Assembly: GCA_964591715.1 (NCBI GenBank) | Contig: CAZQDR010000003.1 | Location: 269 to 64,268 of the forward strand | DNA length: 64,000 nucleotides | Source: an uncultured Candidatus Saccharibacteria bacterium | GTDB lineage: Bacteria > Patescibacteriota > Minisyncoccia > Phycocordibacterales > JACOZG01 | Reading direction: 5' to 3' | Shown here: piece by piece, positions 1-64,000 of the stretch | How the letters are laid out: every line of letters starts with the position of its first letter | Numbering within the stretch: the first letter of the stretch is position 1 | The notes under the pieces: generated by a model | What the model saw: the letters and a program-made list of their open reading frames with translations, nothing else | Databases searched by the model: none | Told to the model about the DNA's origin: nothing | Program-made: the position numbers and the translations under genes

Positions 1-12
1 CGATTTGTTAAG

Positions 13-34
13 AAAAAACCGCCCCAGGGGGCGG
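13..34 (-). terminator. Intrinsic terminator or attenuator hairpin
   Basis: CCGCCCC-A-GGGGCGG stem followed on the minus strand by T6. An upstream GGCGGC can alternatively pair with the GCCGCC that overlaps the stem. Confidence 0.5.
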
Positions 35-109
35 CCTGTCGAGCGACAGAAAGTAGCTCAGCTAAGCCGCCTTTTGGAATGATTCTTTGGTAACATATCG
101 ATACTGGCC

Positions 110-138
110 ATTCTATAGGAAGACTTATCCCCCGTCAA
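110..138 (-). promoter_or_regulatory. Sigma70-type promoter (TTGACG-17-TAGAAT) driving a ~90-nt leader or small RNA toward the window edge
   Basis: -35 at 133-138 and -10 at 110-115 with a 17-nt spacer. There is no ORF before the terminator at 13-34. Confidence 0.45.
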
Positions 139-188
139 GCGGCGGGATAGCTGCCTGTTTTTAGCTGTTAGCGCCTAGGTTTTAAGCC

Positions 189-773
189 CTATTTTGTGAA
201 CTTGAAGGAACTTAAAATGTTGTCAAAATCTGCATCGTAAGAAAACTGTTGGATTCCCAAAACAATACCCGATTTTTCAAAAGGAATAATTAATTCATTC
301 GAAGAACTCATTCCTGGAATATATTTGTAAAAGCTATAAGCATTGCCGTTTAGTATCTTTTCTACCTTCACTATCGAAGGATAGGACTCATAGGCCTTTT
401 TCACGACACTCCATTGCTGTAGGGAATAGTAATTAACGAAGACCCAACCATTGGTTTGGCCTCCCAAGGAATCACTTGTTATTTTTACACCCCAAACCGG
501 AACATCGTTATTGGTCACTTTTTGCCAACTACTGGGGTAAGTAAAGCTAAACCCAAATTGTTGATTCTGATAAAAGCTTTTACTGTCCGACAAGGAAACC
601 ACCACAGCGGGTTGAATTTGAATATTAGATTTAAGGTAAGTAATAGTTGGGTCAGAAACTTGAGAATTGCTCGTCGGAATTGCATCAACGGGTGTTTCGG
701 CTTTTTTGTTTAACAAGAAAATCCCACCAATAATTAGTGAAAGAACTAAAATGGCGATATGGGATTTTTTCAT
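189..773 (-). CDS. Membrane-anchored secreted protein, FKFT-tail family, paralog 1
   Basis: N-terminal signal anchor MKKSHIAILVLSLIIGGIFLL, a FGFSFTYPSSW motif, and a C-terminal FKFTK shared with the next genes. Confidence 0.6.
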   Translation of the reverse strand: MKKSHIAILVLSLIIGGIFLLNKKAETPVDAIPTSNSQVSDPTITYLKSNIQIQPAVVVSLSDSKSFYQNQQFGFSFTYPSSWQKVTNNDVPVWGVKITSDSLGGQTNGWVFVNYYSLQQWSVVKKAYESYPSIVKVEKILNGNAYSFYKYIPGMSSSNELIIPFEKSGIVLGIQQFSYDADFDNILSSFKFTK

Positions 774-774
774 G

Positions 775-1296
775 CTACTTGGTGAACTTGAAGGTGGAGA
801 GAATTCGACGCTCTATCGTAAATGACTCTCCTGTATTACTGAATGCTGAAGTGGAAAAAGTTAGATCAGTTTTGGGATTAGTGGTCAGAGGTATTACTGC
901 TGCGTATGTATCATATCTAAGGTTGTATTCGGGACAACCTTTTTTCTCTTCGACAGTAACCTGTTTTTTATCGATAGTGATCGAGGATGAAACAAAAGAT
1001 GTACAATTACCACCATTTGTCTGACGATAATCGTTGATAATATCTATACTAATTATACGTTGGTCCAGAACAACTTTAACCACTTCGGGCAAAGAATTGT
1101 TTATTTTCCAATCACCGGGGTACTTAAATTCAAATCCATATTTATCATTCTTGTACGTTTTCCAGTCTCCTATCGAAACTTCATTTGTTGTGGTCGCAAC
1201 GGGCGCCACGGCCGTTTTGGATAAAAACGGAACAGCAAAATTAAGTCCAACAATCACAATAACAAGCACAATGAGAGCAGTAATTTGTTTTTTCAT
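775..1296 (-). CDS. Membrane-anchored secreted protein, FKFT-tail family, paralog 2
   Basis: Conserved anchor module ALIVLVIVIVGLNFAVPFLSKTAVAPVATTT, a YGFEFKYPGDW motif, and a C-terminal STFKFTK. Its start lies 1 nt from the stop of the upstream gene. Confidence 0.65.
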   Translation of the reverse strand: MKKQITALIVLVIVIVGLNFAVPFLSKTAVAPVATTTNEVSIGDWKTYKNDKYGFEFKYPGDWKINNSLPEVVKVVLDQRIISIDIINDYRQTNGGNCTSFVSSSITIDKKQVTVEEKKGCPEYNLRYDTYAAVIPLTTNPKTDLTFSTSAFSNTGESFTIERRILSTFKFTK

Positions 1297-1297
1297 A

Positions 1298-2320
1298 TTA
1301 TGGTAATTGGCCTGGCTGGCAAGTAATTGTTCGCCCCGTCGGCACGCAGCGATTACTCACACAATCCGCCCCAGAATATTCAACAACTGGATAGGAAATT
1401 GCAACATCACACTGCTGGTTTAAGAAATTTTGGTCCTCTTGAGGATAGTGTCTCCCCTCACAACCCCAGCCCGAATTTATAAATGGATCATACGAATTAT
1501 ACGCTCCGTACCCACAAAAATGATCCCGAACTTGGCAGTCTGACTTTATTTCACAATAACTTGAGTCAGAAACATAGGGAGCTAATTTTGGATTAGCCTT
1601 CGCTAATGTGCCGTCATATTTAGCATTTTCATACTTACCAACTGCCAATTGACCGGAGGGGAAGCTTAGGTAAAATTCTCCCTTAAGTGGTTTGATGTAG
1701 GGGTTACTAACCTTACTTGCGTTGTAGACTAATCCAAAATTATTTACTGAAACGGGAATTTTAAGTAATTCCTTTATCTCATCGAGCTCACCGATAGATT
1801 CATCTTTTAAGACAACTGGAGATTTGGAGCGAACATCAATTACATACAAATCGGTATTTACTACTTGAGGAGAGGCAGTGAACTTGAAGGTCGAGATAAT
1901 ATCAGTTATTTGCTTAGCTAGCGGCAAAACAGAATCGACATAATCCTGAGAGCGAATATAAGAAAACACTAACCCATCCTTTTCAGCAATATATTGAGCG
2001 GGGTTTAATTCCGCTTTTTGAGCGTTAGCCCAATCAGCTTGAGTGGAAACTGAAAGGGTAAACATCCTTGGCTGATCCGAAACACCAAAACTCAGACCCT
2101 TATTATCCGTATTTTGAACTTGATAATTCGACCAACTAGCGGGAAATTTTAATTCAAATCCGTATTGGTCATTCTTATACGTCTTCGAATCCGCCATTGA
2201 AACTTCATCTGTCGTAGTCGTAACTGGCGCCACGGCCGTTTTAGATAAAAACGGAACAGCAAAGTTGAGACCAACAATCACTAGCACTAAAACAACGAGA
2301 GCAATGATTTGTTTTTGCAT
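1298..2320 (-). CDS. Membrane-anchored secreted protein, FKFT family, paralog 3, with an extra Cys-rich C-terminal domain
   Basis: Start trimmed to MQKQIIALVV (ATG at 2320). It has the same anchor module, YGFELKFPASW, and an internal STFKFTA, followed by a ~160-aa domain carrying 10 Cys. Confidence 0.6.
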   Translation of the reverse strand: MQKQIIALVVLVLVIVGLNFAVPFLSKTAVAPVTTTTDEVSMADSKTYKNDQYGFELKFPASWSNYQVQNTDNKGLSFGVSDQPRMFTLSVSTQADWANAQKAELNPAQYIAEKDGLVFSYIRSQDYVDSVLPLAKQITDIISTFKFTASPQVVNTDLYVIDVRSKSPVVLKDESIGELDEIKELLKIPVSVNNFGLVYNASKVSNPYIKPLKGEFYLSFPSGQLAVGKYENAKYDGTLAKANPKLAPYVSDSSYCEIKSDCQVRDHFCGYGAYNSYDPFINSGWGCEGRHYPQEDQNFLNQQCDVAISYPVVEYSGADCVSNRCVPTGRTITCQPGQLP

Positions 2321-2327
2321 ATTATAA

Positions 2328-2765
2328 TTAGTATTTCCACCCAATCTCTGAGGCCTGAAAAATATTTTGACCATTAATATTTACCCATCTACCCTTTATT
2401 TCAAAACCATAATTATCTTTATTTTTAATTTTGTTATCAATTTTTGTCAGACTTTCTGGTTGTTCACAAGAAACATCACAATCGGGATTGTCGGTATACG
2501 AATAAACTCTTGCCTTATCTGCGGAGATAGTATACTGGGCACTCGTTTGCACTTCTACTGCTTCAATGGTTTTTTTACTTAAATCAACACTGATCAACCT
2601 AGCGGGTCGCATCTCAATTTCTTCGTCGAGATTTTTATCGACTACCACCTCGCTTGTTGTCGTTGCAACTGGAGCTACGGCCGTTTTTGGTAAAAATGGA
2701 ACAATGAAATTGAGCCCGACAATGATAATAACGAGCACGATAAAAGCTAAAATGGTCTTTTTCAT
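2328..2765 (-). CDS. Membrane-anchored secreted protein sharing the anchor module, paralog 4
   Basis: Start trimmed to MKKTILAFIVLVIIIVGLNFIVPFLPKTAVAPVATTT (ATG at 2765). The ectodomain differs from paralogs 1-3. Confidence 0.55.
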   Translation of the reverse strand: MKKTILAFIVLVIIIVGLNFIVPFLPKTAVAPVATTTSEVVVDKNLDEEIEMRPARLISVDLSKKTIEAVEVQTSAQYTISADKARVYSYTDNPDCDVSCEQPESLTKIDNKIKNKDNYGFEIKGRWVNINGQNIFQASEIGWKY

Positions 2766-2786
2766 ATACTTTAACCATACCACAAA

Positions 2787-2806
2787 CCCCTGCCGTACGG
2801 CAGGGG
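2787..2806 (-). terminator. GC-rich hairpin downstream of the 2872-3561 gene
   Basis: CCCCTGCCGTACGGCAGGGG is a perfect 8-bp stem, but the flanking T tract is weak. Further hairpins lie at 2838-2868. Confidence 0.4.
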
Positions 2807-2871
2807 TTGTTTCAAGTTAAATTATTTGGGGTATATTCCGCCAGAGGCGGACCCGCCGGTGGCGGGCTAGA

Positions 2872-3561
2872 TTAGCGGCGAGCGCCAACTTCGTCGCGCA
2901 ATTTCTCGATATAGCGCGCTGCGGCGTCCCGTCCACCCAAACCGAAGGCCAAGCCACCCGCGAGGGCCAACATGGCAACCAAACCAGTGAAGAGAGTCTG
3001 GAGCAAGACTACGGCTACTCCCAATTGGAGTAAAGCGGCAATCAAAGCGAAGATCCAGATCGCCCACTTGGCGATACCGCCCAAGAACTTAGCCGAAGTG
3101 ATGCCGGCCGCCATGGCGGAACCAGTCACTACGCGCTGGAGGGCATCAGCCAAAACCGCGGCTACCAAGAGAACCAAAGCGGCAACGATTACGTTTGGCA
3201 AGAAGCCAAGCACAATCTGGTGCAAGAAGTCACTGACCTGAACCAGGCCGAGCACCTCGACTGAGGCCAAAAGGAAAACGATGATAATAAACCACTTAAC
3301 CAAACCACCGATGAAAGCCCCGGCATTCAAGCGGAAGCCAGCGCGAGCCAACAGCTCGTCAGTACCAACCTCCTCGAGCGCCTTATCTACCCGGAGTGAC
3401 TTGATTAATTGCTCAACCCAACGGCCCAAAATAGTACCGATCAACCAACCAAAAATAAAGATAACGATCGCTACTAAGAGATTAGGAACGAAGGAGATGA
3501 CGCCGTACCATAAATTCTGGAACGAATTCGTCAAAACCTGGCCCCAAGTTTGTAACAACAT
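2872..3561 (-). CDS. Multi-pass membrane protein, conserved-TM-helix-repeat type (MscS-associated family)
   Basis: Five to six hydrophobic helices with repeated GxxxKxxIxxxIxL-like units. The assignment is from memory of TM_helix repeat proteins. Confidence 0.5.
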   Translation of the reverse strand: MLLQTWGQVLTNSFQNLWYGVISFVPNLLVAIVIFIFGWLIGTILGRWVEQLIKSLRVDKALEEVGTDELLARAGFRLNAGAFIGGLVKWFIIIVFLLASVEVLGLVQVSDFLHQIVLGFLPNVIVAALVLLVAAVLADALQRVVTGSAMAAGITSAKFLGGIAKWAIWIFALIAALLQLGVAVVLLQTLFTGLVAMLALAGGLAFGLGGRDAAARYIEKLRDEVGARR

Positions 3562-3618
3562 ATATTACGCGTTTAGTAAATTGCTAATAAACACACTCTA
3601 GAGTATACCATTTAGGCC

Positions 3619-4188
3619 CTAGACTTGAATACGGTCAATCAGTCGCTCGTGGGGATAATCAAGAACGTCACGCACAAATTTATCGCAGGCGTTGACCCGA
3701 TACTTAAAGTCATTCGTTTCCAAAACAGCATAGGCTAACTCCTTACCAATTTCGGCTTCCAAGCCGCGAATGACCCGCTCGATGGCGCGACGCTTTAAGT
3801 TCTCTCCCACCACCAAAAGATCCGCCCGACTATCAGTGTCCTCAATAAAGATACCAGAGATAATGAGGAGCGAGATGCGGCCACAACCGGCAAACTGACG
3901 AATTAATTCCTTTTTGCGAGCCACCAAGTCATTCTTCAATATTCCCTTCAGGTGACTAATAAACGGGAAGGTCGGGTTTAGCTGCCAGCCTTTGGTTTTT
4001 CCCTTAGCTCGCTTGGCAATAAACTCAATCGTCCCCAACCCATTTAGCTCCCGGCCCACCGTCCCCTTACTGACCCGGCTACGCTCGGCCACTTCCTTGT
4101 TAATAAAGACAGCCTCAGGATTAAGCAGGAAGAGGCGCATAATCTTAACCTTGTTGGCACTACCAAATAGCTTACCTAAGATTTCCAT
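3619..4188 (-). CDS. Winged-helix DNA-binding protein with a C-terminal alpha/beta domain
   Basis: N-terminal KVKIMRLFLLNP...VAERSRVSKGTVGRELNGL wHTH pattern. The promoter TGtTATACT sits 7 nt upstream of the ATG. Confidence 0.45.
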   Translation of the reverse strand: MEILGKLFGSANKVKIMRLFLLNPEAVFINKEVAERSRVSKGTVGRELNGLGTIEFIAKRAKGKTKGWQLNPTFPFISHLKGILKNDLVARKKELIRQFAGCGRISLLIISGIFIEDTDSRADLLVVGENLKRRAIERVIRGLEAEIGKELAYAVLETNDFKYRVNACDKFVRDVLDYPHERLIDRIQV

Positions 4189-4205
4189 GCCCCCTAGTAT
4201 AACAC

Positions 4206-4233
4206 AAAACCACCCGCCAAGGCGGGTGGTTTT
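4206..4233 (-). terminator. Intrinsic terminator after rplL
   Basis: CCACCCGCC-AA-GGCGGGTGG stem flanked by A and T runs. Confidence 0.7.
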
Positions 4234-4256
4234 AAATTCGGTAAGTGCGGGGAAGG

Positions 4257-4628
4257 TTATTTCAATTCCACCTTGCCACCAGCCTCTTCGATCTTCTTCT
4301 TCAAAGCATCGGCTTCGTCCTTCTTCATATTCTCCTTCAAGAGAGCGGGAGCGGCGTCAACCAAGTCCTTGGCCTCCTTCAAACCGAGAGCCAAAGCCTC
4401 CTTCAACACCTTGATCACTTGGATCTTCTGCTCGCCTGCCGCTGACAAGTGGACATTGAAGCTGTCCTTCTCCTCGGCCGCCTCACCAGCACCAGCGCCG
4501 GCACCACCAGCCATCACCATGGCCGCAGCGGAAACACCAAAGCGCTCCTCCAGAGCCTTAACGAGCTCGTTTAACTCGAGCACCGTCATGCCTTCTACCT
4601 TCTCAATTAATTCTTTAAATTTTTCCAT
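4257..4628 (-). CDS. rplL: 50S ribosomal protein L7/L12
   Basis: Ala/Gly-rich hinge and a C-terminal [22 protein letters not shown]...GGKVELK. Confidence 0.92.
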
Positions 4629-4633
4629 ACGAT

Positions 4634-5125
4634 TTATGCTTGTTTAGTTTTGCTAATTTGGTCGAGAGCCATCACTAGTCGCTGCAATGGCGAGTTGATC
4701 AAGTTTACAAACTTGCCCAACAACACCTCGCGGCCCGGGATCGTTGCCAGCGTCATCATAAATGCCGCATCCGCATACTTACCCTCGAAAATTCCGCCCA
4801 CAATCTTCACCGCATCTTTGTTCTTCTTCTCAAACTCGTAGACACCGCGAGCGGGTGCAATCGCATCAGCGCCATAGGCGACGGCGATCTCACCAGGCAG
4901 TTCGGGCATCGTCCCCTCAAATGAGCGGGTGTCGAGTAGTCGGCGAATCAAAGTCTTCTTGGCGACGGTCAAACCAACATTCTGGCTTCGTAAACCGCGG
5001 CGCAGTTCAGTGGCATTACCCACTGTCAGTCCGTGAAAGCTCACAAAGACCACCGTGTCGGCCTTACCCATTTTCTCGTCAAGATTTTTGACGATATCTA
5101 TCTTCTTCGTCTTCGTAATTGCCAT
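4634..5125 (-). CDS. rplJ: 50S ribosomal protein L10
   Basis: Sits directly upstream of rplL and carries L10-like [20 protein letters not shown]. Confidence 0.85.
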
Positions 5126-5222
5126 AGAGTACTTGGGTTAATAAAAAAATAAAAACGACCAAAGCCGTTAGAAATTCCTCGGCAGGGCTTATGGACGCCT
5201 GCTGTCTAAGGCTTACATGATG
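5126..5222 (-). promoter_or_regulatory. Probable L10 (rplJ) autoregulatory leader with a terminator-like hairpin
   Basis: A ~100-nt untranslated leader lies between the promoter and rplJ. It ends in an ACGGC-TTTG-GTCGT stem plus T5AT7. Confidence 0.45.
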
Positions 5223-5250
5223 AGTATACTGATTAACCCGACACCGTCAA
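5223..5250 (-). promoter_or_regulatory. Sigma70-type promoter TTGACG-16-TATACT for rplJL
   Basis: -35 at 5245-5250 and -10 at 5223-5228. Confidence 0.55.
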
Positions 5251-5257
5251 GCGTGAG

Positions 5258-5572
5258 TTACTCGGCTTGGAGCTGGGCTAAGGTAGCGTTTAAAGCGGAG
5301 ATTTGGTTAACGAGGTCAATGACTGACTGGCTTTCCGGTACGGGGGCACCTTGCCACTTTTGGAGGGCAGCCACCAGGTTAGCGAATTCGTAGATATATT
5401 GCTCACAGTTATCCCAAGCCTCGCCCACGAGCGGACCCTGGCTAAAGTCACACACCGCGGCTTGCGCCTGGTAGGCACTCGAGGCATCCAAATTCTCTTG
5501 GTCAGCGAACACAACCGGAGCGGTTAGTAAGGTAAGGGCCACCAAAATGGCGCTGGCAATGATTTTCTTCAT
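5258..5572 (-). CDS. Small secreted protein
   Basis: Cleavable-looking signal peptide MKKIIASAILVALTLLTAPVVFA, followed by a helical domain with 2 Cys. Confidence 0.5.
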   Translation of the reverse strand: MKKIIASAILVALTLLTAPVVFADQENLDASSAYQAQAAVCDFSQGPLVGEAWDNCEQYIYEFANLVAALQKWQGAPVPESQSVIDLVNQISALNATLAQLQAE

Positions 5573-5677
5573 GCTTAAACTATATCAGACTATTTAAAAT
5601 ATTGCAAGAGGAAGATACTACCCAGGCCAACCAGCAAAATAACGATAAAACCAACCGCCATTTGCCAAAATTTGTCG

Positions 5678-6934
5678 TCAAAATATTTCATGCCACAATC
5701 TTTGCCACCACGACGGGTCAGTTGGGAGTTCGACCATGGTCGCAGTGGCCGCCGGCAGTGAGCTTACTGACGGCGGTAAGTCTATTGTAGCAGTTTCTAA
5801 AACGACTGGCACCACTGTCGCTTCATAATCAGGCGATACTGCTACGGGTAGCGCTGGTGGGGCCAGAGATTGGAGTTGCCGCGCGAGCAAGGCGAGCGCG
5901 GCTCCTTGGGTATTCGTTTCCGCATAGACTCGCCCGTTCGGGGCCGCCAGCGACAACTGGTTCGCTACAGTCAAAAAAGGAATTTTAACGGAGCTGGCAC
6001 TATTCAAAATCGTATCTTCCGGCAGGATGATTTTTTTCTTGCTGTCGCCCAACTGCCAATTCCCTACATTTACCTCATAGTTAGAATTATTTTTTAATTC
6101 GACATAGGCTTGATCACCATCATTACCCGCCCTAATAGCTAGGACTGGTTCAACCACCGTAATTACCGTCCGCGCCACCGCCTCGTCACTACCCTGCCGA
6201 ACCGTTGCCACCACGTTATAAGTGCCCGGGAAGGCGTACTGGTGATCAACCACCTCGCGATAGGCGGCGACACCATCACCAAAGCTCCAGTGATACTCAA
6301 TTGGCGCCGCGTCATCAGCACCACTAACCACTGCCCGGAAGGGCAGTCCCGCCCCCACCGCCACTTGCCGCTTGCGACCAATTGATAATCCCAGCCCTAA
6401 TTTCTCCTTCGGATTAGAGAGGGCGACCTGACTTTGATGACTGGAGCTAATACCACCCGAAGTGGCCGTGCTACCAACAACACTTACGGCGGGTTCCTCA
6501 TCTGGGTCCGAGTCGCCGCCCGCGGCCGCGGGCGGCGCGTCCGCGCTCACCGTAATTGGCTGCGAGGTTTGCCAGCTTTGACCACTCGTGCGCCCGGTTA
6601 CCACCACCTTAATGGTATACGAACCGGCCGTGGAATCGCGGTAGAGAAAATTGCGATTGGCCGAATTTTTGCTCATTGTTGTCGTTACCGGATTACCGCT
6701 AGTACTTAAAAATTCGCCCGTCGCTGACGTACTGGTAAAAGTCAGATCAGCCGTCTCGGTAATATTTTCTTTAACTCCCGCATTATTTTGGGTTTGCACG
6801 GTAATCGTCGCCGAACTCGCCCCTGGCGCAATCGTTTGCGGCTCGGTAGTAAAGACCACTCCCGCTACCTCTGCCCGCACCAAAACCGGCAGGAGGAGGA
6901 TGAGTCCCACTGCCATCACGTGTTTGTAGTTCAT
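5678..6934 (-). CDS. Secreted protein with Ig-like, PKD and lamin-tail (LTD) domains
   Basis: Signal peptide; PKD signature YHWSFGDG...HQYAFPGTYNVVATV; LTD signature AYVELKNNSNYEVNVGNWQLGD. Confidence 0.6.
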   Translation of the reverse strand: MNYKHVMAVGLILLLPVLVRAEVAGVVFTTEPQTIAPGASSATITVQTQNNAGVKENITETADLTFTSTSATGEFLSTSGNPVTTTMSKNSANRNFLYRDSTAGSYTIKVVVTGRTSGQSWQTSQPITVSADAPPAAAGGDSDPDEEPAVSVVGSTATSGGISSSHQSQVALSNPKEKLGLGLSIGRKRQVAVGAGLPFRAVVSGADDAAPIEYHWSFGDGVAAYREVVDHQYAFPGTYNVVATVRQGSDEAVARTVITVVEPVLAIRAGNDGDQAYVELKNNSNYEVNVGNWQLGDSKKKIILPEDTILNSASSVKIPFLTVANQLSLAAPNGRVYAETNTQGAALALLARQLQSLAPPALPVAVSPDYEATVVPVVLETATIDLPPSVSSLPAATATMVELPTDPSWWQRLWHEIF

Positions 6935-6937
6935 GGT

Positions 6938-7912
6938 TTAGTAACTTATTTGATCAACCAACAGACCGCTCTGGTCATAAAGACTGATTGTCTCGCGCTC
7001 CTTACCCCAGAGCTCATAACCTAAATTGAGATAAATATACCACGACTGACTGTAAAAGTCGCGCTCGCTTCGACTGCGATCCAGGCAAGCAGTATAGCTG
7101 TAATTTTGTTTGAGAAAATCCTTGCAGCGGGATGACAAGTTAGGTGTCTTATCCACAAAACCTGACTGCAATTCACCAGAGGAATCGCGAACTGATCCAA
7201 AAACTGGCGCGTGACAATATCCCAACCGCCTCACAAAGTTGTAACAGTCATCCTCCAGATTATCCACGCCAGCCACCTTGCTTGGCGTTGGGCAACGCGA
7301 GGAAATGGGTGGCGTAAACTGGTAACTAGGCAAATCTTCCAAATAACCGCTACACATATTAACTTTAAAACTAACGTCAATCGGATAAGGTGTCAGCGTG
7401 GGCATCCGACCAGTAATAATGTTGGCGTGATCCCCCCGCTCCAAAACAATGGGCTGCAAAATTTTAGCGGCGCGCGGATCGAAGAGTTTGACTCCGGAAG
7501 GGATGGCAGCGGTCGGGGCCTGATAGGCTACTTTTTGCTTGCTGTTTACCAACTTCCAACCCGTAATCGTTACCGGCTCTTGGGCTCGCGAGGTCAGTCG
7601 AATATACTCCTTCGCTGGCTGGACCTCATTGCGCGCACTGCCTAGAGAAATCTGAACTTGATCATACCAAATCGAGCGAGTCGGATCGCCCGACTTCGAA
7701 CCGGCACTGGAACTATTGGGGGTAACGGCGGAACCGGAGCTCGAGGGATAATTGCTCGGGCGAGCGGATACCCGGCTTTTCGACTCAAGGGGTGACTGGA
7801 TGAACGGCTTCTCTGTCGTTGATCGATTAGGACCACCAGTAAAAAGCCAAATGAAGCCGAGCGCCACAAAAATCCCAATCACCCACAGTAAATCGCGAAC
7901 CGCTTCACTCAT
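6938..7912 (-). CDS. Membrane-anchored protein with an LTD-like domain and a Cys-rich C-terminal domain
   Basis: N-terminal TM helix, LTD-like EYIRLTSRAQEPVTITGWKLVN, and 6 Cys in the C-terminal third. Confidence 0.5.
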   Translation of the reverse strand: MSEAVRDLLWVIGIFVALGFIWLFTGGPNRSTTEKPFIQSPLESKSRVSARPSNYPSSSGSAVTPNSSSAGSKSGDPTRSIWYDQVQISLGSARNEVQPAKEYIRLTSRAQEPVTITGWKLVNSKQKVAYQAPTAAIPSGVKLFDPRAAKILQPIVLERGDHANIITGRMPTLTPYPIDVSFKVNMCSGYLEDLPSYQFTPPISSRCPTPSKVAGVDNLEDDCYNFVRRLGYCHAPVFGSVRDSSGELQSGFVDKTPNLSSRCKDFLKQNYSYTACLDRSRSERDFYSQSWYIYLNLGYELWGKERETISLYDQSGLLVDQISY

Positions 7913-7952
7913 AATAAATTATTGTACCATGAGCTGGTTTTTCCGCGCACAC

Positions 7953-7982
7953 AAAAACACCCCGCCGAGGCGGGGTGTTTTT
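7953..7982 (-). terminator. Intrinsic terminator (bidirectional shape)
   Basis: ACACCCCGCC-GA-GGCGGGGTGT stem flanked by A5 and T5. Confidence 0.7.
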
Positions 7983-8031
7983 GATTAGCGATCCGATCAG
8001 CCAAACGCTGACGTCGGAAAGTTAAAGTTAC

Positions 8032-10020
8032 TTACTGAGGCAACGAAACCGTACCAGTTCTCCAGTCGGTCAAACCGGCCATGAAGGTGCTGGTGTTTAC
8101 ATCACTACCATTCAATGACGATTTGATTGCTTCGACACCAACCGCGTATGAGTCGAGGGTCGTAATACCCGCAACACCAGCCGCAGATTTGTCCAAGAAG
8201 GTGAAGGTAACCGGAATAGTTACATCATTACCGTCGGTGATCTTAGCCTTCTGGCCAGTAAGGAGGCCAGTAGTGATCACGCCAGCGTTTGAAGGAATAG
8301 TGAAGTCCGTCGTTGAAGCAACTGGGAAGGCCGTAAGCGTACCACCCTTGTAGATACCTAAGACAAAGGTAGAGGAAGCTGACTGCGTTCCGAGGTAAAC
8401 GTCAGAACCAACCGCCTTAACGTTAACGTTGAACTTGGCAGTAACCGTCGTAGTAGCGCGGCCATTACCATCATTGTTGGTCTCAGCAGTAATCGTAGGC
8501 GAACCAACGATAGTAAACTGAGGACCAGCACTGACAATGTACATCGTGTTACCAGCGGCGCTGCCTGACTTGTCGGTGATTACATCACCAACAGTGTTCT
8601 CAACCGTAACATCGGCATTAGCAACAGAAACGCTAATTGGCGAGGCTACAGAAGTTGCGCGGCGGACATCAGCCTTGATCGTAAGGGTCTTGGTAGAGTC
8701 CTTGGCAATCAAAACATCCAAGTCCGAGAAGGTGGCACGAGTGGTACCAGTCTCAGCACTGTCAATCTCGGTGGAACCGTCGTAGAGATAGATAGTAGTG
8801 GTGGTAGCACCGGCACCAGAAACCGTCGAGCTAGCGAGAGTAACAGTCAAGTCAGTCATGGTCAAATCATCCTTCTTGGCTTTGAGATCAAAGGTCAAGA
8901 GAGACAACTTGTTGTACTCGTTATCATTGCTGCCATCCGTAGCCGCAATCTGGCCAGAGAGAGGGTTGCTGCCACTGGCAGAAACCGTCAATGAAGCAGC
9001 GTCGGTTAGGGAAGAATCAACATTGATAGCACGGCTAACTGAGGAACCCGTAGCTGGGGAGTACTGGTCAATGCCAGCGCCATCCATACCGCGGATACCA
9101 TCATTAGCTAACTGAACCGTGTAAGTCTCGGTGTCAATATCGGTTGAATCGATACTGTCGCGAACGTCAGCCTTGATCGTCAAAATCTTGCTGGAGTTCT
9201 TTGGAACAACCAGGTTGATTCCGGCCAAAGTGATGTAGTAGCGCCCACCATCCTTAACTACCGTTGAGGAGTTAAGATCAGCAGAAGCCAAAACAGTTGA
9301 ACCATCCGTCACATAGACCTTTTGATAGATCTTGTTGTAGATAGCCGTTGAAGCACCGAGGTCTAACTTGACACGCTGGATAGCAATGTCTGAGTTCTTA
9401 GCCTCAACCTTGAAACCAAGGATTGCTGCCATGTCATCTCCTTCGTAAATCGTTGAGTTAACACCGACACTTGAAGAAGTAACAGAAAGCGTACCCTCGA
9501 TACCAGGAGTGGTGATCGTGCCTGTGCAGGAAGCACCCGTAACTGGATTAACTACCCAACCAGCCTGGCAACCAGAAGTGGTGGTCGTAGTGGTGGTCGT
9601 AGTCGTAGTACCACCCATCATCGCGTTGATAGCGGCGCGGGTCTGAGGACCAACCTGACCGACTTGGGCAATGCCCTTAGCGGCCTGGAAGGCTAGAACA
9701 GCGGCCTTGGTCTGTGCACCAAAGTAACCCGTTGGACCAGCTGGAATCGTATAACCATTACCTTGCAAGAAGTTCTGCAAAGCAGTAACTTCAGCGCCCC
9801 TGCTACCTACAGCCAACTGTTGGGTAAGCATTGCTGAACCAGTCGTGCTCGTGTTGCTACCACCCAAAAGAGCGGTCAACGATTGGAGCAAAGCTGGGTT
9901 AGCGGTCAAAGCGGCCATGATCTGATTAGCAGTCAAGGTCTCGGCGCCAGCGATCGAAACCGTCGCGCTCAAGGCCAAGGCTACTACAGCCAAGCCAACA
10001 AATAATTTCTTAATACTCAT
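8032..10020 (-). CDS. Large secreted surface protein: PG-binding domain, poly-Thr linker, repeated Ig-like modules
   Basis: Signal peptide; PG_binding_1-like GSRGAEVTALQNFLQGNGY...GAQTKAAVLAFQ; a T9 linker; and two copies of ...KTLTIKADVR... modules. Confidence 0.6.
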   Translation of the reverse strand: MSIKKLFVGLAVVALALSATVSIAGAETLTANQIMAALTANPALLQSLTALLGGSNTSTTGSAMLTQQLAVGSRGAEVTALQNFLQGNGYTIPAGPTGYFGAQTKAAVLAFQAAKGIAQVGQVGPQTRAAINAMMGGTTTTTTTTTTTSGCQAGWVVNPVTGASCTGTITTPGIEGTLSVTSSSVGVNSTIYEGDDMAAILGFKVEAKNSDIAIQRVKLDLGASTAIYNKIYQKVYVTDGSTVLASADLNSSTVVKDGGRYYITLAGINLVVPKNSSKILTIKADVRDSIDSTDIDTETYTVQLANDGIRGMDGAGIDQYSPATGSSVSRAINVDSSLTDAASLTVSASGSNPLSGQIAATDGSNDNEYNKLSLLTFDLKAKKDDLTMTDLTVTLASSTVSGAGATTTTIYLYDGSTEIDSAETGTTRATFSDLDVLIAKDSTKTLTIKADVRRATSVASPISVSVANADVTVENTVGDVITDKSGSAAGNTMYIVSAGPQFTIVGSPTITAETNNDGNGRATTTVTAKFNVNVKAVGSDVYLGTQSASSTFVLGIYKGGTLTAFPVASTTDFTIPSNAGVITTGLLTGQKAKITDGNDVTIPVTFTFLDKSAAGVAGITTLDSYAVGVEAIKSSLNGSDVNTSTFMAGLTDWRTGTVSLPQ

Positions 10021-10405
10021 AAATTGTAATAACTAATAAATTTAAACACCAAAACCTGGTGATCCATTTTAGCTTCGACAGTCACTAAAATTTCTCACCA
10101 TTTTCTAAATTTTACTAATCCTTCAAGCTAGCAGCCTAGGCCCTGTTCGACATGGCCCCGCCCACCAGAGAGAAGGTTAATAAACAATGGAACTTAATTA
10201 AGTGGATTTCAGATGAATCGGACATTCAGTAATTATTTAATTTTCAACGTTCCACCAAGACGGAAAAAACTGCCGTATCTGTTTGAGTAATTATAGTATT
10301 AGAGCCCCCCTAGCTGCAAATCCGGTGTGGATAAACCTCTTCAGTGAGGCGCTAATACTGCCTAAGCACTATATACCAAATGACGAGCTAAGTCAACGGC
10401 GATCT

Positions 10406-11059
10406 CTAGGGTATTAAGCGGTAGCGACTCCAGCGGCGATCACCTTCGCGCGAGACCTGACCCAGGCGAACCAAGTCAGATAATTCGCGCTGAACAGTCT
10501 TGTTGCTAACAGCTGGAACAGCTTGAGAAATGTCCTTTATGGATGATTCGCCGTGACTTTTTAAAAAGCGCAAAATCTGATCGCGGCGCGAACTGGCCGC
10601 CTCAGTTGCCTTAACGGGCAGGCTCGGTCGAGGCTCAATTTGTCTCTTAACTGGCTCCGGACTAGCGGGTATAGCGGCTGGGGACTTATTCTCGACCAAA
10701 TAAGGCGTGAGACTGGGTAACGGCTCGGCAATTACCGCCTGTTTCTCGCGCAGCAAAAGCTCTCCCAAACTTTGGTACTCTTGCTTCAAAATCGTCAGAT
10801 TCATCTCGGAAACTTGATGGGCCAAGAGCGCAATATCCAAGTAGCCAACCATCTGATTGATCGCGGAAAGTGAACCCTCGGGAGTGAGGGGGTTGATCTG
10901 CTTAGCAACAGCCAAAGCTTGCTCCCGCAAATGCCATTTGAGGGGGTCATTATCGTGCAAAAAACCACTAATTAGATAAGTGGCGCTGGCCAGCTTTTGG
11001 GCCTTTAAGACAGCCATTTCCTTTACGTTGTCTTTTAGATTATTGTCCTTTTGCTCCAT
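10406..11059 (-). CDS. Putative transcriptional regulator (helical N-domain plus C-terminal DeoR-type wHTH)
   Basis: C-terminal RDQILRFLKSHGESSIKDISQAVPAVSNKTVQRELSDLVRLGQV. Confidence 0.5.
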   Translation of the reverse strand: MEQKDNNLKDNVKEMAVLKAQKLASATYLISGFLHDNDPLKWHLREQALAVAKQINPLTPEGSLSAINQMVGYLDIALLAHQVSEMNLTILKQEYQSLGELLLREKQAVIAEPLPSLTPYLVENKSPAAIPASPEPVKRQIEPRPSLPVKATEAASSRRDQILRFLKSHGESSIKDISQAVPAVSNKTVQRELSDLVRLGQVSREGDRRWSRYRLIP

Positions 11060-11087
11060 GGCTTTTATATGTCCTTTATTATATATA

Positions 11088-11105
11088 GGACAAAACGTTT
11101 TGTCC
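11088..11105. promoter_or_regulatory. Perfect 18-bp palindrome GGACAAAACGTTTTGTCC in a divergent promoter region
   Basis: Read directly from the sequence. A third TGTCC half-site lies at 11070-11074. Confidence 0.5.
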
Positions 11106-11135
11106 AGTGGACGCTAGTGTTATACTAATAGGCAC

Positions 11136-13352
11136 ATGGCCCGCCCCAAGAAGAAAGCTGCTAAAAAAGCAGTCGAGAAAGCCGAACCCGCCGCCCCGCT
11201 TTTGAAGACGGAAACGCTCCACGGCATCCTAGCGGTGGCCTGCTTTGCGGCAGCCCTGTTCTTCCTCTTATCGGCCACCCCCTACGCCGGGGCGGCAGGT
11301 GAGTTTACCTACAACTTCTTTGCCAAAATGTTCGGCACCGGCTTCTACGCTATCCCGATTGTCTTGGCGCTTTTGGGTATCTCCTTTATCCGATTGGTTC
11401 GACCCAACTTTGTGGTAGTTCGCCTAGTCGCTGGCCTAGTTTCCTTTATCGCCTTCCTGGCCATTATTAGTACGGTCTTCCATAACTCCGCCTCCGTCAG
11501 CGGTGGCGTCATTGGCACAGCGATCGCCAGTCCCCTCACCCAACTCTTTAATATCTACAGCCTAGTGCTGCTCTTCGCCCTGGTGATTATTTCGCAACTC
11601 GTCCTCTTTGATACTCACATCCGACGTCACTGGTTTACCCCCTGGCGCTACTTCCGCCGGGCCGAGATTGGCGAGGGAGAAGTAGGTATTACTCTCGCCC
11701 CTGATGCCATGGTTCCCAGCCTAGAAGCCGCGCCAGTAATGGCAGCCGCCACCAAGGAAGAAGAAATTAAAACCGAGAGCAAGCCGCTTAAAACTACCGA
11801 GCCGCCCACCGAGGAAGAGTCCATCTTTTCGCGCTTAACCAGCTTTGGTGGTAAGCGTTCTTACAATACAGAGTTCACTCCCCCGCCACTTAATCTTTTA
11901 GAGCACGATAGTGGCAAGCCGGGCGCCGGTGACATTAAAGCTAACGCCAATATCATTAAGCGGACGCTCCAGAACTTTGGCATCATGGTGGAAATGGATG
12001 AAGTGTCTATCGGTCCCTCCATTACTCGCTACGCCTTAAAACCAGCCGAGGGCGTTAAGCTCTCGCGCATTCTGGCTCTCCAAAATGATCTCTCGCTGGC
12101 CCTCGCCGCTCACCCAATTCGAATCGAAGCGCCAATCCCCGGCAAGTCACTGGTGGGTATCGAAATTCCTAACCGCACCAAATCAATTGTGGGCTTGGCG
12201 TCACTAATTGGTAGCAAAGAATTTAGCGAGTCACCTAACCCGCTCATGGTCTCGCTCGGCCGCGGCATTACTGGTATCTCCCACTTTGCCAACGTGGCTA
12301 AAGCGCCCCACTTACTGATCGCTGGTACTACCGGCTCGGGTAAATCGGTCGTTATCCACACCTTTATTACCTCCCTGCTTTATCGCAACGCTCCAGACCA
12401 ACTGCGCTTTATTATGATTGACCCTAAGCGCGTCGAGTTAACGCTCTATAATAAGATCCCCCACCTGCTTACCCCCGTGGTCACTGATCCAAAAAAGGCG
12501 ATCATGGTCTTAAAGTGGGCCATTAAGGAAATGGAACGGCGTTACAACCTGCTTGAGCAACATACCGTCCGCGACATTCAGTCGTATCACAAAAACATTC
12601 TGGAACCCGCCTACTCTCAAGTGGCCGGCCGCACCCTAACGCCCGAGGAGGAGACCGCCCTGCCGGAGAAGATGCCTTATATCGTCGTTATCATTGATGA
12701 GTTGGCCGATATCATGTCCACCTATCCACGCGAACTCGAGGCCGCTATTGTACGCCTCGCCCAAATGTCACGCGCCATCGGTATCCACTTAGTCCTCTCA
12801 ACCCAGCGACCGTCGGTGGAGGTTATTACTGGTTTGATTAAAGCTAACATTCCCACTCGGATCGCTCTCCAAGTCGCCTCGCAAATTGATTCCCGCACGA
12901 TTTTGGATATGGCTGGCGCCGAGAAGCTCTTAGGTTCGGGTGACATGCTCTACCTCTCGGGTGAAATGTCGAAGCCAAACCGCCTCCAGAGTGCCTTTAT
13001 CTCTGAAGAGGAGGTTAAAAAAGTGGTTGGTTATCTGGCCACAAACTATGGCGACCAAGCCGCTGACGAATTAGCCCTCAATACCGCTGAGGCTGGACCA
13101 TTTACCAGTGTTGACCTTGAGGACGACGGTGGTGGCGAAGGTGATGATGACGAACTTTACGAGGAAGCCCGCGAGATTGTCATTAAGGCTGGCAAAGCCT
13201 CCGCCTCCTACTTACAACGCAAATTAAAAGTGGGCTATGCCCGCGCTGCTCGCCTACTCGATATGCTGGAAGAGCGCGGCGTCATTGGTCCTGGCGAAGG
13301 AGCTAAACAACGAGAAGTCTATGAGAAAGATACTGCGCCGACTGAGTTCTAA
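11136..13352 (+). CDS. ftsK: DNA translocase FtsK/SpoIIIE
   Basis: N-terminal TM helices, Walker A GTTGSGKS, the IVVIIDELADIM box, and a C-terminal gamma-domain YLQRKLKVGYARAARLLDMLEERGVIGP. Confidence 0.92.
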   Translation: MARPKKKAAKKAVEKAEPAAPLLKTETLHGILAVACFAAALFFLLSATPYAGAAGEFTYNFFAKMFGTGFYAIPIVLALLGISFIRLVRPNFVVVRLVAGLVSFIAFLAIISTVFHNSASVSGGVIGTAIASPLTQLFNIYSLVLLFALVIISQLVLFDTHIRRHWFTPWRYFRRAEIGEGEVGITLAPDAMVPSLEAAPVMAAATKEEEIKTESKPLKTTEPPTEEESIFSRLTSFGGKRSYNTEFTPPPLNLLEHDSGKPGAGDIKANANIIKRTLQNFGIMVEMDEVSIGPSITRYALKPAEGVKLSRILALQNDLSLALAAHPIRIEAPIPGKSLVGIEIPNRTKSIVGLASLIGSKEFSESPNPLMVSLGRGITGISHFANVAKAPHLLIAGTTGSGKSVVIHTFITSLLYRNAPDQLRFIMIDPKRVELTLYNKIPHLLTPVVTDPKKAIMVLKWAIKEMERRYNLLEQHTVRDIQSYHKNILEPAYSQVAGRTLTPEEETALPEKMPYIVVIIDELADIMSTYPRELEAAIVRLAQMSRAIGIHLVLSTQRPSVEVITGLIKANIPTRIALQVASQIDSRTILDMAGAEKLLGSGDMLYLSGEMSKPNRLQSAFISEEEVKKVVGYLATNYGDQAADELALNTAEAGPFTSVDLEDDGGGEGDDDELYEEAREIVIKAGKASASYLQRKLKVGYARAARLLDMLEERGVIGPGEGAKQREVYEKDTAPTEF

Positions 13353-13671
13353 ACATCTGATTGTTCTCGGGTTTATCTTCATTATTGTTGGCTATGCTAG
13401 CTACCAGATGTACGGCATCGCCAGTGGCCCAGTTCTCAAGATAACCGCTCCCTCGCCCGCGACTACGGTCAATTCGCCGCTGGTCACGGTTAGCGGCCAG
13501 GCTAAGCGCATTGCCCACATCTATTTAAATAACTCCCAAATCTTTACTGATGAGTCTGGTAACTTTAAAGAGAAATTGTTGCTCGCTCCGGGATATAATA
13601 TACTTAAATTAGCTGTTACTGATAAGTTCGGTCGATACGTCGAAAAGAAATTAGAAGTCGTCTACAATTAA
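13321..13671 (+). CDS. Membrane-anchored Ig-like protein
   Basis: Start re-picked at MRKILRRL (ATG at 13321), overlapping the ftsK end. It has a TM helix followed by a beta-rich domain. Confidence 0.45.
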
Positions 13672-13681
13672 TATATACACT

Positions 13682-14698
13682 ATGGCAAAAAAAGCGCCCC
13701 GCGAAGATTTATCCGGGGCTGGTATTGAGGATACAATTCGTTCGATTGAGACCAAGTTCGGCGAGGGTTCGATTATGAAGCTGGGCGAGAAGCCCAAGGT
13801 TGACGTCGGCGCCGTCTCCACCGGCTCGGTCAGTTTAGATATGGCTTTAGGCATTGGCGGTCTCCCTCGCGGCCGCATTATTGAAATTTACGGACCCGAA
13901 TCATCCGGTAAAACGACGCTCGCCCTGCACGTCGTCGCTCAAGCCCAAAAGCTGGGTGGCGTTTGTGCTTATATTGATGCCGAGCACGCCCTAGACCCCG
14001 AGTATACGAAGAAGATCGGCGTTAAAATTGAAGACTTGCTGATCTCGCAACCAGACTACGGCGAGCAAGCTTTGGAAATCTCGGAAAGCTTAATCCGCTC
14101 TGGCAAAATTGATGTCATTGTCATTGACTCCGTTGCCGCTCTGACCCCTAAAGATGAGATCGAGGGCGACGTGGGAGCATATCATGTGGGCAAGCAGGCC
14201 CGACTCATGAGCCAAGCGCTCCGCAAAATGACCGCTATCGTTGCCAAGTCCAAAACCGTCGTGATCTTTATCAATCAGATTCGCATGCAAATCGGCGTCA
14301 TGTTTGGCAATCCGGAGACTACACCAGGTGGCAAGGCACTTAAGTTTTACGCTTCGGTCCGACTGGATATCCGCCGCATTGCTCAAATCAAGAAGGGTGA
14401 AGAAATTGTTGGTGGCCGGGTCCGAGTGAAGGTCGTGAAGAACAAGGTGGCGGCACCATTTAAGATTGGCGAGTTCGATGTTCTTTACAACGAGGGCATC
14501 TCCCCCGAAGGGGAAATTATTGCGCTTGGCGAGAAATCTGGTATTATCTCGAAGTCTGGGTCGTCCTACGCCTACGGTGAGATTAAACTCGGTCGCGGCT
14601 ATGACGCGGCTCGGACCTACTTGAAGGAGAATCCTAAACTTCAGAAAGAATTATTACAGAAGATTAAGGCCGCTTTGGCCGCCGAACAACAAGCATAG
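13682..14698 (+). CDS. recA: Recombinase RecA
   Basis: [13 protein letters not shown]-loop, the IDAEHALDP motif, and [23 protein letters not shown]. Confidence 0.95.
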
Positions 14699-14701
14699 CC
14701 T

Positions 14702-15277
14702 ATGGCGTCAATTGATTATAGTGAGGTAAAAGAGCGCCGCCACATCGTTTTGGATGGCGAACCGTACGAAGTTTTATCAAGCCACGTCTTTCGCAAACAA
14801 CAGCGCAAGCCGGTTAATGCGACGAAATTAAAAAACCTGATCACCGGCAAAGTGCGCGAGCACTCGTTCCACGTTAGCGATCAGGTCGAAGTGGCCGAAC
14901 TGAACGAGAAAGAAGTAATTTATTTGTATAATCACCGCGGTGAGTTTTGGTTTTGTGATGCCAGCAACAAGTCTAATCGCTTTGAACTGCCCGACAAGCT
15001 GGTTGGCGAACAAATGAAGTTCACCAAACCCAACACCACGATCTCCCTGCTCTCCTTTGGCGACCTGCCGATTGGCGTTAAAACGCCCGTGAAGGTGGAG
15101 TTGCGGGTAAAAGAGGCCGCGCCAGCCGTTAAGGGCAACACCGTCCAAGGTGGTACCAAACGGGTCATCCTAGAGACCGGCGCCGAGATGGACGTCCCAA
15201 TGTTCATTAACGAAGGTGATGTTTTGGTCATCAATACCAACACCGGCGAGTACGTTGAACGCTTAGGTAAGAAGTAA
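14702..15277 (+). CDS. efp: Elongation factor P
   Basis: EF-P length and KOW/OB pattern (TKLKNLITGK, VPMFINEGDVLVINT). The modification loop is atypical; see findings. Confidence 0.85.
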   Translation: MASIDYSEVKERRHIVLDGEPYEVLSSHVFRKQQRKPVNATKLKNLITGKVREHSFHVSDQVEVAELNEKEVIYLYNHRGEFWFCDASNKSNRFELPDKLVGEQMKFTKPNTTISLLSFGDLPIGVKTPVKVELRVKEAAPAVKGNTVQGGTKRVILETGAEMDVPMFINEGDVLVINTNTGEYVERLGKK

Positions 15278-15289
15278 ACCTCTCTCACT

Positions 15290-15337
15290 AAAAAACCGCC
15301 CCGTTAAATCTGAACAAATTTAACGGGGCGGTTTTTT
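15290..15337. terminator. Bidirectional intrinsic terminator between efp and rpsR
   Basis: AACCGCCCCGTTAAAT...ATTTAACGGGGCGGTT long stem flanked by A6 and T6. Confidence 0.8.
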
Positions 15338-15344
15338 AGTTGAC

Positions 15345-15545
15345 TTAGCGTGAGATGAACGGCAAGAGTGCCAAATGACGAGCGCGTTTTACTGCCTCGG
15401 TCAGCTTGCGCTGGTGGTTAGAGCAGTTGTTTGAGCGTTTGTGATTAACAATTTTGGCGTACGGATCAATAAACTTCTTTAAAAGTTCAGTGTCCTTGTA
15501 ATCAATATACTTAATATTATTCGTGCAAAAGTGACAGTATTTCAT
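15345..15545 (-). CDS. rpsR: 30S ribosomal protein S18
   Basis: IDYKDTELLKKFI...QRKLTEAVKRARHLALLPF. Confidence 0.85.
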   Translation of the reverse strand: MKYCHFCTNNIKYIDYKDTELLKKFIDPYAKIVNHKRSNNCSNHQRKLTEAVKRARHLALLPFISR

Positions 15546-15548
15546 AAA

Positions 15549-15998
15549 TTAGAATGGGATATCGTCAGGGTTAATGTCTTCCTCGGGGTACTCGATCGTC
15601 TTGACCGTCTCACGGGGGGCCTCGCCGGTCCCGGCCGCCGCGGCGGCGGGAGCACCACTGGGAGCGGCGCCGCCCTTGGGTCCAAACTGAACGCGGTCAG
15701 CGACGATCTCGGTCCGGTACTGCTTCTTGCCATCCTTATCGTCCCAGCTGCGGGTTTGGAGTCGGCCTTCAATCAACAGCGAGTTACCTTTCTTCATGTA
15801 CTGCGAGACATTCTCCGCTTGGCTACCGAAAACCACGACGTTGTGATACTGGGTGTCCTCCTGGCGAGCACCGTTCTTGTCGCGCCAGACGCGATTAGTG
15901 GCCATCCCCATCGTGCAAACCTTAATGCCTGACGGCAATGACTTGAGTTCGGGATCGCGGGTCAGATTACCAATCAAAATAACTTTGTTAAGATACAT
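15549..15998 (-). CDS. ssb: Single-stranded DNA-binding protein
   Basis: OB fold MYLNKVILIGNLTRDPEL and an acidic tail DDIPF. Confidence 0.9.
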   Translation of the reverse strand: MYLNKVILIGNLTRDPELKSLPSGIKVCTMGMATNRVWRDKNGARQEDTQYHNVVVFGSQAENVSQYMKKGNSLLIEGRLQTRSWDDKDGKKQYRTEIVADRVQFGPKGGAAPSGAPAAAAAGTGEAPRETVKTIEYPEEDINPDDIPF

Positions 15999-16001
15999 AG
16001 T

Positions 16002-16505
16002 TTATTTATTTGGCGTTAAGAGACTATCAATCTCTTTATCAATGGCCTCGTCGGTCATGACGGCCGGCTTGGCCTCCGCCTCCACACTACCCTCAGGGAC
16101 CAAGACGCTTTTAGCAGCGGCTGGTGGTGGAATGCGGCGTTCGACCTTCTTATTATAATCCTTCGGCAAGATGATAAGGAGCGTGCGGACCAATTCAACA
16201 ATCTTCTTTAAATCATTAGTAAACGAAACGATTGACTCTGATCCTAGTTCAAAACGGATTGAACCAAAGTAAGACTCCTTAAACGTACTGGACTTGTGCT
16301 CCACAACTTGGCGAATTGGGTAAGCGAGAGCCATCATTTTGGGTCCGGTCTCCTCCTTTAGCTTAGCGCCAATCTTAGTAAGTTGGGCTTTGATTTTACT
16401 CTCGACCAATTCGAGCACCTTCTCCTCAGGCAATAACGGGGTTACTAAATAACCTAACTCGTAGGTCTTGACGCTCTTGGCGTTAATATCATCTTGTTTT
16501 TCCAT
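16002..16505 (-). CDS. rpsF: 30S ribosomal protein S6 with a C-terminal extension
   Basis: Standard rpsF-ssb-rpsR gene order and the YELGYLVTP start motif. Start trimmed to MEKQDD (ATG at 16505). Confidence 0.7.
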   Translation of the reverse strand: MEKQDDINAKSVKTYELGYLVTPLLPEEKVLELVESKIKAQLTKIGAKLKEETGPKMMALAYPIRQVVEHKSSTFKESYFGSIRFELGSESIVSFTNDLKKIVELVRTLLIILPKDYNKKVERRIPPPAAAKSVLVPEGSVEAEAKPAVMTDEAIDKEIDSLLTPNK

Positions 16506-16510
16506 TGCGG

Positions 16511-17284
16511 CTATAGTAGCAAAGACGGGAGATAATTGCAAATAGCGTTATTTAGAGTCGCCTTAAGCAGGCTCTCGGTCGAAATACCCTTAATTTGAGC
16601 CATCTTTTCGATAGTCGCTAAAACATGGAGCGGCTCATTCCGCTGGCCCCTAAAGGGTACCGGCGAGACATAGGGTGAATCGGTCTCGGCCATTAGTCGA
16701 TCTAAGGGCACCAGTTTAATTAGCTCATCGTAATCGGTGGTAAAAGTGATCACACCAGTAAATGACAGAGTAAAACCTAAGTCGAGAAACTGCTTTGCCT
16801 GGTCAGTGTTACCGGCAAAGAAGTGGGCGTTGCCTCGAGCCGCCGGAAAGTTTTTTAAAATCGCTAAGACATCATCGTAAGAATCGCGAATATGCAGCAT
16901 TAGCGGCTTGGCCAATTTAATCGCCAGCGCAATCTGCCACTCAAAGGCCGCTCGCTGTCGCTCTTTGGTGGCCGCGACATCATCAGTTAGTCTAAAATAG
17001 TCCAAGCCGCACTCCCCGATGGCCACCACTTTCTCGTGACTAGCCAGTTGCTCAAGCGCTGTCCACGCCGCTTCATCCAAGCCCGCAATCTCGTCCGGAT
17101 GAACGCCAACGGTCGCATAAAAATTGGGATTAGTCGTCAAAGCCACCACCGCCTCGGAACTTTTTAAATCGGTACCCACATTGATCACGCCGCAATCCGC
17201 AGCCACCGTCCGAGCGATCACCGCCTCGCGGTCAGCCTCAAAAGCGGCATCATTGAGGTGGGCATGGATATCAATTAATTTCAT
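16511..17284 (-). CDS. TatD-family metal-dependent hydrolase
   Basis: IDIHAHL..., GECGLDY, and the typical length. Confidence 0.8.
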   Translation of the reverse strand: MKLIDIHAHLNDAAFEADREAVIARTVAADCGVINVGTDLKSSEAVVALTTNPNFYATVGVHPDEIAGLDEAAWTALEQLASHEKVVAIGECGLDYFRLTDDVAATKERQRAAFEWQIALAIKLAKPLMLHIRDSYDDVLAILKNFPAARGNAHFFAGNTDQAKQFLDLGFTLSFTGVITFTTDYDELIKLVPLDRLMAETDSPYVSPVPFRGQRNEPLHVLATIEKMAQIKGISTESLLKATLNNAICNYLPSLLL

Positions 17285-17862
17285 GAAAATAAAGTCACCG
17301 CTTTAGCCACCTCGTCTTTAATGCCATCAATACAATCATAAGCCGCCACCTCGGCGACGTTGACCCAAGCAAAATCAGTAAAACCGCCCACCTCCGGCTT
17401 CACTTCCCCACTTCGATACTTGGCGGCAAATTTAACCAACATTACCGGTGTTTCGTCTGGTCGGACAAACGCGACGCTATTAATATATTTTAAATCTGGA
17501 TCAATCTCGATCCCCGCTTCCTCTCGCGTCTCCCGCACCAGCAAATCCTCCACCGCGTTCTCAAAATCAATCACCTCGCCATTTAAACGCGTGGGCCGCT
17601 CCAGCGGTAAGTCCTTCCATTCTAATTTACCGCCGGGCGTGGCCCACTTGCCGGGGTGGACCTTCTCGCGCGGGTCGCGTTTTAAAAGCAGGCAGCGACC
17701 GTCGCTCTCCCGATAGACCAACACATTGGCGACAAAATAAAACAGCTTCTCCGGTTTAGCATTATCAATACTGATCTTCTGGGCAGGCATAATTAAATTA
17801 ACTTTGTCTGGTTCCGCACCACGGGCAGAACCAAATCTTTTTATTTTTTGGCGCATCACCAA
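17281..17862 (-). CDS. NUDIX hydrolase
   Basis: Nudix box GGKLEW...LVRETREEAGIE. The start is uncertain; MPAQK is an alternative. Confidence 0.7.
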   Translation of the reverse strand: MVMRQKIKRFGSARGAEPDKVNLIMPAQKISIDNAKPEKLFYFVANVLVYRESDGRCLLLKRDPREKVHPGKWATPGGKLEWKDLPLERPTRLNGEVIDFENAVEDLLVRETREEAGIEIDPDLKYINSVAFVRPDETPVMLVKFAAKYRSGEVKPEVGGFTDFAWVNVAEVAAYDCIDGIKDEVAKAVTLFS

Positions 17863-17918
17863 TTGACCACCATTTTTTACACTTAAAGCAAGTAAAGTGG
17901 GTCAGAACTTCTATGCTT

Positions 17919-18323
17919 TTAAATTTTGATTTTATTTTCATTTATCAAAGATTTAAAGTAATTATCCAGATCATCAATTTTCACCAATTCGTCCTTGGTT
18001 AACCATTGGTACATATCATTTTCGGAAGTATCTAGTCTGACTGTTCCGAAGGCCTGACCGACATATGTCAGTCGGACAACGTGGCGATCGTTTTTTAAAA
18101 TATCTTGAGCGGCTACAAGTTCACACTCTTTAAGCTCTAGGCCCGTTTCCTCCTCGACTTCTCGCTTGAGATTTTCCAAAAGAGCTGTGCCGGGATTAAT
18201 TCGCCCACCAACAATATCCCACCGACCATTTACCTCTGGATACTTTTCGAGCGAGCGGCGCAAAAGAAGATACTCTCCCTTTTGATTCTTCAAAAGCACT
18301 TTTACTCCGACTTGTAGTTCCAT
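17919..18323 (-). CDS. NUDIX hydrolase
   Basis: Nudix box GGRINPGTALLENLKREVEEETGL. Confidence 0.75.
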   Translation of the reverse strand: MELQVGVKVLLKNQKGEYLLLRRSLEKYPEVNGRWDIVGGRINPGTALLENLKREVEEETGLELKECELVAAQDILKNDRHVVRLTYVGQAFGTVRLDTSENDMYQWLTKDELVKIDDLDNYFKSLINENKIKI

Positions 18324-18324
18324 A

Positions 18325-19764
18325 TTACTTTCTTAAAAAGAGGGGCTCGGCGGGCATTTGGTTGGCAGTAATCAAATCTTGAATAGTCTTGGCGGTTGCT
18401 GGCATAAACGGTCGGAGCTCCCCACCGATCTCCCAAAGTCCGGACAATAGTTCTTTGATTATTTCTTTAGCTTTGATCTCGTCAGTTTTAATCAATTTAA
18501 ACGGCTCGGTGGTTTGGATTTTCAAATCTAACTCACTAATCTTTTTCCAAATTTCTTCAATCGCTTTTTGAATATCAAAATTATCTAAATTTGCGCTCGT
18601 TAAACTTTTCACTTCGCTTGTTTTGATTTGAACATTATTCGTCGTGGCCATTTTCATCACTCGACTAACCAGGTTGCCCAAGCCATTAGCTAAGCCGGCA
18701 TTGTAGGCCTCCTTAAAACGCTCAAGCGTCACCGGTGAATCTTCAAACGGATTAATATGCCGCGCGATAAAATAGCGCACCGCCTCGGTACCATATTCGG
18801 CGACTAGGTCCAGAGGATTAATCGTGTTACCCAAACTCTTCGACATTTTTTGCCCACCTTCGGCAGTGACGAAGCCGCGGATAATTATTTGTTTCGAAGG
18901 TGGCAGTTGGGCTGACATCAGCATGGCCTGCCACATTGCGGCCTGCTGCCGCAAGTTATCTTTACCGGCCAGTTGGATCACTGGCCACCACTGCTCAAAC
19001 TTTTTTTGATCAGTGGGCCAACCGATCGCCGAAATATAATTCACTAACGCATCAAACCAAACGTACATCACCTGCCTACCGGCAGGCAGGCTTGCTTCCT
19101 CATCGGGCACGGGTACTCCCCAAGGCATTTTGCTGGCCAGGCGTGAGATACTAAAATCTTCTAGTCCCCGCTCCACAAAAGCTTTGATTTCACCGAAGCG
19201 CGAAGCCGGAACAACGAAATCAGGGCGTTCAGAATAAAGTTTTAAAAGCGGCGCCTGATATTTGGAAAATTTGAAGAAATAATTTTCCTCATCAATTATT
19301 TCCAGCTCCAAATTTGGATGGATCGGACATTTCCCCTCGACCAACTCCGACTCAGTCTTCTCTAACTCGCAGCCCACGCAATACTTAATCTGGTAGGTTT
19401 TTTTATAAATATCCCCCGCCGACGCGCAACGCCGCCAAAACTCCTGCGCGGCGGCAACGTGAGCCGCGTCAGTGGTGCGGATGAAATTGACTTGGTTCCA
19501 AATCCCGAGCGCTGGGATCAGCTCCTTAAACTTAGCCGCAAAGCCGTCCACATACTGCTGGGGTTCCACCTCCGCCGCCAGCGCGTTACGATAAACTTTT
19601 AAGCCATGTTCGTCGGTGCCGGTGTTTAAAAAAACCGCTGCTCCTTTAAGCAGTTGGTAGCGGGCAAGAATGTCAGCGTGGACTAGCTCGGCAGCAAAGC
19701 CGATATGGGGATCGGCGTTAACGTAAGGTAAGGTCGTGGTCAGGTAAATTTTATTCGGCATCAA
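18325..19764 (-). CDS. metG: Methionyl-tRNA synthetase
   Basis: TTTLPYVNADPHIGF (the HIGH region) and KMSKS. Start trimmed to MPNKIYL (ATG at 19764). Confidence 0.9.
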   Translation of the reverse strand: MMPNKIYLTTTLPYVNADPHIGFAAELVHADILARYQLLKGAAVFLNTGTDEHGLKVYRNALAAEVEPQQYVDGFAAKFKELIPALGIWNQVNFIRTTDAAHVAAAQEFWRRCASAGDIYKKTYQIKYCVGCELEKTESELVEGKCPIHPNLELEIIDEENYFFKFSKYQAPLLKLYSERPDFVVPASRFGEIKAFVERGLEDFSISRLASKMPWGVPVPDEEASLPAGRQVMYVWFDALVNYISAIGWPTDQKKFEQWWPVIQLAGKDNLRQQAAMWQAMLMSAQLPPSKQIIIRGFVTAEGGQKMSKSLGNTINPLDLVAEYGTEAVRYFIARHINPFEDSPVTLERFKEAYNAGLANGLGNLVSRVMKMATTNNVQIKTSEVKSLTSANLDNFDIQKAIEEIWKKISELDLKIQTTEPFKLIKTDEIKAKEIIKELLSGLWEIGGELRPFMPATAKTIQDLITANQMPAEPLFLRK

Positions 19765-20812
19765 TTTTCCGGAAGAGATACTTACTCTTCTCAAAGTCGG
19801 TCACCGCCTCCATTAATACCGCAGCAAGCGGCACCGCCAAAATTAAACCCAAAAATCCGGCCAGCTGGGCTCCCACCAACAGCGAGAGAATAACCAAGAG
19901 CGGCGGTACACCAACAATCTTCTTTACTACCAGCGGATAAATTAAATGATTCTCAAACTGCTGCATAATAATGTAAAGACCGATCGTCATTAAACCTAAG
20001 GTCACACTATCAGAGAAGCCTAACAACACCGCTGGAACGGCTGACAAGATTGGCCCGAAAAATGGGATCAACTCAAACAGAGCAGCCAAGATGGCGAGCA
20101 CTAGCGCATACTTAACTTGCAAAATAGTTAGGCCCAAGAAAACCAAGATGCCAATAATCAGTCCGAGCAGTAGTTGGCCCTGCATCCAATAGCCAATCTT
20201 TTGCTGGGATCGACGCCATAGACCCAAAACATATTTCTCGCGATCTAGTGGCGTAACCACGCGCAAGAAGTTCTCAATCCCATTTTGCTGGACGGAAAGA
20301 TAGAAGGAAATGACGATAATCAAAATAAATTTAAAGAAACCGCCAAAGACTAGGCTGGTGGTCTGGACAAAACCACTAGGAAGTTCGCCCAGATTAGCCT
20401 GCAGACTCAGGAAAACGTCGTGGATAGAGAAGGATTCGCCCAAAGTACCCGTCCACGAACCGAAGGAAGAGTTGCTAAGTAAGGCTGGGATTGTGCCGAT
20501 CTTATCGGCCACGGTGGTCGACAGTTCCGACAAGTCTCCAAGAATAGGGAAAACAAAGAGCGGCACTAACACTAAAATTAAACCAAAAAAGATAATGTAC
20601 ATTAGCAAGACAGCTGGTACGCGTGGAATCCGATAACGAGCCAGGCGTCGGGTAATGGGCTCAACAGCAGAAGCGATCACCACCGAAACGAGCACCACCA
20701 TTACCAGATCCCTAAGCAAATAAAGCACAATCAAGAAAAGCACCAGCCCAACCGCCTTTAAAATCGTGCCGAAGCTGATGCTAACGTAAACCTTTTCGGG
20801 TGAGGTGGCCAT
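19751..20812 (-). CDS. AI-2E (PerM) family transporter
   Basis: Eight TM helices and the typical C-terminal LIPFFGPILSAVPAVL motif. Confidence 0.7.
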   Translation of the reverse strand: MATSPEKVYVSISFGTILKAVGLVLFLIVLYLLRDLVMVVLVSVVIASAVEPITRRLARYRIPRVPAVLLMYIIFFGLILVLVPLFVFPILGDLSELSTTVADKIGTIPALLSNSSFGSWTGTLGESFSIHDVFLSLQANLGELPSGFVQTTSLVFGGFFKFILIIVISFYLSVQQNGIENFLRVVTPLDREKYVLGLWRRSQQKIGYWMQGQLLLGLIIGILVFLGLTILQVKYALVLAILAALFELIPFFGPILSAVPAVLLGFSDSVTLGLMTIGLYIIMQQFENHLIYPLVVKKIVGVPPLLVILSLLVGAQLAGFLGLILAVPLAAVLMEAVTDFEKSKYLFRKIDAE

Positions 20813-20828
20813 AGATAGCTATAGTCTA

Positions 20829-22112
20829 CTATAGTCGCAGAAGCGACTCAAACCTCGCCCCCTCCCGCTCAGGGCCAATCAAAGCCAGATTAAGTGCCTC
20901 GGTTTTGAAGATTCGGCGAGCCACTGCCTTGATCTCCTTGGCAGTCACCGCCCGAATTTTTTTGGCGATCAGCTCTGGGGATTCTAGTTTACCCTTTATA
21001 ATTTCCTCGGTGCCAAAAAAGCCGGCTAAACTTGAGGAGCGCTCGAGCCCCAAAAACAGGGAGCCGATCATCGACTCTTTGACCCGCTCCAGTTCAACGG
21101 CTGGGACCAAAGTCTCGGTTAGCTTGCGGCATTCAGCTAAAATAGCGGTAATAATTTCGTCAACCCGCTTGGTGTCTGAACCCACCGCAATCTCTAAAAC
21201 CCCGTGATCGGTATAGGTATCATTTTCGGCTCGGACATAATAGGCGGCGCCCAATTCCTCTCTAATTTTGAGAAACAAGCGCGAGCTCATTCCCCCACCA
21301 AGCACTGCCGCTAAAACATCGGCCGCGTCCGACTCGGGGGCGGTTGCGGAGAAGGTTCGCACCCCTAAAATCAAATGGGTTTGATCAGATTTTTTGTATT
21401 CTACTCGGTACTCAGGCTTGGTCTGCTTTTCGATCACGGCTGGTTTAGATAAATTAGGCCCAGACGGGATGGTCTTAAACTGCTTGGTGATCTTTTTAAT
21501 CATCGCCGCTTCGTTAAACTTACCCGAGACCACCACCACGGTGGCAGGAGCAACATAGTGGTTAGCCTGGTAACGCAAAAAATCCGCTCGAGTAAAACTT
21601 TTGACAGTCTCCTTGGTGCCCAAAATTGATCGCCCTGCTGGCTGATCACCGTAAAGTAGCGCGAGGAAAAGTTGGGCCACTCGATCGCGTGGCATATCCT
21701 CATACATATTTATTTCTTCCACGATCACCCCAGATTCCTTTTTTATTTCCACTTCGGGAAAAGTGGAGTTCAAATACATGTCGGCAATAATATCTAGCGC
21801 CCGATCCACCAGCTTGGGCTGAACCGTGGCGTAGTAGCCAGTGTACTCCTGCGAGGTAAAGGCATTGTAATTGGCACCTAAACCATCAAGCTCGGTCGAA
21901 ATGTCGGCCGCCCGGGGTCGGCGTTTGGTCCCTTTAAAAAACATATGCTCTAAAAAGTGCGACAAGCCGCCCTCGGCCTTGGACTCGTACTTGGAACCAG
22001 TCTCGGCTAAAACTAGAACATTAGTGGCCAGCGCCTCTGGCCGGGGAATCGTAATAATACGCAAGCCATTCGGCAACACCCTTTTATTAAAATTGGTCTT
22101 AGATTTTGGCAT
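20829..22112 (-). CDS. M16 (pitrilysin) family zinc peptidase
   Basis: Inverted zinc motif HFLEHMFFKGT. Confidence 0.8.
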   Translation of the reverse strand: MPKSKTNFNKRVLPNGLRIITIPRPEALATNVLVLAETGSKYESKAEGGLSHFLEHMFFKGTKRRPRAADISTELDGLGANYNAFTSQEYTGYYATVQPKLVDRALDIIADMYLNSTFPEVEIKKESGVIVEEINMYEDMPRDRVAQLFLALLYGDQPAGRSILGTKETVKSFTRADFLRYQANHYVAPATVVVVSGKFNEAAMIKKITKQFKTIPSGPNLSKPAVIEKQTKPEYRVEYKKSDQTHLILGVRTFSATAPESDAADVLAAVLGGGMSSRLFLKIREELGAAYYVRAENDTYTDHGVLEIAVGSDTKRVDEIITAILAECRKLTETLVPAVELERVKESMIGSLFLGLERSSSLAGFFGTEEIIKGKLESPELIAKKIRAVTAKEIKAVARRIFKTEALNLALIGPEREGARFESLLRL

Positions 22113-22146
22113 GCGCCTAGACTACCATACTTATTAAATTTTAGAC

Positions 22147-22410
22147 AAAAAAAATAGCCCCGTCATTCTTCTGAAGAATGTGTGGTCGGAGCTGGTGTCG
22201 CGCAACATGGTTGCGAAGAAGGTCTTAGTGCCTGTTGGCTAGCCCTCATTTAACGTATCTGCGTCGTGGCCTGCGGTGGTGATACGTGACTCTTACGTAA
22301 CCGCAGGGGTACTACTACAAACCCTTATTTACGCCTCTGCCGTCTAGGACCACTGGGCTTTGGCGGGTCTGCCAGCGCCAGCACTTGATGTGCTTCGGCT
22401 GGACATGTCT
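22147..22410 (-). ncRNA. Unclassified structured RNA (~260 nt) with its own promoter and terminator
   Basis: The 406-bp gap has no ORF. At least four strong hairpins lie at 22201-22215, 22271-22308, 22306-22325 and 22370-22400. A terminal long-stem hairpin at 22156-22193 is followed by U8. Confidence 0.5.
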
Positions 22411-22416
22411 GATGGC

Positions 22417-22444
22417 AGTATAGCATAGCCACAATTCTTGTCAA
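22417..22444 (-). promoter_or_regulatory. Sigma70-type promoter TTGACA-16-TATACT for the structured RNA
   Basis: -35 at 22439-22444 and -10 at 22417-22422. Confidence 0.55.
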
Positions 22445-22475
22445 GTATTTTCAGGATTGTTAATGACGACACAAG

Positions 22476-22501
22476 AAAAACGGCTCTGCTGGGCCGTTTT
22501 T
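22476..22501 (-). terminator. Intrinsic terminator after glyQS
   Basis: CGGCTC-TGCT-GGGCCG hairpin flanked by A5 and T5. Confidence 0.65.
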
Positions 22502-22518
22502 GGAAGGGTGATTTTTAA

Positions 22519-23832
22519 TTAGGCTAGCTTAGCCGCTAGTTCAGAGATTTTGACCCGGGTTTGCTCACCAGTATCGCGATCGCGGAGCGTGACCGTGTTT
22601 AAGAGGTCAGGGTTTTCACCGAGAGTATCGAAGTCGATGGTCACGCAGTAAGGCGTCCCAATCTCATCCTGGCGGCGATAGCGCTTACCAATATTGCCAT
22701 TATCATCAAAAATAGCTACTAGCGAAGAGCTTTCAGCTTTTAGCTTTAAATACACCTCGCGGGCTTTAGCCACCAACTCCGGTTTGTTTTTTAAGAGCGG
22801 GAAGACGGCCACTTTAATAGGAGCAATATTTTTACTTAATTTAAGATAGACCCGCTTTTCGCCACCCAGTTCGTCCTCGCGATAGGCATCCACCAGTACC
22901 GCCAAGAAGGTTCGATCCACTCCGAGCGATGGCTCAATAACATGGGGCATAAAACGTTCACCGCTAGCCTCATCAAAGTAGGACAAATCAACCCCACTAT
23001 ACTCCTGGTGCTTCGACAAATCATAGTCGGTCCGATAAGCCAAACCATAGAGCTCTTTGCGACCAAAACGAAAATCAAATTCACAATCACTCGTTCGCTT
23101 GGAGTAATGCGCCCGCTCCCCGTCCTCAACTTCAAGTTCATGAACCGAGTCGCGATCCAAACCAATTAGATCGATCCACTGCCACATTAAGTTCCGCCAC
23201 AGTTCAAAATTATTCTGCCAATCAGCCTCGCGAGTAAAATATTCTACCTCCATCTGCTCCAGCTCCCGCACGCGGAAGATAAAATCCCGCGGCGTAATCT
23301 CGTTGCGGAAAGCTTTGCCGATTTGAGCGATACCGAAAGGTAATTTAGGATGAAACGAATCCACCACATTTTTAAAATTCACGAAAATTCCCTGCGCTGT
23401 TTCTGGTCGCAAGTAGGCGGTAGCCGCGGAATCATCCATCGCTCCCACCTTAGTCGAAAACATCATATTAAACTGACGGGCCTCGCCTAGTGCGCCGCCA
23501 CAGTCCGGACACTTATCACTCTCTAGTTGATCGGCGCGGAAGCGACGCTTGCACGTGGTACACTCCACCAATGGATCGGCAAACCCGGCCACGTGTCCCG
23601 AGGCCTCCCAAACTTTAGCGTTCATGAGCAGGGCCGCATCCAAGCCAAACATCTCCTCGCGGTCGGTCACAAAGAGCTTCCACCAGGCATTTTTAATATT
23701 ATTCTTTAGCGCGACGCCCAAAGGACCGTAATCCCAAGTACCGGCTAAACCACCATAAATTTCCGAGCCTTGATAGACAAAGCCGCGGCGCTTGGCTAGG
23801 CTCGAGATCTTCTCCATTAGTTCAGGGTTCAT
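22519..23832 (-). CDS. glyQS: Glycyl-tRNA synthetase (dimeric class II type)
   Basis: MEKISSLAKRRGFVYQGSEIYGGLAGTWDYGPLG, the FRNEITPR motif, and a C-terminal anticodon-binding domain. Confidence 0.9.
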   Translation of the reverse strand: MNPELMEKISSLAKRRGFVYQGSEIYGGLAGTWDYGPLGVALKNNIKNAWWKLFVTDREEMFGLDAALLMNAKVWEASGHVAGFADPLVECTTCKRRFRADQLESDKCPDCGGALGEARQFNMMFSTKVGAMDDSAATAYLRPETAQGIFVNFKNVVDSFHPKLPFGIAQIGKAFRNEITPRDFIFRVRELEQMEVEYFTREADWQNNFELWRNLMWQWIDLIGLDRDSVHELEVEDGERAHYSKRTSDCEFDFRFGRKELYGLAYRTDYDLSKHQEYSGVDLSYFDEASGERFMPHVIEPSLGVDRTFLAVLVDAYREDELGGEKRVYLKLSKNIAPIKVAVFPLLKNKPELVAKAREVYLKLKAESSSLVAIFDDNGNIGKRYRRQDEIGTPYCVTIDFDTLGENPDLLNTVTLRDRDTGEQTRVKISELAAKLA

Positions 23833-23843
23833 GACTGTATATA

Positions 23844-25769
23844 TTACTTAACTACCTTCTCTTGTCCAAGTTGGAACTGGGGATCCGTATTTAAATTGGT
23901 GTCCAGGGGTCGTTTAAAGGTGGTCTCCAACGTCTGGCCCGTGGAACCATCAATGGCCGTAAAGGTCGGTTCGCTGACCAAATTAGGGATAGTGCCCACC
24001 TGGCTTAAGCTGGGCTTAAGCGCCACCTGGAAGGAAACCTGCCGCGGTGCTGTCCCAAAGCCCGTAGCGGCGCTAATCGTGCCCAGCGACCAGACTACCT
24101 GACCACCACCACCGGAAGCGGGCGTAAAAGTCAGGTTCTCATTGGCTGGGCTTTGACTGTTGGTCCAGGCCACATAAGAAGGCAAAACAGCAGTAACAAA
24201 CGCTTCGCTCAAATTATTGGAGGAGTTAAGTAGCGACCAGGTAATTGTATAAGTCGTTTCTTGATCAACCTTGGGTGGGAGCGGTCCACGATTGAGGAGT
24301 GGGCCGCTGGCATAATTAGCCTTAGCCGCCAACTGGACAACCGAATTTAGTTTAAGACTGCGCGTCAGCTTGGTCTCCACTAGCTCGGTACCACCACCAT
24401 CGGCCACGCGCTTGCCCCGCAAAGTAATCACTAAATCAATCTGGGGATTTTTAATTTGATAATTATTGGCGCTTACTAGTGAGACTGGTGAGAAAGTAAA
24501 GTCAGCCGAGCCTTCACTGCTGGGTGCCAAGGAACCTAGACCACTGTAATTCGAGCGATTCCAGCGAATTAGATTAGCCGCCGAGTCATAAAAGCCCCGA
24601 GGCGCCAGCACACTCGACTTATCCAAGGCGTCGCCCTTAAACTCAACCGTAATTTCCGTATCTGTTACCGGCGTCGCTAAATTATTGCGCCAGTCAATTT
24701 TACCCTGAACTGTTTGGCGACTCTCACCAACCGACACATTCTCACTGGAGTTGTTAATGAGAGCCCCCAAACCAACCGAGGCGCGCTCGATCGTAAGCTG
24801 CTTGGTAATGGCGCCAAAACTAACAGCAATTGCGGTGTCGGTAATCGTGCGACCACTACCAACTTCAATCCTAAAAGCTTTATCCTCAGCATCTTGACCA
24901 GTAATCACACCCTTAACGGTATAGGTAACTTTGTCTCCCGGCTTAAGCGGATCCAGCAGCCAAACATTGCGACCATAAGTGGGTGACAGGCTAGCACTGC
25001 GAAACTCGAAGCCGCTCGGATAGTTCATGACCACTAGCGGCGCCGAGATTGTTGAAGCGGCATTAGAGACGATTGTCACTTTGGCTGTCACCTCTTGATT
25101 GGCATTAACCGTCTCGGGTAAATCAAGCGTCACATCAATCGGCGAAGAACTAATTGATAAATCTAAAGTCTGACTGGTATGGAAAGTCGCGTTCGAATTT
25201 ACTAGTCGGTACTGCGCGGTAACTTTAATTGGTAGGTCGGCATCTTTTTGGCCAAACAAAACTGGTCGCAAGGTGCGCCGAACCACCTCGCCTGATGCGA
25301 TCTTGCCGATCGACTGTTTATCGTAAGTTAGCTCTCTGGTACTAGTGGCCGCGCTTTTGGTGCCGGCTGGATATTCTGCAATTAAATCTACCAACTCCAT
25401 CGCTACGGCGTTTTTGTTGGTGATAGTTACCTCAATGGCCGCCGCTTGGCCAGAGCGCACCGACAACGGCCCCGTCATGTCTACCACCACATTACCACTC
25501 GAGACAACATTCTCCCCGCGCAAGAAAACAAAAAGAGTAACACCAATCATTAGCACAAAAAAGACCGCCGCAACGAGCAGTAACTTTTTTAACCATTTAG
25601 GACTAAGGTACTTTGATGTGGCCATGTTGTTATTGGGGGCGGACCAGTCGCGAGGCAAAGTGGGCTCGCGCTCCTCTAGCGGCGAACGCCGAACTGGCGG
25701 AGCCTCATTAGTGCGACCGTGCAACTTGCGCTTTAAACGTTCAATGCTATCTTCTCCGGGATCAACCAT
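23844..25769 (-). CDS. Large membrane-anchored surface protein with repeated beta-sandwich domains
   Basis: Start trimmed to MVDPGED (ATG at 25769, 7 nt after TGgTATACT). It has one TM helix (LLLVAAVFFVLMIGVTLFVFL), then ~550 aa of beta-rich repeats. Confidence 0.55.
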   Translation of the reverse strand: MVDPGEDSIERLKRKLHGRTNEAPPVRRSPLEEREPTLPRDWSAPNNNMATSKYLSPKWLKKLLLVAAVFFVLMIGVTLFVFLRGENVVSSGNVVVDMTGPLSVRSGQAAAIEVTITNKNAVAMELVDLIAEYPAGTKSAATSTRELTYDKQSIGKIASGEVVRRTLRPVLFGQKDADLPIKVTAQYRLVNSNATFHTSQTLDLSISSSPIDVTLDLPETVNANQEVTAKVTIVSNAASTISAPLVVMNYPSGFEFRSASLSPTYGRNVWLLDPLKPGDKVTYTVKGVITGQDAEDKAFRIEVGSGRTITDTAIAVSFGAITKQLTIERASVGLGALINNSSENVSVGESRQTVQGKIDWRNNLATPVTDTEITVEFKGDALDKSSVLAPRGFYDSAANLIRWNRSNYSGLGSLAPSSEGSADFTFSPVSLVSANNYQIKNPQIDLVITLRGKRVADGGGTELVETKLTRSLKLNSVVQLAAKANYASGPLLNRGPLPPKVDQETTYTITWSLLNSSNNLSEAFVTAVLPSYVAWTNSQSPANENLTFTPASGGGGQVVWSLGTISAATGFGTAPRQVSFQVALKPSLSQVGTIPNLVSEPTFTAIDGSTGQTLETTFKRPLDTNLNTDPQFQLGQEKVVK

Positions 25770-25791
25770 GATATGCAGTATACCACAAGCT

Positions 25792-26376
25792 TTAGAGGTG
25801 ACTGTGGTGTAAGGCTTGATTAATAATTTCGAGCGCCAGCTGCTGGCGCTCGGCCGACAACTCGAGCGGCGCCATGTCCCAGTCGTTGAAAGCAAAAATG
25901 ACCTCGAGCTCCGGGCGCTCCTCTACATAACCCAAACGGCGCAAAAGCCGCGCCACCCAAATTAGCTCAAAATTGACTAGCTCCGCTTCGGTCAAAAAAG
26001 GTCGTTCCAAAAAATGGGCTCCGCTTTTAAACTCCTCAAAAAAATCGGGCTGGGCCACTTCACCGGTTACTAAGCGCAAAATCAGTTGGGCAACCCGGGC
26101 CAGGAGCTGCAGGCGCACCGCTTCGCGGTGCGCCGCCAATTCCCCCGCCTCAACATGCACCACGCGCCAGACCTCCCGGCCTCGCACCAACGAGACCTCC
26201 GGCCAACTAAATAATTGCAGATTATAACGGAGCTTAGACTTTAATTCCCGCAAACCTTGGGCGGTAGCGTTAACCAAACCGTGATCACGCGTATACAAAG
26301 TCAGCGTCCGGGTTGCTTCGCTCGCCTCTCGGACACCCAACACGACCGCTGGCGTGGTGTAAATTTGATGCGACAT
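25792..26376 (-). CDS. recO: DNA repair protein RecO (short form)
   Basis: N-terminal OB-like TPAVVLGVREASEATRTLTLYTRDHGLVNATAQGLRELKSKLR. The start overlaps the ileS stop (TAATG). Confidence 0.6.
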   Translation of the reverse strand: MSHQIYTTPAVVLGVREASEATRTLTLYTRDHGLVNATAQGLRELKSKLRYNLQLFSWPEVSLVRGREVWRVVHVEAGELAAHREAVRLQLLARVAQLILRLVTGEVAQPDFFEEFKSGAHFLERPFLTEAELVNFELIWVARLLRRLGYVEERPELEVIFAFNDWDMAPLELSAERQQLALEIINQALHHSHL

Positions 26377-29300
26377 TATTCGTAACGAAAAGCGCTCGCG
26401 CAGGTCGCGACTTTTATTTCGTGCTCATACTTCTCGGCCAAGCTCTGTTTGGCAATCGGTATAACCACTTCCGCTTGTTCTCCTGCCTTCAAGCCGCTTT
26501 CTTTACGCCAATCCTGAATTTCGCGAATCAAATCGCGCAGTTCCCCCTCCTCCTTAAGTTCAGGAGTGATAGTCAAATCAAGTTCTACCACTGCCGACAA
26601 GTTAGGATCAAAGATTACCGCTTTAACATTTACTTCGTCTTGGATAAGTTGAGCCAGTTCAGCGGAGAGCGGAGCACTTTTGGCTTTAAGTTCTTTTAGT
26701 GGTTGGCGAACTTTAATCGCGGCTTTGGCTCGCGCCTCTAAGCCACCCGAGACGAGCTGGCGCACGAGTTGCATCGCGGTAATAATTTCTTCGTCGCTCT
26801 TGTCGGCCTCGGGCCAATGCTCTAAGTGCACGCTCTCCGCGCCACCTTTCAATTTCAAATAAATTTCCTCAGCAACAAAGGGCGTAAATGGGGCCATCAA
26901 GCACGACAACACCAACAGCGTCCGGCGGAGCGTATCCATCACTGCCTGCGCCTCAGCGGGATCAGTGGGCTTAAAGCGATCGCGCGACCGGCGTAAATAC
27001 CAAGTTGATAAATCGTCCACAAATTCGTCGATGGGCCGCAAAGCCCGATCAAGCTCATAAGACTCCATCGCCGCTGTTACTAATCCAATCACTTCGTTAA
27101 GCCGGTCGTTAATCCAACGATCTAAAATATGAGTACTAGCGGCATCGCTCGGAACGTGGGCGCCGGCGTACAGTTCATAAAACGCCACCACGTTCCGCAG
27201 ACGGCCCAGCACCCGATTACTGGTCTCGCGCAAACCACGCTCCGAAAAATTAAATTCTTCAGCATGTACCGCTGGTGATGAGAGCAAGTAAAAACGCAAC
27301 GCGTCCGCGCCAAAAGTATCAATCGTGGGTTCCAGATCGGGATAATTTTTTAGACGCTTAGACATCTTTTGGCCATCCTCGGCTAAAATCAAACCATTCA
27401 CTACGACACGCTTAAAGGGGGGGCGATTAAAAAGTCCCAGCGAGAGCACCAGCAAAACATAAAACCAGCCGCGAGTTTGATCCAAACCTTCGGCAATAAA
27501 GTCCGCGGGAAAATGCTTTTCAAACTCTTCCTTGTTGGCAAACGGATAATGTAACTGGCCGTAAGGCATGGAACCGGACTCAAACCACACATCAAAAACA
27601 TCGGGTACGCGCGCCATCTCGGCACCACACTCGCAACGGAGTTTAACCTCATCAATATACGGCCGGTGAAAGTCGAGCTCGTAGGCTTGATTGTGCGGGA
27701 GAGCGACAAAGGGCAGTGGTCGCGATTCGGCGGTTTTTAAAAAGTAACGATCCTCACTCTGCGCGGCTTCGGCCTCGTGATCATTAAAGCCTTGGGCTCC
27801 CACCATCAATAACCAGCCCACCGCTTCGTGAGTGATCAGTAAAATATTTTTACCCGCATAACGAGCGTCAATCTCATACAGCGACTGGAGCGCCCGCGCC
27901 TTCACCTCATGAAAGTTTTCCCCCGCTGGTGGCGCCTTAGTAAAGCGCTCGGCTCGACCACTGAAAAAAGCGTGGAACTTAGCCACCGACCCCCCCTCCA
28001 ATTCGCCAAAGCCCACCTCGCGCAGGCGCTCATCCAAAACCACTTGATCGGCCGGTACTCCTAAAGCCTCCGCCATGAGCGCCGCCGTCTCTCGTGTTCG
28101 CAAAACTGGCGAAGTAATGATCAGATCAATTTTTTCCTTAGCCAAAGTTTTACCGGTGGCTTCTACTTGCTCACGGCCATTTTCCGTTAAATGATTGTCG
28201 CCATCGAGCGCCGAGGTAACAATGCTTTGTACGTTCGACTGGGCCTCGCCGTGACGCATGACCCAATAATTATTTTTTGGCTGCCGCTTAGCAGTGAGCT
28301 CCTCGAGTGAGCCAATCACTTCAATTTTTTTGCAGCTTTCGCAACGCCAGACCGGTAGCGGCGCCCCCCAGTAACGCGAACGCGATACTGCCCAATCGCG
28401 CGCCCCCTCCAGCCATTTACCAAAGCGACCGTCTTTAATATATTCCGGCACCCAAGTTACGCCCTCGTTTGCCTTCAAGAGTGCCTCCTTCATCGTACTT
28501 ACAGCAATAAACCAGGATGATGACGCGTAGTTTAAGAGAGGTGTATCGCAACGCCAACAATGAGGGTAGGGGTGAGTAATTTTTTCCTTCGCAAAAAAGG
28601 TGCCATGCTCCTGCAAATATTTTAAGACTGCAATGTCAGCCGAGAGACGCTCCTTCTCATCTTCACTCTTGGGTTTAACTGGCAGACCGGCAAAATCTTT
28701 GACCGCCGCTTTAAAGTGACCGCTAGTATCAACGTGCTGGATAAAAGGTAAATTTTTAGCCTGACCCAACTTTAAGTCGTCCTCGCCGAATGCCGGTGCA
28801 ATATGGACAATGCCGGTACCATCCTCGGTTGTCACAAAATCCGCGCCGTAAACCTGCCAACCGTTCTCCTTATTTTTCAGCGTCGTATCATTCTGATAAT
28901 AATCAAAAACTGGTTGATACTTTTTACCCACCAATTTTTGTCCGGTAAATGTTTCTTCAATGGTAAAATTATCGGTTAAAACTTTTGTGGCCAGCGCCTC
29001 CGCCACAATCAACTTAATTCCGCCCTTTTCGACTCGAACATAGTTCAGTTCGGGATTAACCGCCAGCGCCACATTACCTGGCAGCGTCCAAGGTGTCGTG
29101 GTCCAGGCCAACAAGTAAGTCCCCGGCTCATCAACCAGTTCAAATTTTACCGTCACCGACAAATCCGTGACATCTTTGTAACCCTGATTAACCTCAAAGT
29201 TAGCCAGCGTTGTCTCACAGCGCGGGCACAAATGCATAGACTTGTAACCTTCGTAGGCCAAGCCCTTGTCGTAGAGTTGTTTAAAAATCCACCACACCGT

Positions 29301-29771
29301 CTCGGTGTAACTGGAGTCCATCGTTTTATAATCGTTCTCCATGTCCACAAAACGGCCAATGCGGGGAATAATCCTTTTCCACTCGTCAGCATAACGGAGC
29401 ACGCTCTCTCGTGCCTTTTGGTTAAAGACGTCAATCCCCAACGCTTCAATATCCTTTTTGGTTTTTAGACCCAACTCTTTCTCGATCAGGTTCTCGATCG
29501 GCAAGCCGTGACAATCCCAACCCCAGCGACGCGCCACTCTAAAGCCGCGCATGGTTTGATAGCGTGGAATAGCGTCTTTAATCGAGGTCGGCAGCAAGTG
29601 ACCAAAGTGAGGCAAACCGGTCGCAAAGGGCGGCCCATCATAAAAAACGTACTCGCCTTTGGGCGCATCTTTAGCCAGGGACTTGGCGAAAATTTGGTGA
29701 TCTTGCCAGAACTTAAGGATCTCTTCCTCGCGTTTGGCAACATCGGATTTTTGGGGCAGAGCTTCGGCCAT
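26376..29771 (-). CDS. ileS: Isoleucyl-tRNA synthetase with an inserted histidine-phosphatase domain
   Basis: PPFATGLPHFGHLL (HIGH region), the editing-domain WTTTPWTLPGN, and KMSKRLKN. The ~195-aa insert carries RHGE...SPVLRTRETA...THE motifs; see findings. Confidence 0.9.
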   Translation of the reverse strand: MAEALPQKSDVAKREEEILKFWQDHQIFAKSLAKDAPKGEYVFYDGPPFATGLPHFGHLLPTSIKDAIPRYQTMRGFRVARRWGWDCHGLPIENLIEKELGLKTKKDIEALGIDVFNQKARESVLRYADEWKRIIPRIGRFVDMENDYKTMDSSYTETVWWIFKQLYDKGLAYEGYKSMHLCPRCETTLANFEVNQGYKDVTDLSVTVKFELVDEPGTYLLAWTTTPWTLPGNVALAVNPELNYVRVEKGGIKLIVAEALATKVLTDNFTIEETFTGQKLVGKKYQPVFDYYQNDTTLKNKENGWQVYGADFVTTEDGTGIVHIAPAFGEDDLKLGQAKNLPFIQHVDTSGHFKAAVKDFAGLPVKPKSEDEKERLSADIAVLKYLQEHGTFFAKEKITHPYPHCWRCDTPLLNYASSSWFIAVSTMKEALLKANEGVTWVPEYIKDGRFGKWLEGARDWAVSRSRYWGAPLPVWRCESCKKIEVIGSLEELTAKRQPKNNYWVMRHGEAQSNVQSIVTSALDGDNHLTENGREQVEATGKTLAKEKIDLIITSPVLRTRETAALMAEALGVPADQVVLDERLREVGFGELEGGSVAKFHAFFSGRAERFTKAPPAGENFHEVKARALQSLYEIDARYAGKNILLITHEAVGWLLMVGAQGFNDHEAEAAQSEDRYFLKTAESRPLPFVALPHNQAYELDFHRPYIDEVKLRCECGAEMARVPDVFDVWFESGSMPYGQLHYPFANKEEFEKHFPADFIAEGLDQTRGWFYVLLVLSLGLFNRPPFKRVVVNGLILAEDGQKMSKRLKNYPDLEPTIDTFGADALRFYLLSSPAVHAEEFNFSERGLRETSNRVLGRLRNVVAFYELYAGAHVPSDAASTHILDRWINDRLNEVIGLVTAAMESYELDRALRPIDEFVDDLSTWYLRRSRDRFKPTDPAEAQAVMDTLRRTLLVLSCLMAPFTPFVAEEIYLKLKGGAESVHLEHWPEADKSDEEIITAMQLVRQLVSGGLEARAKAAIKVRQPLKELKAKSAPLSAELAQLIQDEVNVKAVIFDPNLSAVVELDLTITPELKEEGELRDLIREIQDWRKESGLKAGEQAEVVIPIAKQSLAEKYEHEIKVATCASAFRYE

Positions 29772-29780
29772 ATAGCGTTT

Positions 29781-29815
29781 ATCCTAGCATTTTTCGGCCA
29801 AGAAAAAAGCCCGCG
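29781..29815 (-). repeat. Copy 1 of a 35-nt terminator-tail/promoter cassette upstream of ileS
   Basis: ATCCTAGCATTTTTCGGCCAAGAAAAAAGCCCGCG matches 31619-31654 apart from one substitution and one extra C. Confidence 0.8.
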
Positions 29816-29825
29816 AGATGCGGGC
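29802..29825 (-). terminator. Intrinsic terminator downstream of argS and the small ORF
   Basis: GCCCGCG-AGA-TGCGGGC hairpin followed by T6 on the minus strand. Confidence 0.7.
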
Positions 29826-29831
29826 GAAGGG

Positions 29832-29960
29832 TCAGGGGCTCGAAGGCGGTGTCTTGTCGCCACAAAGGCTAAAGATTATCGCCAAGATCCCCAACAGGAA
29901 GACAGTGAGCAACCAGGCTCCGGGAGAGTGAGCGAACTCTTCAAGCGTCACAGCGTCCAC
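29832..29960 (-). CDS. Possible 42-aa single-TM peptide (GTG start)
   Basis: AAAGGA lies 6 nt upstream of the GTG. The hydrophobic core AWLLTVFLLGILAIIFSL sits between argS and its terminator. Confidence 0.25.
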   Translation of the reverse strand: MDAVTLEEFAHSPGAWLLTVFLLGILAIIFSLCGDKTPPSSP

Positions 29961-30012
29961 GGCGAATCCTTTCGCACTTAAAACTAATTGAGCGGCGGCC
30001 GATTTAGTTATA

Positions 30013-31611
30013 TCACATCTGGTCCGGAGTCTGTATCCCCAACAGCCCGAGGCCATTTTTGAGCACTTGGGCGACGGCCGCCGTCAGTGCCAAGCGATAG
30101 TTCTCGTTCTCACTGCCAATAATCCGATTTTGGGCATAGTAGGCGTTAAAAGCCGAGGCCAGCTCCAGCAAGTAAGTCACAATATAGTTTGGCGCCAATT
30201 CTTGGGCCGCAAATGCCGCCAGATCCGGGAAACGAATTAATAATTTCTCTACCGCTGTCGCGTCCTCCGCCACTAACTCGACTGCCAAATTCGGCGCCTT
30301 AGCAAGAATAGACTGCGCGCGCACGGCAGTGTACTGCAGGTAAGGACCGGAGTCGCCTAAAAAGGAGAGCGATTTTTCTAAATCAAAAATAATATCGCGA
30401 CCAGGCGCCTGTTTCAAAATCGAATATTTAATTGCGGCCACCGCAATCGGCTCAGTCACATCCTCCCGCGCCTTCATCGCCTCGGCTAATAAAAATTCCG
30501 CCGTAATGACATCGCCAGTCCGGGAAGACATTTTTCCGGTTGGCAAACGAAGCATCCCGTGAGCCACATGTTTAGTTTTAGCGGCCAAGTCAGGAAAAAC
30601 CAACGACATCGCCTTTAACAACACTTTAAAATAGGCTTGGATTTCGTTGCCGGTCACCACGATCGACTGATCATACGGGAACTCGTCAAATTTAATTTTA
30701 GCTAGCCCCAACTCCTTCGCTTCATAAGTCGGCAACCCGTCCGAGTTAATAAAAACTCGGGTATGTAAGCCCTCCTCTTCGGCTCCCTTAAAGACTACGG
30801 CGCCATCGCTCTTTTCAAACACTTTACCTAAGTTATCCTCCACCACCTGCTTACCAAACGGTCCCGCCGCACTCTCAAAGAAATAATAATCAAATTTAGT
30901 CCCCAGCTTCTCGTAAATGGTTTCGAAATATTCTAAACTGACCCGCCGACCCTCGTCATAAATTTTATTAATTGCCTCGTCGCTCTTGTCATAAATCTTT
31001 TTGTTGATTTCTCTGATCGCCGCCTCGTCACCCTTGGTGGCGCCGTAGGCGTAGGCCTCGCCGAGCGTTGCGGCCGAGAGTTGGGCGGGCTTAAGTTCAA
31101 GTAACCCCCAAACCGCCCTGGCGACGTGTAACCCGACATCACCCTGATAACACGCCCGTTTAACCTCCGCGCCACTAAAAGCCAAGAGGCGGGACAGTGA
31201 CTCGCCGATCACATTTGGCATCAGGTGACCAATGTGAAATTCTTTAAATGGATTAGGGTCGGTATACTCGACAATCACTTTTTGCCCGGCCAGCTTTTGA
31301 CCACGACCATAATTCTCCTTCTCGCTTAAAACTTTTTTAATTTCCGCTGCAAAAACGGAGGTGGCTAAATAAAAATTAATAAAACCTGGACCGGCCACCT
31401 CCACCTTGGCCAACCACTCGGGTTTATCAGCTAAAATTTTTTCCTTAATTTTCTCCGCCACGGCTTTGGGATTCTCTCCCGCAGTTTTAGCGGCAACCAT
31501 GGCGACGTTAGAAGCAAAATCTCCGTGCGCCAAATCAGCCGGATATTCGACGGAAAATTTAACGGGCGCCTCCAGCACCCCCTCAATTAGTTTTTTGACC
31601 ACCTCTTTCAT
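30013..31611 (-). CDS. argS: Arginyl-tRNA synthetase
   Basis: EYTDPNPFKEFHIGHL (HIGH region) and the typical class I Arg C-terminal DALR domain. The start was placed at the third ATG because the -10 element overlaps the first two. Confidence 0.9.
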   Translation of the reverse strand: MKEVVKKLIEGVLEAPVKFSVEYPADLAHGDFASNVAMVAAKTAGENPKAVAEKIKEKILADKPEWLAKVEVAGPGFINFYLATSVFAAEIKKVLSEKENYGRGQKLAGQKVIVEYTDPNPFKEFHIGHLMPNVIGESLSRLLAFSGAEVKRACYQGDVGLHVARAVWGLLELKPAQLSAATLGEAYAYGATKGDEAAIREINKKIYDKSDEAINKIYDEGRRVSLEYFETIYEKLGTKFDYYFFESAAGPFGKQVVEDNLGKVFEKSDGAVVFKGAEEEGLHTRVFINSDGLPTYEAKELGLAKIKFDEFPYDQSIVVTGNEIQAYFKVLLKAMSLVFPDLAAKTKHVAHGMLRLPTGKMSSRTGDVITAEFLLAEAMKAREDVTEPIAVAAIKYSILKQAPGRDIIFDLEKSLSFLGDSGPYLQYTAVRAQSILAKAPNLAVELVAEDATAVEKLLIRFPDLAAFAAQELAPNYIVTYLLELASAFNAYYAQNRIIGSENENYRLALTAAVAQVLKNGLGLLGIQTPDQM

Positions 31612-31618
31612 TGCCATC

Positions 31619-31654
31619 ATCCTAGCATTTTTCGGACAAGAAAAAAGCCCCGCG
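31619..31654 (-). repeat. Copy 2 of the terminator-tail/promoter cassette upstream of argS
   Basis: ATCCTAGCATTTTTCGGACAAGAAAAAAGCCCCGCG. Confidence 0.8.
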
Positions 31655-31686
31655 TTTCTCTGTCGTTAAACAGAAAAATGCGGGGC
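31641..31686 (-). terminator. Intrinsic terminator after the 31702-32292 gene
   Basis: GCCCCGC...GCGGGGC outer stem with a nested inner helix, followed by T6 on the minus strand. Confidence 0.7.
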
Positions 31687-31701
31687 ATGAGGCACGCCAA
31701 C

Positions 31702-32292
31702 TCAGCGGGAGAATACCCGACTGCCGTCGCGCCACTCACGCGGACCCTCGACCGCACGGGCGTTCACGCCCCAACCGGCCTTAAGCCAGTCCACACCGAC
31801 CAAGAGCAGAACTCCTTCAGCGTCGCGAACGTAAAAGATGTTCACGTAACCATTGTTAAGGAGCGCGCCACTCTCGCCTTTCGCCTGCCGACTGATCAGC
31901 TGAACAATGGCGGAAAGCGTGGTCTCCACCTTCTCCTCTCCACCCAACTCGGCGATGATTCGTAGATCGCGAGACTGCTTCCTGAGTCGGTGGGAGCGGA
32001 GCACAGTCTCCGGCTGCGGTTCCTCCACCTTGTTGCCGAACCAAGTCTTGAAGTTCTTACCAAGCCAGGCGATACCACTCTGGCCGACGACCAACTCCTG
32101 TTCGGCAACGAACTTGGCCGTGGTCGCGACGATGGTGATAGTAGTGAGGAAGTCGAGAATGCTGTCCACGATTTCCTCAATCACCACCTTTGCCTTTCCG
32201 GCGAGCAGGCTCTTGGCGTTCTCCTCACCAATAATGTTGATGAGCGCTTCCACCTGACCGAACGACCAACCGCTATACTTGTAACTAGCCAT
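31702..32292 (-). CDS. Hypothetical protein, paralog A of an unknown family
   Basis: Start re-picked at MASYKYSGW (ATG at 32292). The C-terminal ~130 aa align with the 32500-32994 product. Confidence 0.6.
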   Translation of the reverse strand: MASYKYSGWSFGQVEALINIIGEENAKSLLAGKAKVVIEEIVDSILDFLTTITIVATTAKFVAEQELVVGQSGIAWLGKNFKTWFGNKVEEPQPETVLRSHRLRKQSRDLRIIAELGGEEKVETTLSAIVQLISRQAKGESGALLNNGYVNIFYVRDAEGVLLLVGVDWLKAGWGVNARAVEGPREWRDGSRVFSR

Positions 32293-32388
32293 AGCACACA
32301 AACCTTTCCGGCTAAAAGCCGAGAAACTGCCTCTACCCGAGGTGGGGGCTGTATTCACTCGAATCCAGCGTTTCAAAGAACTAATATT

Positions 32389-32417
32389 AGTATACACCTA
32401 ATTACCCTATTTGTCAA
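32389..32417 (-). promoter_or_regulatory. Sigma70-type promoter TTGACA-17-TATACT for paralog A
   Basis: -35 at 32412-32417 and -10 at 32389-32394. A ~95-nt leader follows. Confidence 0.6.
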
Positions 32418-32445
32418 TAATAGAAAGTGGCTTAAATTGGCGATA

Positions 32446-32479
32446 AAAAAGAGCCCCATCACTGGTGTGATAGGGCTCG
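32446..32479 (-). terminator. Intrinsic terminator after paralog B
   Basis: GAGCCC...GGGCTC hairpin followed by T6 on the minus strand. Confidence 0.65.
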
Positions 32480-32499
32480 GGGTCAGGGGCACAACGGGC

Positions 32500-32994
32500 T
32501 TAGCGGCGGGCGATGTCGACGGAGAAGAAGCGCACTTGGCGACTCTTCAACCAGCCGTCGTAATCGGCCCAAGTCAGGCCAACATTCCAGCGTCGGGAAT
32601 ACTTAAAGAGAACGACGCATCGAGGCTGCCGGCGGCCGTCCAGGATATTGAACAGATTCAACCCGCCATCGGCAATCAGGGCGTCGCCACCCTGGGACGA
32701 TTGATCAATCAACCAAGCCAGGTCGGCCAAGGTCGTATGGGCTCGAGCCCACTCGGCGAGAGAGACCTCCATCTCGGCCCGATTGGACCAATTTGAAGAT
32801 TGATCCCACCTCAACTGCGCCGCCGCCTGGGCCGCCTCCACCTTGTCGAGGAAGCTGTTCCTAAAGTGGGGTGATAGAGCCGCTGGGTCGAACCGCTCGG
32901 CGGTGAAGAACTTGGCGGCCACAAACCGTGGCAGGGCTGGCCGAACAATGGCTGCTGGGCTCTGAATTACCGTCGCACTACTCGTTACCATCAT
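32500..32994 (-). CDS. Hypothetical protein, paralog B of an unknown family
   Basis: Start re-picked at MMVTSS (ATG at 32994), preceded by GGAGGAGG. Confidence 0.6.
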   Translation of the reverse strand: MMVTSSATVIQSPAAIVRPALPRFVAAKFFTAERFDPAALSPHFRNSFLDKVEAAQAAAQLRWDQSSNWSNRAEMEVSLAEWARAHTTLADLAWLIDQSSQGGDALIADGGLNLFNILDGRRQPRCVVLFKYSRRWNVGLTWADYDGWLKSRQVRFFSVDIARR

Positions 32995-33042
32995 TTCCTC
33001 CTCCCGGGGAAAATATAACAAACAACAGATACTCCACCCTTG

Positions 33043-33071
33043 TTTATACCTCTTCTTTAACCTATTGTCAA
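33043..33071 (-). promoter_or_regulatory. Sigma70-type promoter TTGACA-17-TATAAA for paralog B
   Basis: -35 at 33066-33071 and -10 at 33043-33048. The first 15 nt resemble the paralog A promoter. Confidence 0.55.
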
Positions 33072-33073
33072 CT

Positions 33074-33502
33074 CTACTTGCGGCCCGTGCTACCAAAAGC
33101 ACTGGTGCCCCGAGAAGAATCGGCCAGTTCAGCGGCTTCTTCCAACTCGGCGACCGCGACGGGATAAATGATAAGTTGAGCCACCTTATCCCCCACTTCA
33201 ACGGTATATGCCTTGTCGCTCAAATTAACCAAGTGAACATTATACTCGCCGCGATAACCAGCATCGAACACGCCACCCATGGTATGTAATCCTGCTTTAG
33301 AGATACTCCCCTTGTCTTTAATAATCGCCGCATAACCAGCTGGGAACTCTAAGGCAAAACCCAAATGGAATCGCGCGTGATCACCCGGCAGAATAGTTTG
33401 TTCTTCTAGAGCATACAAATCTAATCCGGCGTCTCCAGGATGACCATAGGTTGGCTGCTTTGCTTCCGGCTTTAATTTTTTAAACTTTATGGACAGGGAC
33501 AT
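33074..33502 (-). CDS. dut: dUTP diphosphatase (trimeric dUTPase)
   Basis: GDAGLDLYA, GVFDAGYRGE, and the C-terminal RGTSAFGSTG motif. Confidence 0.9.
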   Translation of the reverse strand: MSLSIKFKKLKPEAKQPTYGHPGDAGLDLYALEEQTILPGDHARFHLGFALEFPAGYAAIIKDKGSISKAGLHTMGGVFDAGYRGEYNVHLVNLSDKAYTVEVGDKVAQLIIYPVAVAELEEAAELADSSRGTSAFGSTGRK

Positions 33503-34187
33503 GTTTCTTCACTAATTTATAAACTTGCTCATGGACCGCTTCGGGCGTTTGGCAAACCATTCCGGCACAACACTCAATGCGGCGCCACTTTTTATCTTTC
33601 TCGGCTAAGGCCAGCGCGCTCTGGCGCGAATTTTTAAGATGGAGCAGATTATCCTCGGCAACATCTTTGCGGCCCTTTAAATATTTCTTACGGCGCTTGG
33701 CGATCTTTTTCTCAAGCCACAGCTTACTCACCTCAAATGGCACGTCTAAATAAATCACCAAATCTGGTTTGGGAATTTTAAAAACGCCGTACTCCATTTT
33801 ATCAAGCCAAGTTAAAAACTCCTGACGCTTTTTAGGATCAGCGATTTTGCCACCCTGGTGGATTTGGTTAGCACTGACATAACGATCAGCGACAACAACA
33901 AAGCCAGCCGCGAGCCACTCTTTAATTTTGGCACTAGTCTCAAAACGGTCCGCGGCATAGAGCACTGAGGCTAGGCGTGGATCAGCCTGAATAAAATCAC
34001 CATGGAGTCCGGAAAGATATTCGCCAATTAAAGCGCCAAAAAAATTATCATAATAACGAGGGAAGTCGATCGTTTTAACCGGCACCTTCTCTTTTTTCAA
34101 CCGGTCAGCTAAAAGTTTAGTTTGCGTCGCCTTGCCTGAACCATCAATCCCGTCAATCACCACTAACCGTCCTGCCGTTTTAGTCAT
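33480..34187 (-). CDS. tmk: Thymidylate kinase
   Basis: VVIDGIDGSGKATQTKLL P-loop and the DRY motif (VADRYVSAN). Confidence 0.85.
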   Translation of the reverse strand: MTKTAGRLVVIDGIDGSGKATQTKLLADRLKKEKVPVKTIDFPRYYDNFFGALIGEYLSGLHGDFIQADPRLASVLYAADRFETSAKIKEWLAAGFVVVADRYVSANQIHQGGKIADPKKRQEFLTWLDKMEYGVFKIPKPDLVIYLDVPFEVSKLWLEKKIAKRRKKYLKGRKDVAEDNLLHLKNSRQSALALAEKDKKWRRIECCAGMVCQTPEAVHEQVYKLVKKHVPVHKV

Positions 34188-35445
34188 TTTGTTTTTTAAT
34201 TTTTCTTAAAATTTGATCAATCTTGCCGGCCAATATTTTTACCTGTTTTTCTTTGGCACCGCGGGTAGTCTCGGCCGCTAAACCAATCCGGATTCCCGAC
34301 GGGTCAACGGGCGGCCGAGTATCAAAAGGAATCGCATTTTTGTTCACAATAATCCCCGCCTGCTCTAGCGCCTCACTCGCTGCCTGACCACCAACACCGA
34401 CGCCGTTTAACCAAGTGTCCAGCAAGATCAAGTGGGTGTCGGTGCCATCACTGACTAGCCGCCAGCCCAGCTTCTTTAACTCCATTGCTAGCGTTTTGGT
34501 GTTCTTGATAATTTGAGTGGCGTACTTCTTAAACGCCGGCGTGGCTGCCTCGGCAAGCGCCACCGCCACGCCGGCAATTTGGTTAACATGCGGCCCCCCT
34601 TGGATACCCGGGAAAACCGCTTTATCTATTAAGTCAGAAATAAGCTTCGGTTCGGGCGCAGACTTTCTTCCATCACGGTCAACGAGGGAAATGATTCCAG
34701 AAAGCCCGCGCCCAACCTGCGCCGGTACCCGCCGGCTGAAGATTAATGCCGCTCTCGGACCACGCAAAGTTTTGTGGGTGGTAGTGGTCACGACGTCAGC
34801 GTATGGGAAAGGGCTCGGATGGACGCCCGCGGCCACCAGACCAGCAATGTGCGACATGTCTACCATCAGGATTGCTCCGCAGGCGTCGGCAATCTCGCGA
34901 AACTTTTTGAAATTAATCTGACGCGGATAAGCCGTAAAACCGGCGACAATAATATTTGGTTTTTCTTTAACTGCCAAAACTTTAACCGCTTCGTAATCTA
35001 ACTGTTCACTATCACGGTCAACGGTAAACGGGATTTGCTGCCAGGCTTTGCCAGTTAGGGAGACTTTGTGACCGTGCGTTAAATGACCGCCATGCGCTAG
35101 CGACATGCCCATAATTTTCCCCCCGATTGGGACGAGCGCAGTGTACACCGCCAAGTTGGCCGGTGAACCAGAAAGCGGCTGAACATTCACGGCCCACTTC
35201 TTTGGGCTAAGTTTAAAAAGTTTCAGCGCTCGTTCTTGGCAAAGTCGCTCTACCTGATCAATGATTTTATTGCCGCCATAATAACGCGCGCCCGGATAAC
35301 CCTCGGCATACTTATTATTTAATTCCGAACCCAGCGCCGCCAAAACATCGGCGGAAACATAGTTCTCTGACGCAATTAAATTAACTACCTTCTGTTGTCG
35401 CTCTCGCTCGGCCTTGATCAATCGTTCAATCGGTTTATCTTTCAT
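34180..35445 (-). CDS. glyA: Serine hydroxymethyltransferase
   Basis: NLIASENYVS and the PLP-lysine segment VVTTTTHKTLRGPR. Confidence 0.95.
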   Translation of the reverse strand: MKDKPIERLIKAERERQQKVVNLIASENYVSADVLAALGSELNNKYAEGYPGARYYGGNKIIDQVERLCQERALKLFKLSPKKWAVNVQPLSGSPANLAVYTALVPIGGKIMGMSLAHGGHLTHGHKVSLTGKAWQQIPFTVDRDSEQLDYEAVKVLAVKEKPNIIVAGFTAYPRQINFKKFREIADACGAILMVDMSHIAGLVAAGVHPSPFPYADVVTTTTHKTLRGPRAALIFSRRVPAQVGRGLSGIISLVDRDGRKSAPEPKLISDLIDKAVFPGIQGGPHVNQIAGVAVALAEAATPAFKKYATQIIKNTKTLAMELKKLGWRLVSDGTDTHLILLDTWLNGVGVGGQAASEALEQAGIIVNKNAIPFDTRPPVDPSGIRIGLAAETTRGAKEKQVKILAGKIDQILRKIKKQND

Positions 35446-35454
35446 GTTTAAGAT

Positions 35455-35943
35455 TTATTTTTTACGACTGCCGTGGAATCTGAGATGGGCATCATCCGTA
35501 ACATACAGCGTTTTTATCCCCGCCTCCAGCATCCGCTCCCAGCAAGGTTGGCAGGCCCACCAGTGACCCCACAAATAGACTTCCGCCCCCGCGGTGACTT
35601 CCCCATTTTTTATTGCATCCGCCACGGCTCGTGATTCTGAGTGAAGCTTGTAATTAGAGCACCCCGGACAAAGCCAATACTTTTGGCCAGTTTTAATTTT
35701 TAACTTGTGCCGGACACACCAACCCTTGGTGTGAAGATCAGCCAAAAAAGCATTCTTTAGTGCTGATTGATTGGCTCCCCGACCGATAATTTTACCGCCC
35801 TCAACAACCACCGCCCCACTTGGCTGATTACGTTCCGTGGCCGACTGAAAACGCATTTTCTTGGCTTCAGCCATAAATTGGTCCGTCTCAGGCACCAACT
35901 TAATCTCGCAACCAGCAGGCAAATAAGGGTAGATAATCGTCAT
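35455..35943 (-). CDS. Cytidine/deoxycytidylate deaminase-fold zinc enzyme (dCMP deaminase-like) with an extra Cys-rich insert
   Basis: An HSE zinc/catalytic motif (KLHSESRAV) and PCxxC (CQPCWERM). The insert is CVRHKLKIKTGQKYWLCPGC. Confidence 0.65.
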   Translation of the reverse strand: MTIIYPYLPAGCEIKLVPETDQFMAEAKKMRFQSATERNQPSGAVVVEGGKIIGRGANQSALKNAFLADLHTKGWCVRHKLKIKTGQKYWLCPGCSNYKLHSESRAVADAIKNGEVTAGAEVYLWGHWWACQPCWERMLEAGIKTLYVTDDAHLRFHGSRKK

Positions 35944-35967
35944 GTGGCCATTGTCTCATAGCTCTAG

Positions 35968-35973
35968 TATAAT
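35968..35973 (+). promoter_or_regulatory. -10 element TATAAT 9 nt upstream of the thyA-like ATG
   Basis: Read directly. Only a weak -35 (TGGCCA at 17 nt) is present, and there is no SD. Confidence 0.4.
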
Positions 35974-35982
35974 TGGCAAAAT

Positions 35983-36819
35983 ATGACCGCCTTTGACCGA
36001 ATCTACCAGAATCTGTTAAGGCAAATCATGACCGAGGGCATTGCGGAAATGAGCGAGCGCACCGGCCACGAAACCCGGGCCATCCCCGGCCTCCACTTTA
36101 CGACCGACCTCCAAAAAGACGGCTTCCCCCTACTTACCCTGCGCAAAATACCAATTCGGGTCTTCGTGGCCGAGCAAATTTGGTTTCTCCTTGGCTCGCG
36201 CAAACCAGCCGACTTTCTGCGGGAGTACACTAAAATTTGGGATGACTTTACCAACCCAGGCGATGTCGTCACGGTCGCTTACGGTTACCGTTGGCGCAAA
36301 CATTTTGGCCGCGATCAAATCGCCCTGTTGATTGAACTTTTAACCAAGGAGCCAAGTTCGCGCCACGGCGTCGTAATTGCTTGGGATCCAGCCCAGGATG
36401 GCTTGTCGCTGTTTAAAAAGAAAAACGTCCCCTGTCCCTACACCTTTACCGTTAATATTATTGGCGGACACCTCCATCTCCACAACATGATTCGCTCTAA
36501 CGACGTCATGCTCGGCATGCCTCACGACGTGGCGGGCTTTGCTTTGCTCCAGTGCATTTTAGCCGAACGATTAGGAGTAAAGCCGGGCATTTACTCGCAC
36601 TCTATTTCTAACGCTCATGTTTACGACATTCACTACTCAGCCGCGGAAGAAATAATTAGCCGCCACAACGATCATCCTAATGTGACACTCGAGATTCCCG
36701 CCAACACCTTTGCCCGGATCGAGAACCGCGACCCGGCGATAGCCAAAGAACTAATCGATCAACTGACTAACCAGTACACACCAATGGATGCCATTAAAGG
36801 TTTACAAATTGTCCTCTAA
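35983..36819 (+). CDS. Thymidylate-synthase-family C5-pyrimidine transferase with Asp at the base-specificity position
   Basis: ThyA-like motifs DRTG-like ERTGHET, FPLLTLRK, YGYRWR, DQI, SSRHGVVIAWDP, PCP (Cys151), and RSNDVMLGMPHDVAGF (Asp182). Confidence 0.8.
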   Translation: MTAFDRIYQNLLRQIMTEGIAEMSERTGHETRAIPGLHFTTDLQKDGFPLLTLRKIPIRVFVAEQIWFLLGSRKPADFLREYTKIWDDFTNPGDVVTVAYGYRWRKHFGRDQIALLIELLTKEPSSRHGVVIAWDPAQDGLSLFKKKNVPCPYTFTVNIIGGHLHLHNMIRSNDVMLGMPHDVAGFALLQCILAERLGVKPGIYSHSISNAHVYDIHYSAAEEIISRHNDHPNVTLEIPANTFARIENRDPAIAKELIDQLTNQYTPMDAIKGLQIVL

Positions 36820-37316
36820 TGATTCCAGCGTTTATTATTGCCAGCGTGACCGCCGACGGCCTGATTGCCCGTGATGCTAGTCACGCGGCCACCTGGTCCA
36901 GCCAAGCTGATAAAAAGTTTTTTGTGACCCGAACCAAAGCCGCTGGTGCGATCATTATGGGCGCTAAAACTTTTGCCACTATTGGCCGACCCCTCCCAGA
37001 ACGCTTAAATGTGGTTTACACCCATCAACCTTCACCTCACCCTGAAGTCTTGGCCACCGCTTTGCCGCCAGCGGAACTACTGGCGGAACTTGAGCGCCGG
37101 GGCATTAGGGAGGCGGCCATTTGCGGGGGCAGTTCAATTTATACGCTCTTTCTTAAGGCCGGCCTGGTCCAGAAAATTTATTTAACTGTTGAACCACGCC
37201 TCTTCGGCCAAGGCCTCTCGCTTTTTAATCAGGAACTGGACCTCACCCTCAAGCTTTTGTCGACTCAACAATTAGCCCCAGACGTCGTATTATTGGAGTA
37301 TCAAGTAATCACCTAA
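36819..37316 (+). CDS. RibD C-terminal / DHFR-fold reductase
   Basis: IIASVTADGLIA...IIMGAKTF...GGSSIY pattern. Coupled to the upstream gene by a TAATG overlap. Confidence 0.6.
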   Translation: MIPAFIIASVTADGLIARDASHAATWSSQADKKFFVTRTKAAGAIIMGAKTFATIGRPLPERLNVVYTHQPSPHPEVLATALPPAELLAELERRGIREAAICGGSSIYTLFLKAGLVQKIYLTVEPRLFGQGLSLFNQELDLTLKLLSTQQLAPDVVLLEYQVIT

Positions 37317-37318
37317 TC

Positions 37319-37960
37319 ATGGCTGTTATCACCAAAGAAGACATTATCGAACGAATCAAGGGAGGGAGCTTAAAGTTTGTCCCCAATCTCGACGTCTTCC
37401 AGCTTCAAAGCCACTCGGTTGACTTGCGGCTGGGCTTTACTTTTATGCTGCCCAAGATTTGGCATCTCACTACCCGCGGCCGCGAGTCACTCGACATCCT
37501 CCATTTTGATAAACGGACTCAAGAATATTTTGATATCGTAGAACTAGAGGAGGGTCAATACTTTGATCTCTTGCCTCAAGAATATATTTTGGTTTCCACC
37601 CTCGAGACTTTAACTGTCCCTAAAGATTTGATGGCTGTGCTTTATCCGCGCTCCTCGACCAATCGCAAAGGTTTGTCGCTCGACTTAACGGGCATTATTG
37701 ATTCGGGTTACGAAGGCCAGCTAAGCTTACCGATTCGCAATAATACTCGTTCGCAAACAGTGCGACTTTATCCGGGCGAGCGTCTCTGCCAAGTGGTTTT
37801 TGAAGAACTAACCCAAACAATTAACCCGCGCCAAAGTAAGTATCACCAGCGTGACATCATTGACGGCGTTCAGCGCGAAGCCGAAACGGAAGTTAAGTTG
37901 TTGTTAGCCGGAAAAATAAAAGAGTTAAAGCGTGACCACGCTGTCGAGGGCTTGATATAG
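37319..37960 (+). CDS. dCTP deaminase/dUTPase-fold protein lacking the deaminase Glu
   Basis: SVDLRLG, PRSSTNRKGL, and IIDSGYEGQLSLPIRN. Pro138 sits where E. coli Dcd has Glu138. Confidence 0.7.
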   Translation: MAVITKEDIIERIKGGSLKFVPNLDVFQLQSHSVDLRLGFTFMLPKIWHLTTRGRESLDILHFDKRTQEYFDIVELEEGQYFDLLPQEYILVSTLETLTVPKDLMAVLYPRSSTNRKGLSLDLTGIIDSGYEGQLSLPIRNNTRSQTVRLYPGERLCQVVFEELTQTINPRQSKYHQRDIIDGVQREAETEVKLLLAGKIKELKRDHAVEGLI

Positions 37961-38470
37961 CTCTTCCACCTCGCCATTGTTATTGATCACCACCGAAGCG
38001 GCGTCTTTAAGCGACCGGATTTGAATCTCGGTTTCCAGTTGCTGATCTTTTTGAAATTGCTCCCAAGTTTTGCCGTTATCATCTGGATTCTCACCGCGAA
38101 CTGATAAACGCTTAAATCGAACCTCCGGGTCAGCCTCAAGATAAATTAATTTAAATTGGGGTAACTTTTGGAGAGCCTTAATGTCAGGCAAGCGACGGAT
38201 ACCATCAATGACCACCAGATCAGTCTTGGCGCCCGCCGCGTCCTTGGCCACTATCTCGGAAAATAAATCTTCGCCGAAGGTCTGGCGCAAGGCCAGCGAC
38301 AGTGCCGACATGTTCTCTCGCGTCTCGGTTAGATACAAGCGAGCCATAACGTCGCGCAGTGGCGTAGAAAAGCGATACGACTCGGCGTTAAACTTTTTAG
38401 CTAAATATTTCGTACTGAACGTCTTTCCTGAAGCCATCTCCCCCGTCAAACCAATAATTAATTTAGCCAT
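37925..38470 (-). CDS. P-loop nucleotide kinase (dNMP-kinase / CoaE-like)
   Basis: GLTGEMASGKT P-loop, YRFSTPLRDVMA, VIDGIRR, and terminal VINNNGEVEELY. This resembles T4 gp1-type dNMP kinases, from memory. The 3' end overlaps the convergent dcd-like gene by 36 nt. Confidence 0.5.
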   Translation of the reverse strand: MAKLIIGLTGEMASGKTFSTKYLAKKFNAESYRFSTPLRDVMARLYLTETRENMSALSLALRQTFGEDLFSEIVAKDAAGAKTDLVVIDGIRRLPDIKALQKLPQFKLIYLEADPEVRFKRLSVRGENPDDNGKTWEQFQKDQQLETEIQIRSLKDAASVVINNNGEVEELYQALDSVVTL

Positions 38471-38497
38471 ATGGGGATAATAATAATTGACCCCACC

Positions 38498-38512
38498 CTA
38501 AAAAGCAAAAGC
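38498..38512. repeat. 15-bp direct repeat CTAAAAAGCAAAAGC, copy 1
   Basis: Identical to 40604-40618. The two copies bracket the beta-helix gene. Confidence 0.8.
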
Positions 38513-38518
38513 TGGGCT

Positions 38519-40579
38519 TTAGCGGGCAGATTGAGCGCTCAGTCGGGCTTGAAATAAGCGGAGCAGAAGCTGGAGCGCCGGAGTGGAGGTCGCTGTCGGA
38601 GCCATGGTTGGAACCAAGACTGGCGATCCCACTGTTGCGGTTGGAGCATACACCTCATTGAGTTTGGCGAGCGTCTTAGGCCCTACCGCTCCCGCTGTCA
38701 CCGGCTCAGTAATCTGGTATTTCAACTGAAAGCGCTTTATCGCCTGAGAAGTAAGTGGCCCATAATAACCACTGACAATTGCCTCGGGATAGATTGTTCT
38801 ATCTTTCGCCAAGTACTGCTGCAAAATCTTAACTTGCTCACCGCGCGCCGCTGGCGCTAGCGCCGCCGTAAAGATTGGTGCCGCCCGGACAGCGGTCGGA
38901 GTACTGCGCGCCACTTCGCTACTTCGATTATTACTAACCCCCGATCCCCCACCACCCCCACCGCTGCGGCTACTGCCGCCCCCACCAACTGGGCGGGGTG
39001 GTGGTTCCGTCGGCACCACGGGTGTATCCGGCGCCACTGGCGTATCCACTGTCTCGCCAGGCGTAAAGGTCACTCGCAGCAAATATTGTGTTCGCACATC
39101 CGACAGCAAATAAGAAATTTTACCCTTCGCCACCGGTAGCGAGGTTGTGGCTTGAGCAACGCCATCAAGGCTAATCGTCGCCAACTGATAACCCGGCTTG
39201 GGGGTAATAGTGAAAAGTTGAGAGCCACCTTCCGGTACCGCAACCGTTCCAGGTGAAATACTTCCTCGCGTTGCCATCACGCCAATTAGTAAAACATTTA
39301 TATTGCGCATTGGTTGTCCGGCATCACTAAAAGTATTACGAACAGACATTCGGTCTTGAGCGATCTTTTGACTACGGACTGCACCATAGCGAATATTTCT
39401 AAAAGTGTTGTCGCTTGACTGCACCAAGGTAATCCCATTTTTAGCTGTGATTGAAATAATATTTTCGATTGTGCTACTTGAGGTGTACCCCAGATAGATT
39501 TCGTTAATCTGAGAATCGCGAACAGTAATGTTGCTGCAGTGCGTACAAATGAAAGCCGCCAAATCTAAACCACTAAATATTTTGTCTGAAATATCAGCAT
39601 AGTAAGCAACATCCTTACCCGCCACGGAATTGTTGGTGAAGTTATTGGTAAAGCCTTGGGGCTGATCGCCGATCGTCGTCTGATCCCAGTAAAAATTAAA
39701 ATCCTCGTTAAGGTTATCGTAAATCTGATTACCTGAAATAAGATTGTTATTGGTGCGCTTGGCACCGTAGCCATAACCGACCACCGTCCCAGCTTCCCAG
39801 CGGCGATAATGGGCGCGCAACAAATTTACAATAAAGCCAGATTTGTTATTGCGGATAATATTATCCTGGTACTCGCTGTGACTAGCCATAATCCTCATGC
39901 CCTCCACGCTGCTGTTCTCAATTATGTTGCGATTAATCTTCTGCCTATCTGGCCAAATGGCAGTTAAATCAGTTGTCCACATTGCCTGCAAACCCGGCGC
40001 GATGCCATATTGGCTGCCAGAAATTAAGTTGTCCGAGATCTCAATCCGCGGCGTTTCGTCGAGCATAATATTGGCGTCGGAGTTGTCGCGGATAATATTG
40101 TGGGAAATTAAAATATCACCGCTGGCGTACGTGGCCACCCCCATTCGGTTGTTATAAATCTCGCTGTCGAGTAAGGTAAAACCGTTACCACCACCACTGT
40201 GATGGACCCCGAATTCAAAGTCATGGACCTTACAATTCTTTATTAGCCTGATTGCTCGCGAGTCGTTAACCACAATACCCCGACCAGTTTTATTATTTCC
40301 CGCAATTTCAAAATTTGCACAATCAAGGGTGGGCGCATCCTTCCCCGGCTGACGCAGTCCCAAGGCCAGACCGTCAGCCGGGCAGGCTGTCTCACCACTG
40401 CGACCCCGCAAATTTTCAGTCAGAGTGTAATCGCCAATGATGGTATCACCGCAATAACAGGGTACCACCACGCCATTAATTAAGCCGCATTCAGTAACTG
40501 CGGCCATAACAGTTCGCCAGCCAAAAAGCAGCCCTGACACTAAAACCAGCATCCCGATACCATTGATGAGTTTGTTCAT
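38519..40579 (-). CDS. Secreted right-handed beta-helix (PbH1/NosD-like) protein with a Gly-rich linker and a C-terminal PG-binding domain
   Basis: Signal anchor; repeated NxIxxN beta-helix rungs (ISHNIIRDN, ISDNLISGS, INRNIIENS, YQDNIIRNN); a GGGGSSRSGGGGGGSG linker; and PG_binding_1-like GEQVKILQQYL...GPLTSQAIKRFQ. Confidence 0.65.
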   Translation of the reverse strand: MNKLINGIGMLVLVSGLLFGWRTVMAAVTECGLINGVVVPCYCGDTIIGDYTLTENLRGRSGETACPADGLALGLRQPGKDAPTLDCANFEIAGNNKTGRGIVVNDSRAIRLIKNCKVHDFEFGVHHSGGGNGFTLLDSEIYNNRMGVATYASGDILISHNIIRDNSDANIMLDETPRIEISDNLISGSQYGIAPGLQAMWTTDLTAIWPDRQKINRNIIENSSVEGMRIMASHSEYQDNIIRNNKSGFIVNLLRAHYRRWEAGTVVGYGYGAKRTNNNLISGNQIYDNLNEDFNFYWDQTTIGDQPQGFTNNFTNNSVAGKDVAYYADISDKIFSGLDLAAFICTHCSNITVRDSQINEIYLGYTSSSTIENIISITAKNGITLVQSSDNTFRNIRYGAVRSQKIAQDRMSVRNTFSDAGQPMRNINVLLIGVMATRGSISPGTVAVPEGGSQLFTITPKPGYQLATISLDGVAQATTSLPVAKGKISYLLSDVRTQYLLRVTFTPGETVDTPVAPDTPVVPTEPPPRPVGGGGSSRSGGGGGGSGVSNNRSSEVARSTPTAVRAAPIFTAALAPAARGEQVKILQQYLAKDRTIYPEAIVSGYYGPLTSQAIKRFQLKYQITEPVTAGAVGPKTLAKLNEVYAPTATVGSPVLVPTMAPTATSTPALQLLLRLFQARLSAQSAR

Positions 40580-40603
40580 TGCCCCAGCATATGCTTCTGA
40601 CCA

Positions 40604-40618
40604 CTAAAAAGCAAAAGC
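40604..40618. repeat. 15-bp direct repeat CTAAAAAGCAAAAGC, copy 2
   Basis: Forms the U-tract side of the terminator of the NDT-like gene. Confidence 0.8.
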
Positions 40619-40642
40619 CACCGCGAGTCCGTTCGCGGTGGC
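40604..40642 (-). terminator. Intrinsic terminator after the NDT-like gene
   Basis: GCCACCGCGA-GTCCG-TTCGCGGTGGC hairpin followed by TTTTGCTTTTT on the minus strand. Confidence 0.75.
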
Positions 40643-40663
40643 AATTTTGGTTTGGTGGGGAGT

Positions 40664-41170
40664 CTAACGTGAGAGGGGTTCGAAATAAGCCTTCTCCTTC
40701 AGAAAGTGTTGCCGTCGTGCCTCGTTGGCGAGAACGGCAAGCATGGGCAAATCCTTGAGCCAGAGACCGATTGTTTCTAATAGATCAGTACACTTGTCCA
40801 CATATTCGGCCGCCCGACAGTAGTTGTGATGCGGCTCAATACCCTGAATCAGGCGACTGATCTTGGAACCACGAGGGCTGACATTAAGGCAGGGCTTGAA
40901 AAAGCGGCCGATTCCAATTCCTTCTTCAAACCCCAAACCTGAGGACGCGCCATCCCAAATAGCCAAGATCCCGCGCGCCCGAGCCACCCCTCGATTGATA
41001 TCTTGCTCATAGACATCCCAAGGCGTGCCTTCGGTCATACCACAGAACTCCAAAATCTCGATCTCGGGAAAGCGGCGCCGAGCAAGGGACTTAAAATCCC
41101 TAATCTCCTGACGATACTCCTCGCTCTTGTCCGTCAACGGACACCCAAAGTAGAGTAAGATCTTATCCAC
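40664..41170 (-). CDS. Nucleoside 2-deoxyribosyltransferase / Rcl-like protein
   Basis: GTG start 6 nt after AAGGAG. ILLYFGCP matches the NDT IYFGAGW motif, and SSGLGFEEGIG matches the NDT catalytic GLGMELG. Confidence 0.55.
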   Translation of the reverse strand: MDKILLYFGCPLTDKSEEYRQEIRDFKSLARRRFPEIEILEFCGMTEGTPWDVYEQDINRGVARARGILAIWDGASSGLGFEEGIGIGRFFKPCLNVSPRGSKISRLIQGIEPHHNYCRAAEYVDKCTDLLETIGLWLKDLPMLAVLANEARRQHFLKEKAYFEPLSR

Positions 41171-41231
41171 GATTATCTCCTTTTTAATTGGGGTGCTAAA
41201 ACTCTGCCTTGAGCGTAGCACGGGCCACCAA

Positions 41232-41270
41232 GAGAAACAAAATACCCCCGCAACCAGATGGTTGTGGGGG
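41232..41270 (-). terminator. Intrinsic terminator after the 41282-41575 gene
   Basis: CCCCCACAACC-ATCT-GGTTGCGGGGG hairpin followed by TATTTTGTTTCT on the minus strand. Confidence 0.7.
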
Positions 41271-41281
41271 TAGCAGACGTG

Positions 41282-41575
41282 TCAGGCCAGAGCCCTTCTG
41301 ACCTGACGGAGAACGAGTTGGTGATTTTTAATTCTGATCTGGTGAATGTCCGAGTCGCTCGGCGACTCAAACTTGAGCTCTTGCAGATCTTCGGTCTGGG
41401 CGCCTTTGGCAATCAGCGCCGCCACTACGATTTTCTGCATCTGACTACGCTCCACCTCCGCTTGATCCTCGGCCATGACTTCCCTCCTGTGAAAGCCGCT
41501 TCGCAGAACGCGGTCAAAAATATCAACCGCCATTCCGACAAATGACACAATAAAAAGAGGCCAGATCTTAGTCAT
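41282..41575 (-). CDS. Small hypothetical protein with an N-terminal TM helix
   Basis: AAGGAG lies 5 nt upstream of the ATG. MTKIWPLFIVSFVGMAV is followed by a charged helical region. Confidence 0.5.
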   Translation of the reverse strand: MTKIWPLFIVSFVGMAVDIFDRVLRSGFHRREVMAEDQAEVERSQMQKIVVAALIAKGAQTEDLQELKFESPSDSDIHQIRIKNHQLVLRQVRRALA

Positions 41576-41633
41576 CCTGACTCCTTTGCAAATGATCTTA
41601 TTAAGTTGTACTAAACTTCTACTGTCGAGTCAA

Positions 41634-42062
41634 TTAGTTAGTCACGTCGATACCCATCGAGCGAGCCGTACCCATGATGGTCTTCATCGCCTGTTCTACT
41701 GTGGCGGCGTTAAGGTCAGGCATTTTTTTCTCGGCGATTTCGCGAATTTGAGCCTTGCTGACTTTGCCGATCTTAGAAGTGTTCGGCTTGCCGGAACCTT
41801 TATCCTTACCAATTGCTTTAAGCAATAAACTGGAAGCGGGAGGAGTTTTTAAAACGAAGTCAAAGCTGCGGTCTTGGTAGATTGAGATAACCACTGGCAC
41901 AATATCACCCCGCATCTCGGCAGTGGCGGCGTTAAACTTGGTGACGAACTCACCAATATTAATACCCGTCGGACCAAGGTTGGTACCGATCGGCGGGGCC
42001 GGGGTCGCTTTGCCGGCCGGAATGACGAGTTTTACTTGTTTGGTTGGTTTTTTAGCAGCCAT
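41634..42062 (-). CDS. rplK: 50S ribosomal protein L11
   Basis: [30 protein letters not shown]. Confidence 0.92.
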
Positions 42063-42086
42063 GGTATGTAGCGTGTTTAGACTACC

Positions 42087-42632
42087 TTAAATCTTTTTCA
42101 CTTGCAAGAAGTCAATTTCAACCGGCGTTTCGCGGCCGAACATTGAGACGAGCACCTTAACCTTACCGCGATCGTCGTCAATCTCGCTAACCTTGCCCTC
42201 CATATCCTTAAATGGACCGTCCACAATCTGCACCGCCTCACCGTTAACCAGGTCAATATTGTGCTTAACTTGGTCATTACCCATGCGAGAGAAGAGTATG
42301 TCTACCTCAGCGCGATCAAGCGGCACCGGGACCACTCCCGCACCAACGAAGCCAGTGACTCGAGGCGTGTTACGCACCACGTACCAAGAGTCGTCGGTTA
42401 CAATCATATCCACTAGCACGTAGCCAGGGTAAATCTTCTCCTCCACCGTCACGCGCTTACCACCCTTAACCTTTACCTTCTTCTCCATCGGCACAATGAC
42501 ATTAAAAATCTTGTTCGACATGTCGAGCGATTCAATGCGTTGCTTTAAGTTGCGGGCAACCGCGTTCTCATAGCCAGCGTAGGTGTGAATGGCGTACCAA
42601 TTGCGTTCCTGTTGTAACTCTTGCTTGCTCAT
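42087..42632 (-). CDS. nusG: Transcription termination/antitermination factor NusG
   Basis: WYAIHTYAGYENAV NGN start and a C-terminal KOW GEAVQIVDGPFKDMEGKV. Confidence 0.9.
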   Translation of the reverse strand: MSKQELQQERNWYAIHTYAGYENAVARNLKQRIESLDMSNKIFNVIVPMEKKVKVKGGKRVTVEEKIYPGYVLVDMIVTDDSWYVVRNTPRVTGFVGAGVVPVPLDRAEVDILFSRMGNDQVKHNIDLVNGEAVQIVDGPFKDMEGKVSEIDDDRGKVKVLVSMFGRETPVEIDFLQVKKI

Positions 42633-42645
42633 AGAAGATTAAAAA

Positions 42646-42822
42646 TTAGATGACTAATTTCAGGAGGGCGCTGAATAAGGCGTCGAAGAAGCCGAGCAAA
42701 AAGGCTACGGCGAGCGACATAATAATGACTGTTGCCGTAAAAACCACGGTTTGGCGGCGGGTCGGCCAGCTAACGTGCTTTAGTTCGGCTTTGGTTTCCG
42801 TAAGATAGGTGGTGAGATTCAT
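42646..42822 (-). CDS. secE: Preprotein translocase subunit SecE (58 aa; absent from the ORF track)
   Basis: Translated by hand: MNLTTYLTETKAELKHVSWPTRRQTVVFTATVIIMSLAVAFLLGFFDALFSALLKLVI. Standard secE-nusG-rplK gene order. Confidence 0.7.
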   Translation of the reverse strand: MNLTTYLTETKAELKHVSWPTRRQTVVFTATVIIMSLAVAFLLGFFDALFSALLKLVI

Positions 42823-42881
42823 AGTCTTGGTTTAAATGGGTTAGTTCTTATTCAAAAAAACGCCCCCCGGGCTTGCCTACC

Positions 42882-42909
42882 ATCTTACCCTAAACCAAAG
42901 CTTTGTCAA
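42882..42909 (-). promoter_or_regulatory. Sigma70-type promoter TTGACA-16-TAAGAT upstream of secE
   Basis: -35 at 42904-42909 and -10 at 42882-42887. Confidence 0.45.
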
Positions 42910-42928
42910 CCCAAAAATGAGGTTAAAA

Positions 42929-43768
42929 TCAGATTAAATACGAGAGCACCACCGCCAATAACACCGAAGCGCCAGCCGTCGAGAGATTGCGCCAGCGGAA
43001 CCAGCCCTGGGGTGAGCGACTCTCGACCTCGTCCGTCTTTAAAAACTGGCGAATAATATGCTCCAAATCATGGGGACTCTCCACCGTTTCGAGAGTGGTC
43101 CCCCGCGCCACCGAGATCGTGCGCTTCTCCTCCGAGAGCACGATCGCCAGAGCGTCGGTGCGCTCGGTAATCCCGAGCGCCGCGCGGTGGCGCGTACCCG
43201 AATTGGCAAAAAATTTAAAATTGTCCGCCAGCGGCAAATGCACGCCAAAGGATTTAATCACCCCCTGCTCAATAATAATGGCGCCATCGTGACCTGGTGA
43301 ACTCGGGTCAAAAATACTTAAAATCAGCGGCACCGAAGGCGTCCCACCCAAACTAAAGCCACCCTGGGTCAGTGTTTCGAGCGGATAGTCTCCTGCTAAA
43401 ACAATCAGGGCGCCTATTTTGCGCTTCGCCATTTCTCGACACGCCTCCACGATTATCGCGGGGATTTCCGCCACCGCATTAGCGCCAGACCCCAGCCAAC
43501 GCCGGCGCGTGGGAAAGGTCAGCCAGTCAAAGAAGCGACGAATTTCCTTTTGGAACACCACCACAAACACCACCACAAAGGAGGTCAGGAGGGGTTGAAA
43601 TAATTCGCGAGTCAAAACGAGATCTAGCTTATAGGCCACAAAGTTAATCGTCGTTAGAACGGCGATCATACTTAACACCACAAAGGACCGCGTTTGGCGG
43701 ATGAAGACCAGGACTAAATAGATTAAAAAGGCGACTAGTAAAACATCAAGCAGATTTTTCAGTTCCAT
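42929..43768 (-). CDS. cdaA: Diadenylate cyclase CdaA (DisA_N domain)
   Basis: Three N-terminal TM helices, GALIVLAGD, DGAIIIE, and GTRHRAALGITERTDALAIVLSEE. Confidence 0.85.
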   Translation of the reverse strand: MELKNLLDVLLVAFLIYLVLVFIRQTRSFVVLSMIAVLTTINFVAYKLDLVLTRELFQPLLTSFVVVFVVVFQKEIRRFFDWLTFPTRRRWLGSGANAVAEIPAIIVEACREMAKRKIGALIVLAGDYPLETLTQGGFSLGGTPSVPLILSIFDPSSPGHDGAIIIEQGVIKSFGVHLPLADNFKFFANSGTRHRAALGITERTDALAIVLSEEKRTISVARGTTLETVESPHDLEHIIRQFLKTDEVESRSPQGWFRWRNLSTAGASVLLAVVLSYLI

Positions 43769-43955
43769 CGCGGCGTTTTTTTGGTTTAAAAATTTTCAGA
43801 AATCCCAGCGCTTGGCGCACCTCCCCCACCAACTCATGCAAGTCGCGCATCATCTTGGCGGCGTAAGTTAAAATGATTACCCACAAAATAATTACTGCCG
43901 TCATCCCTACCGCCATTACCACGAGCAAGGTATTGGAAAGAGCGAAATTAGTCAT
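43746..43955 (-). CDS. Small membrane protein overlapping the cdaA start
   Basis: One TM helix (LLVVMAVGMTAVIILWVIILTY). The -10-like TAGTAT lies 6 nt upstream of the ATG. Confidence 0.4.
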   Translation of the reverse strand: MTNFALSNTLLVVMAVGMTAVIILWVIILTYAAKMMRDLHELVGEVRQALGFLKIFKPKKRRDGTEKSA

Positions 43956-43996
43956 AACTGTATACTAAACTGTTTTGTTAAATTTTCCAATTAAAT

Positions 43997-44029
43997 TAAA
44001 AAGGCCCGCCACTCAAATAGTAGCGGGCC
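43997..44029 (-). terminator. Intrinsic terminator after csrA
   Basis: GGCCCGC...GCGGGCC hairpin followed by TTTTTAATTT on the minus strand. Confidence 0.7.
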
Positions 44030-44049
44030 CACCTCCCCATTGGATCAAG

Positions 44050-44304
44050 TCACGCCTTCTTTGTGTTGGCGGCGGCTTTGTCTTTCGGGGCGCCGGCGAC
44101 ATTGGCAATGTCCTCCGGCTTGACGCTCGCGGCGGCGCGATTCTCGCGCTTGATGGCCTCGTACACCTCTTTGCGATGCACGGGGACTTCGCTTGGAGCA
44201 CTGATCCCGAGGCGAACTTTGTCGCCTCGAACATCAACAACCGTGATCTCGATGTCATCTCCGATCATGATTGTCTGATCTCGTTGGCGTGATAACACCA
44301 GCAT
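44050..44304 (-). CDS. csrA: Carbon storage regulator CsrA
   Basis: MLVLSRQRDQTIMIGDDIEITVVDVRGDKVRLGISAPSEVPVHRKEVYE. Confidence 0.88.
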   Translation of the reverse strand: MLVLSRQRDQTIMIGDDIEITVVDVRGDKVRLGISAPSEVPVHRKEVYEAIKRENRAAASVKPEDIANVAGAPKDKAAANTKKA

Positions 44305-44412
44305 GACGACAAGACTCCCTTCTTGGTTAGGGGTGCTTCAAGCACCCACCCCAGCGCGACTATAACGAACAACGCTACCGCCTTTGTAGCACTTTCAAAT
44401 TATTTTGTCAAT

Positions 44413-44446
44413 AAAAAAGCCGGCAGATTGCGCATATCCGCCGGCT
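44413..44446 (-). terminator. Intrinsic terminator after the 44474-45118 gene
   Basis: GCCGGC...GCCGGC hairpin followed by T6 on the minus strand. Confidence 0.65.
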
Positions 44447-44473
44447 TCACACTTCACCGCACGATTTCCCTAT

Positions 44474-45118
44474 TTACTCCTGGGAATAAGGCTCGAAGGT
44501 CAGTCGAACTCCCGGTCCCCGAACGGCCCGCTGGACCGAGACTCTCATGACGGAATCGAAGCCGTTCTTGCCCCGGCGTTGACCGAGGAAGAAGGCCCGA
44601 CCGATGTCGATGACGACATAATCATCGGACTTCGAGGCCGCGTTGCCGAAGAATGAGCGCGGCGGACCTTCGAACAAGGCATCGCCAAATTCAGTCGTCT
44701 CCGCGGGAGCGAATTTGATCTCGACCCGCGGCTTCGTGTGGGGCAAGATGTCACCCAACCAAATCTGGCCCGCCAGCCCTTCAACCAGGGGCGGTACAGC
44801 CACGCGAGCGCCCCGCCCAACATCGAAAATGGTTGGGGCTGTCTGGTCGGTCTTCGCTGCCAACCTAGCCACTTTCCGTGCTTTCGCCACTGCCGTTGTC
44901 ATAGTAATCAATCCCTGTCCTTGGAAATTCGTCGATCCTACCAAGTGGAAACGATCTTCGTTCCGCACCTGATCCCTATTAAGAACCCCGAGCAAACAAT
45001 TAACTAGTCCTTCTATTCGCTCTGGGCTCTCATACACTCGGCTCATAGCCTCAAGCCGAGATATTTCGGGCTGTCTTGCCGCATCCGTGACAAGACGTAA
45101 TACTCCTTTTTTAGCCAA
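44474..45118 (-). CDS. Hypothetical 214-aa protein (TTG start)
   Basis: AGGAGG lies 4 nt upstream of the TTG. I recognise no motif. It has its own terminator. Confidence 0.55.
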   Translation of the reverse strand: MAKKGVLRLVTDAARQPEISRLEAMSRVYESPERIEGLVNCLLGVLNRDQVRNEDRFHLVGSTNFQGQGLITMTTAVAKARKVARLAAKTDQTAPTIFDVGRGARVAVPPLVEGLAGQIWLGDILPHTKPRVEIKFAPAETTEFGDALFEGPPRSFFGNAASKSDDYVVIDIGRAFFLGQRRGKNGFDSVMRVSVQRAVRGPGVRLTFEPYSQE

Positions 45119-45233
45119 AGTACCTCCTTGTACCGGCGATGACCCCCTTTAAGAACAACGCGGGAAAAATCCTCCTTTCGTTAGATAAAAATGAACTATT
45201 TGGGCTTATTAAGATATACGCCTAATCTTTAAC

Positions 45234-46247
45234 TTAGTCAACCAAAACCGGGTAACTAGCCTTAAGCTCAGCAATAATTTTACGCTTTGCCTCCTCAAGC
45301 GGTAGGTGCAAATAGGCTCCAATTGCCGCCCGGTGACCGCCACCACCAATAGCTACAGCAAACTTAGTTAAATCAAAAACTTTGGCGTCACGAGTCCGGG
45401 CGCTTAATTTAATCACCCCTGGCTCCCATTCAAAAATCGTGAGCCCAATGTCCCAACCCGAGACTGATTTTAAAATATTAGCGATGGTCACCCCCTTGGC
45501 ATCATTCTCTTTAATCATTGCTCCCTTGAGTCGCTCATGCGGTAAGACCGAGAGCGCAACGCGACCACCGCAACAGACCTCGATTGAGCTTAAGGCTAAC
45601 GCCTGGAAGTAAATTGATCCCGGCGTATTATTATTTTCTAGTTTAAAAATCAGACTGGAATAATCTGGAGCGAGCGCCGCCAGACGCGAGGCTACCGCCA
45701 AGGTCCGACTAGTCGTCGCTTGATACTTAAAACCGCCAGTGTCGGTATAAATGCCGAGCAAAAAACACAAAGCGCTTTCCCGATCAAGTGGCCAGACCAG
45801 CGTCTCGGCTAATTCGGTCAGCATTTCGGCCGTCGCAGCATAGGTACTATCCACCCAGTTAAGCGTGGCGAATTGCGTTGTCGTCAAATGATGATCAATC
45901 AAAATCGTCGTCATGGTGTCGGGAAAGCTAACTAGTCCAAGCGTCGAGATCCGATCCAAACCCCCGCTGTCGAGCACAATAAATAAATCGTAATCGGCCG
46001 GATTAAGCTCGAGATAATTTTTAGCCACCACCAGTTCGCCACCAGGCAAGAATTGGGCAAAATCCGGAATCGGTGAATCCCCCTTTATCACCGTCACCTC
46101 CTTACCTAGATTGCGCAATACGTGCGCCAATCCCAAGGCACTGCCATAACTGTCCGGATCGGGACTGGGGTGACAGTGGAGCAAAATATGTCTTGAGCGC
46201 TCAACCGCCGTTTTGATTTCTTGGGCTTTAACCGCCAATTCATTCAT
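45234..46247 (-). CDS. DHH/DHHA1 phosphoesterase (NrnA-like)
   Basis: HCHPSPDPDSYGSALGL, VLDSGG, IDHH, and GGGHRAAIG. The start at MNELAV is uncertain. Confidence 0.75.
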   Translation of the reverse strand: MNELAVKAQEIKTAVERSRHILLHCHPSPDPDSYGSALGLAHVLRNLGKEVTVIKGDSPIPDFAQFLPGGELVVAKNYLELNPADYDLFIVLDSGGLDRISTLGLVSFPDTMTTILIDHHLTTTQFATLNWVDSTYAATAEMLTELAETLVWPLDRESALCFLLGIYTDTGGFKYQATTSRTLAVASRLAALAPDYSSLIFKLENNNTPGSIYFQALALSSIEVCCGGRVALSVLPHERLKGAMIKENDAKGVTIANILKSVSGWDIGLTIFEWEPGVIKLSARTRDAKVFDLTKFAVAIGGGGHRAAIGAYLHLPLEEAKRKIIAELKASYPVLVD

Positions 46248-46445
46248 GCCTCCTATAGTAGCATCATTAGTCCCCATTATTAAGCCAAGAAATAAACCCA
46301 TGTCTATCCGCAATTATTTTTTAAGTTTAGTGGATGCTATTCTGGCTCGCCTCGACAGTCAAATTGAAGGGCTAAATCATTCACATTTTGCTCATTAATC
46401 CAAGGCACACTTAAAACTATTATTAATTAATTTTGATTAAATTTT

Positions 46446-46700
46446 ATGGCCACCATCATCAACACCCCAGCGAGAGCGAGCAGCGAGGAGAACGCCTGGG
46501 GAATTGTGCTCGCGGTAGTAGTTTTGGTCTTACTGGCGTTCTTCTTCTTTTCGTATTTGCTCCCAACGATGCGGGCTAATGCCCCAGCCGCTCCCGCCGC
46601 TACTCCTAGCACCCCGAGCGCCAGCATTAATGTTGAGCTACCAACGCCCGTTCAACCTCAGAGTCCAACTCCGGCTCCAACCAACGGCACAGTTCAATAA
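46446..46700 (+). CDS. Possible small membrane protein with a Pro-rich tail
   Basis: TM helix WGIVLAVVVLVLLAFFFFSYLL followed by a PAAPAATPSTPS tail. It competes with an antisense ORF. Confidence 0.35.
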   Translation: MATIINTPARASSEENAWGIVLAVVVLVLLAFFFFSYLLPTMRANAPAAPAATPSTPSASINVELPTPVQPQSPTPAPTNGTVQ

Positions 46701-47926
46701 ACTTCGCCCCAAAACGGCAGTGGTAATCGCCGATTCATCGACCCGCCTCTGGCGGGTCGATGTTGTTTAGCCACCAAACTCGAGGCTAAAAATACCGCCG
46801 CGGTGCCGCGATCACAGTGGAGGCGATCAACTATTTGATAGAGTTCCCGCGCTTGGTCACCACGGCAACTGTCGCCAAAAAGGTCCAATTGCGCTGGCGA
46901 TCGATCTCTAAAATGACTCAGCGTTACCCCGGTACTTCGATAACGGCAACCAGAGCGATACCAACGCAAACAGTAGCGAGAGGCCAGCGTCACCAACTCT
47001 CCTGGTTCAACAATTGGTCGCTCAAGCCTAAGCTCAAAAGAGTGGTAACGAAAGTCTTGGGTTTTAAAAAAGAAAAACACATGACATGGCTCCAACTCGT
47101 AGGCCCGGGCCTCTCGGCAAGCCGCTTCAATGTTTTTAGACAAATGAGACAAGAGAAAAGAAAGTTCCGTGGTGGGTGGAGTAAAAGTGCCGGTCCGACT
47201 AATCGAGCCATAGCTCTCCCGACCAACTGTTCCCACTAACTTAACCGCCTTGCCGCCCAACTCCAACCACAACTCATAGTAGGGTTGGGCAAAATGCTCC
47301 CGCACCCACCACTCGGGCTTAGCGGCAAATTGAGCGGCCGTCTTTAACCCCAGAGCCGCCAGCGCCCGAGTGGTCCGCGGTCCAATACCCCAAACTTTAC
47401 CCAAGGCTAATTGCTGCAAGATTTCCAGACGATTGGTCTCATCCATTATCACTAAGCCCGAGGGCTTACGCCACTTCGAGGCCACTTTTGCCAAAACTTT
47501 AGTTTCCGCCAGGCCCAAAGAGAAGGTGGTATTCAATTCCCGCTCTAGAGCATTTTTAATTTCCGCCACTAAGGCTCGGTAGTCCAAGCGCCGCGGCAAC
47601 TGCCAACCAGTAAGATCAGCAAAACACTCATCAATACTGTACTCCTCAACCACAGGGGTATAGCGACGAACAATCGCATACATCCGCCGAGCGTAACTTC
47701 GATAGAGCTCGTAGTCAGAGGGCAAAATAACTACTTCCGGATAACGGCGTCGGATTTGGAACACTGGCATCCCCCGCGTCACACCTAAAGCCTTGGCTTC
47801 ATAACTAAGAGCCGCAGCTATCCCCCGATCTTGGCCGACCACCACTGGTTTACCGCGCAAAGACGGGTCACGAGAAATTTCACACCCAGCGAAAAAGGCA
47901 TCACCATCAACATGCAAAATAGGCAT
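46694..47926 (-). CDS. Y-family DNA polymerase (DinB/UmuC-like)
   Basis: ILHVDGDAFFAGCE, YSIDECFADLTG, and the HhH region VWGIGPRT. Confidence 0.85.
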   Translation of the reverse strand: MPILHVDGDAFFAGCEISRDPSLRGKPVVVGQDRGIAAALSYEAKALGVTRGMPVFQIRRRYPEVVILPSDYELYRSYARRMYAIVRRYTPVVEEYSIDECFADLTGWQLPRRLDYRALVAEIKNALERELNTTFSLGLAETKVLAKVASKWRKPSGLVIMDETNRLEILQQLALGKVWGIGPRTTRALAALGLKTAAQFAAKPEWWVREHFAQPYYELWLELGGKAVKLVGTVGRESYGSISRTGTFTPPTTELSFLLSHLSKNIEAACREARAYELEPCHVFFFFKTQDFRYHSFELRLERPIVEPGELVTLASRYCLRWYRSGCRYRSTGVTLSHFRDRSPAQLDLFGDSCRGDQARELYQIVDRLHCDRGTAAVFLASSLVAKQHRPARGGSMNRRLPLPFWGEVY

Positions 47927-47929
47927 CGC

Positions 47930-48499
47930 TTAACGATACTTACGTACCACTGCCGTTACAACAGCGGCAATTTTTAAATCATGCTCCGGATAAATCGGTT
48001 TGTAGTTTTTATTGGCGGGTTCTAGGTAAGCGCGAATCCCTTGGCGGCGGTAATACTTCATTGTCCAGCCGCCATCAATCTCGGCAATCACAATGTCACC
48101 CTCATGAGGAGTCCGGCCGCGTTCCACCAACACCATGTCACCCTCCTGAATGCCAGCATCAATCATGGAGTCGCCTTTTACCTCAAGCATGTAAGTCGCC
48201 TCTTTATTATTGATTAGATAATCATCTAAGCTTACTGTATCCAACACGTGCTCCTCAGCGATGGTGGGGAAACCAGCCTCCACCAAACCCAAAACTGGCA
48301 CCTCGCCAAACAACTTCAGCGGAATCAGTCGGCCGGTGCTATCTTTAGACAACATCCCCTCCTCGATTAATTTGTGGACCAGTTTAAAAGCGGCGTTTTT
48401 AGATTTGAAACCGCAGAGCGTCATGATCTCCTGATAGCTCGGCATGCGCTTGTGGCGTTGATAGAAGCCAATGATTTTATCTTTATAGCGATTCATCAT
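47930..48499 (-). CDS. lexA: LexA-type repressor (wHTH plus S24 peptidase)
   Basis: N-terminal wHTH PSYQEIMTLCGFKSKNAAFKLVHKL, a cleavage-site-like VEAGFP, the catalytic GDSM, and the Lys in TMKYY. Confidence 0.8.
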   Translation of the reverse strand: MMNRYKDKIIGFYQRHKRMPSYQEIMTLCGFKSKNAAFKLVHKLIEEGMLSKDSTGRLIPLKLFGEVPVLGLVEAGFPTIAEEHVLDTVSLDDYLINNKEATYMLEVKGDSMIDAGIQEGDMVLVERGRTPHEGDIVIAEIDGGWTMKYYRRQGIRAYLEPANKNYKPIYPEHDLKIAAVVTAVVRKYR

Positions 48500-48642
48500 A
48501 CCCGGGCCAACTTACTTAGTAATTGCTTGTGGCGGCGAGCCTCGACGCGGTAATCTTGACCGCGCAGAATCTTTTGATCGATCAGACGATTAAGCCAGTT
48601 AATCTCAACCTTGATGATGCTAACCATTTGCGTGCGACTCAT
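48496..48642 (-). CDS. Small 48-aa protein, first gene of the lexA operon
   Basis: The ATG lies 6 nt after -10 TATCAT (leaderless geometry). Its stop overlaps the lexA ATGATG. Confidence 0.4.
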   Translation of the reverse strand: MSRTQMVSIIKVEINWLNRLIDQKILRGQDYRVEARRHKQLLSKLARV

Positions 48643-48648
48643 GCTTAT

Positions 48649-48677
48649 ATGATAGGTGAACGATCGTTTACCGTCAA
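48649..48677 (-). promoter_or_regulatory. Promoter TTGACG-17-TATCAT with an embedded Cheo-type SOS box
   Basis: The plus-strand GAACGATCGTTT at 48658-48669 matches GAAC-N4-GTTC in 11 of 12 positions and sits inside the spacer. Confidence 0.55.
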
Positions 48678-48708
48678 GCACTCTTCCTGGGGATAACTCG
48701 GTTTTAGC

Positions 48709-49899
48709 CTAGGCTTGGGGCTCGGGTGCCACCGCAACTTGCGGAAAAAAGTGAGCAATGATCTGAGGCAGCAAGCTTAGTATCACCAAAAGCAACAACG
48801 CCGCCAAATAGCGAAAATCAACGACCAAGTATTTTAAAGCCGGAATAGCGGTCGACAAATACGGTAAGTAGGCGAGAAAAGAAACCAGGAGAACGGCAGC
48901 GGGCACATGCCATTGGCGCGGATAATAGTAAACGTATAACACAGATAAGACATCCGCTAAATAGAAGTAACGCTCGTGCATCCGCGGCAACAGGAACGGA
49001 ATCACGATCACGCAAAACAAACTGATTAAAACCGCCCGAGGAGCAGTTAAACTCTCCCGACTCCGCCGCAACAATACGACCAGCGCCAGAGCCGCAATCG
49101 CTGCCACCACAACCCCACTAAACACCGCCAGCGAACGAGTGCCCTCGGTCAAAGTTAGACGCTCAATAAAAGCGTAAACGGTTGGCGCCGACAAAACTAA
49201 GGCTTGATACTCATTAGCCTGATTGGCGTAGACTAATAATAATTCTGAAAACGATCCCCCACCGAGCCAGGCTGGCAACACCGAAAGAACATAGATCAAG
49301 GGAATTAAAAATAAGTACAGCCATCGACCCCGCGCTCGCAAAAGATAACCCGCCAGAACGGGCAAGAAAAATAGACTTTGAACTTTAAAACAAAAGCTGA
49401 TCGCAAAGGCCAACGTTGCCCCGAGCGGCTTATCGCGAATAATCAACCACAGGCTAAGTAAAACAAAGGTGGCGTAGAGCGAGTCGGACTGACCCCAGAG
49501 GGCGCTATTAATAATGACGGTGGGGAGTGCCAGCACGGATGCAAAAACCAAGCTCTTTTTTTGCGCGATAATAGCCGCCAAAGAGGCTAAAACAAGATCA
49601 AAAATCACCGAAAGAGTCTTGAGACTCACCAAGCTGTCCACTGGCAACCAGGTCAAAACTTTGATCAGGTAAAGATATAGCGGAGCATAATTGGAAAACG
49701 GGGTTTGGAAGGCACTCAATCCGGGAGCTGAGGCTAGGGCAGAGAACCAAGGTTGCAAAAAATACCGATAGTCATCAGTGGTAACCGGATAAGCCATAAC
49801 TCTCACCAACAGCGCCAAGACGACAATAATTAGTGACGCCCAAAAGGCGTAGCGCCAAGCCCGTTGCTCAAGGCCAGGTTTAATAGAAGCCGGGGGCAT
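48709..49899 (-). CDS. Polytopic membrane glycosyltransferase (GT-C fold, DUF2029/mannosyltransferase-like)
   Basis: About 11 TM helices and a DD motif in the first loop (TTDDYRYFLQPW). Confidence 0.5.
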   Translation of the reverse strand: MPPASIKPGLEQRAWRYAFWASLIIVVLALLVRVMAYPVTTDDYRYFLQPWFSALASAPGLSAFQTPFSNYAPLYLYLIKVLTWLPVDSLVSLKTLSVIFDLVLASLAAIIAQKKSLVFASVLALPTVIINSALWGQSDSLYATFVLLSLWLIIRDKPLGATLAFAISFCFKVQSLFFLPVLAGYLLRARGRWLYLFLIPLIYVLSVLPAWLGGGSFSELLLVYANQANEYQALVLSAPTVYAFIERLTLTEGTRSLAVFSGVVVAAIAALALVVLLRRSRESLTAPRAVLISLFCVIVIPFLLPRMHERYFYLADVLSVLYVYYYPRQWHVPAAVLLVSFLAYLPYLSTAIPALKYLVVDFRYLAALLLLVILSLLPQIIAHFFPQVAVAPEPQA

Positions 49900-49949
49900 T
49901 TACCCATTCTCAGCTATAAGCTTAGAGATTTGATGAAGACAATCTGGGA

Positions 49950-50273
49950 CTAGCGGGGACGGGTGGTCGTAGCCAAAGGCTGAGCCACGGTGAAGGTGTA
50001 GCGATCATCCAGAGCTGGTCCCATCATTAAAGTAGGGGTCCGACTCCATTGGCGTCCAGGATAATCGCTGCTGTGCTCAATCCAACCCTTCATTTCTCCC
50101 ACCTGGAGACCAAGCGAGAAAATCATCACCACCACAATTAATCCTAAAATCCAGCGCGTGATTGGTGCGGAACCATAATAATTTTGGTGACCACATTTAC
50201 AACCGCAATTACACTGGCAACCACCACACTCCGCCAAAGGAATCATCTTTGTTTCTTCTTTGGTGCTTTTCAT
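49950..50273 (-). CDS. Small membrane protein with an N-terminal Cys cluster
   Basis: CGGCQCNCGCKCGH followed by one TM helix. The start is uncertain. Confidence 0.45.
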   Translation of the reverse strand: MKSTKEETKMIPLAECGGCQCNCGCKCGHQNYYGSAPITRWILGLIVVVMIFSLGLQVGEMKGWIEHSSDYPGRQWSRTPTLMMGPALDDRYTFTVAQPLATTTRPR

Positions 50274-50728
50274 TACACCAGTATAGTACTGAGCACGTAC
50301 AAGAGCAACGCTAACAAGAAAAATTTATAGTAGGAAAAAGGAACACCAAACACCCAGCGACTATGCCACGGCACATTACTCTTGGTAAAACGAAAGAACC
50401 CGTAGTGGGGATTTAGTACAAACCATAAAAAATCTTCCACCAGCCAAAACAAAAAGAACATCGCTAAAATCTTTAGCTCAAAAGCCAAGGTCCAAGGAAT
50501 ACCTGCGACAAATGGAAAATGGAAAAACAATCCCACCAGCATACCCAAATAAAAATGGTAGCCGGTTAAGGGATGGTAAGCGTCACCAAGAACAAACGAG
50601 GTAACAATATTACTAACGCGCCAGGTTGGTAGTTGGCCAGCCCAGCCGTTTTTGCCTTCAATTTGAATTTCCAACTTCGCTAGAACAGCCGAAATCAGAA
50701 TCGTAAAAATGAATAAGCCAATATCCAC
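50273..50728 (-). CDS. Integral membrane protein
   Basis: Four hydrophobic helices and tight coupling to its neighbours. Confidence 0.5.
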   Translation of the reverse strand: MDIGLFIFTILISAVLAKLEIQIEGKNGWAGQLPTWRVSNIVTSFVLGDAYHPLTGYHFYLGMLVGLFFHFPFVAGIPWTLAFELKILAMFFLFWLVEDFLWFVLNPHYGFFRFTKSNVPWHSRWVFGVPFSYYKFFLLALLLYVLSTILV

Positions 50729-50751
50729 ACCCTAAGTATACCCCGTTTTTA

Positions 50752-51090
50752 CTAGACGGAAAGTTTGCCCTCGCGGCGCCAATAGATCGCCAGTGGAATA
50801 AGACCCATCAGGGCATAGATAATCGGATCAACAATCAAGTTGGAACGATGGAAGATAAAAATTTCCGCGAGAGTACCGACAACCGCCCAGGCGATCGCCG
50901 CTACCCACCAGCGGCGATCGCGCAGAGTCACATAAGAGACAGTCTGGAGCAGACCGTACCAAATAATAAAAAATACGACAGCGCCTTCCACCTGGAAAAG
51001 CTTCCCGTCGCCGATAGTGTTAGCCACAATCTCAAAGAAAAGTGACGTGGCGTAACCGGCCACCATAAACCATAAATAATTCTTCATCAC
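50752..51090 (-). CDS. Integral membrane protein
   Basis: Four hydrophobic helices. Confidence 0.5.
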   Translation of the reverse strand: MMKNYLWFMVAGYATSLFFEIVANTIGDGKLFQVEGAVVFFIIWYGLLQTVSYVTLRDRRWWVAAIAWAVVGTLAEIFIFHRSNLIVDPIIYALMGLIPLAIYWRREGKLSV

Positions 51091-51135
51091 CTCAGTATAA
51101 GCTCAACAATGAATTTTTGCTTAAGCTCAACCGAT

Positions 51136-54100
51136 CTAGAGATGCTGCTTTTTGTCTTTCATTAGCTCCAAAAAGAAAGCTGGCACAATATATAGAGTGA
51201 GGAAGGAAGACAAAGTGAGGCCAAAGATAACCGCACCGCCAAGTGAGCGCCATAGCTCATTGGAAAGAGTGACTGGCAAAATACCAAAAATTGTACTAAT
51301 CGAAGTGATAAAAATCGCCTCCAACCGCGACTTACCAGCATCCGCAACCGCCTCTTGAAAAGGAATGCCACTTCGAATATTTAGATTAATTTTATCAACG
51401 AGAATAATCGCGTTCTTCACCACAATTCCGAAGAGGGCCAAAATACCGATTAGCCCAGGGAAACTGAGGGGGACGTCAAAGAGAGCCATCCCAATAAAGA
51501 CGCCAATTAGCGCTAGTGGAATCGGCACCAAAACAATCAAAGCTTTGCGGAAAGAATTAAACTGGATAATCAGTGTTGCCACAATCAAAACGAGCGCAAT
51601 AATCATGGCCCGGAGCACTGAGGTGACCGACTCGGTATTTTGCTCATTCTCACCACCATAGGTAAGAGTGTAGCCGGCCGGCAAACTATAGCCGGCAATT
51701 CTTTTTTGGAAATCCGACAAGATGGCCTGGCCGTTTGTTGAGGAATCGGCGCCAGCGGAAATAATAATGGTGCGCTTCTGATCAATGCGAGTGATCACAT
51801 CCACGGCCGGCTTCAATTCAACCTTGGCCACATCCTTCAAAAACACCGGCTGCTTGCGTAGATTAAGAATTTGCATGTTTTGAATAGCGGCCAAATCAGG
51901 AATCGCGGTTTGATCGAAAGTAGCAATCAACTGAACCTCCTTATCCCCTTCTACAATCTTAGTCAGCTCAACTCCCGAAACCGCAGTGCGGAGGGTTGAA
52001 CCAACAATCAGAGCGTTTAAATTATTTTGCTCCATAGCAGCCGAATCAAGCGTAAAGGTATACTCGGGAACAGACTCCTTCTGAGAAACATTTACGTTAA
52101 TGACGCCAGGCACTGAGACTAAGATTGGTTTGAGATCGCGGATGATTCCCGCTAGACGATCAAGGTCATCACCAGCCAAGTGCGCCTCGAAAGAAGCCCC
52201 CGAGGGCGGGCCACCCGCCAAAGTGGAAACGTTGACTGTTAAACCGGTAGTTGTTGCCAAGTCGACCCGCAAGCGATCAGAGAATTCGTAAGATTTTTCG
52301 GAGCGCTCCCCTTTCTCTTTAAGAATAATGGAAATACCCGCCAGGTTGGCGCCACTCCCAGAACCAGAAAAGGAACCTGAGTTGGGACTGGATTGTCCCA
52401 CCACGGTTGAAAAATTAGCAATGTCTTCGTAGTGGCGCAATTGCTGTTCCACCTTCTGAACCCGAGAGTCCGTTTCGGCCAGAGTAGTACCAACCGGCGC
52501 TCTTAGGTCAACGAAAACATAGTCACTATCCTGAATCGGAAAGAAGACGCTCTTAACAAAACCCAACGCCACCAGCGCCACCGCCACAAAAAACAAAACA
52601 ACGACGACGCCAATAACGCGACGACGTTTCTTTTTGTCGATAATATAGTATCGAAATGAGCGCTCATATAGCGGCAAGAAACGCTGAAAGTTAATAATGC
52701 CGTGCATTACTTTGCCAGCAAAGTTTTCGTGATCGCGGCTTCCCTGCGCGGCCAATTTTGCTTTGATTAGATCATCACTGTCCCACTCGCGCTCCATCTG
52801 CTCTTTATTGACCGACAGCTTAGACTTGCCCCCTTTCTCGTACCAGCGGATTAAATAGAGGGAAATCGCCACCAAAACAATGCCCACAATAGTAGCAATA
52901 ATCCCACCGACATAAAAAAGAATTGCTGCGATCGTCAAAAGCCCAGCTTCGAGTAAGAATAAGAAACGCCGCGTCAAGCGAAGGCGCTCAAGCACCGCGG
53001 CAAGCGGGTGGTTAATCATGAGAGCGATCAAGAGCGATGCAATCAGCGTAATCGACACGGTAACTGGAATTGATTTTAAGTATTGGCCAATGATGCCCGT
53101 GGCAAACAAGAGCGGCAAGAAAGCCCAGACCGTCGCCAGAGTCGTAGTTAACAGCACCCCCTTAAAATCGTTGAGCACCAAAAGCACCGCTTCTTCGGGC
53201 GTAAACTTACCGGTATTTAAATATTGCTTTGTCGCTGACACCACCACGATCGCATCGTCAACCAACAAACCCAACGCTAAAATAAGAGAAAACAGGGAGA
53301 GAAAGTTAAGCGAGATGCCGAGCAATAAAAGTGAGCCGAAGGTGACAAAGAAGACCAGCGGAATCGCCAGCACGGCCACAAACGCCTCCTTCAAACCAAC
53401 AATCAAAAAAAGAATGATGGATACCAGCAGAATCGTGAGCAAAAAATCATCAGAGAGCTGAACAAAATCCTCCCGCACTTGTTTAGCCATATCCGTACCA
53501 ACCACGTCATAAGTAATTCCCGGGGGTAGACTGGCCACCATTTTATCGACCGTCGCTTTAGCCTCGTCAACCGTGTCTAATACTGAGGCCCCCTGACGCT
53601 TAACCAGCGAGAGAGTAACTGCATTCTTCGGTGCCGCCCCCGCAATCGACAGACGCGAATAAACAGTTTTTTTATGCGCCTTTTCTGTAACTTCGGCCAC
53701 ATCTTTAAGCAAAATCACTCCCCCGCTTTCAGGATGAGCAATCGCCAGTGAGGCAATTTGCTCAACTGTCTCTAAAGGCAAGTCCGTTCGAATTGGCACA
53801 ATAAACGAACCCGTTTCGAGATTACCAGCGGGGATCGCTGTGTTGGCTGCCAAGATAGCATTGTTTGCCTCGGCCGCTGTGACCCCGTAAAACAAAAGTT
53901 GGTCGGGACGATAGGCTACCTCGATTTCCTTCTCATCACCACCGGAAATTTCAATCTGACGCACGCCAGGAATCTTCTCAAGTTCTGTTTGAATATCTTC
54001 CGCATATTTGCGAAGCGTGAAGGCATCATATGGACCAGTGACCGAAATTGACCAAACCGGCATATCATCAAGCGAGACTTCAGTCACGATTGGATCTTTA

Positions 54101-54543
54101 GCATCAGTGGAAATGCTAGACTTGGCCGCATCAACCGAGTTTCTTAACAGCTGAATCGAGCTTTGAATGTCAGCGCTGGCGTTAAACTCAACAACAATGG
54201 AAGACAAGGAGTTATAAGAATTAGAGGTAATTTTATTAAGCCCCCTCAGTCCCGACAACTCAGTCTCAATTTTTTTGGTCACAAATTGCTCCACGTCCGA
54301 CGGCGAAGCGCCCGGAAAAACAGTGGTTACCACTGCGATGGGAATTTTTACCTCTGGATTCGATTCTTGGGGCAAGCTAAAAAAAGCGTAGAGACCCCAG
54401 ACGCTGATTAATAAAATCATTAAAACAACTACCCGAAAATTGGTGACAAAAAAGTTAAACCACGTCTGACGCAGCTCGGGCCGAAAAGTTAAGCGCTCAA
54501 GATATTTGCTGTCTGAAGAGTGTTCGTGGTTGAAGTCCGCCAT
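51136..54543 (-). CDS. RND-superfamily efflux transporter (AcrB/AcrD/AcrF family)
   Basis: 12-TM architecture with two large loops, and a typical N-terminus ...RPELRQTWFNFFVTNFRVVVLMILLISVWGLYAF. Confidence 0.88.
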   Translation of the reverse strand: MADFNHEHSSDSKYLERLTFRPELRQTWFNFFVTNFRVVVLMILLISVWGLYAFFSLPQESNPEVKIPIAVVTTVFPGASPSDVEQFVTKKIETELSGLRGLNKITSNSYNSLSSIVVEFNASADIQSSIQLLRNSVDAAKSSISTDAKDPIVTEVSLDDMPVWSISVTGPYDAFTLRKYAEDIQTELEKIPGVRQIEISGGDEKEIEVAYRPDQLLFYGVTAAEANNAILAANTAIPAGNLETGSFIVPIRTDLPLETVEQIASLAIAHPESGGVILLKDVAEVTEKAHKKTVYSRLSIAGAAPKNAVTLSLVKRQGASVLDTVDEAKATVDKMVASLPPGITYDVVGTDMAKQVREDFVQLSDDFLLTILLVSIILFLIVGLKEAFVAVLAIPLVFFVTFGSLLLLGISLNFLSLFSLILALGLLVDDAIVVVSATKQYLNTGKFTPEEAVLLVLNDFKGVLLTTTLATVWAFLPLLFATGIIGQYLKSIPVTVSITLIASLLIALMINHPLAAVLERLRLTRRFLFLLEAGLLTIAAILFYVGGIIATIVGIVLVAISLYLIRWYEKGGKSKLSVNKEQMEREWDSDDLIKAKLAAQGSRDHENFAGKVMHGIINFQRFLPLYERSFRYYIIDKKKRRRVIGVVVVLFFVAVALVALGFVKSVFFPIQDSDYVFVDLRAPVGTTLAETDSRVQKVEQQLRHYEDIANFSTVVGQSSPNSGSFSGSGSGANLAGISIILKEKGERSEKSYEFSDRLRVDLATTTGLTVNVSTLAGGPPSGASFEAHLAGDDLDRLAGIIRDLKPILVSVPGVINVNVSQKESVPEYTFTLDSAAMEQNNLNALIVGSTLRTAVSGVELTKIVEGDKEVQLIATFDQTAIPDLAAIQNMQILNLRKQPVFLKDVAKVELKPAVDVITRIDQKRTIIISAGADSSTNGQAILSDFQKRIAGYSLPAGYTLTYGGENEQNTESVTSVLRAMIIALVLIVATLIIQFNSFRKALIVLVPIPLALIGVFIGMALFDVPLSFPGLIGILALFGIVVKNAIILVDKINLNIRSGIPFQEAVADAGKSRLEAIFITSISTIFGILPVTLSNELWRSLGGAVIFGLTLSSFLTLYIVPAFFLELMKDKKQHL

Positions 54544-54549
54544 AACTAT

Positions 54550-56073
54550 TTATTGCACCACGACCGTTTGGCCCTCATCTAACTCGTAAACCGGCGTCAC
54601 TAAATTAATCGTGTCATTCAATCCAGAAACAACCTCAATAAAGTCGCCTTGGATTTCCCCCAAAATAACCGGGAGACGTTTGATCTTAGAGCTTTGATCG
54701 ACAGTATAAACAAAAGCATCCCCTGGAATAATTTTGACGTTTTGAATCGGTAGCACGTAGGTCACGGGTTTATCTGAGTTTTCGGTAACCGCGGCGGCAC
54801 CCGTAATAATGGCCACACCCACATTTTGGCCGACCACCAATTTAGTATTGGCACTATCTGTAACTGAGATGTTAACCTCCGCTTTTTTAGTGAGGAGATC
54901 AACGCTCGGTGCCACCCCGGAAACCACCCCCTTAGCTGAACCCTGAATCAGCGCTGCTTGGCCGACTTTTATTCGCGAGAGATCATCACCGCTGGCGCGC
55001 GCCTTAATTTGCAAATTAACATTATCGCCCACCACCGTGGCCAACAAGGCACCAGGCAGGGCCAGCTCACCGGGTCGCAAAGGCAAGGAAGCAATCCGCC
55101 CAGTGATCGGCGAAGTAATAACCGTTTTGGCTAGCTGGGCCTGCAGGTTGTTAACCCCGGCCCGGGCGGCGGCCACTCCCGCCGAAGCAGTGGTGTTTTG
55201 CGAAGCATTGCCAGTAGCCAAAGCTGCTCCGGCACCAGTAAGTGCCTGGGCAGCACCACTAACAATGCCTCGAGAAGTGGAGATGGTCGTCTTCCAGCCA
55301 TTAAGTCTCGTCAATTCTGAAGCGGGAGAAGTTTTTGCTGTGTCATTAAGCGCTTGGGAAATGTAACTAAGGAGATTATCAATTACTCCCAAATTTCTTT
55401 CAGATAACTCAACAACCGCCGTGACACTTTCGAGATCAGTGGCAACCGATAGAGAGTTAACCGCAATTTTCCATTCTACTAAATCAGTTCGCAAATCCAG
55501 CCAGGTGTCTAAGATGTTTGTTTTTAATTTGCTGTCGCCAATCATCGATTCTAGTCTTCCACCAGTACCATCATTGTTATATAAAATTGGCTCAAGCTGA
55601 GAGTTAACAATGTCGTAACCTTTAACATAGGCGTCGCGGATTTTATCAATCGCCCCCTGCTTAGCCGACTCGACCGACACTGAACCGGTGTACTGCTGGC
55701 CTTCGGCCACCGCGAGTCCCGCTTGAGCCTGGGCCAACTGAGCCCGAATGTCCGCGTTAGTAAGTTCCATAATTACTTGGCCAGCATAGACAGTATCCCC
55801 AACCGCCACATTAACCGTCGCCACCGGTGCCGATAATTGGCTCTTTAAATCAGCCTGAGATAACGACTCCACCACGCCATTGGCGGCCACGTTCAGATTA
55901 CCTCGACGAAAAGTGCCAGCATTTACTAAGGTAACTTTGGTGGGGGCAACATTGACCTCGGTCGCCGGCCGACTCAATAGCGCTCGGCCACCAATGATGG
56001 CCACCATTACCACAATCACTCCAATCACCGACGCCGCCGCCACATGTTGGCGAAGATAAGAAAATTTATTCAT
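54550..56073 (-). CDS. Efflux adaptor / membrane fusion protein (HlyD family)
   Basis: N-terminal TM helix, lipoyl-like VAVGDTVYAGQVIMEL, a coiled-coil hairpin, and a beta-barrel domain. Confidence 0.72.
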   Translation of the reverse strand: MNKFSYLRQHVAAASVIGVIVVMVAIIGGRALLSRPATEVNVAPTKVTLVNAGTFRRGNLNVAANGVVESLSQADLKSQLSAPVATVNVAVGDTVYAGQVIMELTNADIRAQLAQAQAGLAVAEGQQYTGSVSVESAKQGAIDKIRDAYVKGYDIVNSQLEPILYNNDGTGGRLESMIGDSKLKTNILDTWLDLRTDLVEWKIAVNSLSVATDLESVTAVVELSERNLGVIDNLLSYISQALNDTAKTSPASELTRLNGWKTTISTSRGIVSGAAQALTGAGAALATGNASQNTTASAGVAAARAGVNNLQAQLAKTVITSPITGRIASLPLRPGELALPGALLATVVGDNVNLQIKARASGDDLSRIKVGQAALIQGSAKGVVSGVAPSVDLLTKKAEVNISVTDSANTKLVVGQNVGVAIITGAAAVTENSDKPVTYVLPIQNVKIIPGDAFVYTVDQSSKIKRLPVILGEIQGDFIEVVSGLNDTINLVTPVYELDEGQTVVVQ

Positions 56074-56100
56074 AAATCGGATATTACACCAGAACTCGTT

Positions 56101-57204
56101 CTAGGGCAACTCGTCAACAATTTTATCTTTCCGAGGCAAGCTGAAGTAGAATGACGAGCCCTTGCCCTTCTTACTTTCCAGCCACATTTTTCCTTTATGG
56201 GCCACCACTATTTGCTTGGCCACATATAAACCCAAGCCAATACCTTCGATCTTGAGATTAATCGCCCCCGTAGTCCGATAAAAGCGCCCGAAAATTTCAG
56301 GCTGTTCCGCCTCTGCAATACCCAACCCAAAATCTTTGACCGAGACCACAATGTTGTCCACCTTATCGACACCCTTAACAATCACCTCATCAGCACCGGG
56401 AGAATATTTGATAGCATTCGTTAGAAGATTGACCAAAACTTGAGCCAGTCTGTCTCGATCACCGTATACCTTCTCAGCAATTTTACCCTCGTGGAGAATC
56501 GTGTGCTTTTTGGTGACCATCTGAATCGTCCCAATTGTCTCCTCGATAAGAATATTCATATCAAAGAATTTCTTTTTCAATTGCAATCTCCCCTTCTGAA
56601 TCTTACCGACATCTAAAAGATAATCCATCAGCGTTACGATCTTATCTACTTGTTTATTTAAATCAACAACTGATTGGATATGAGCTTCATTATTAGATCG
56701 CCTAGTTTCCGCTTCGACAATTTCTCCGTACAGTTTCAGACTCGTAACCGGAGATTTAAGTTCGTGGGTGGCAGTGCTAATGAAAGAGTCCTTTCTTTTT
56801 TCAAACTCCGCCTTCTCGCTTAAGTCGCGCACAATAAAAGTAAAGCCTTGCGCGGCCGCCTTCTCATCATTTAAAGCAAAAATCAATCCACTAGCCCAAA
56901 ACTGCGTACCATCTTTGCGTAGATGATGACGTTCAATAACCACCTTGCCTTTGGCGACAGCCGCCAAAAGTTCTTTCCTTAGTTTGTGGCTATCAACATC
57001 TTCCTTGCGAAAAATAATCGACGCATTTTTACCCAGAACTTCAGGCTCTTTATAGCCAAATAGCTTTTGGGCTCCGCCATTCCAGCTGTTGATATGGCCC
57101 CTCCTGTCGGTCGTGAAAATCGCGTATCCAGTAAGACTCTCTACGAGCAAGCGGTAAAAATTATCATCTACCCGAAAACCTTCATGTTTGATTGGTTTTT
57201 TCAA
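56101..57204 (-). CDS. Cytoplasmic PAS-domain sensor histidine kinase
   Basis: PAS GHINSWNGGAQKLFGY, H-box FISTATHELKSPVT, N-box LLTNAIKYS, and G-boxes DFGLGI and GIGLGLY. Confidence 0.85.
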   Translation of the reverse strand: MKKPIKHEGFRVDDNFYRLLVESLTGYAIFTTDRRGHINSWNGGAQKLFGYKEPEVLGKNASIIFRKEDVDSHKLRKELLAAVAKGKVVIERHHLRKDGTQFWASGLIFALNDEKAAAQGFTFIVRDLSEKAEFEKRKDSFISTATHELKSPVTSLKLYGEIVEAETRRSNNEAHIQSVVDLNKQVDKIVTLMDYLLDVGKIQKGRLQLKKKFFDMNILIEETIGTIQMVTKKHTILHEGKIAEKVYGDRDRLAQVLVNLLTNAIKYSPGADEVIVKGVDKVDNIVVSVKDFGLGIAEAEQPEIFGRFYRTTGAINLKIEGIGLGLYVAKQIVVAHKGKMWLESKKGKGSSFYFSLPRKDKIVDELP

Positions 57205-57305
57205 TGATTAGTTGCATAGTCGCGAGGAAGAGGCTATTTCCCACACTGTACACCTTATTGATTAGTATTCAATGAAGCTAGCGAGTGACCTTGTGGTAAA
57301 CCCCC

Positions 57306-57692
57306 TTAATTAAACTTGATTTCAAACGGGTACATACCCATGCCACAGGAACCTTTAAGTGTGCCAAGCTGACCACTGCCAATATCAATATCCGTTGACC
57401 CCGTTTGAGGCAGTAGCTTTGAAATATTCATACTGGCGATCCTAACCGATGACGAACAATCAAACGTATTTTGAGTGTTAAATCGAAGAATGGTCGGGAT
57501 CCCGGCTTTAGCCACACTCTTGCGAGGCTGAAAACCGCCCCGAGCCGTAATCTCTATTATTTGTTTCCCATCAACAATGGTGACATTATTGCCGTTCTCG
57601 GTTAACTCCGCGCCGTCTTTATTACCGGCAAACAGGAAAGCTCCTCCAATGAGAGCCAGGGCGATAAATATGGCGATAACGGTTGCTTTCAT
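57306..57692 (-). CDS. Membrane-anchored cupredoxin-like protein
   Basis: Start re-picked at MKATVIAIF (ATG at 57692). The C-terminal ...GSCGMGMYPFEIKF resembles the Cupredoxin_1 family, and the gene sits in a copper operon. Confidence 0.5.
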   Translation of the reverse strand: MKATVIAIFIALALIGGAFLFAGNKDGAELTENGNNVTIVDGKQIIEITARGGFQPRKSVAKAGIPTILRFNTQNTFDCSSSVRIASMNISKLLPQTGSTDIDIGSGQLGTLKGSCGMGMYPFEIKFN

Positions 57693-57705
57693 AAATATTA
57701 TTATT

Positions 57706-58737
57706 TTAAAAATTAAACACTGGCGGAATAAGCCCAATGACCACCAAACTATTTATAAGGTTAAACAGCGCAAACATGATCACGATCAAGCCAGCCGTCT
57801 TAAAGAAAACTCCAGCCTTCGAACTTTTTTGGATGCTGAATGAACTAAAACTGATCAGGGCTAAAACGGGCAAAGTACCCAAAGCAAAAGCCAACATCGT
57901 TAACCCGCCAGCAATAAAGCTCCCCGTGGTCAGCGTGTAAAGCTGCATCGACTGAGTAAAACCGCAAGGCAAGAAGAAAGTGGCCACACCAACCGCGAGT
58001 GGGGTGAGAGTGTGATTAAGCTTTGAGACCCCATGAGCGTGTTTGGCAATAAACTTTGGCATCGAGGGCTGAAGCTTCTTAGCCCAATGAAAGGTGTCGA
58101 GAAGGTTAATCCCCAAAATAAGCATAACGGCAGCAATAACCAGACCCAAAATAAAAGTGGCGGTCGAACTTAGAGTAAAGGCTGACCCGATCGCCCCAAT
58201 AACTCCACCCAAAACAAAGAAAGAAACGATTCTTCCCCCATGGAACATCAGCTGGGGACGGACTTTGTCGCCCTCTTTAGCAAAGGTGGCGGACATCGAT
58301 AGAACCAGGCCACCCACTACCGCCATACAGGTCGAAAGCGAAGCGATTACTCCAACAATAAAAGTGGTGCCGTAGGAGACATTGCCGGCACTAACCAGGT
58401 TTACGATTCCCATTTTTTGAAGTCCGACAAATAAAACAGCAAAGGCAACCGCAATGGGAGCGGCAATCTTAAAGTCTCGCCACTTTGCTTGATGTTGCTG
58501 CTTAGATACCGAAACCGTATAGCCGTGGGATTTAAGAGGTACGGTGAGCTCCTCCGCGATCTGCTCTGGCGCCTGATTGCCAAAATTACCGACTACCTCT
58601 ACCGAATGATGTTTCAGACTGGATTTGACTTTAGTCAATTGAGGTAAATCACGCAACTCACTTTCGATCATGAGGACACAGGAATTACAGTGCATGCCGT
58701 GGACGTGAAAAATATAGGTTTGGTTTTGAGTGGCCAT
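57706..58737 (-). CDS. HMA-domain protein fused to a DsbD_2/TauE-like membrane domain
   Basis: GMHCNSCV metal-binding motif followed by 6-7 TM helices. Confidence 0.7.
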   Translation of the reverse strand: MATQNQTYIFHVHGMHCNSCVLMIESELRDLPQLTKVKSSLKHHSVEVVGNFGNQAPEQIAEELTVPLKSHGYTVSVSKQQHQAKWRDFKIAAPIAVAFAVLFVGLQKMGIVNLVSAGNVSYGTTFIVGVIASLSTCMAVVGGLVLSMSATFAKEGDKVRPQLMFHGGRIVSFFVLGGVIGAIGSAFTLSSTATFILGLVIAAVMLILGINLLDTFHWAKKLQPSMPKFIAKHAHGVSKLNHTLTPLAVGVATFFLPCGFTQSMQLYTLTTGSFIAGGLTMLAFALGTLPVLALISFSSFSIQKSSKAGVFFKTAGLIVIMFALFNLINSLVVIGLIPPVFNF

Positions 58738-58742
58738 AGTAA

Positions 58743-60986
58743 TTATAATTTTTTAGCTTTGATTCTAAGCGAGTTGGAGACGACCGACACACTGGAAAAG
58801 GCCATCGCCAAACCGGCAAACACCGGATTCAACAGCCAGCCAAAGACTGGATAAAACACGCCCGCCGCCAGCGGGATGCCGATGATGTTATAGATAAAGG
58901 CCCAGAAAAGATTTTGCTTAATCCCCCGCATTGTCATCCGGGACAACTTAATAGCTTTTACCAGCTTCGAAATGTCGCCGCCCAACAGAGTAATACCGGC
59001 TGACTCGATCGCGACGTCAGTGCCCGTCCCCATCGCAATTCCCACGTCAGCTTGAGCTAAGGCGGGAGCATCATTAACCCCATCACCAGCCATGGCCACC
59101 GTTTTACCTTGCGATTGTAATTCTTTTATTTTTGCTAGTTTATCTTGAGGTAAAACATGAGCGACCACATCATCAATGCCCACCAGCGAGGCGATATAGT
59201 TGGCCGCCTTTTCATCATCGCCCGTTAGCATCACCACCTTAATTCCCAGCCGATGAAGAGCGGTTACCATTGGTTTTGATTCTGGTTTAATTTCGTCAGC
59301 CACCATCACAAAACCAATAACGTTCTCGGTCGTCGCCAGAATAACCGGCGTTTTACCTTGTGCGGTGAAGAGGTCTAGGGCGCTGACATCAAAAGCCAAC
59401 CCCCGCTCATTAATCAGCTTGGCATTGCCCACAAAATATCCGACCCCTTTAACTGATCCTTTGAGTCCTCTCCCCTGTAACGCTTCGAAGTCTTCCACAT
59501 TTTCGATGATTATTTTTTTCTCTTGCGCGTAATTAACAATCGCCTGAGCAATCGGGTGCTCGGACTTCTTCTCCAATGAGGCTAGGATGGAAATCAGTTC
59601 TTCGTCTGAAAGGTTAGAGAAGTGTTTAATAACCGTGTCTACCTCGTGAAGTTTTTCTAGCGTGGCGGCATCTTTAATCAAAATTCCCTCCTTGGCTCCC
59701 TTACCAACCCCCACAATAATAGCGGTCGGCGTTGCCAGCCCCAAGGCACAAGGACAGGCAATGACCAGCACTCCCACAAAGGAAACCAGCCCAAACGATA
59801 AAGCTTGCGAGAAACCAAGAGCGGGAATGCCGAGCATTAACCAGATTCCCAGAGTCAGGAACGAGATCGCCAAAGTGATCGGCACAAAAACACTGGAAAT
59901 TTTATCGGCCAGCGCTTGAATCGGAGCTTTACTGCCCTGGGCCTCTTCGACCAGCTTGATGATCTGCGCCAGCAGAGTCTCCGCTCCCACTTTGGTAGCG
60001 CTAAAAATAAATGAACCGGTCGTATTTATTGTTCCCGCCACCACACTGTCGCCGATTTTCTTTTGGGCTGGCATCGGTTCGCCCGTCACCATCGACTCAT
60101 TAACGAAAGAGGCACCCTCGGTAATTACTCCATCGACAGGGATCTTAGCTCCCGGTTTTATCACAATCAGATCTCCATGCTTGACCTCATTCACCGAAAT
60201 CTCGACTTCTTCTCCCCCTCGAACCACCAGAGCCGTTTTAGCTTGAAGGTTGAGAAGTTTTTCAATCGCATCACCTGTCTTAATTTTTGATCGCGCTTCC
60301 AAATATTTACCGAGCGCAATAAAGGTAATAACCACGATTGTCACATCATAATAAGTCTGTTCAACATTAATGAAGGGCTGGAGTGATGACTCAAAAGCCG
60401 TAACAATAAAACTATAGAGAAACGCCGCGGAAGTACCAATACCAATCAGCGTATCCATGTTGGCTTTGCCGTAGCGGAGGAAACGATAAAAACCAAGGAG
60501 ATAGGGTTTGCCCACCACCAATAGGGCATAGGCGGCAAAGATCGGTAAAAGGTGATGGAAAAATTCTTTGCTAACGGGCCCCATTTCTGGCACCAGATTA
60601 TACTGAGCGAGAATATCCCAACCCATCACCAAGATGCTAAAAATCGCCAAAGGAATTGCGGATAAAACTTTTGATCGCATATCGGCCACCTCCGCCAACT
60701 TCTCCTTCTTTGATTGATTTAACCCTAAGTGAGCGGCGTGCTCGTCCTCTGACATCCCCATCTCACTCGCGGTAGGCAGCTCCAAGGAATACCCCAACTT
60801 TTCTATTTTTTGAGAAAGGTGGTGGGCGTTAGTCTGAGATTCATCAAAGCTTACTTTGGCCGTTTCCGTCCCATAGTTCACTTCAACCGAATCAACACCA
60901 GCTGTTTTTTTAAAAGTTTTCTCGATGATGCCCGCGCAAGAGGCGCAATGCATTCCCTTTACCCGATAAATTTTAGTGTGACTCAT
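58743..60986 (-). CDS. copA: P1B-type (copper) ATPase homolog lacking the DKTGT phosphorylation motif
   Basis: GMHCASCA HMA, TGEP, CPCALGLATP, SEHP, MLTGD and GDGVNDAP are all present. DKTGT is absent at the HEVDTV|IKHF junction (59630/59631). Confidence 0.85.
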   Translation of the reverse strand: MSHTKIYRVKGMHCASCAGIIEKTFKKTAGVDSVEVNYGTETAKVSFDESQTNAHHLSQKIEKLGYSLELPTASEMGMSEDEHAAHLGLNQSKKEKLAEVADMRSKVLSAIPLAIFSILVMGWDILAQYNLVPEMGPVSKEFFHHLLPIFAAYALLVVGKPYLLGFYRFLRYGKANMDTLIGIGTSAAFLYSFIVTAFESSLQPFINVEQTYYDVTIVVITFIALGKYLEARSKIKTGDAIEKLLNLQAKTALVVRGGEEVEISVNEVKHGDLIVIKPGAKIPVDGVITEGASFVNESMVTGEPMPAQKKIGDSVVAGTINTTGSFIFSATKVGAETLLAQIIKLVEEAQGSKAPIQALADKISSVFVPITLAISFLTLGIWLMLGIPALGFSQALSFGLVSFVGVLVIACPCALGLATPTAIIVGVGKGAKEGILIKDAATLEKLHEVDTVIKHFSNLSDEELISILASLEKKSEHPIAQAIVNYAQEKKIIIENVEDFEALQGRGLKGSVKGVGYFVGNAKLINERGLAFDVSALDLFTAQGKTPVILATTENVIGFVMVADEIKPESKPMVTALHRLGIKVVMLTGDDEKAANYIASLVGIDDVVAHVLPQDKLAKIKELQSQGKTVAMAGDGVNDAPALAQADVGIAMGTGTDVAIESAGITLLGGDISKLVKAIKLSRMTMRGIKQNLFWAFIYNIIGIPLAAGVFYPVFGWLLNPVFAGLAMAFSSVSVVSNSLRIKAKKL

Positions 60987-60991
60987 AAAAT

Positions 60992-61255
60992 CTATTTACG
61001 CTTAAGCTTATAGACCTTGAGCACTTCCCCGACAGCCTTATCGGGCTTGCCTTCTTTTATTTGTTTAACCACACAATGTGAGAGATGGTGCTCCATAAGC
61101 AGATCCTCCACATTCGACAAACCCTGCTTGGCGGCCGAGCTTTGGGTAATGACGTCAATGCAATAGGTCCCCTTCTCCACCATTTCCCGCAAGCCCCGGA
61201 CCTGACCTTCAATAATCTTTAGGCGACGAGCCAGCTTCTCCTTGTTTGTATTCAT
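60992..61255 (-). CDS. csoR: CsoR-family metal-sensing repressor
   Basis: LARRLKIIEGQVRGLREMVE...YCIDVITQ...HLSHCV (the C-H-C ligand pattern). Confidence 0.85.
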   Translation of the reverse strand: MNTNKEKLARRLKIIEGQVRGLREMVEKGTYCIDVITQSSAAKQGLSNVEDLLMEHHLSHCVVKQIKEGKPDKAVGEVLKVYKLKRK

Positions 61256-61266
61256 AGTTCTATCCT

Positions 61267-61284
61267 ATACCCCCCAGGGGGTAT
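61267..61284. promoter_or_regulatory. CsoR-type operator ATACCCCC-CA-GGGGGTAT overlapping the csoR-copA promoter
   Basis: Perfect 8-bp arms lie between TTGACG (61286-61291) and TAGGAT (61262-67). Confidence 0.7.
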
Positions 61285-61312
61285 CCGTCAAGTATAGATA
61301 TCCCCCTTACCG

Positions 61313-61354
61313 TCAAAACAAAAATGACCCCGCGAATAGTGTTCGCGGGGTCAT
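61313..61354 (-). terminator. Intrinsic terminator after the HIT gene
   Basis: ATGACCCCGCGAA-TAGTG-TTCGCGGGGTCAT hairpin followed by TTTTTGTTTTG on the minus strand. Confidence 0.75.
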
Positions 61355-61380
61355 GAAAACTGGCGCCTAGTGACAACGGG

Positions 61381-61836
61381 TCAGGCAATGGTTTTATCTA
61401 AAGTCAATTTAAGCTGTTTCGCCACCTCTTTAAGTTCCGCCTCTGGACTCGCCTCTCGGCTACCAGGACGATATAAAAATTGACGAGGTTCATATTCAAT
61501 AATTCCTGCGTCACCTTCCTTTCGTGGCAACAAGTGCAAATGAAAGTGCGGCACTGATTGTCCCGCCAATTTACCCTCATTCCAGGCAAAGTTGAAACCT
61601 TCAGCGCCAAACACTTTAGTCAGTGCCCCTTTAAGTGTCCCCATTAAATTAAAAATGGCTTGTCGTTCCGCTTCGGTCAACTCCGCAAAAGTAGCGACAC
61701 AGCGAGTCGGCACAATTAAAACGTGGCCAGGCACAATCGGGATATTGGTTGGGAAAGCGAAAGCTAATTCATTAGAAATAATCACCCGCTCTTTAATAGC
61801 TGGGATTTCACAAAACGCGCAGTAAATATCAGTCAT
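61381..61836 (-). CDS. HIT-family nucleotide hydrolase/transferase
   Basis: Histidine triad HFHLHLLPR and GHVLIVP. Confidence 0.85.
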   Translation of the reverse strand: MTDIYCAFCEIPAIKERVIISNELAFAFPTNIPIVPGHVLIVPTRCVATFAELTEAERQAIFNLMGTLKGALTKVFGAEGFNFAWNEGKLAGQSVPHFHLHLLPRKEGDAGIIEYEPRQFLYRPGSREASPEAELKEVAKQLKLTLDKTIA

Positions 61837-61890
61837 AAATTTGAAAGCCAGTATATCAACTAATCTCTTGGTTAGAAAGTTAATTGAGTT

Positions 61891-61932
61891 ATTTAAATAA
61901 AAGAAGCCCCGTCAGCATCACGCTGCGGGGCT
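61891..61932 (-). terminator. Intrinsic terminator after the 61963-62343 gene
   Basis: AGCCCCGTCAGC...GCTGCGGGGCT hairpin followed by TTCTTTTATTT on the minus strand. Confidence 0.7.
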
Positions 61933-61962
61933 ATTAAGGTTGTGACTGGGGCACTTCTGACT

Positions 61963-62343
61963 TCAGTCCGGCAGAGCTTCGTTATCAAGCTTGATCGCCA
62001 GAGCTAGAAGAACTAACGCATTTCTGACTCTCAAACTACGACCGCCACCGATCATCGTTCGAAAGCGCAAAACCGGTCCGCGGTGCTGGTCGGTGCTTAA
62101 CCAAGCATCACCATCCCGAGTAAACCCGACAATCATCCGTCCTTCCCGCGTGCCATCATGATCATCGTGCAATCTCAAGTATTGCTCATCCACCGATAAT
62201 CCGGTTGGCCAAAAAGGATTGTTCAGCACCCGCAACGCATCTTTGTTCAGTCTTTCGCTGGAGGGTTCCACATTGATCTCCTTATATTTAACCAAGCTCC
62301 CCTCTTCCTCTTTAAAACTACTGCGTTTAGAAGATAGGGTCAA
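61963..62343 (-). CDS. Hypothetical protein
   Basis: An ORF with a TTG start at 62343. An alternative GTG at 62271 lies 6 nt after GGAG. I recognise no motif. Confidence 0.45.
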   Translation of the reverse strand: MTLSSKRSSFKEEEGSLVKYKEINVEPSSERLNKDALRVLNNPFWPTGLSVDEQYLRLHDDHDGTREGRMIVGFTRDGDAWLSTDQHRGPVLRFRTMIGGGRSLRVRNALVLLALAIKLDNEALPD

Positions 62344-62344
62344 A

Positions 62345-62839
62345 TCATTTCCTTGCTCGATATATTTTTAACTTACTGTACTCTTTATCCTCTTCTGACT
62401 CTAACACTAACTCTGGCTCTAGATTAAACACTGGAACACCTTCTACCACTTCAACTGGCACGACATTAAAAATAACCTTGTCGATCAAACCAAGCTTATA
62501 AAAATCAGTATTTAAAGTCGGGCCACTTGATAATAAAATCTTTTTCCCTTGCTCTACCGCCTCTTCTGGCGACCCCACTTTTACATAGCCAAGCTTAGGA
62601 ACGAATTCCTCATTCTTGCTTACGACGACTTTTTTAATTTTAAGCTCTCCAAAACTTCTAACTAAACCTGGTTCATATGATTGAATCACTTCATACGTCC
62701 TTCGGCCCATTACCACGACATCGCACTGACGGCACAAGTTTAAAAAATCACTCCATAGCTCGTCGGGTATAAAATCCTCCGAGTCATCTAATCGAGAAAT
62801 AAACCCATCGGCCGAAATGGCGTTATATAGAGTTACCAT
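62345..62839 (-). CDS. RibD C-terminal / DHFR-fold reductase (second copy in the window)
   Basis: YNAISADGFISR...VVMGRRTYE...LLSSGPTL pattern. The ATG lies 6 nt after TGcTATACT. Confidence 0.6.
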   Translation of the reverse strand: MVTLYNAISADGFISRLDDSEDFIPDELWSDFLNLCRQCDVVVMGRRTYEVIQSYEPGLVRSFGELKIKKVVVSKNEEFVPKLGYVKVGSPEEAVEQGKKILLSSGPTLNTDFYKLGLIDKVIFNVVPVEVVEGVPVFNLEPELVLESEEDKEYSKLKIYRARK

Positions 62840-62892
62840 CCCTAAAGTATAGCAGACCAGCTTTCTCCATACCCACCTGGAAAAAAGTGTAC

Positions 62893-62917
62893 TGAGAAGT
62901 CGTTTTGGTTTTAGGTG
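62893..62917. repeat. 25-bp direct repeat, copy 1 (TGAGAAGTCGTTTTGGTTTTAGGTG)
   Basis: Matches 63943-63967 at 24 of 25 positions. Confidence 0.8.
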
Positions 62918-63074
62918 AGGTCGTAGAGGATGTTAGAACTATATTTGAGAAAAGGAATGATGCGACGATCTACATTCCTGATTTATACCCTACCCCAGCA
63001 CGTCAAAACTAGAACCGATTTTACAGCTCAAAGAAAACCGCCCTCTAACGGTTTTCGTTAGTGGGCGGTGGTGG

Positions 63075-63605
63075 TTAAACAAAAGAACAAATACAACTTT
63101 CTTTCCGCCGGCCGCAACCGAGACAGTCGCGGTTTACAGGTTCGCTCTCGGTGAGAAAGTCCTCTTCGTCATACTGCTCGCACCGTGCTTCGTCGGCATC
63201 GCGTTGAGAATTGTCCGTCGAGAACAGATTGATACGCCCCGGACGGTGAACCGACATCGAGACTTCGTGTTCAAGCTCGCAGCAGGCAAGCGTCGTCCTT
63301 GTGTCAGCGTCGCGAATCACTCTCATGAGCTTGTTGCGCACAGACTTCAGAAGTTTCTGGGGGTTGCGCAGTTCCCCTCGGAGGCTGTACTCAAAAAGAA
63401 TAATTTCACCCATACCCCCGAGCCGATGCTGAACAATCACGCAGTTGCTGGCGAAGCATTCCAAATCTTCTACTGTCAGTCCAATGGTCGTGATTCCATA
63501 AACCATGAACACGACTCGTGAGCATGACTGGCCGATGATGGCGAGCGTACCCTCACTCTGGATTTGAACTTGCCGAGACGCCGAAACGATGACGTTGCTT
63601 TTCAT
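63075..63605 (-). CDS. Hypothetical protein with a C-terminal Cys cluster
   Basis: Start re-picked at MKSNVIV (ATG at 63605, AGGAG 7 nt upstream). The C-terminus reads CLGCGRRKESCIC. Confidence 0.5.
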   Translation of the reverse strand: MKSNVIVSASRQVQIQSEGTLAIIGQSCSRVVFMVYGITTIGLTVEDLECFASNCVIVQHRLGGMGEIILFEYSLRGELRNPQKLLKSVRNKLMRVIRDADTRTTLACCELEHEVSMSVHRPGRINLFSTDNSQRDADEARCEQYDEEDFLTESEPVNRDCLGCGRRKESCICSFV

Positions 63606-63696
63606 CTCTAGACTCCTAATTTGAAGGAACAATGTGTCGAATGTTTATTGAGCCCAACACGTTGGCTCACAGGATCGAATGATTCTTGCTTTTACT

Positions 63697-63725
63697 ATTA
63701 TATCTTTATTCCAGTTTTTTGTCAA
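63697..63725 (-). promoter_or_regulatory. Perfect consensus sigma70 promoter TTGACA-17-TATAAT
   Basis: -35 at 63720-63725 and -10 at 63697-63702. It drives the 63075-63605 gene. Confidence 0.65.
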
Positions 63726-63784
63726 TAGCTCGGGTAGAACTAAAACATGCCTTAAAATAAGGCTAGATTGGAGAAAATTATCGC

Positions 63785-63800
63785 TGGGTGCCCACTAGGA
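63785..63800 (-). other. Orphan copy of the tRNA 3' end (att-like fragment)
   Basis: TGGGTGCCCACTAGGA matches TGGGTGCCCACTGGGA at 63962-63977 at 15 of 16 positions. Confidence 0.6.
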
Positions 63801-63942
63801 CGCTTCGCTATCTCACATCGCTTCGCTCCTACAAACCCCTCGGTTTGTATTGTTCCGCCACGGGGAACTAATGTTCCCCGACCCCCTCCTTGTTCTATTC
63901 CCACTGGGGCCCAACAGCGAAACACAAAACGACCCCTCGTAA

Positions 63943-63967
63943 TGAGAAGTCGTTTTGGTTTTGGGTG
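63943..63967. repeat. 25-bp direct repeat, copy 2, overlapping the last 4 nt of the tRNA
   Basis: TGAGAAGTCGTTTTGGTTTTGGGTG. Confidence 0.8.
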
Positions 63968-64000
63968 CCCACTGGGAATCGAACCCAGATTGAGAGATCC
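63964..64000 (-). tRNA. tRNA gene, 3' portion only (truncated by the window edge); identity undetermined
   Basis: The minus strand reads ...CTGGG-TTCGATT-CCCAG-TGGGCAC-C, giving a T arm, a 7-nt acceptor strand and discriminator C. CCA is not encoded. Confidence 0.65.

Follow-up and report, generated by a model that had tools for sequence, protein, structure and literature searches.

A conserved gene cluster of Patescibacteria that may make thymidylate by way of 5-methyl-dCMP

The usual route to thymidylate leads from dCTP to dUTP (Dcd), then to dUMP (Dut) and finally to dTMP (ThyA). Replacement of one Asn by Asp is the established switch of thymidylate synthase (TS) from dUMP to dCMP, according to the part of PMC8670742 that cites Liu and Santi 1992, Hardy and Nalivaika 1992 and Graves 1992, and five of seven Asp-type TS homologs adjoining deaminases made 5mdCMP experimentally (bioRxiv 10.1101/2024.12.05.627091). 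Phages of the Xp12/PaMx74 group replace C with 5mC; the Xp12 operon encodes, in order, a PRA-PH pyrophosphohydrolase, a TS homolog, a dCMP deaminase and a DHFR, and a by-product route from 5-methyl-dC to dT nucleotides has been proposed for it. Human DCTD acts on 5-methyl-dCMP to give dTMP. Human DCTPP1 is a pyrophosphatase acting on 5-methyl-dCTP (PMC4491611). To date, only phages such as Xp12 are known to make thymidylate via 5-methyl-dCMP, and in the literature we found no description of this in a cellular organism.

We analyzed a bacterial locus that resembles these systems. Coordinates refer to the window, the whole stretch of 64,000 nucleotides; families were assigned with Pfam and NCBIfam, and each of 80 related loci was viewed across 10 kb on both sides of its ThyA homolog. 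All ten ORFs were confirmed, as were the divergent gap of 39 bp, the convergent overlap of 36 nt, the 15-bp direct repeats and the motifs quoted in the original prediction. The features are as follows.

33074-33502, minus strand: dut, trimeric dUTPase (PF00692 88.6 bits; TIGR00576 111.9 bits, above cut-off)
33480-34187, minus strand: tmk, thymidylate kinase of a non-canonical subtype (PF02223 74.3 bits)
34180-35445, minus strand: glyA, serine hydroxymethyltransferase (PF00464 527.5 bits)
35455-35943, minus strand: CDA-fold nucleotide deaminase, dCMP-deaminase type; proposed 5-methyl-dC nucleotide deaminase giving dTMP (or dTTP)
35944-35982, no strand: divergent control region, a 39-bp gap from the deaminase start codon to that of the ThyA-like gene, in which promoter-like sites of the two arms overlap
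35983-36819, plus strand: ThyA homolog, Asp type; proposed dCMP C5-methyltransferase (PF00303 179.4 bits)
36819-37316, plus strand: DHFR-fold reductase (PF00186 63.1 bits; PF01872 66.6 bits)
37319-37960, plus strand: Dcd-fold protein without the catalytic Glu; proposed (5-methyl-)dCTP diphosphatase (PF22769 113.2 bits; TIGR02274 109.4 bits, above cut-off)
37925-38470, minus strand: P-loop (d)NMP-kinase-like protein, accessory (AAA_17 45.4 bits; DNMK 22.8 bits, below the cut-off of 27.1)
38498-38512, no strand: downstream copy of the 15-bp repeat, a terminator-tail sequence without hairpin
38519-40579, minus strand: beta-helix/peptidoglycan-binding surface protein (PF13229, PF05048, PF01471)
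40604-40642, minus strand: 15-bp repeat, upstream copy (40604-40618), serving as U-tail to an intrinsic terminator hairpin (40617-40642) after the DNPH1-like gene
40664-41170, minus strand: DNPH1/Rcl-like protein, accessory; putative 2'-deoxynucleoside-5'-phosphate N-glycosidase (profile match)

The core arrangement, with a CDA-fold deaminase diverging from an operon of ThyA-like, Dcd-like and DHFR genes, recurs in all 80 related species-level genomes examined, and the clustering is therefore far beyond chance. The original prediction had allowed for a coincidental grouping of salvage genes with an order not kept in relatives; as the core order is conserved throughout, this objection falls away. 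The divergent deaminase is present in 79 of the 80 loci, and the Dcd-like gene in every one of the 77 with enough downstream sequence. A DHFR-fold gene occupies its slot in 64 of 80, and a canonical FolA-like ORF, assigned by sequence reading, fills it in 3 more. The usual companions of the core, which lies between argS and rplK-nusG, are glyA (60/80), tmk of either subtype (about 62/80) and dut (a homolog within 10 kb in 34/80). The non-canonical tmk subtype occurs in 23 loci and a canonical Tmk (PF02223 118.5 bits) in the cluster of 39 others. The P-loop kinase, the surface-protein gene and the NDT/Rcl-like gene had also been counted as members, but they occur in 1, 0 and 5 of the 80 loci; the conserved unit is smaller than first proposed, and these three genes are accessory or inserted. 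The cluster lies on the chromosome, is housekeeping in character and shows vertical conservation across at least 207 species of bacteria; it is absent from IMG/VR. Canonical ThyA or ThyX was found neither in the 64-kb window nor within 10 kb of the ThyA homolog in the related loci. We propose that this cluster serves a large Patescibacteria clade (Paceibacteria/Parcubacteria, ultra-small CPR) as its housekeeping thymidylate module, with the chemical steps reordered.

Residues of the ThyA homolog were mapped to C146, N177, W83 and H147 of E. coli ThyA by explicit alignment, and PDB alignments also gave the Asn177 to Asp change. The catalytic Cys151 is intact, and the Asp predicted originally proved to be an invariant feature of the clade: Asp182, the equivalent of Asn177, is found in 80 of 80 homologs, as are C151, F89, S172 and R127, with P152 in 75. 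W83F and H147P accompany N177D. Of the 4,033 phage records that contain a ThyA-family match, those of the Xp12/PaMx74 group score best (36-40% identity, E 1e-45 to 1e-54); the closest similarity is to the Xp12 dCMP methylase. The triple signature is identical in Xp12, and 128 of the 150 nearest representatives at 50% identity have it too; Asn-type enzymes come in only at about E 1e-36 and weaker. The engineered L. casei N229D and E. coli N177D synthases (1njc is among the fold matches) likewise methylate dCMP on a TS scaffold carrying Asp, but here the Asp is natural, invariant and joined by W83F and H147P.

The homolog retains the C-terminal tail of thymidylate synthase in the alignment with E. 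coli ThyA, its stop codon overlaps the DHFR start codon by one base, and its Foldseek matches are full-length thymidylate synthases; these features argue for a methyl rather than a hydroxymethyl product. Hydroxymethylases release THF, and the tail is absent from T4 CH (PMC5175136). Likewise, Ser172 and Arg127, invariant in the 80 homologs, argue for a deoxy rather than a ribo substrate. An Asp at the specificity position is common to gp42 and MilA, and a DNPH1/Rcl-like gene lies nearby, as would suit a pathway whose product, 5-hydroxymethyl-dCMP (or hmCMP), goes into a modified base or a natural product of nucleoside type, with the DNPH1/NDT-like protein as a MilB-type glycosidase. We consider this most improbable: identity to gp42 is just 25%, the tail and the tight DHFR linkage do not fit enzymes that release THF, the DNPH1-like gene is a rarity among the related loci, and the setting is a housekeeping chromosome, not a biosynthetic gene cluster. 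The MilA analogy drawn earlier does not hold, as the ribose determinants Ala176 and Lys133' of MilA are Ser and Arg here.

The Dcd-fold protein is altered at its catalytic residue. The dCTP deaminase motif ITLEL aligns to LSLPI, replacing the catalytic Glu with Pro, and this loss, also noted originally, is invariant: P138 is found in 77 of 77 homologs, together with Y131, S113 and R116, and D128 in 76. The homologs are under clear purifying selection and conserve a dUTPase-like GxxDxGY motif; dUTPase motif V was not found in the protein sequence. Deamination-dead Glu variants of bifunctional archaeal DCD-DUT enzymes keep dUTPase activity, and so the protein, whose substrate is a guess, could simply be a second dUTPase.

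Such a second dUTPase, or else a regulatory relic, is its role if the locus is an ordinary thymidylate cluster in which the ThyA homolog methylates dUMP and the dCMP deaminase supplies it. All the genes come from classical-pathway families, dut and tmk are present, and automated annotation reads thymidylate synthase, dCTP deaminase and dCMP deaminase. Nevertheless we regard this explanation as improbable. The invariant Asp with co-varying W83F and H147P is the pattern of known dCMP-specific enzymes, Asn-type relatives, even the nearest, lie much further away than the Asp-type enzymes, and Pro stands in place of the Dcd catalytic Glu in all 77 homologs, which are under clear purifying selection. 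The dut gene, whose motif V (RGTSAFGSTG) is readable in the sequence, probably serves only in pool sanitation here. A bona fide dut in the cluster suits the ordinary pathway equally well.

The deaminase has its closest fold match in a dCMP deaminase, and 77-78 of the 78 homologs have an intact zinc site. The extra Cys-rich insert of the original prediction is real and corresponds to an invariant His/Cys cluster. Fusion proteins link the activities, joining CDA to Asp-ThyA (P0143) and PRA-PH to Asp-ThyA (P0157). Deaminases linked to Asp-type TS homologs are often 5mC-selective, and the one 5mC-selective enzyme that is well characterised, mSCD-B5, acts on triphosphates, not monophosphates (bioRxiv 10.1101/2024.12.05.627091). 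The restriction of mSCD-B5 to triphosphates and the weak similarity of the deaminase to that of Xp12 (E 4e-4 over 50 residues) count against deamination as proposed below.

Because the ThyA and Dcd homologs are both altered at a key catalytic or specificity residue, thymidylate is most likely made by methylation of dCMP followed by deamination; among the explanations considered this one is the best, and we hold it to be rather probable. The steps, with the substrates, products and phosphorylation level that we infer, would run as follows. The Glu-less Dcd-fold protein would be unable to deaminate and would be a diphosphatase for pyrimidine dNTPs, either providing dCMP from dCTP or bringing stray 5-methyl-dCTP back to its monophosphate. 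The Asp-type ThyA homolog would then convert dCMP and 5,10-methylene-THF to 5-methyl-dCMP and DHF by reductive methylation, with folate recycled by the co-encoded DHFR and SHMT, glyA regenerating 5,10-methylene-THF. Finally, the divergent dCMP-deaminase-type enzyme would turn the 5-methylcytosine nucleotide into dTMP, to be phosphorylated by the clustered Tmk. Paceibacterales folA genes complement E. coli delta-folA (PMC11974145). Protein folds, folate cycle and end product would be those of the canonical Dcd, Dut, ThyA, FolA and GlyA route, but the order becomes hydrolyse-methylate-deaminate instead of deaminate-hydrolyse-methylate, and the CDA-fold deaminase becomes obligatory. Human DCTPP1 and DCTD similarly pair a 5-methyl-dCTP pyrophosphatase with a dCMP deaminase giving dTMP; that pair clears salvaged 5mC nucleotides with a MazG-like pyrophosphatase, whereas here the pyrophosphatase fold is Dcd-like and the intermediate would be the intended product of a dedicated methylase.

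The likeness to Xp12 also raises the possibility that the cell carries out the phage chemistry to its end, converting 5-methyl-dCMP to 5-methyl-dCTP and incorporating it, so that some or all cytosine would be pre-replication 5-methylcytosine. The Dcd-like protein would then be a dCTPase excluding dCTP, and the deaminase would divert part of the pool to dT nucleotides. The functional set of pyrophosphatase, dCMP methylase, deaminase and DHFR in one unit mirrors the Xp12 operon exactly, Xp12 DNA is fully 5mC, the triphosphate requirement of mSCD-B5 implies a 5mdCTP pool, and in this particular genome a gp1-like dNMP kinase adjoins the operon. Yet we think this unlikely. The kinase in 1 of 80 related loci, against Tmk in about 62, points to dTMP as the product; the G+C content, about 50%, shows no obvious drift towards AT, which is weak evidence; and we know of no cell in which C is replaced by 5mC before replication. 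The pyrophosphatase is MazG-type in Xp12 and a Glu-less Dcd-fold protein here, the deaminases are remotely related, and the locus differs from the phage operon in being a vertically conserved chromosomal cluster with glyA, tmk and dut, whose end point is probably dTMP and not 5mC-DNA. Two readings had been offered originally, a thymidylate bypass through 5-methyl-dCMP and synthesis of 5-substituted dCTP for DNA modification; the first fits the evidence better because of the Xp12-like signature and best matches, the DHFR overlap, the TS tail and the frequency of Tmk.

The locus had been framed as T4-like. It shares the functional logic of gp42, gp56, gp1, cd and frd (dCTPase, dCMP-modifying ThyA homolog, dCMP deaminase, DHFR and dNMP kinase), but gp42 is a hydroxymethylase without the TS tail, more distant than the Xp12 group, gp56 is all-alpha (dUTPase_2) and does not resemble the Dcd fold, and a gp1-like kinase is no conserved member of the cluster. 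T4 makes a poor comparator.

The control region holds promoter-like sites that are consensus matches only. The plus-strand site, TGGCCA-17-TATAAT (35945-35973), is the best match in the region and ends 10 nt before the ATG at 35983; the minus-strand site, TTGCCA-18-GACAAT (with TG; 35979-35950), ends 7 nt before the deaminase ATG.

The kinase gene is convergent with the operon and overlaps the Dcd-like gene at 37925-37960. Its P-loop, PLRD, DGIRR and NNNGEVEEL motifs are present. The gp1-type resemblance suggested earlier is present but weak: both ends of the protein are locally similar to T4 gp1. In the PDB it matches Sulfolobus UPF0200/AdkA-like proteins best (E 3e-10). Across 99% of its length it shares about 27% identity with Bacillus-phage dNMP kinases adjoining ThyA homologs. 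L047 is the sole related locus with the kinase.

An exact 15-bp direct repeat, CTAAAAAGCAAAAGC, at 38498-38512 and 40604-40618 flanks the beta-helix gene, which looks like an insertion outside the pathway. The DNPH1/Rcl-like ORF encodes 168-185 aa, with a start possibly as far upstream as 41221. It carries the YFG and GLGFEEG motifs and has no Pfam or NCBIfam match; a profile of 7 homologs backs the NDT/Rcl-like call by matching human and rat DNPH1/Rcl (E 2e-5), with the Glu of G-x-G-x-E-x-G aligned, and matches nucleoside deoxyribosyltransferases at E 0.01-0.05. Several of the matching DNPH1 PDB entries were deposited as 5-hydroxymethyl-dUMP N-hydrolase.

Ten ORFs had been named in this region from the sequence, and all were found at the coordinates proposed for them. 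The cluster lies between argS and rplK-nusG.

Genes of the cluster (window positions, strand, identity; families assigned by Pfam and NCBIfam unless another basis is given)
33074-33502, minus strand: dut
33480-34187, minus strand: tmk
34180-35445, minus strand: glyA
35455-35943, minus strand: CDA-fold deaminase
35983-36819, plus strand: ThyA homolog (PF00303, 179 bits)
36819-37316, plus strand: DHFR-fold reductase
37319-37960, plus strand: Dcd-fold protein (PF22769, 113 bits; TIGR02274, 109 bits)
37925-38470, minus strand: P-loop kinase (DNMK, PF21448, 22.8 bits against a cut-off of 27.1)
38519-40579, minus strand: beta-helix/peptidoglycan-binding protein
40664-41170/41221, minus strand: DNPH1/Rcl-like protein of 168-185 aa (match of a 7-homolog profile; no Pfam hit with the single sequence)

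As predicted, the deaminase and the ThyA homolog diverge across 39 bp, and the kinase overlaps the Dcd-fold gene convergently by 36 nt. The start codon of the DHFR overlaps the stop codon of the ThyA homolog. The 39-bp gap (35944-35982) holds promoter-like sites, consensus matches only, which overlap on both strands and whose -10 elements stop 7-10 nt short of the deaminase and ThyA starts. If these sites act, both arms of the cluster would be co-regulated and their mRNAs nearly leaderless. Around the cluster, the window is unremarkable chromosomal DNA with housekeeping genes, from a Patescibacteria (CPR) bacterium. Its G+C is uniform, near 50%, and Pfam scans identify aminoacyl-tRNA synthetases, RecA, RecO, SSB, FtsK, rplJ, rplK, nusG and CdaA. 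Scanning of 50 ORFs with Pfam detected no second ThyA, ThyX or DNA C5-methyltransferase in the 64-kb window. Two tandem ORFs (31702-32397 and 32500-33201, both minus strand) lie between argS and dut; neither matches a Pfam family, and they are weak paralogs of each other (E 2e-7). With a TTG start, the second would run into the 3' end of dut. A second, partial RibD_C/DHFR-like ORF of 164 aa (62345-62839, minus strand) lies 25 kb from the cluster.

A search for relatives of the ThyA homolog gave hits in 207 species-level genomes, and the best 80 loci were analysed with 10-kb flanks. Alignments with solved thymidylate synthases and E. coli ThyA show that the catalytic residues C151, E64, R171, H212 and Y214 (E. 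coli Cys146, Glu58, Arg166, His207 and Tyr209) are each present in 80/80 homologs, and that the window protein also keeps E. coli Ser167. At the position of E. coli Asn177, the residue by which thymidylate synthase reads uracil O4/N3-H, all 80 homologs carry Asp (Asp182), confirming the predicted Asp type, whereas dUMP-methylating enzymes have Asn there. Likewise, Phe89 replaces Trp83 in all 80 and Pro152 replaces His147 in 75 of them, so that the residue set of a dUMP methylase (Asn177 with His147 and Trp83) is not the one found. Replacement of Asn177 by Asp is the classical switch from thymidylate synthase to dCMP methylase (references in PMC8670742). The family has over 2,000 members, each from Patescibacteria/Paceibacterota, which, where named in source databases, are called 'thymidylate synthase'. 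An ordinary dUMP pathway is hard to square with two invariant active-site substitutions, this Asp and a Pro in the Dcd-fold protein (below), and we consider it quite improbable.

Of the 4,033 phage records that match the ThyA family, those of the Xp12/PaMx74/DLP4/Bosa group score best, with 36-40% identity and E values of 1e-45 to 1e-54. Two phages of this group, Xp12 and PaMx74, have been documented as using a ThyA-homolog dCMP methylase to replace C by 5mC. The 14-site signature of the window protein equals that of Xp12 save for the residue preceding the Asp. When 1.8 billion representative proteins were scanned, Asp-type enzymes made up 128 of the 150 nearest clusters, most of them with the F/P/D signature of Xp12, and Asn-type (W/H/N) enzymes first appeared at about E 1e-36 and weaker.

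The original prediction had also drawn on the hydroxymethylases of T4 (gp42) and of the MilA/MilB pair. Hydroxymethylases release THF and hence need no DHFR, the T4 enzyme lacks the C-terminal lid of thymidylate synthase, and Ala176 and Lys133' mark ribose-preferring enzymes, with Ser and Arg in their place in deoxy-specific ones (PMC5175136). The ThyA homolog keeps its C-terminal tail, which can be aligned right up to the C-terminus of E. coli ThyA, and full-length thymidylate synthases are the structures that its AF2 model (pTM 0.82) matches. T4 gp42, in contrast, stops about 40 alignment columns short of both proteins, is only 25% identical to the ThyA homolog and is far more distant from it than the Xp12 enzyme. 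In the ribose pocket, all 80 homologs have Ser172 and Arg127 at the sites where MilA/BcmA has Ala176 and Lys133', and the MilA/MilB analogy fails on this point. A hydroxymethyl pathway of T4 or MilA type is thus contradicted by the tail, by the coupling to DHFR and by the pocket residues, and is highly unlikely. The Ser/Arg pocket, the lid and the overlap of the DHFR start with the ThyA stop lead us to read the ThyA homolog as a putative dCMP methylase whose products would be 5-methyl-dCMP and DHF. It unites the marks of an Xp12-type enzyme: Asp at position 177, closest relation to the Xp12 protein, a TS-type lid and DHFR linkage.

The divergent deaminase has an H-x-E and C-x-x-C zinc site (H101/E103 in 78/78 homologs, C131/C134 in 77/78), and its model (pLDDT 90) is closest in fold to bona fide dCMP deaminases, as expected of an enzyme of that class. 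The extra Cys-rich insert noticed from the sequence is a conserved cluster (H71/C76/C92/C95 in 78/78). Similarity to the Xp12 deaminase is only remote. A 2024 preprint (bioRxiv 10.1101/2024.12.05.627091) reports frequent 5mC selectivity among CDA-fold deaminases encoded beside Asp-type ThyA homologs, and production of 5mdCMP by 5 of 7 such ThyA homologs. Its authors propose that the deaminases yield dT nucleotides from 5-methyl-dC nucleotides, bypassing conventional thymidylate synthase; the selectivity is polyphyletic, and no sequence marker for it is known. The genomic context described for these 5mC-selective nucleotide deaminases is also that of the present one, which adjoins the Asp-type ThyA homolog in 79/80 loci. 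In the next-nearest ThyA clade (representative P0121, 53% identity) the divergent deaminase is kept with the same His/Cys insert. Among more distant ThyA representatives, P0125 comes from a phage contig that also encodes a true dUTPase and a deaminase, and P0124 is preceded by a HIT protein. Distant Asp-type ThyA proteins are also found fused to a CDA-fold deaminase (P0143), a PRA-PH/MazG-like pyrophosphohydrolase (P0157) or an HNH endonuclease domain (P0163). Only DHFR adjoins the Asn-type control P0213.

The Dcd-fold protein can be aligned with dCTP deaminases over its length, and Ser113 and Arg116 of its RSSxxR motif are each present in 77/77 homologs. The catalytic Glu (E138 in E. coli Dcd, T-L-E motif) is Pro138 in all 77, bearing out the prediction of a Glu-less Dcd. 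The protein is under strong purifying selection and, as judged from its sequence, cannot deaminate by the known mechanism. A GIIDSGYEG stretch resembles dUTPase motif III (D128 in 76/77 homologs, Y131 in 77/77); the sequence has no dUTPase motif V (RGxxGFGSTG). Bifunctional DCD-DUT enzymes also lack that motif and still hydrolyse the triphosphate. The chemistry left to a Dcd fold without the Glu would be triphosphate hydrolysis, and because a true dut often shares the cluster, the most plausible substrate is dCTP or 5-methyl-dCTP. The protein would then be the functional counterpart, not a homolog, of the Xp12 MazG-like enzyme and of T4 gp56. When homology to gp56, an all-alpha protein (PF08761, dUTPase_2), was considered, no significant similarity was found. 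The score in the NCBIfam equivalog model for 'dCTP deaminase' (TIGR02274) is above the cut-off (109 against 92.8 bits), so standard pipelines are expected to mislabel this Glu-less protein across the clade.

We scored gene presence in the 80 loci by tblastn and ORF-level analysis.

Conservation of cluster genes in 80 related loci
Deaminase, divergent from the ThyA homolog: 79/80
Dcd-like gene, in the ThyA operon: 77/80; the remaining three contigs end early
DHFR of the window type: 64/80; a canonical FolA-like ORF, read from sequence, occupies the same slot in 3 more
glyA: 60/80
Tmk, two non-orthologous types: about 62/80 (23 + 39)
dut: 34/80
FolD: 8/80
MazG-like gene: 5/80
DNPH1-like gene: 5/80
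P-loop kinase: 1/80
Beta-helix gene: 0/80

Gene order is conserved, as this synteny check shows for the divergent deaminase and the Dcd-like gene. The predicted set of six to seven genes holds in its core; the kinase, the DNPH1-like gene and the beta-helix gene do not belong to what is conserved. The two Tmk types alternate among species, the window type in 23 loci and a canonical Tmk in 39 others (for example at 8740-9390 of locus L038). An IMG/VR scan with the ThyA alignment, examining a viral origin of the window clade, returned no relative. In a Parcubacteria pan-genome supplement thyA is near-core, and thyX is absent from its text.

Of the two roles first proposed for these genes, a bypass to dTMP or a supply of modified dCTP for DNA, we lean towards the former, on sequence and context, as the core function of the cluster: a scheme of hydrolysis, dCMP methylation and deamination leading to dTMP. 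The Dcd-fold protein would hydrolyse dCTP, or stray 5-methyl-dCTP, to the monophosphate, and the ThyA homolog would methylate dCMP to 5-methyl-dCMP, with methylene-THF regenerated by DHFR and SHMT. The deaminase would convert 5-methyl-dCMP to dTMP, which Tmk would phosphorylate to dTDP, and Dut would stay as a sanitiser. Such a route would use the three chemical steps of the classical pathway in a permuted order.

Alternatively, and much less probably, a 5-methyl-dCTP pool made by the dCTPase-like Dcd homolog, the dCMP methylase and kinases could feed DNA, so that part or all of the genomic C would be 5mC before replication, the deaminase siphoning off dT nucleotides. To our knowledge, replacement of cytosine by 5mC before replication occurs only in phages such as Xp12. 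The parallel with Xp12 speaks for this possibility, as does the gp1-like kinase in the window genome. The nearest solved relatives of that kinase are archaeal UPF0200/AdkA-like proteins. Its resemblance to T4 gp1 stands as distant homology, seen in the terminal motifs and in 27% full-length identity to Bacillus-phage dNMP kinases encoded beside ThyA homologs; the DNMK score is below cut-off, and similarity to gp1 is local, at both termini only. With the kinase so rare and Tmk near-universal, 5mC in DNA is doubtful as a general role.

With gp42 only 25% identical, gp1 similar only locally and gp56 not homologous, T4 is set aside as a model in favour of Xp12. As in the window cluster, the ThyA homolog, dCMP deaminase and DHFR of Xp12 are linked, in one operon; the pyrophosphatase of that operon is of PRA-PH/MazG type, whereas the window cluster has the Dcd-fold protein instead. 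We classify the finding as a putative Xp12-type module, fixed as a housekeeping pathway of a bacterial lineage, with a Dcd-derived pyrophosphatase.

Every cellular organism studied, as far as we know, makes thymidylate by methylation of dUMP through ThyA or ThyX. Literature searches turned up no account of a thymidylate pathway through a dCMP methylase in cells, and none of a Dcd pyrophosphatase lacking the Glu; the precedents found were the phage system and the engineered N229D and N177D enzymes. If the dTMP route is true, a major, widespread bacterial lineage makes dTMP via 5-methyl-dCMP, a third cellular solution in which dUMP and dUTP are avoided as obligatory intermediates and a Dcd enzyme has been turned into a pyrophosphatase. 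Thousands of CPR entries named 'thymidylate synthase' or 'dCTP deaminase' would need re-annotating. The clade would offer dCMP methylases, and possibly 5mC-selective deaminases, of cellular origin that are useful for methylome sequencing, and 5mC placed in a cellular genome before replication would become a testable possibility. A 2025 study that did not examine ThyA showed Paceibacterales folA to be functional and described CPR folA, glyA and folD as folate 'public goods' (PMC11974145). The puzzling retention of these genes in reduced genomes, attributed there to folate sharing, would have a simpler reason if the dTMP route is true.

The remaining cluster genes are accessory. Searched alone, the 185-aa sequence at the far end matched nothing in Pfam or the PDB. 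A profile built from 7 homologs of this 168-185-aa family matches DNPH1/Rcl (E 2e-5) with the catalytic Glu of G-x-G-x-E-x-G aligned, which places it in the NDT superfamily and agrees with the NDT/Rcl-like call made from the sequence. It is plausible that the protein is a dNMP N-glycosidase acting as a sanitiser of unwanted pyrimidine dNMPs. A 151-aa ORF family found in 7 loci was compared as a further NDT-like candidate and proved unrelated. The 15-bp direct repeat reported around the beta-helix gene is exact (38498-38512 and 40604-40618); the copy on the upstream side forms the U-tail of an intrinsic terminator that follows the DNPH1-like gene, and the downstream copy has no hairpin. The flanking repeat and the absence of the beta-helix gene from all 80 related loci suggest a recent insertion.

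Two further features of the window lie outside the cluster. A DinB-type translesion polymerase (IMS domains) adjoins a LexA-like S24 peptidase (46694-48499, minus strand), an SOS-type pair in a reduced genome. In the 1131-aa IleRS (26376-29771, minus strand), residues 503-667 are an inserted histidine-phosphatase (His_Phos_1) domain. A 1172-aa IleRS family of 9 related loci (L067, at 1928-5446, and 8 others) shares this insertion, indicating that it is a feature of the clade.

Follow-up and report, generated by a model that had tools for sequence, protein, structure and literature searches.

Thymidylate synthesis is treated as universal, dUMP being methylated by ThyA or ThyX. The characterised members of the ThyA family obey one rule without exception: Asn at the pyrimidine-specificity position (N177 in E. 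coli ThyA) goes with uracil and Asp with cytosine. The closest described system is that of phage Xp12, whose thymidylate synthase (TS) homologue has been experimentally demonstrated to be a synthase of 5-methyl-dCMP from dCMP (preprint). Other Asp-type enzymes or relatives are the dCMP hydroxymethylase gp42 of T4, the 5-hydroxy-dCMP synthases of the RB69/DLP3 type, marked by a D169N signature, and the CMP hydroxymethylase MilA. According to the published residue rules (E. coli numbering, hereafter Ec), Ser at Ec167 with Arg at Ec126 denotes a deoxyribose substrate, MilA having Ala and Lys, and an acidic residue at Ec143 is the mark of a hydroxymethylase. In canonical TS, H147, Q165, L143 and W83 lie in the shell around C5 and O4 of dUMP, and modified-cytosine phage contigs are told apart from unmodified ones by two positions, 177 and 147. 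For phage deaminases encoded beside Asp-type TS genes, formation of dT from 5mdC nucleotides has been proposed and partly shown; the one characterised in detail, mSCD-B5, is active on 5mdCTP and not on 5mdCMP, and PBCV-1 bi-DCD has been named its closest structural relative (preprint). In E. coli, 5mdCMP reached the DNA only with the help of phage-type dNMP kinases (preprint). No report of an Asp-type ThyA or of a dCMP-methylase pathway in CPR/Patescibacteria was found in the literature searched, the coverage of which was incomplete.

An Asp-type member of the ThyA family is encoded in the stretch of DNA analysed here (64,000 nucleotides, hereafter the window), within a cluster of nucleotide and folate genes. 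The features concerned are the following:

33074..33502, minus strand: canonical trimeric dUTPase (TIGR00576, score 111.9 against a cut-off of 102.55)
33480..34187, minus strand: dTMP kinase (PF02223 and dTMP kinase models)
34180..35445, minus strand: serine hydroxymethyltransferase (SHMT; PF00464, E 2e-158), which regenerates methylene-THF
35455..35943, minus strand: zinc-dependent nucleotide deaminase, 162 aa (PF00383, E 1.7e-10), divergent to thyA
35944..35982, no strand: 39-bp spacer between the deaminase and thyA starts, containing TAGTATAATTGG
35983..36819, plus strand: Asp-type ThyA-family enzyme, 278 aa (PF00303), a predicted dCMP C5-methyltransferase
36424..36426, plus strand: codon AAC, Asn148, equivalent to E. 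coli L143, a position tied to methyl versus hydroxymethyl product
36433..36438, plus strand: codons TGT CCC, catalytic Cys151 and Pro152, equivalent to E. coli C146 and H147
36526..36528, plus strand: codon GAC, Asp182, the pyrimidine-specificity position, equivalent to E. coli N177
36819..37316, plus strand: DHFR-fold reductase, 165 aa (DHFR_1, E 3e-17; RibD_C, E 3.5e-18)
37319..37960, plus strand: Dcd-family protein without the catalytic Glu (PF22769 and TIGR02274 matches)
37730..37732, plus strand: codon CCG, Pro138, aligned with the catalytic Glu of Dcd (E138 in E. coli)
37925..38470, minus strand: phage-type dNMP-kinase-like P-loop kinase (PHROG 139, E 1.3e-18)

Both the window, which is from Paceibacterota/Parcubacteria, and its related loci are of cellular origin. 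The window encodes FtsK, RecA, EF-P, several aminoacyl-tRNA synthetases, DinB, CdaA and transporters (no tRNA or Rfam match was obtained in it), and in one annotated related genome the cluster is flanked by housekeeping genes (aminoacyl-tRNA synthetases, L11, NusG, SecE). The contigs carrying related loci reach 686 kb, and TS homologues were found in at least 338 species representatives. Members of both the TS and the deaminase families also occur on phage-like contigs of IMG/VR, at 46-59% identity.

The product of the ORF at 35983..36819 belongs to the TS family (PF00303 Thymidylat_synt, E 9.9e-53, residues 7-248, 179.4 bits against a cut-off of 24.3). It exceeds the cut-off of one curated TS model (TIGR03284, 125 against 108.35), and its scores lie far under the cut-offs of TIGR03283 and of all six PRK01827/PRK13821 equivalogs. 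An AlphaFold model (pLDDT 81, pTM 0.83, with loops 84-107 and 139-150 of low confidence) was matched by Foldseek to the TS fold, with TM of 0.73-0.78 to the E. coli, L. casei and E. faecalis enzymes. The first-pass annotation, made by hand alignment to E. coli ThyA, had placed Asp at the base-specificity position, and this holds: Asp182 lies opposite the specificity Asn in HMMER pairwise alignments with all four solved TS considered (3ix6, 6auj, 4h0r and 1tis), the query segment 'rsndvmlgmpHDvagf' facing 'rsaD(i/v/m)flg(v/l)pfNiasy', and again in a MAFFT alignment with E. coli ThyA. The codons that it had assigned to Cys151 (36433-36435) and Asp182 (36526-36528, GAC) were likewise as stated, and the C-terminus, which it had called ThyA-like, aligns end to end with the ThyA tail. 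The Asp is no chance substitution, being present in 120/120 of the closest homologues and written with two codons across 78 syntenic loci (GAT 49, GAC 29).

The remainder of the active site separates into a retained and a substituted part. Retained are (E. coli residues in brackets) E64 (E58), Y100 (Y94), R127 (R126), R171/S172/D174 (R166/S167/D169) and H212/Y214 (H207/Y209); the catalytic Cys, Glu58, Tyr94, Arg166, Ser167, Asp169, His207 and Tyr209 are found in the query and in 120/120 homologues. Co-varying with Asp182 in the query are W83F, L143N, H147P and Q165I, which is the state of the Asp-type class: the equivalent of Asn148 is Asn in 120/120 homologues and that of Pro152 is Pro in 118/120. 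Among 19 Asn177-type representatives, the canonical residues prevail, with His147 in all 19, Trp83 in 18, Leu143 in 17 and Gln165 in 14.

Compared with known enzymes, the protein most resembles that of Xp12. The two share about 37% identity across 89% of the query, the motifs AYGYRWR(K/R)HFGRDQ, AWDPA.DGL...KNVPCP and RS.D..G.P.DV, a TS-like C-terminal extension, and the residues at Ec83 (F), Ec143 (N), Ec147 (P), Ec169 (D) and Ec177 (D); they differ at Ec165 (Ile in the query, Leu in Xp12) and at residue 168 (Asn versus Ser). The resulting signature is N148-P152-N173-D182 in the query, N-P-S-D in Xp12 and L-H-C-N in E. coli. The gene neighbourhoods are also comparable, the Xp12 TS gene likewise having a deaminase and a RibD_C-type DHFR as neighbours. 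However, the nucleotide hydrolase partner has a Dcd/dUTPase fold in the query cluster, and not that of the hydrolase family annotated upstream of the Xp12 TS gene (HAD superfamily, labelled 'nucleotide pyrophosphohydrolase' in related phages); the query cluster additionally comprises SHMT, dTMP kinase and dUTPase; and its genes belong to a cellular chromosome and occur in hundreds of species, whereas the Xp12 system is that of a phage. With E. coli ThyA the protein shares the fold, a dimer-type architecture, the catalytic residues, the C-terminal tail and the coupling to DHFR, at about 30% identity, and differs by N177 to Asp, H147 to Pro, L143 to Asn, Q165 to Ile and W83 to Phe. T4 gp42 resembles it in the Asp at the specificity position, in an RSND motif and in lacking a His after the catalytic Cys; it differs in that Ec143 is Asp (Asp145), Ec83 is Val and the C-terminal tail is missing, and it yields THF and so needs no DHFR, whereas the query has a coupled one.

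When 3481 phage records containing a TS homologue were ranked, Xp12, PaMx74 and their relatives came out on top (169-194 bits), whereas the best solved canonical TS scored 127 bits; in sequence score, every canonical TS is thus more distant from the query than the validated dCMP methylases are. Of the 134 nearest full-length representatives of 50%-identity clusters, about 115 carry the Asp; the cluster records gave no taxonomy for the intermediate Asp-type ones. In a bootstrap tree built from Kimura-corrected identity distances, the canonical L143/H147/N177 clade is monophyletic (84% bootstrap) and the query lies outside it, together with Asp-type members that include the validated Xp12 enzyme. 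The first-pass annotation had proposed a phylogeny among its checks, and all of its in-silico checks that were run proved favourable. The T4-type sequences (D-T-N-D) form a separate branch. The canonical clade is resolved but the branching order within the Asp-type group is not, so that a sister relationship between the CPR clade and Xp12 is not claimed.

The deaminase gene is a constant partner. It adjoins the TS gene, in divergent orientation, in 83/83 loci drawn from 338 species-level matches, and in one case (P0143) the two are fused. The protein carries the motifs H-x-E (HSE, residues 101-103) and C-x-x-C (CQPC, 131-134), both invariant across the family, and a second invariant Cys/His cluster. 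Its model (pLDDT 90) has as top fold matches dCMP and dCMP/dCTP deaminases, the best being PBCV-1 bi-DCD (7fh4), with TM of only about 0.5, and PDB sequence matches reach an E of only 0.002. A deamination of 5-methyl-dC nucleotide to thymidine nucleotide is predicted for it; this substrate is inferred and has not been assayed. As in the mSCD-B5 class of phage 5mC-selective deaminases, its gene accompanies an Asp-type TS gene in cis, but the protein has very low sequence similarity to the phage deaminases. The level at which deamination would take place is uncertain, because mSCD-B5 accepted 5mdCTP but not 5mdCMP; mSCD-B5 requires triphosphates, whereas the dTMP kinase clustered with the query deaminase hints at a monophosphate route. 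As a separate observation, the CPR deaminase, which is transcribed divergently, is only remotely similar to that of Xp12, a point that can be held against the pathway proposed below. A phage origin of the deaminase is unsupported, a tblastn search against phages having given a single weak match and the PHROG search none.

Downstream, thyA ends and the DHFR gene starts in an overlap, CTCTAATGATT (TAATG), that indicates translational coupling; the first-pass annotation had described such a coupled DHFR-fold neighbour, which is confirmed by the DHFR_1 and RibD_C matches. This reductase shares 28% identity with the DHFR-like protein of Xp12 (E 3e-11). In related loci, DHFR is found nearly always, usually 3' of the Asp-type TS gene together with a homologue of the Glu-less Dcd, SHMT is upstream in most, dTMP kinase is clustered in many, and dUTPase accompanies the Dcd-like gene in 35/83 fetched loci. 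The PHROG 139 kinase is peripheral and non-conserved, occurring in the cluster in only 2/84 loci, the present one and L050.

The Dcd-like protein keeps the Dcd fold family, the R-S-S-x-x-R motif and a conserved Asp, and its TIGR02274 score is above the cut-off. However, HMMER alignments place its 'LPI' opposite the 'LE(L/F)' of solved Dcd structures, so that Pro stands where Dcd and bifunctional Dcd:Dut (E. coli, M. tuberculosis, M. jannaschii) have the catalytic Glu. This loss is shown in 81/81 syntenic orthologues, and Pro is also present in 119/120 database homologues; because of it, the protein is not regarded as a dCTP deaminase. It is most likely a pyrimidine dNTP diphosphatase, a prediction in which both the activity and the nucleotide specificity are inferred; it could also be an archaeal-type dUTPase, its phage relatives being annotated either way. 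The Glu-less variant adjoins other Asp-type TS genes too (L086, L092), and a pattern search of IMG/VR yielded almost no close relative. The missing Glu, the constant deaminase pairing and the clade-wide housekeeping arrangement had all been missed by the first-pass annotation.

No second TS homologue was detected in the window by tblastn with E. coli ThyA, and no intact thyX motif was found in the window or the loci, where only stop-broken frames occurred; the absence from the window of thyX and of another thyA, as claimed initially, is therefore confirmed. The Asp-type enzyme is the sole TS candidate seen, within a scope of about 1.2 Mb around the clusters, not whole genomes.

From these data, a pathway is proposed in which methylation precedes deamination: dCMP would be converted into 5-methyl-dCMP and then into dTMP, the reverse of the textbook order. 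No biochemistry supports it, and it could as readily prove wrong as right. In this view the gene product would be a deoxycytidylate C5-methyltransferase of the Xp12 type, Cys151 attacking C6 of dCMP, Asp182 reading and protonating cytosine N3/N4, and methylene-THF donating both carbon and hydride, with formation of 5-methyl-dCMP and dihydrofolate. Within this Paceibacterota lineage, thymidylate synthesis would begin, as a housekeeping function, with the Asp-type TS. The divergent zinc deaminase would convert the 5-methyl-dC nucleotide into a thymidine nucleotide, the coupled DHFR and SHMT would recycle folate, dTMP kinase would carry the product onward, and the Glu-less Dcd-like protein could supply dCMP from dCTP or clear dUTP. 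Substrate and product of the Asp-type enzyme are inferred; the preference for a cytosine nucleotide over dUMP, predicted in the first-pass annotation, is supported in silico only, without enzymatic evidence. That annotation had left dCMP and CMP side by side; the published residue rule predicts dCMP, through Ser172 and Arg127, which contrast with the Ala (Ec167) and Lys (Ec126) of the CMP hydroxymethylase MilA/BcmA. Its preference for reductive methyl transfer over hydroxymethylation is supported by the product rules: a methyl product is favoured because residue Ec143 is non-acidic (Asn148), D169 is kept (Asp174, Asp in the query and in 120/120 homologues, so that the D169N signature is unmet), the tail is present and the DHFR gene is TAATG-coupled. 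The tail and the partner DHFR, homologous to that of Xp12, thus point to reductive chemistry, but this evidence is only indirect. Against the pathway stand the absence of enzymatic or nucleoside evidence, the score above the TIGR03284 cut-off, the uncertain level of deamination, the possibility that the Dcd-like neighbour is simply an archaeal-type dUTPase, and the points on dUMP and on N-to-D mutants given with the next reading.

The rival reading that survives best, and which remains possible, is an ordinary TS converting dUMP into dTMP despite its Asp, with the deaminase making dUMP from dCMP and the dUTPase(s) adding more. In its favour, the enzyme is the only TS homologue seen and lies in a classical set (dUTPase, dTMP kinase, SHMT, DHFR, deaminase), it passes TIGR03284, and it has TS-like catalytic and phosphate/sugar-binding residues and a TS-like tail. 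Moreover, because a canonical dUTPase is clustered with the sole TS candidate, dUMP would have no obvious consumer under the methylation-first pathway and would otherwise be a dead end. TS N229D/N177D mutants reportedly retain some dUMP activity. A protonated Asp can mimic Asn. Against this reading are the Asn/uracil and Asp/cytosine rule, which holds in all characterised family members, the invariance of the Asp together with the loss of H147, Q165 and L143, a sequence nearer to that of the validated dCMP methylases than to that of any canonical enzyme, and the loss in the cluster of the dCTP-deaminase Glu, which removes the classical supply route of dUTP/dUMP. A bona fide TS clade carrying Asp is nevertheless not fully excluded, because this clade provides the only TS candidate seen in these genomes.

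Less probable is an Xp12-like reading in which 5-methyl-dCMP is phosphorylated and 5mC replaces part or all of the cytosine in the bacterial DNA, while the deaminase channels some of the pool into thymidine and dCTP is excluded by the Glu-less Dcd-like protein, acting as a dCTPase. It is favoured by a gene set that parallels Xp12 (NTP hydrolase, Asp-type TS, deaminase, DHFR), by the PHROG 139 dNMP kinase (E 1e-18) adjoining the cluster in the window, by the phage-like contigs with the same TS and deaminase families (46-59% identity), and by the lack of any data on Paceibacterota DNA composition in the literature searched. It is opposed by the clustering of that kinase in only 2/84 loci, by the frequent clustering of dTMP kinase, which points to dTMP as the product, by the fact that dCTPase activity is undemonstrated, and by the assembly of many such genomes from ordinary short- or long-read data without any anomaly report having been found, which is an inference only. 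In its boldest and equally unlikely form, it would be a full phage-style pre-replicative pathway, combining a dCTP hydrolase, a dCMP methylase and a kinase with a deaminase branch that leads to dT, and giving 5mC for much or all of the chromosomal cytosine in Paceibacterota. Also against such a reading, complete base replacement is, to our knowledge, without precedent in a cellular genome; if true, Paceibacterota would be the first cellular lineage in which a non-canonical base is used wholesale.

A different product or substrate, namely 5-hydroxymethyl-dCMP (as T4 gp42), 5-hydroxy-dCMP (as RB69/DLP3) or CMP (as MilA), is very unlikely. Asp182 and the 'RSND' motif are common to the T4 dCMP hydroxymethylase, and residue 148 is Asn, a polar residue, in place of the bulky hydrophobic one thought to keep water out. 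However, Ec143 is not acidic and its Asn is also found in the methyl-producing Xp12 enzyme, the 5-hydroxy-dCMP synthase signature is missing, the tail absent from the T4 enzyme is present, the coupled DHFR is needed only when dihydrofolate forms, Ser172 and Arg127 are of the deoxyribose type, and the T4-type sequences branch separately; the hydroxymethylase, 5-hydroxylase and CMP-specific readings were rejected against these published signature residues. Finally, a viral contig or phage/prophage cargo, and hence a routine phage DNA-modification gene, is all but excluded: the nearest characterised relatives are phage enzymes and IMG/VR holds homologues at 46-59% identity, but a viral origin of the window was rejected on its housekeeping gene content, in line with the housekeeping surroundings in a related genome, the contigs of up to 686 kb and the homologues in 338 species representatives.

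If the methylation-first pathway is true, cells would have a third way of making thymidine, largely bypassing dUMP, and a module known only from DNA-modifying phages would have a cellular housekeeping role, or cells of this kind would be the source of the phage module. The names "thymidylate synthase" and "dCTP deaminase" would then be wrong for thousands of database entries. Unusual amounts of 5-methylcytosine in uncultured Paceibacterota would become a possibility and, if present, would affect how the DNA behaves in methylation-sensitive sequencing and when hosts or phages restrict it. Methylation-sequencing chemistry could make practical use of the enzymes: a dCMP methylase, a deaminase for which 5-methyl-dC nucleotides are likely substrates, and a possible dCTPase.

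A minor observation concerns the 39-bp spacer (35944..35982), across which the deaminase and thyA genes diverge: it may have a shared regulatory function, which is inferred only.

The thymidylate synthase (TS) homologue of the window, a 278-residue protein matching the thymidylate synthase family (E 1e-52), is encoded among the following genes:

33074-33502 (-), dUTPase
33480-34187 (-), dTMP kinase
34180-35445 (-), SHMT
35455-35943 (-), zinc deaminase
35983-36819 (+), TS homologue (PF00303)
36819-37316 (+), DHFR
37319-37960 (+), Dcd-family gene (homologue of dCTP deaminase)
37925-38470 (-), P-loop kinase of the phage deoxynucleoside-monophosphate (dNMP) kinase family (PHROG 139, E 1e-18)

The segment RSNDVMLGMPHDVAGF was aligned by HMMER opposite RSAD(I/V/M)FLG(V/L)PFNIASY of four solved thymidylate synthases, which places Asp182 (GAC, 36526-36528) where those enzymes have the Asn that reads uracil (E. 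coli N177). The catalytic cysteine is Cys151 (TGT, 36433-36435), and Glu58, Tyr94, Arg126, Arg166, Ser167, Asp169, His207 and Tyr209 (E. coli numbering) are retained. A TS fold was found in the model of the protein (TM about 0.75), and the stop codon of thyA and the start of the DHFR-fold gene overlap as TAATG. The E. coli ThyA and T4 dCMP hydroxymethylase reference sequences were compared with the residue numbers given in the T4 structure paper, and 34 of 34 agree. Neither a second TS homologue nor an intact ThyX motif was found within the window. The first-pass annotation, made from the sequence alone, had reported the Asp at the specificity position, the kept Cys, the codons and the coupled DHFR-fold gene, and this description held in every detail, as did, within the window, the reported absence of thyX and of a second thyA. 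Its interpretation as a cytosine rather than a dUMP C5-transferase is supported, the activity being inferred without biochemical data.

Asp182 is a feature of a class and not a single substitution. Indeed, Asp is present in all of the 120 closest database homologues (70-97% identity), every one of them from Patescibacteria/Paceibacterota assemblies, and both Asp codons are in use among 78 syntenic loci (GAT 49, GAC 29), so the amino acid is kept by selection. When 1.84 billion cluster representatives were searched exhaustively with HMMER and the nearest 150 returned, Asp was found in about 115 of 134 full-length sequences, and the canonical combination Leu143, His147 and Asn177 occurred only among the more distant hits. 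Four active-site positions switch along with 177 (W83 to F, L143 to N, H147 to P, Q165 to I/L/M), and the query has the Asp-class state at all four. In a published genotype-phenotype screen, 177 and 147 best separated modified-cytosine phage contigs from unmodified ones. The canonical group is monophyletic in a neighbour-joining tree (84% bootstrap); the query lies outside it, within a poorly resolved Asp-type radiation, the deep phylogeny being unresolved.

Xp12, PaMx74, PaMx28, Bosa, DLP4 and relatives match the query best (36-40% identity, E 1e-45 to 1e-54) out of 3481 phage records that contain a TS homologue. According to a preprint, the enzyme of Xanthomonas phage Xp12, expressed together with a dNMP kinase, yields 5-methyl-dC in DNA, and five metagenomic relatives picked for Asp at 177 likewise put 5-methyl-dC into DNA with the kinase. 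The Xp12 protein and the query (i) share the motifs AYGYRWR(K/R)HFGRDQ, AWDPA.DGL...KNVPCP and RS.D..G.P.DV, absent from E. coli ThyA, and (ii) have the same residues at 83, 143, 147, 169 and 177; (iii) TS, deaminase and a homologous DHFR are encoded in a row in Xp12. Hydroxymethyl, 5-hydroxy and CMP-specific readings were rejected, the published residue rules being unmet. Hydroxymethylases are marked by Asp or Glu at 143 and by the absence of the C-terminal tail, whereas the query has Asn148, as in Xp12, and a tail that aligns as far as the end of ThyA. Position 169 is Asn in 5-hydroxy-dCMP synthases but Asp (Asp174) in the query. The CMP-specific MilA and BcmA carry Ala at 167 and Lys at 126, against Ser172 and Arg127 in the query. 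Only an enzyme that produces dihydrofolate would be expected to have a coupled DHFR. On the basis of the residue rules, the tail, the coupled DHFR and the TS fold, the most specific prediction is dCMP + methylene-THF -> 5-methyl-dCMP + dihydrofolate, substrate and product being inferred in the absence of biochemical data.

The zinc deaminase retains the H-x-E and C-x-x-C motifs along with a second Cys/His cluster. Its sequence has diverged strongly: the best PDB match has E 0.002, no PHROG match was found, and there is a single weak phage match. Its confident model (pLDDT 90) is closest in fold to the PBCV-1 bifunctional dCMP/dCTP deaminase, followed by other dCMP deaminases, with a TM of only about 0.5. 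Both enzymes required to turn a cytosine deoxynucleotide into thymidylate, a C5-methylase and a deaminase, are present, and they are inseparable in the loci examined. The query would methylate dCMP, and deamination would follow to give thymidylate; this order is indicated by the Asp and its co-varying residues, and without biochemical data we consider it as likely to be wrong as right. The same preprint reports that many phage deaminases beside Asp-type TS genes deaminate 5-methyl-dC nucleotides. Its authors propose that these enzymes draw on the 5-methyl-dC pool to provide thymidine, a source to which isotope labelling had pointed in Xp12.

When the Dcd-like protein is aligned to solved Dcd and Dcd:Dut structures, Pro138 (CCG, 37730-37732) falls where these have the catalytic Glu (E. 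coli E138); the conserved Asp and the R-S-S-x-x-R motif are kept. This Pro is found in 81/81 syntenic orthologues and 119/120 database homologues, which public annotation names 'dCTP deaminase'. All characterised Dcd enzymes possess the catalytic Glu. The cluster therefore lacks the classical conversion of dCTP to dUTP, and the protein is probably a diphosphatase, an inferred activity for which dCTP (which would supply dCMP) and dUTP remain undecided as substrates. At least 35 of 83 loci also hold a canonical dUTPase, a mild argument that the Dcd-like protein does something else.

With one genome scanned per species, relatives were detected in 338 of them; 80 loci were retrieved, on contigs of up to 686 kb, under names including Taylor-, Adler-, Nomura-, Colwell-, Vogel-, Kaiser- and Doudnabacteria and Minisyncoccia. 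The deaminase is directly upstream and divergent in 83/83 loci examined, and a relative at greater distance (53% identity) retains the divergent deaminase too. The TS gene is nearly always followed by Dcd-like and DHFR genes, and SHMT, dTMP kinase and dUTPase are frequent. Housekeeping genes flank the cluster in the one related locus annotated. The window itself is cellular DNA, encoding FtsK, RecA, EF-P, DinB, CdaA, an RND pump, a P-type ATPase and Met-, Ile-, Arg- and class II aminoacyl-tRNA synthetases. Asp-type TS are also fused to an N-terminal dCMP-type deaminase (P0143, at 8001-9302 of locus L086, whose contig carries RNR and a VanY-type peptidase) or to an N-terminal MazG/PRA-PH pyrophosphohydrolase (cluster representative P0157). 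TS with the query's N148-P152-N173-D182 signature (46-59% identity) occur on phage-like IMG/VR contigs (L088-L093) encoding a primase-helicase, helicase, endolysin, ParB-like protein and RNA ligase, several with the same deaminase family, which suggests that Paceibacterota and their phages have exchanged the module. The Glu-less Dcd variant adjoins the deaminase fusion of L086 and, in the phage-like contig L092, likewise lies beside an Asp-type TS gene. In the literature searched, no discussion of Asp-type TS homologues outside phages was found, CPR thyA is treated as an ordinary gene, and complementation of E. coli by CPR folA has been demonstrated. The supported interpretation can be widened from the one enzyme to a phage-like pathway that is conserved and apparently housekeeping in a cellular lineage, its activities being inferred.

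The main rival, which we consider unlikely, is that the query methylates dUMP despite the Asp. It is the only TS candidate seen (short of whole-genome coverage for a second thyA or thyX), it clears the cut-off of one curated ThyA model, and dUMP supplied by the dUTPase would otherwise be wasted. TS N-to-D mutants are known to keep some dUMP activity, which also supports this rival. A third reading, that 5-methyl-dC nucleotides also reach DNA as in Xp12, is very improbable; the dNMP kinase beside the cluster fits it, but this kinase is not conserved there (found only in the window and locus L050).

The 3' ends of the P-loop kinase and Dcd-like genes overlap by 36 nt. The 39-bp spacer (35944-35982) between the divergent deaminase and thyA genes holds TAGTATAATTGG, a -10-like element that might serve both. 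Directly downstream of the nucleotide cluster, a secreted-looking protein of 686 aa (38519-40579, -) combines a repetitive N-terminal half with a Gly/Ser/Pro-rich linker and a C-terminal stretch, as read from the translation without a family search; further large ORFs with PKD/LTD or PG_binding domains are located at 5678-10020. Finally, the isoleucyl-tRNA synthetase (26376-29771, -, 1131 aa) contains a complete histidine-phosphatase domain (His_Phos_1) inserted at residues 503-667, an architecture also present in a 74%-related genome (L001, 1400-4942).

What the first reader, a model, noticed from the sequence alone, without database searches (positions are those of the whole stretch)
37319..37960. 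Dcd-fold protein in the same operon lacks the catalytic deaminase glutamate
The protein has the dCTP deaminase/dUTPase-fold motifs SVDLRLG, PRSSTNRKGL and IIDSGYEG. Aligned to E. coli Dcd IDPGWSGCIVLEFYN, it reads IIDSGYEGQLSLPIRN. The water-activating Glu138 is therefore Pro138 (CCG, nt 37730-37732), while the dUTPase-type Asp in IDSG is retained. This argues against deamination. It is compatible with a (d)CTP/dUTP pyrophosphatase or a nucleotide-binding role. A dCTP-to-dCMP enzyme would feed the cytosine-specific ThyA-like enzyme, as gp56 feeds gp42 in phage T4. That functional link is inference.
Basis: partly seen in the sequence, partly recalled or inferred. Interest (0 to 1): 0.55.

Follow-up and report, generated by a model that had tools for sequence, protein, structure and literature searches.

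The report
Deaminase-dead dCTP deaminase look-alike
A gene that databases call "dCTP deaminase" has lost the residue needed for deamination across a whole clade of ultra-small Patescibacteria, and it most likely clips dCTP to dCMP to feed an unusual cytosine-based thymidylate / 5-methyl-dC gene cluster.

Summary
ORF 37319-37960 (+) encodes a 213-aa Dcd-fold protein. The catalytic Glu138 of E. coli Dcd aligns with Pro138 (CCG, 37730-37732).

This is a clade trait, not a one-off. All 80 species-level relatives have Pro, written with all four Pro codons, and so do distant members, one of them on a phage-like contig.

The clade also changes other sites:
- GRSS becomes PRSS.
- F/W becomes Tyr.
- Motif 4 becomes PGERxxQ, as in Dut.
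- The nucleobase loop is one residue shorter. It carries Asp122 where E. coli Dut has its uracil-binding Asn84.
- A conserved C-terminal extension of about 35 aa is added.

The Dut-type hydrolase residues stay invariant.

Of 61 loci with enough flank, 60 have the gene beside an Asp177/Pro147 (cytosine-type) ThyA homologue. A zinc dCMP-deaminase-family gene and DHFR are usually there too. The one exception has ThyX plus a canonical dCMP deaminase.

Best reading (unproven, about 0.55): a deaminase-dead nucleotide pyrophosphatase that makes dCMP from dCTP. It would be a fold-unrelated analogue of T4 gp56. A plain dUTPase is the main rival. Public annotation as "dCTP deaminase" is probably wrong. 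I found no paper describing this clade.

The parts
37319..37960 (+). Dcd-fold protein, 213 aa (here called 'P-type DcdL'). Predicted deaminase-dead (d)NTP pyrophosphatase.
   Evidence: The ORF was found. Pfam DCD scores 1.6e-32. TIGR02274 scores 109.4 bits against a cut-off of 92.8. The AF2 model has pLDDT 89 and its best matches are Dcd and Dcd:dut structures.
37730..37732 (+). Pro138 codon (CCG), at the position of the water-activating Glu138 of E. coli Dcd.
   Evidence: Supported. Pro is invariant in 80 of 80 loci, written with all four Pro codons, and in 14 of 14 diverse clade members.
37415..37435 (+). SVDLRLG (aa 33-39). This motif-1-like element is shared with canonical Dcd (D35, R37).
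37646..37675 (+). PRSSTNRKGL (aa 110-119), motif 2. R111 and S112 bind phosphate. R116 corresponds to Dcd Arg115. P110 replaces the Gly of Dcd's GRSS, as in Dut's PRSG.
37676..37693 (+). SLDLTG (aa 120-125), the nucleobase/'allosteric' loop. It is one residue shorter than the xxHxTAG loop of Dcd. D122 aligns with Asn84 of E. coli Dut.
   Evidence: Loop alignment. The role of the loop and of the Dut Asn comes from PMC4827122 section 7.
37694..37717 (+). IIDSGYEG (aa 126-133), motif 3. D128 is the catalytic Asp of Dut-type hydrolysis. Y131 is Tyr as in Dut, where Dcd has Phe or Trp.
37772..37792 (+). PGERLCQ (aa 152-158), motif 4. It is nearly identical to PGERIAQ of E. coli Dut and resembles YGERFVQ of the archaeal dUTPase P45.
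37835..37846 (+). SKYH (aa 173-176), the Dcd-type C-terminal K-Y-x-x motif. There is no Dut motif V.
37856..37957 (+). Clade-specific C-terminal extension (aa 180-213) with two predicted helices. E191, G198, L203 and K204 are conserved. Canonical Dcd lacks this extension.
35983..36819 (+). ThyA homologue of cytosine type, first gene of the operon. Asp182 (GAC, 36526-36528) sits at E. coli Asn177. Cys151-Pro152 (36433-36438) sit at Cys146-His147.
   Evidence: Supported. The significance of positions 177 and 147 comes from PMC8670742.
36819..37316 (+). DHFR-like gene. Its start overlaps the TS stop, and its stop lies 2 nt before the DcdL start.
35455..35943 (-). Zinc dCMP/cytidine-deaminase-family gene (HSE...CQPC), divergently transcribed from the TS operon.
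   Evidence: Supported. It is present in 71 of 80 loci.
34180..35445 (-). Reading-frame-based assignment as GlyA / serine hydroxymethyltransferase, the supplier of CH2-THF. It was not scanned against a domain library.
   Evidence: ORF and translation. Homologues occur in 51 of 80 loci.
33480..34187 (-). dTMP kinase (Tmk).
33074..33502 (-). Canonical trimeric dUTPase (Dut) with C-terminal motif V.
   Evidence: Supported. TIGR00576 scores 111.9 bits against a cut-off of 102.55.
37925..38470 (-). T4-gp1-like dNMP kinase family gene. It is convergent with DcdL and overlaps it by 36 nt.
   Evidence: Supported (phrog_139, 1.3e-18). It is found in only 4 of 80 related loci.

Best explanation
The gene encodes a member of a distinct clade of the Dcd/dUTPase-superfamily trimer fold that can no longer deaminate. 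It most likely acts as a Mg-dependent nucleotide pyrophosphatase that converts dCTP to dCMP + PPi, and possibly dUTP to dUMP as well.

**Proposed mechanism (inferred).**
- Dut-type hydrolysis, with Asp128 activating the water that attacks the alpha-phosphate.
- Arg111, Ser112, Arg155 and Gln158 hold the phosphates.
- Tyr131 stacks on the deoxyribose.
- Pro138 removes the deaminating water-activating carboxylate.
- The shortened base loop, with Asp122 in place of Dut's uracil-binding Asn, favours the 4-amino group of cytosine.

**Proposed role (inferred).** The dCMP feeds a monophosphate-level pyrimidine module encoded next door. That module holds a cytosine-type ThyA homologue (dCMP to 5-methyl-dCMP, with DHFR and SHMT recycling folate) and a zinc dCMP-deaminase-family enzyme (to dTMP or dUMP), followed by Tmk. 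In this reading it is a fold-unrelated functional analogue of T4 gp56 and of the MazG/PRA-PH dCTPases of phages with modified cytosine.

**Shown:** loss of Glu, retention of the hydrolase residues, clade-wide conservation, and the synteny.
**Inferred:** hydrolase activity, dCTP preference, and the order of pathway steps.
For: 1. **Glu is lost across the clade under amino-acid-level selection.** Glu138 is Pro in 80 of 80 species loci, with four different Pro codons, and in distant members.
2. **Co-varying switches move the core towards Dut.**
   - G110P, F/W131Y and M154E, the last giving PGERxCQ.
   - All Dut catalytic and phosphate residues of motifs 2-4 are invariant: R111, S112, D128, R155 and Q158.
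   - The core aligns with E. coli Dut at 32% identity over 137 aa.
3. **There is a precedent.** The solved archaeal Dcd-fold enzymes P45 (9ln0) and T. pacificus (8y1w) have Met at the Glu site and are dUTPases. A Glu-less Dcd fold therefore gives a hydrolase.
4. **The closest solved sequences are bifunctional Dcd:dut enzymes**, which bind dCTP and release PPi: 4xjc at 2.2e-16 and 2qlp at 3.8e-12. Removing the Glu from such an enzyme leaves dCTP binding plus hydrolysis.
5. **Synteny fits a dCTP-to-dTMP route.**
   - TS(Asp177/Pro147) is adjacent in 60 of 61 loci with at least 3 kb of upstream sequence, and a CDA-family gene in 57 of 61.
   - In the window, the DHFR stop and the DcdL start are 2 nt apart.
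   - A separate zinc deaminase supplies the deamination step.
   - A route from dCTP to dTMP needs exactly PPi removal, deamination and methylation.
6. **A canonical Dut is often nearby**, in the window and in 28 of 80 loci. In L012 and L017 it lies directly downstream of DcdL, so DcdL is not simply the cell's dUTPase.
7. **L045 is a natural swap.** It has ThyX and a canonical dCMP deaminase, no TS(Asp) and no DHFR, yet keeps an unchanged DcdL. This fits a dCMP supplier and not a 5-methyl-dC-specific enzyme.
8. **Phage-like contig L086 carries the T4-like set**, with a Pro-type DcdL in gp56's place.
9. **Asp122 aligns with Asn84 of E. coli Dut**. That Asn H-bonds the uracil oxo group (PMC4827122). 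Asn to Asp is the same switch that converts ThyA from dUMP to dCMP (PMC8670742).
Against: - No enzymology exists for any clade member.
- Base specificity in this superfamily is set largely by backbone atoms and loop geometry, so it cannot be read reliably from sequence.
- The only characterised Glu-less Dcd-fold enzymes are dUTPases, and the core motifs resemble Dut, which is uracil-specific.
- Asp122 is Asp or Glu in only 9 of 12 distant clade members. It is Ala in P0125 and Gly in the phage-like P0194, although both sit next to TS(Asp).
- The seven Saccharimonadales-type loci show no separate Dut within 10 kb and do carry a Tmk-ThyX fusion, so DcdL could supply dUMP there.
- An unregulated dCTPase would drain the dCTP needed for replication. 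dTTP feedback like that of Dcd is assumed, not shown.
- Dut motif V is absent, so hydrolysis may be slow.
- The AF2 model is a monomer, whereas the active site forms between subunits.
Confidence: 0.55

Rival explanations
1. It is simply a second, archaeal-style dUTPase: a Dcd-fold enzyme that lost deamination and hydrolyses dUTP to dUMP. Its roles would be to sanitise the pool and supply dUMP, with no special relation to cytosine.
For: - The solved Glu-less Dcd-fold enzymes (P45 9ln0, T. pacificus 8y1w, S. tokodaii 2zdc) are dUTPases.
- Motifs 2-4 are strongly Dut-like.
- Saccharimonadales-type loci have a Tmk-ThyX fusion and no other Dut within 10 kb.
- L045 pairs DcdL with ThyX.
Against: - The window and at least 28 of 80 loci also encode a complete canonical Dut nearby. 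In L012 and L017 it lies directly downstream in the same orientation.
- The score against the archaeal dUTPase model NF002598 is 45.8 bits, against a cut-off of 130.
- Near-obligate linkage to a cytosine-type TS and a CDA-family gene is not explained by this reading.
- Asp, not Asn, sits at the uracil-O4-binding position of Dut.
Confidence: 0.2
2. It is a sanitising 5-methyl-dCTP (or 5mdCTP plus dCTP) pyrophosphatase. Because the cell makes 5-methyl-dCMP as an intermediate, this enzyme would keep 5mdCTP out of DNA and return it to the monophosphate pool. That would be the cytosine-route counterpart of Dut.
For: - There is strict linkage with TS(Asp177).
- Dcd-family pockets can accommodate a 5-methyl group, since dTTP binds the inactive conformation (PMC4827122).
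- The base loop is remodelled.
Against: - L045 lacks TS(Asp) and DHFR, so it has no source of 5-methyl-dC nucleotides, yet it keeps a DcdL with identical active-site residues.
- The phage-like L086 carries the gene together with a gp1-like dNMP kinase. That set looks designed to make a modified dCTP, not to destroy it.
Confidence: 0.07
3. It is a catalytically inert nucleotide-binding subunit. It might be a dCTP/dTTP sensor, or a scaffold that regulates or assembles the neighbouring TS and deaminase, using the clade-specific C-terminal helices.
For: - The deaminase Glu is lost.
- A conserved C-terminal extension of about 35 aa is unique to the clade.
- Dcd enzymes are allosteric dTTP binders.
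- Operon coupling with TS and DHFR is tight.
Against: - Every Dut-type catalytic or phosphate-binding residue is invariant: R111, S112, D128, R155, Q158 and Y131. Conservation is as high as for the TS itself, at a mean of 74% column identity.
- A pure binding protein would not need Asp128, or the gained Dut-like Pro110 and Glu154.
Confidence: 0.06
4. It is still a dCTP deaminase (or a dUMP-forming Dcd:dut) that uses a different general base, for example Asp122 or Glu132, in place of Glu138.
For: - It passes the TIGR02274 equivalog cut-off.
- The equivalents of Ser111 and Arg115 are retained.
- Asp122 lies in the base-binding loop.
Against: - Neither Asp122 nor Glu132 is conserved across the clade, whereas Pro138 is invariant.
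- In the comparison set, all 99 sequences with Glu at this site show the canonical Dcd motif pattern, and the Pro-type sequences form a separate group.
- PDB entry 1xs4 is the E138A variant of E. coli Dcd crystallised with the substrate dCTP bound, which fits loss of turnover. That E138 variants are inactive is my recollection of the Dcd literature and was not re-read here.
- A separate zinc deaminase is encoded next door in 57 of the 61 loci with at least 3 kb of upstream sequence.
- Its dUMP or dUTP product would not be a substrate for the Asp-type TS.
Confidence: 0.04

Closest known systems
[quoted passage not shown]
   Same: - These are the best sequence and structure matches: 4xjc at E = 2.2e-16, and 2qlp at Foldseek 6.3e-15 with target-normalised TM 0.89.
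- They share the long N-terminal region, the SSxxR motif, Asp128 and the K-Y C-terminal motif.
- They bind dCTP and release PPi.
   Different: - The query has Pro instead of the deaminating Glu.
- It has PRSS rather than GRSS, Tyr rather than Phe, and GER rather than GM(R/K).
- Its base loop is one residue shorter, without the H-x-T-A peptide.
- It has an extra C-terminal extension.
Monofunctional dCTP deaminase (E. coli Dcd, 1xs1; NCBIfam TIGR02274)
   Same: - It shares the fold.
- The query passes the family HMM cut-off.
- The equivalents of Ser111, Arg115 and Asp128 are present.
   Different: - Glu138 is absent.
- The allosteric HVTA loop is replaced.
- The genomic context differs: the two contexts of Glu-type relatives that I looked up had no TS nearby.
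Archaeal Dcd-like dUTPases (P. furiosus P45 9ln0, T. pacificus 8y1w, S. tokodaii 2zdc; NCBIfam NF002598)
   Same: - Both are Dcd-fold proteins that lack the Glu (Met in P45).
- Both keep SSxxR, Asp and G-E-R-x-x-Q.
- Both are hydrolases rather than deaminases.
   Different: - The archaeal enzymes are only about 155 aa, with no long N-terminal insert and no C-terminal extension.
- They have Met rather than Pro, Trp rather than Tyr, and IRSS rather than PRSS.
- The query scores 45.8 bits against a cut-off of 130 for that family.
- They have no known link to a cytosine-type TS.
Canonical trimeric dUTPase (E. coli Dut 1dud; TIGR00576)
   Same: Motifs 2, 3 and 4 are nearly superimposable: PRSx, G-[IL]-ID-S-x-Y-x-GQL and PGER-x-x-Q.
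   Different: - The query lacks motif V.
- It has a Dcd-type N-terminus and C-terminus.
- Asp122 replaces the uracil-binding Asn84.
- It scores 45.9 bits against a cut-off of 102.55.
T4 gp56 dCTPase-dUTPase and MazG/PRA-PH/DCTPP1-type dCTP pyrophosphatases of phages with modified cytosine
   Same: - The proposed job is the same: dCTP to dCMP, feeding a dCMP-specific ThyA homologue.
- The gene company is the same: TS(Asp), dCMP-deaminase family, DHFR and dNMP kinase.
   Different: - The fold is unrelated. Those are all-alpha MazG-like enzymes, whereas this is a beta-rich trimeric dUTPase-superfamily fold.
- This gene is in cellular genomes.

Membership tests
dCTP deaminase, Dcd (EC 3.5.4.13; TIGR02274 / Pfam PF22769) | Sequence and fold match to the family model above the curated cut-off | tested here: met
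   TIGR02274 scores 109.4 bits against a cut-off of 92.8. PF22769 scores 113.2 bits. Foldseek's top hits are Dcd and Dcd:dut structures.
dCTP deaminase, Dcd (EC 3.5.4.13; TIGR02274 / Pfam PF22769) | Catalytic water-activating Glu (E. coli Glu138) | tested here: not met
   It is Pro138 in the query, in 80 of 80 related loci and in 14 of 14 diverse clade members.
dCTP deaminase, Dcd (EC 3.5.4.13; TIGR02274 / Pfam PF22769) | Ser111 and Arg115 of the deamination site | tested here: met
   Ser112 and Arg116 align with them and are invariant. The Ser is also the universal motif-2 Ser of Dut.
dCTP deaminase, Dcd (EC 3.5.4.13; TIGR02274 / Pfam PF22769) | Allosteric/base loop H-x-T-A-(G/H) of Dcd length | tested here: not met
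   The loop is S-L-D-L-T-G, one residue shorter. Its role comes from PMC4827122.
dCTP deaminase, Dcd (EC 3.5.4.13; TIGR02274 / Pfam PF22769) | Converts dCTP to dUTP | not testable with these tools
   This needs an enzyme assay.
Bifunctional Dcd:dut (EC 3.5.4.30) | Catalytic Glu together with the hydrolytic Asp in one site | tested here: not met
   Asp128 is present and the Glu is absent.
Trimeric dUTPase, Dut (TIGR00576 / PF00692) | [quoted passage not shown] | tested here: not met
   TIGR00576 scores 45.9 bits against a cut-off of 102.55. No motif V is present. The C-terminus is Dcd-type SKYH plus an extension.
Trimeric dUTPase, Dut (TIGR00576 / PF00692) | Catalytic motifs 2-4: R-S, I-D-x-x-Y and G-E-R-x-x-Q | tested here: met
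   PRSS, IIDSGY and PGERLCQ are all invariant in the clade.
Trimeric dUTPase, Dut (TIGR00576 / PF00692) | Conserved Asn that H-bonds the uracil oxo group in prokaryotic Dut (E. coli Asn84) | tested here: not met
   The aligned residue is Asp122. The role of the Asn comes from PMC4827122 section 7. The equivalence rests on a pairwise alignment, not on a structure.
Archaeal Dcd-like dUTPase (NF002598; P45-type) | Family model above cut-off | tested here: not met
   It scores 45.8 bits against a cut-off of 130. Identity to P45 is 32% over 126 aa.
Archaeal Dcd-like dUTPase (NF002598; P45-type) | Dcd fold without the deaminase Glu | tested here: met
   P45 and the T. pacificus enzyme have Met (TLMLYN), and the query has Pro.
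MazG/gp56-type dCTP pyrophosphatase | All-alpha MazG/dUTPase_2/PRA-PH fold | tested here: not met
   Pfam finds only DCD, dUTPase and DCD_N. The model is beta-rich. Any resemblance is functional only.

The most novel reading that the evidence does not exclude
A large part of Patescibacteria runs pyrimidine deoxynucleotide metabolism at the level of cytosine rather than uracil.

- A Dcd-derived, cytosine-tuned pyrophosphatase would commit dCTP to dCMP.
- An Asp177-type ThyA would methylate dCMP to 5-methyl-dCMP.
- The 5-methyl-dCMP would then either be deaminated to dTMP, giving a thymidylate route that bypasses dUMP, or be phosphorylated and built into DNA.

The second outcome is suggested by the coexistence of TS(Asp) with a Tmk-ThyX fusion in Saccharimonadales-type loci and by the gp1-like dNMP kinase in this window. 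If it holds, these would be the first cellular organisms to make 5-methylcytosine DNA pre-replicatively, as phage XP12 does.
Probability: 0.25. Interest if true: 0.85.

Novelty: new variant of a known kind. Interest (0 to 1): 0.62.

Why it matters
1. **Annotation.** Well over a thousand public proteins are likely affected: 1377 database hits, of which the 120 inspected are nearly all this type. Sources that name them call them "dCTP deaminase", and the query passes NCBI's equivalog model. Yet they lack the residue that defines the reaction, so metabolic reconstructions of Patescibacteria that rely on this name are probably wrong.

2. **Enzymology.** This would be a third functional state of the Dcd scaffold, alongside deaminase and deaminase-hydrolase: a pure hydrolase, tuned by a small and clean set of switches. 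These are E138P, G110P, F131Y, M154E and a shortened base loop with Asp at the Dut Asn position. It offers a compact test of how base specificity and reaction type are encoded in the dUTPase superfamily.

3. **Biology.** The gene is welded to a cytosine-type ThyA and a dCMP-deaminase-family gene in cellular genomes. Until now that module had been discussed only for phages with modified cytosine. The question of whether these minimal cells make dTMP through 5-methyl-dCMP, or even put 5mC into DNA from the nucleotide pool, becomes directly testable with three or four recombinant proteins.

Tried and rejected
- **Relocated catalytic Glu.** I looked for acidic residues conserved only in the Pro clade.
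  - D25, E154 and E191 qualify. E154 is the Dut motif-4 Glu, and E191 lies in the C-terminal extension.
  - D122 and E132 vary in distant members.
  - I rejected this as an explanation, but it is not excluded structurally, because model coordinates could not be inspected.
- **First AF2 run.** Using only close homologues gave pLDDT 62.6 with the active-site loops below 50, and I discarded it. A deeper alignment gave pLDDT 89.
- **Viral collections.**
  - Two IMG/VR scans found nothing, and a third could not be built.
  - tblastn against 50,697 phage genomes gave only hits below 37% identity, mostly archaeal viruses.
  - The only virus-like member is therefore the metagenomic contig L086.
- **Literature.** Searches for this clade, for Patescibacteria Dcd, for a Dcd-fold dCTPase and for CPR 5mC or thymidylate found no description. 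The amoeba Dcd2 paper mentions CPR relatives, but those complement E. coli delta-dcd, so they are a different, Glu-type group.
- **Second thymidylate synthase.**
  - tblastn with T. maritima ThyX found nothing in 1.27 Mb. That screen proved insensitive, because it missed the L045 ThyX.
  - Re-screening with the L045 and L057 ThyX domains found 8 loci and none in the window.
- **Contexts of Glu-type relatives.** P0143 and P0146 showed no TS nearby. This is only two cases, so it is weak.
- **Effect of the E145 variants of M. jannaschii DCD-DUT on dCTP hydrolysis.** The primary paper is not in the searchable library, so this was not used.
Full report

Yes. ORF 37319-37960 (+) translates to a 213-aa protein. 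It contains SVDLRLG (aa 33-39), PRSSTNRKGL (110-119) and IIDSGYEG (126-133). Codon 138 is CCG at nt 37730-37732.

The protein matches Pfam DCD (PF22769, 1.6e-32). It also exceeds NCBI's curated equivalog cut-off for dCTP deaminase: TIGR02274 scores 109.4 bits against 92.8.

I checked my recalled E. coli Dcd sequence against PDB 1xs1_A and it is 100% identical. BLASTP then aligns IDPGWSGCIVLEFYN with IDSGYEGQLSLPIRN. This pairs Glu138 with Pro138, Ser111 with Ser112, Arg115 with Arg116 and Asp128 with Asp128. HMMER alignments to the solved bifunctional enzymes 4xjc and 2qlp/2qxx put their TLE Glu on the same Pro.

An AlphaFold2 model built on a deep alignment has mean pLDDT 89.0. Its best Foldseek matches are Dcd and Dcd:dut structures, with target-normalised TM scores of 0.73-0.89.

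**2. It is a clade, not an accident.**

The window is a cellular Patescibacteria (CPR) chromosome. It carries aminoacyl-tRNA synthetases, L11, a DisA-type cyclase and a Y-family polymerase.

The protein has 1377 database homologues at E <= 1e-5. The 120 best are 68-96% identical and come from Paceibacteria, Parcubacteria, Taylorbacteria and related groups. Those that carry a name are called "dCTP deaminase". Of these, 119 of 120 carry L-P-[IVLM] at the site.

An exhaustive search of 1.84 billion cluster representatives found 4748 relatives at E <= 1e-3 but only 13 at E <= 1e-30. I aligned those of the best 150 that were 150-450 aa long. In that set 19 sequences have Pro at this site, 99 have Glu and 7 have something else (Q, L, C, A, H, R, S).

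In 80 species-representative genomes, all 80 have Pro. The codons are CCT 28, CCA 19, CCG 18 and CCC 15, which is the signature of selection on the amino acid. Pro is also invariant in an alignment of 14 members that are only 26-34% identical to the phage-like member P0194, the first sequence of that alignment.

**3. What else changed with the Glu.**

I compared close members, distant Pro-type members and 94 Glu-type Dcd sequences. The clade-specific switches are as follows:

| Site | Canonical Dcd | Pro-type clade |
|---|---|---|
| Motif 2, position 110 | Gly (GRSS) | Pro (PRSS) |
| Motif 3, position 131 | Phe or Trp | Tyr |
| Position 135 | Ile | Leu |
| Position 138 | Glu | Pro |
| Motif 4, position 154 | Met | Glu (PGERxCQ) |
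| Base loop | xxHxTAG | S-L-D-L-T-G, one residue shorter |
| C-terminus | no extension | ~35-aa extension with conserved E191, G198, L203 |

These changes move the catalytic core towards Dut. I verified my recalled E. coli Dut sequence against 1dud. BLASTP then aligns PRSSTNRK-GLSL-DLTGIIDSGYEGQLSLPIRN...PGERLCQVVF with [34 protein letters not shown]...PGERIAQMIF.

All Dut residues of motifs 2-4 that bind phosphate or activate the hydrolytic water are invariant in a 60-sequence alignment: R111, S112, D128, R155 and Q158, plus the sugar-stacking Y131. The N-terminal part, the SSxxR motif and the K-Y C-terminal motif remain Dcd-like. Dut motif V is absent.

No acidic residue conserved across the whole clade could plausibly replace Glu138. 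E154 is the Dut motif-4 Glu, E191 lies in the C-terminal extension, and D122 and E132 vary in distant members.

**4. A precedent for "Glu-less Dcd fold = hydrolase".**

Foldseek also hits 9ln0 ("dUTPase P45") and 8y1w (T. pacificus dUTPase). Their sequences read WVDPGWDGNLTLMLYN, with Met at the Glu position, and YGERFVQIAF.

However, the query scores only 45.8 bits against the archaeal dUTPase model, whose cut-off is 130. It scores 45.9 bits against the Dut model, whose cut-off is 102.55. It therefore belongs to neither family.

**5. A candidate specificity switch (inference).**

Szabo et al. (PMC4827122, section 7) describe the loop just before motif 3:
- It is both the nucleobase-binding element and the allosteric loop.
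- dUTPases have altered or shortened versions of it, which confer specificity.
- In prokaryotic Dut, a conserved Asn H-bonds the uracil oxo group.

In the pairwise alignment that Asn (E. coli Asn84, in N-L-V-G-L-I-D) falls on Asp122 (D-L-T-G-I-I-D). Both residues lie six positions before the catalytic Asp.

Asn to Asp is the same switch that turns ThyA from dUMP to dCMP (PMC8670742). It is also present in the neighbouring ThyA homologue.

Asp122 is invariant in the close family, but it is Asp or Glu in only 9 of 12 distant members. This is therefore a hypothesis, not a demonstration.

**6. Genomic context.**

In the window, three genes are packed into one operon:
- the ThyA homologue (35983-36819)
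- a DHFR-like gene (36819-37316)
- the Dcd-like gene (start 37319)

The first two overlap, and the second and third are separated by 2 nt.

A zinc dCMP-deaminase-family gene (35455-35943) is transcribed divergently. Behind it on the minus strand lie SHMT, Tmk and a canonical Dut. A gp1-like dNMP kinase converges on the 3' end of the Dcd-like gene.

The ThyA homologue has Asp182 at E. coli Asn177 and Pro152 at His147. These are the two positions that best separate modified-cytosine contigs from others in the MetaGPA study.

Across the 80 loci:
- Every ThyA-like neighbour in which the site could be read has Asp177. That is 75 complete genes plus one partial ORF. At position 147, 71 have Pro and 3 have Leu.
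- Among the 61 loci with at least 3 kb of upstream sequence, 60 have this TS and 57 have the CDA-like gene.
- DHFR is within 10 kb in 51 of 80, SHMT in 51, Dut in 28 and Tmk in 26.

Distant Pro-type members repeat the pattern:
- L081 has TS(Asp)-DHFR-DcdL.
- L083 has TS(Asp)-DcdL-CDA.
- L086 is a contig with baseplate and tail genes. It carries a DHFR-like gene, DcdL, TS(Asp), a dCMP deaminase and a gp1-like dNMP kinase. This is the T4-style set, with DcdL in gp56's place.

Two Glu-type relatives that I looked up had no TS nearby.

**7. Two informative exceptions.**

L045 is a Paceibacterota genome with full flanks. It has no TS(Asp) and no DHFR. Instead it has a tandem ThyX (Pfam Thy1, 58.5 bits) and a canonical dCMP deaminase (77 bits) directly upstream of an unchanged DcdL, with a canonical Dut about 7 kb away. 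ThyX needs dUMP and no DHFR, so this is a coherent module swap. DcdL surviving it argues for three things:
- Its product is used upstream of either synthase, which fits dCMP.
- It does not act on 5-methyl-dC nucleotides.
- It is not needed as the only dUTPase.

Seven Saccharimonadales-type loci carry a 786-aa Tmk-ThyX fusion (Thy1 112 bits, Thymidylate_kin 63 bits). It sits in the same cluster as CDA, TS(Asp), DHFR and DcdL. TS(Asp) and ThyX therefore coexist in those genomes. TS(Asp) need not be their only source of dTMP, which leaves open that 5-methyl-dC nucleotides are an end product. These loci show no separate Dut within 10 kb, and this keeps the dUTPase rival alive.

**8. Mechanism proposed.**

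The evidence comes together as follows:
- The deaminase Glu is lost.
- The hydrolase residues are kept or newly gained.
- The closest solved sequences are dCTP-binding bifunctional enzymes.
- A separate zinc deaminase is always nearby.
- There is tight linkage to dCMP-using enzymes.
- A canonical Dut is frequently co-present.

From this, the most likely activity is dCTP to dCMP + PPi, possibly with dUTP as a second substrate as for T4 gp56. This would be the committed step from the triphosphate pool into a monophosphate-level route to dTMP and/or 5-methyl-dC nucleotides.

The NEB preprint 10.1101/2024.12.05.627091 gives experimental backing for the neighbouring chemistry. ThyA homologues with Asp177 next to dCMP-deaminase-family genes made 5mdC in 5 of the 7 cases tested. 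The deaminases tested are 5mC-selective and produce dT nucleotides. A MazG-type (PRA-PH) pyrophosphohydrolase co-localises with them. The Dcd-fold protein here would be a non-homologous replacement for that pyrophosphohydrolase.

In the MetaGPA supplement, the Pfam dUTPase domain is itself enriched in modified-cytosine contigs (33 versus 340, p = 2.7e-20).

**9. Comparison with known families, and novelty.**

By fold and by model score the protein is a Dcd-family member. It fails the feature that defines the reaction (the Glu) and the Dcd allosteric loop, so it should not be filed as a dCTP deaminase or as a Dcd:dut. It also fails the Dut and archaeal-dUTPase model cut-offs and lacks motif V.

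It works most like a dUTPase-type hydrolase. It probably plays the role of gp56/MazG dCTPases, whose fold is unrelated.

I found no paper that describes the clade. One paper lists the Patescibacteria thyA as ordinary thymidylate synthase.

I rate it a new variant of a known kind: a new functional subfamily of the Dcd scaffold, in a context not previously reported for cellular genomes.

**10. Limits.**

- No activity was measured.
- Base preference rests on context and on one aligned residue.
- The structural model is a monomer, and its coordinates could not be inspected.
- Whole genomes could not be scanned for other thymidylate synthases or Dut genes.
- Only two Glu-type control contexts were examined.

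Noticed in passing
window 35983-36819 (+): The ThyA homologue at the head of the operon has Asp182 at E. coli Asn177 and Pro152 at His147. Both are signatures of dCMP-specific enzymes. The same two residues occur in essentially all related loci: Asp in 76 of 76, and Pro or Leu in 74 of 74 neighbours readable at that site.
   Followed up: partly
L045 7937-9226 (+), 9293-9844 (-), 10001-10633 (+): One Paceibacterota genome replaces TS(Asp) and DHFR with a tandem ThyX and a canonical dCMP deaminase. It keeps the Pro-type Dcd-like gene unchanged next to them.
   Followed up: yes
L057 5695-8055 (-); also L047, L049, L051, L052, L067, L069: A fusion protein of about 786 aa joins an N-terminal thymidylate kinase to two Thy1 (ThyX) stretches. 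It sits in the same cluster as the CDA-like gene, TS(Asp), DHFR and the Dcd-like gene. Two kinds of thymidylate-synthase-family enzyme therefore coexist there.
   Followed up: partly
L086 5208-12585: A phage-like metagenomic contig has baseplate and tail genes and a 2126-aa Kelch-repeat protein. It carries a DHFR-like gene, a Pro-type Dcd-like gene, TS(Asp), a dCMP deaminase and a gp1-like dNMP kinase. This is a T4/XP12-style cytosine-modification set with a Dcd-fold protein where gp56 would be.
   Followed up: partly
window 35455-35943 (-): The dCMP-deaminase-family protein is very divergent: its best PDB hit is 4p9c at E = 0.0019. It has HSE and C-Q-P-C zinc motifs, plus an extra Cys/His-rich insert (CVRH...CPGC). 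It may be related to the 5mC-selective deaminases described for phages, but I could not compare the sequences.
   Followed up: no
window 37925-38470 (-): A T4-gp1-like dNMP kinase family gene (phrog_139, 1.3e-18) overlaps the 3' end of the Dcd-like gene by 36 nt in convergent orientation. It is present in only 4 of 80 related loci.
   Followed up: partly
window 26376-29771 (-): A class I aminoacyl-tRNA synthetase of 1131 aa (tRNA-synt_1 plus Anticodon_1, probably IleRS) has a histidine-phosphatase (His_Phos_1) domain at residues 503-667, where the synthetase match is split in two.
   Followed up: no
L081 6659-7696 (+): A 345-aa ORF with no Pfam or PHROG hit lies directly downstream of a distant Pro-type Dcd-like gene. 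It contains a DPSSRRAI stretch reminiscent of the ThyA 'SRR' motif. The resemblance is unverified.
   Followed up: no
Dcd-family representatives P0128, P0137, P0169, P0170, P0196, P0215, P0237: Other Dcd-family cluster representatives carry R, S, Q, L, C, A or H at the catalytic Glu position (P0128 and P0137 may be frameshifted or partial). Loss of the deaminase Glu may therefore have happened several times in the family.
   Followed up: no
window 37856-37957 (aa 180-213 of the Dcd-like protein): A clade-specific C-terminal extension forms two predicted helices, with an E-x6-G-x4-L-K pattern. It is conserved even in the phage-like member and absent from canonical Dcd. Its function is unknown. 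It could be a lid that replaces Dut motif V, or a docking element.
   Followed up: partly
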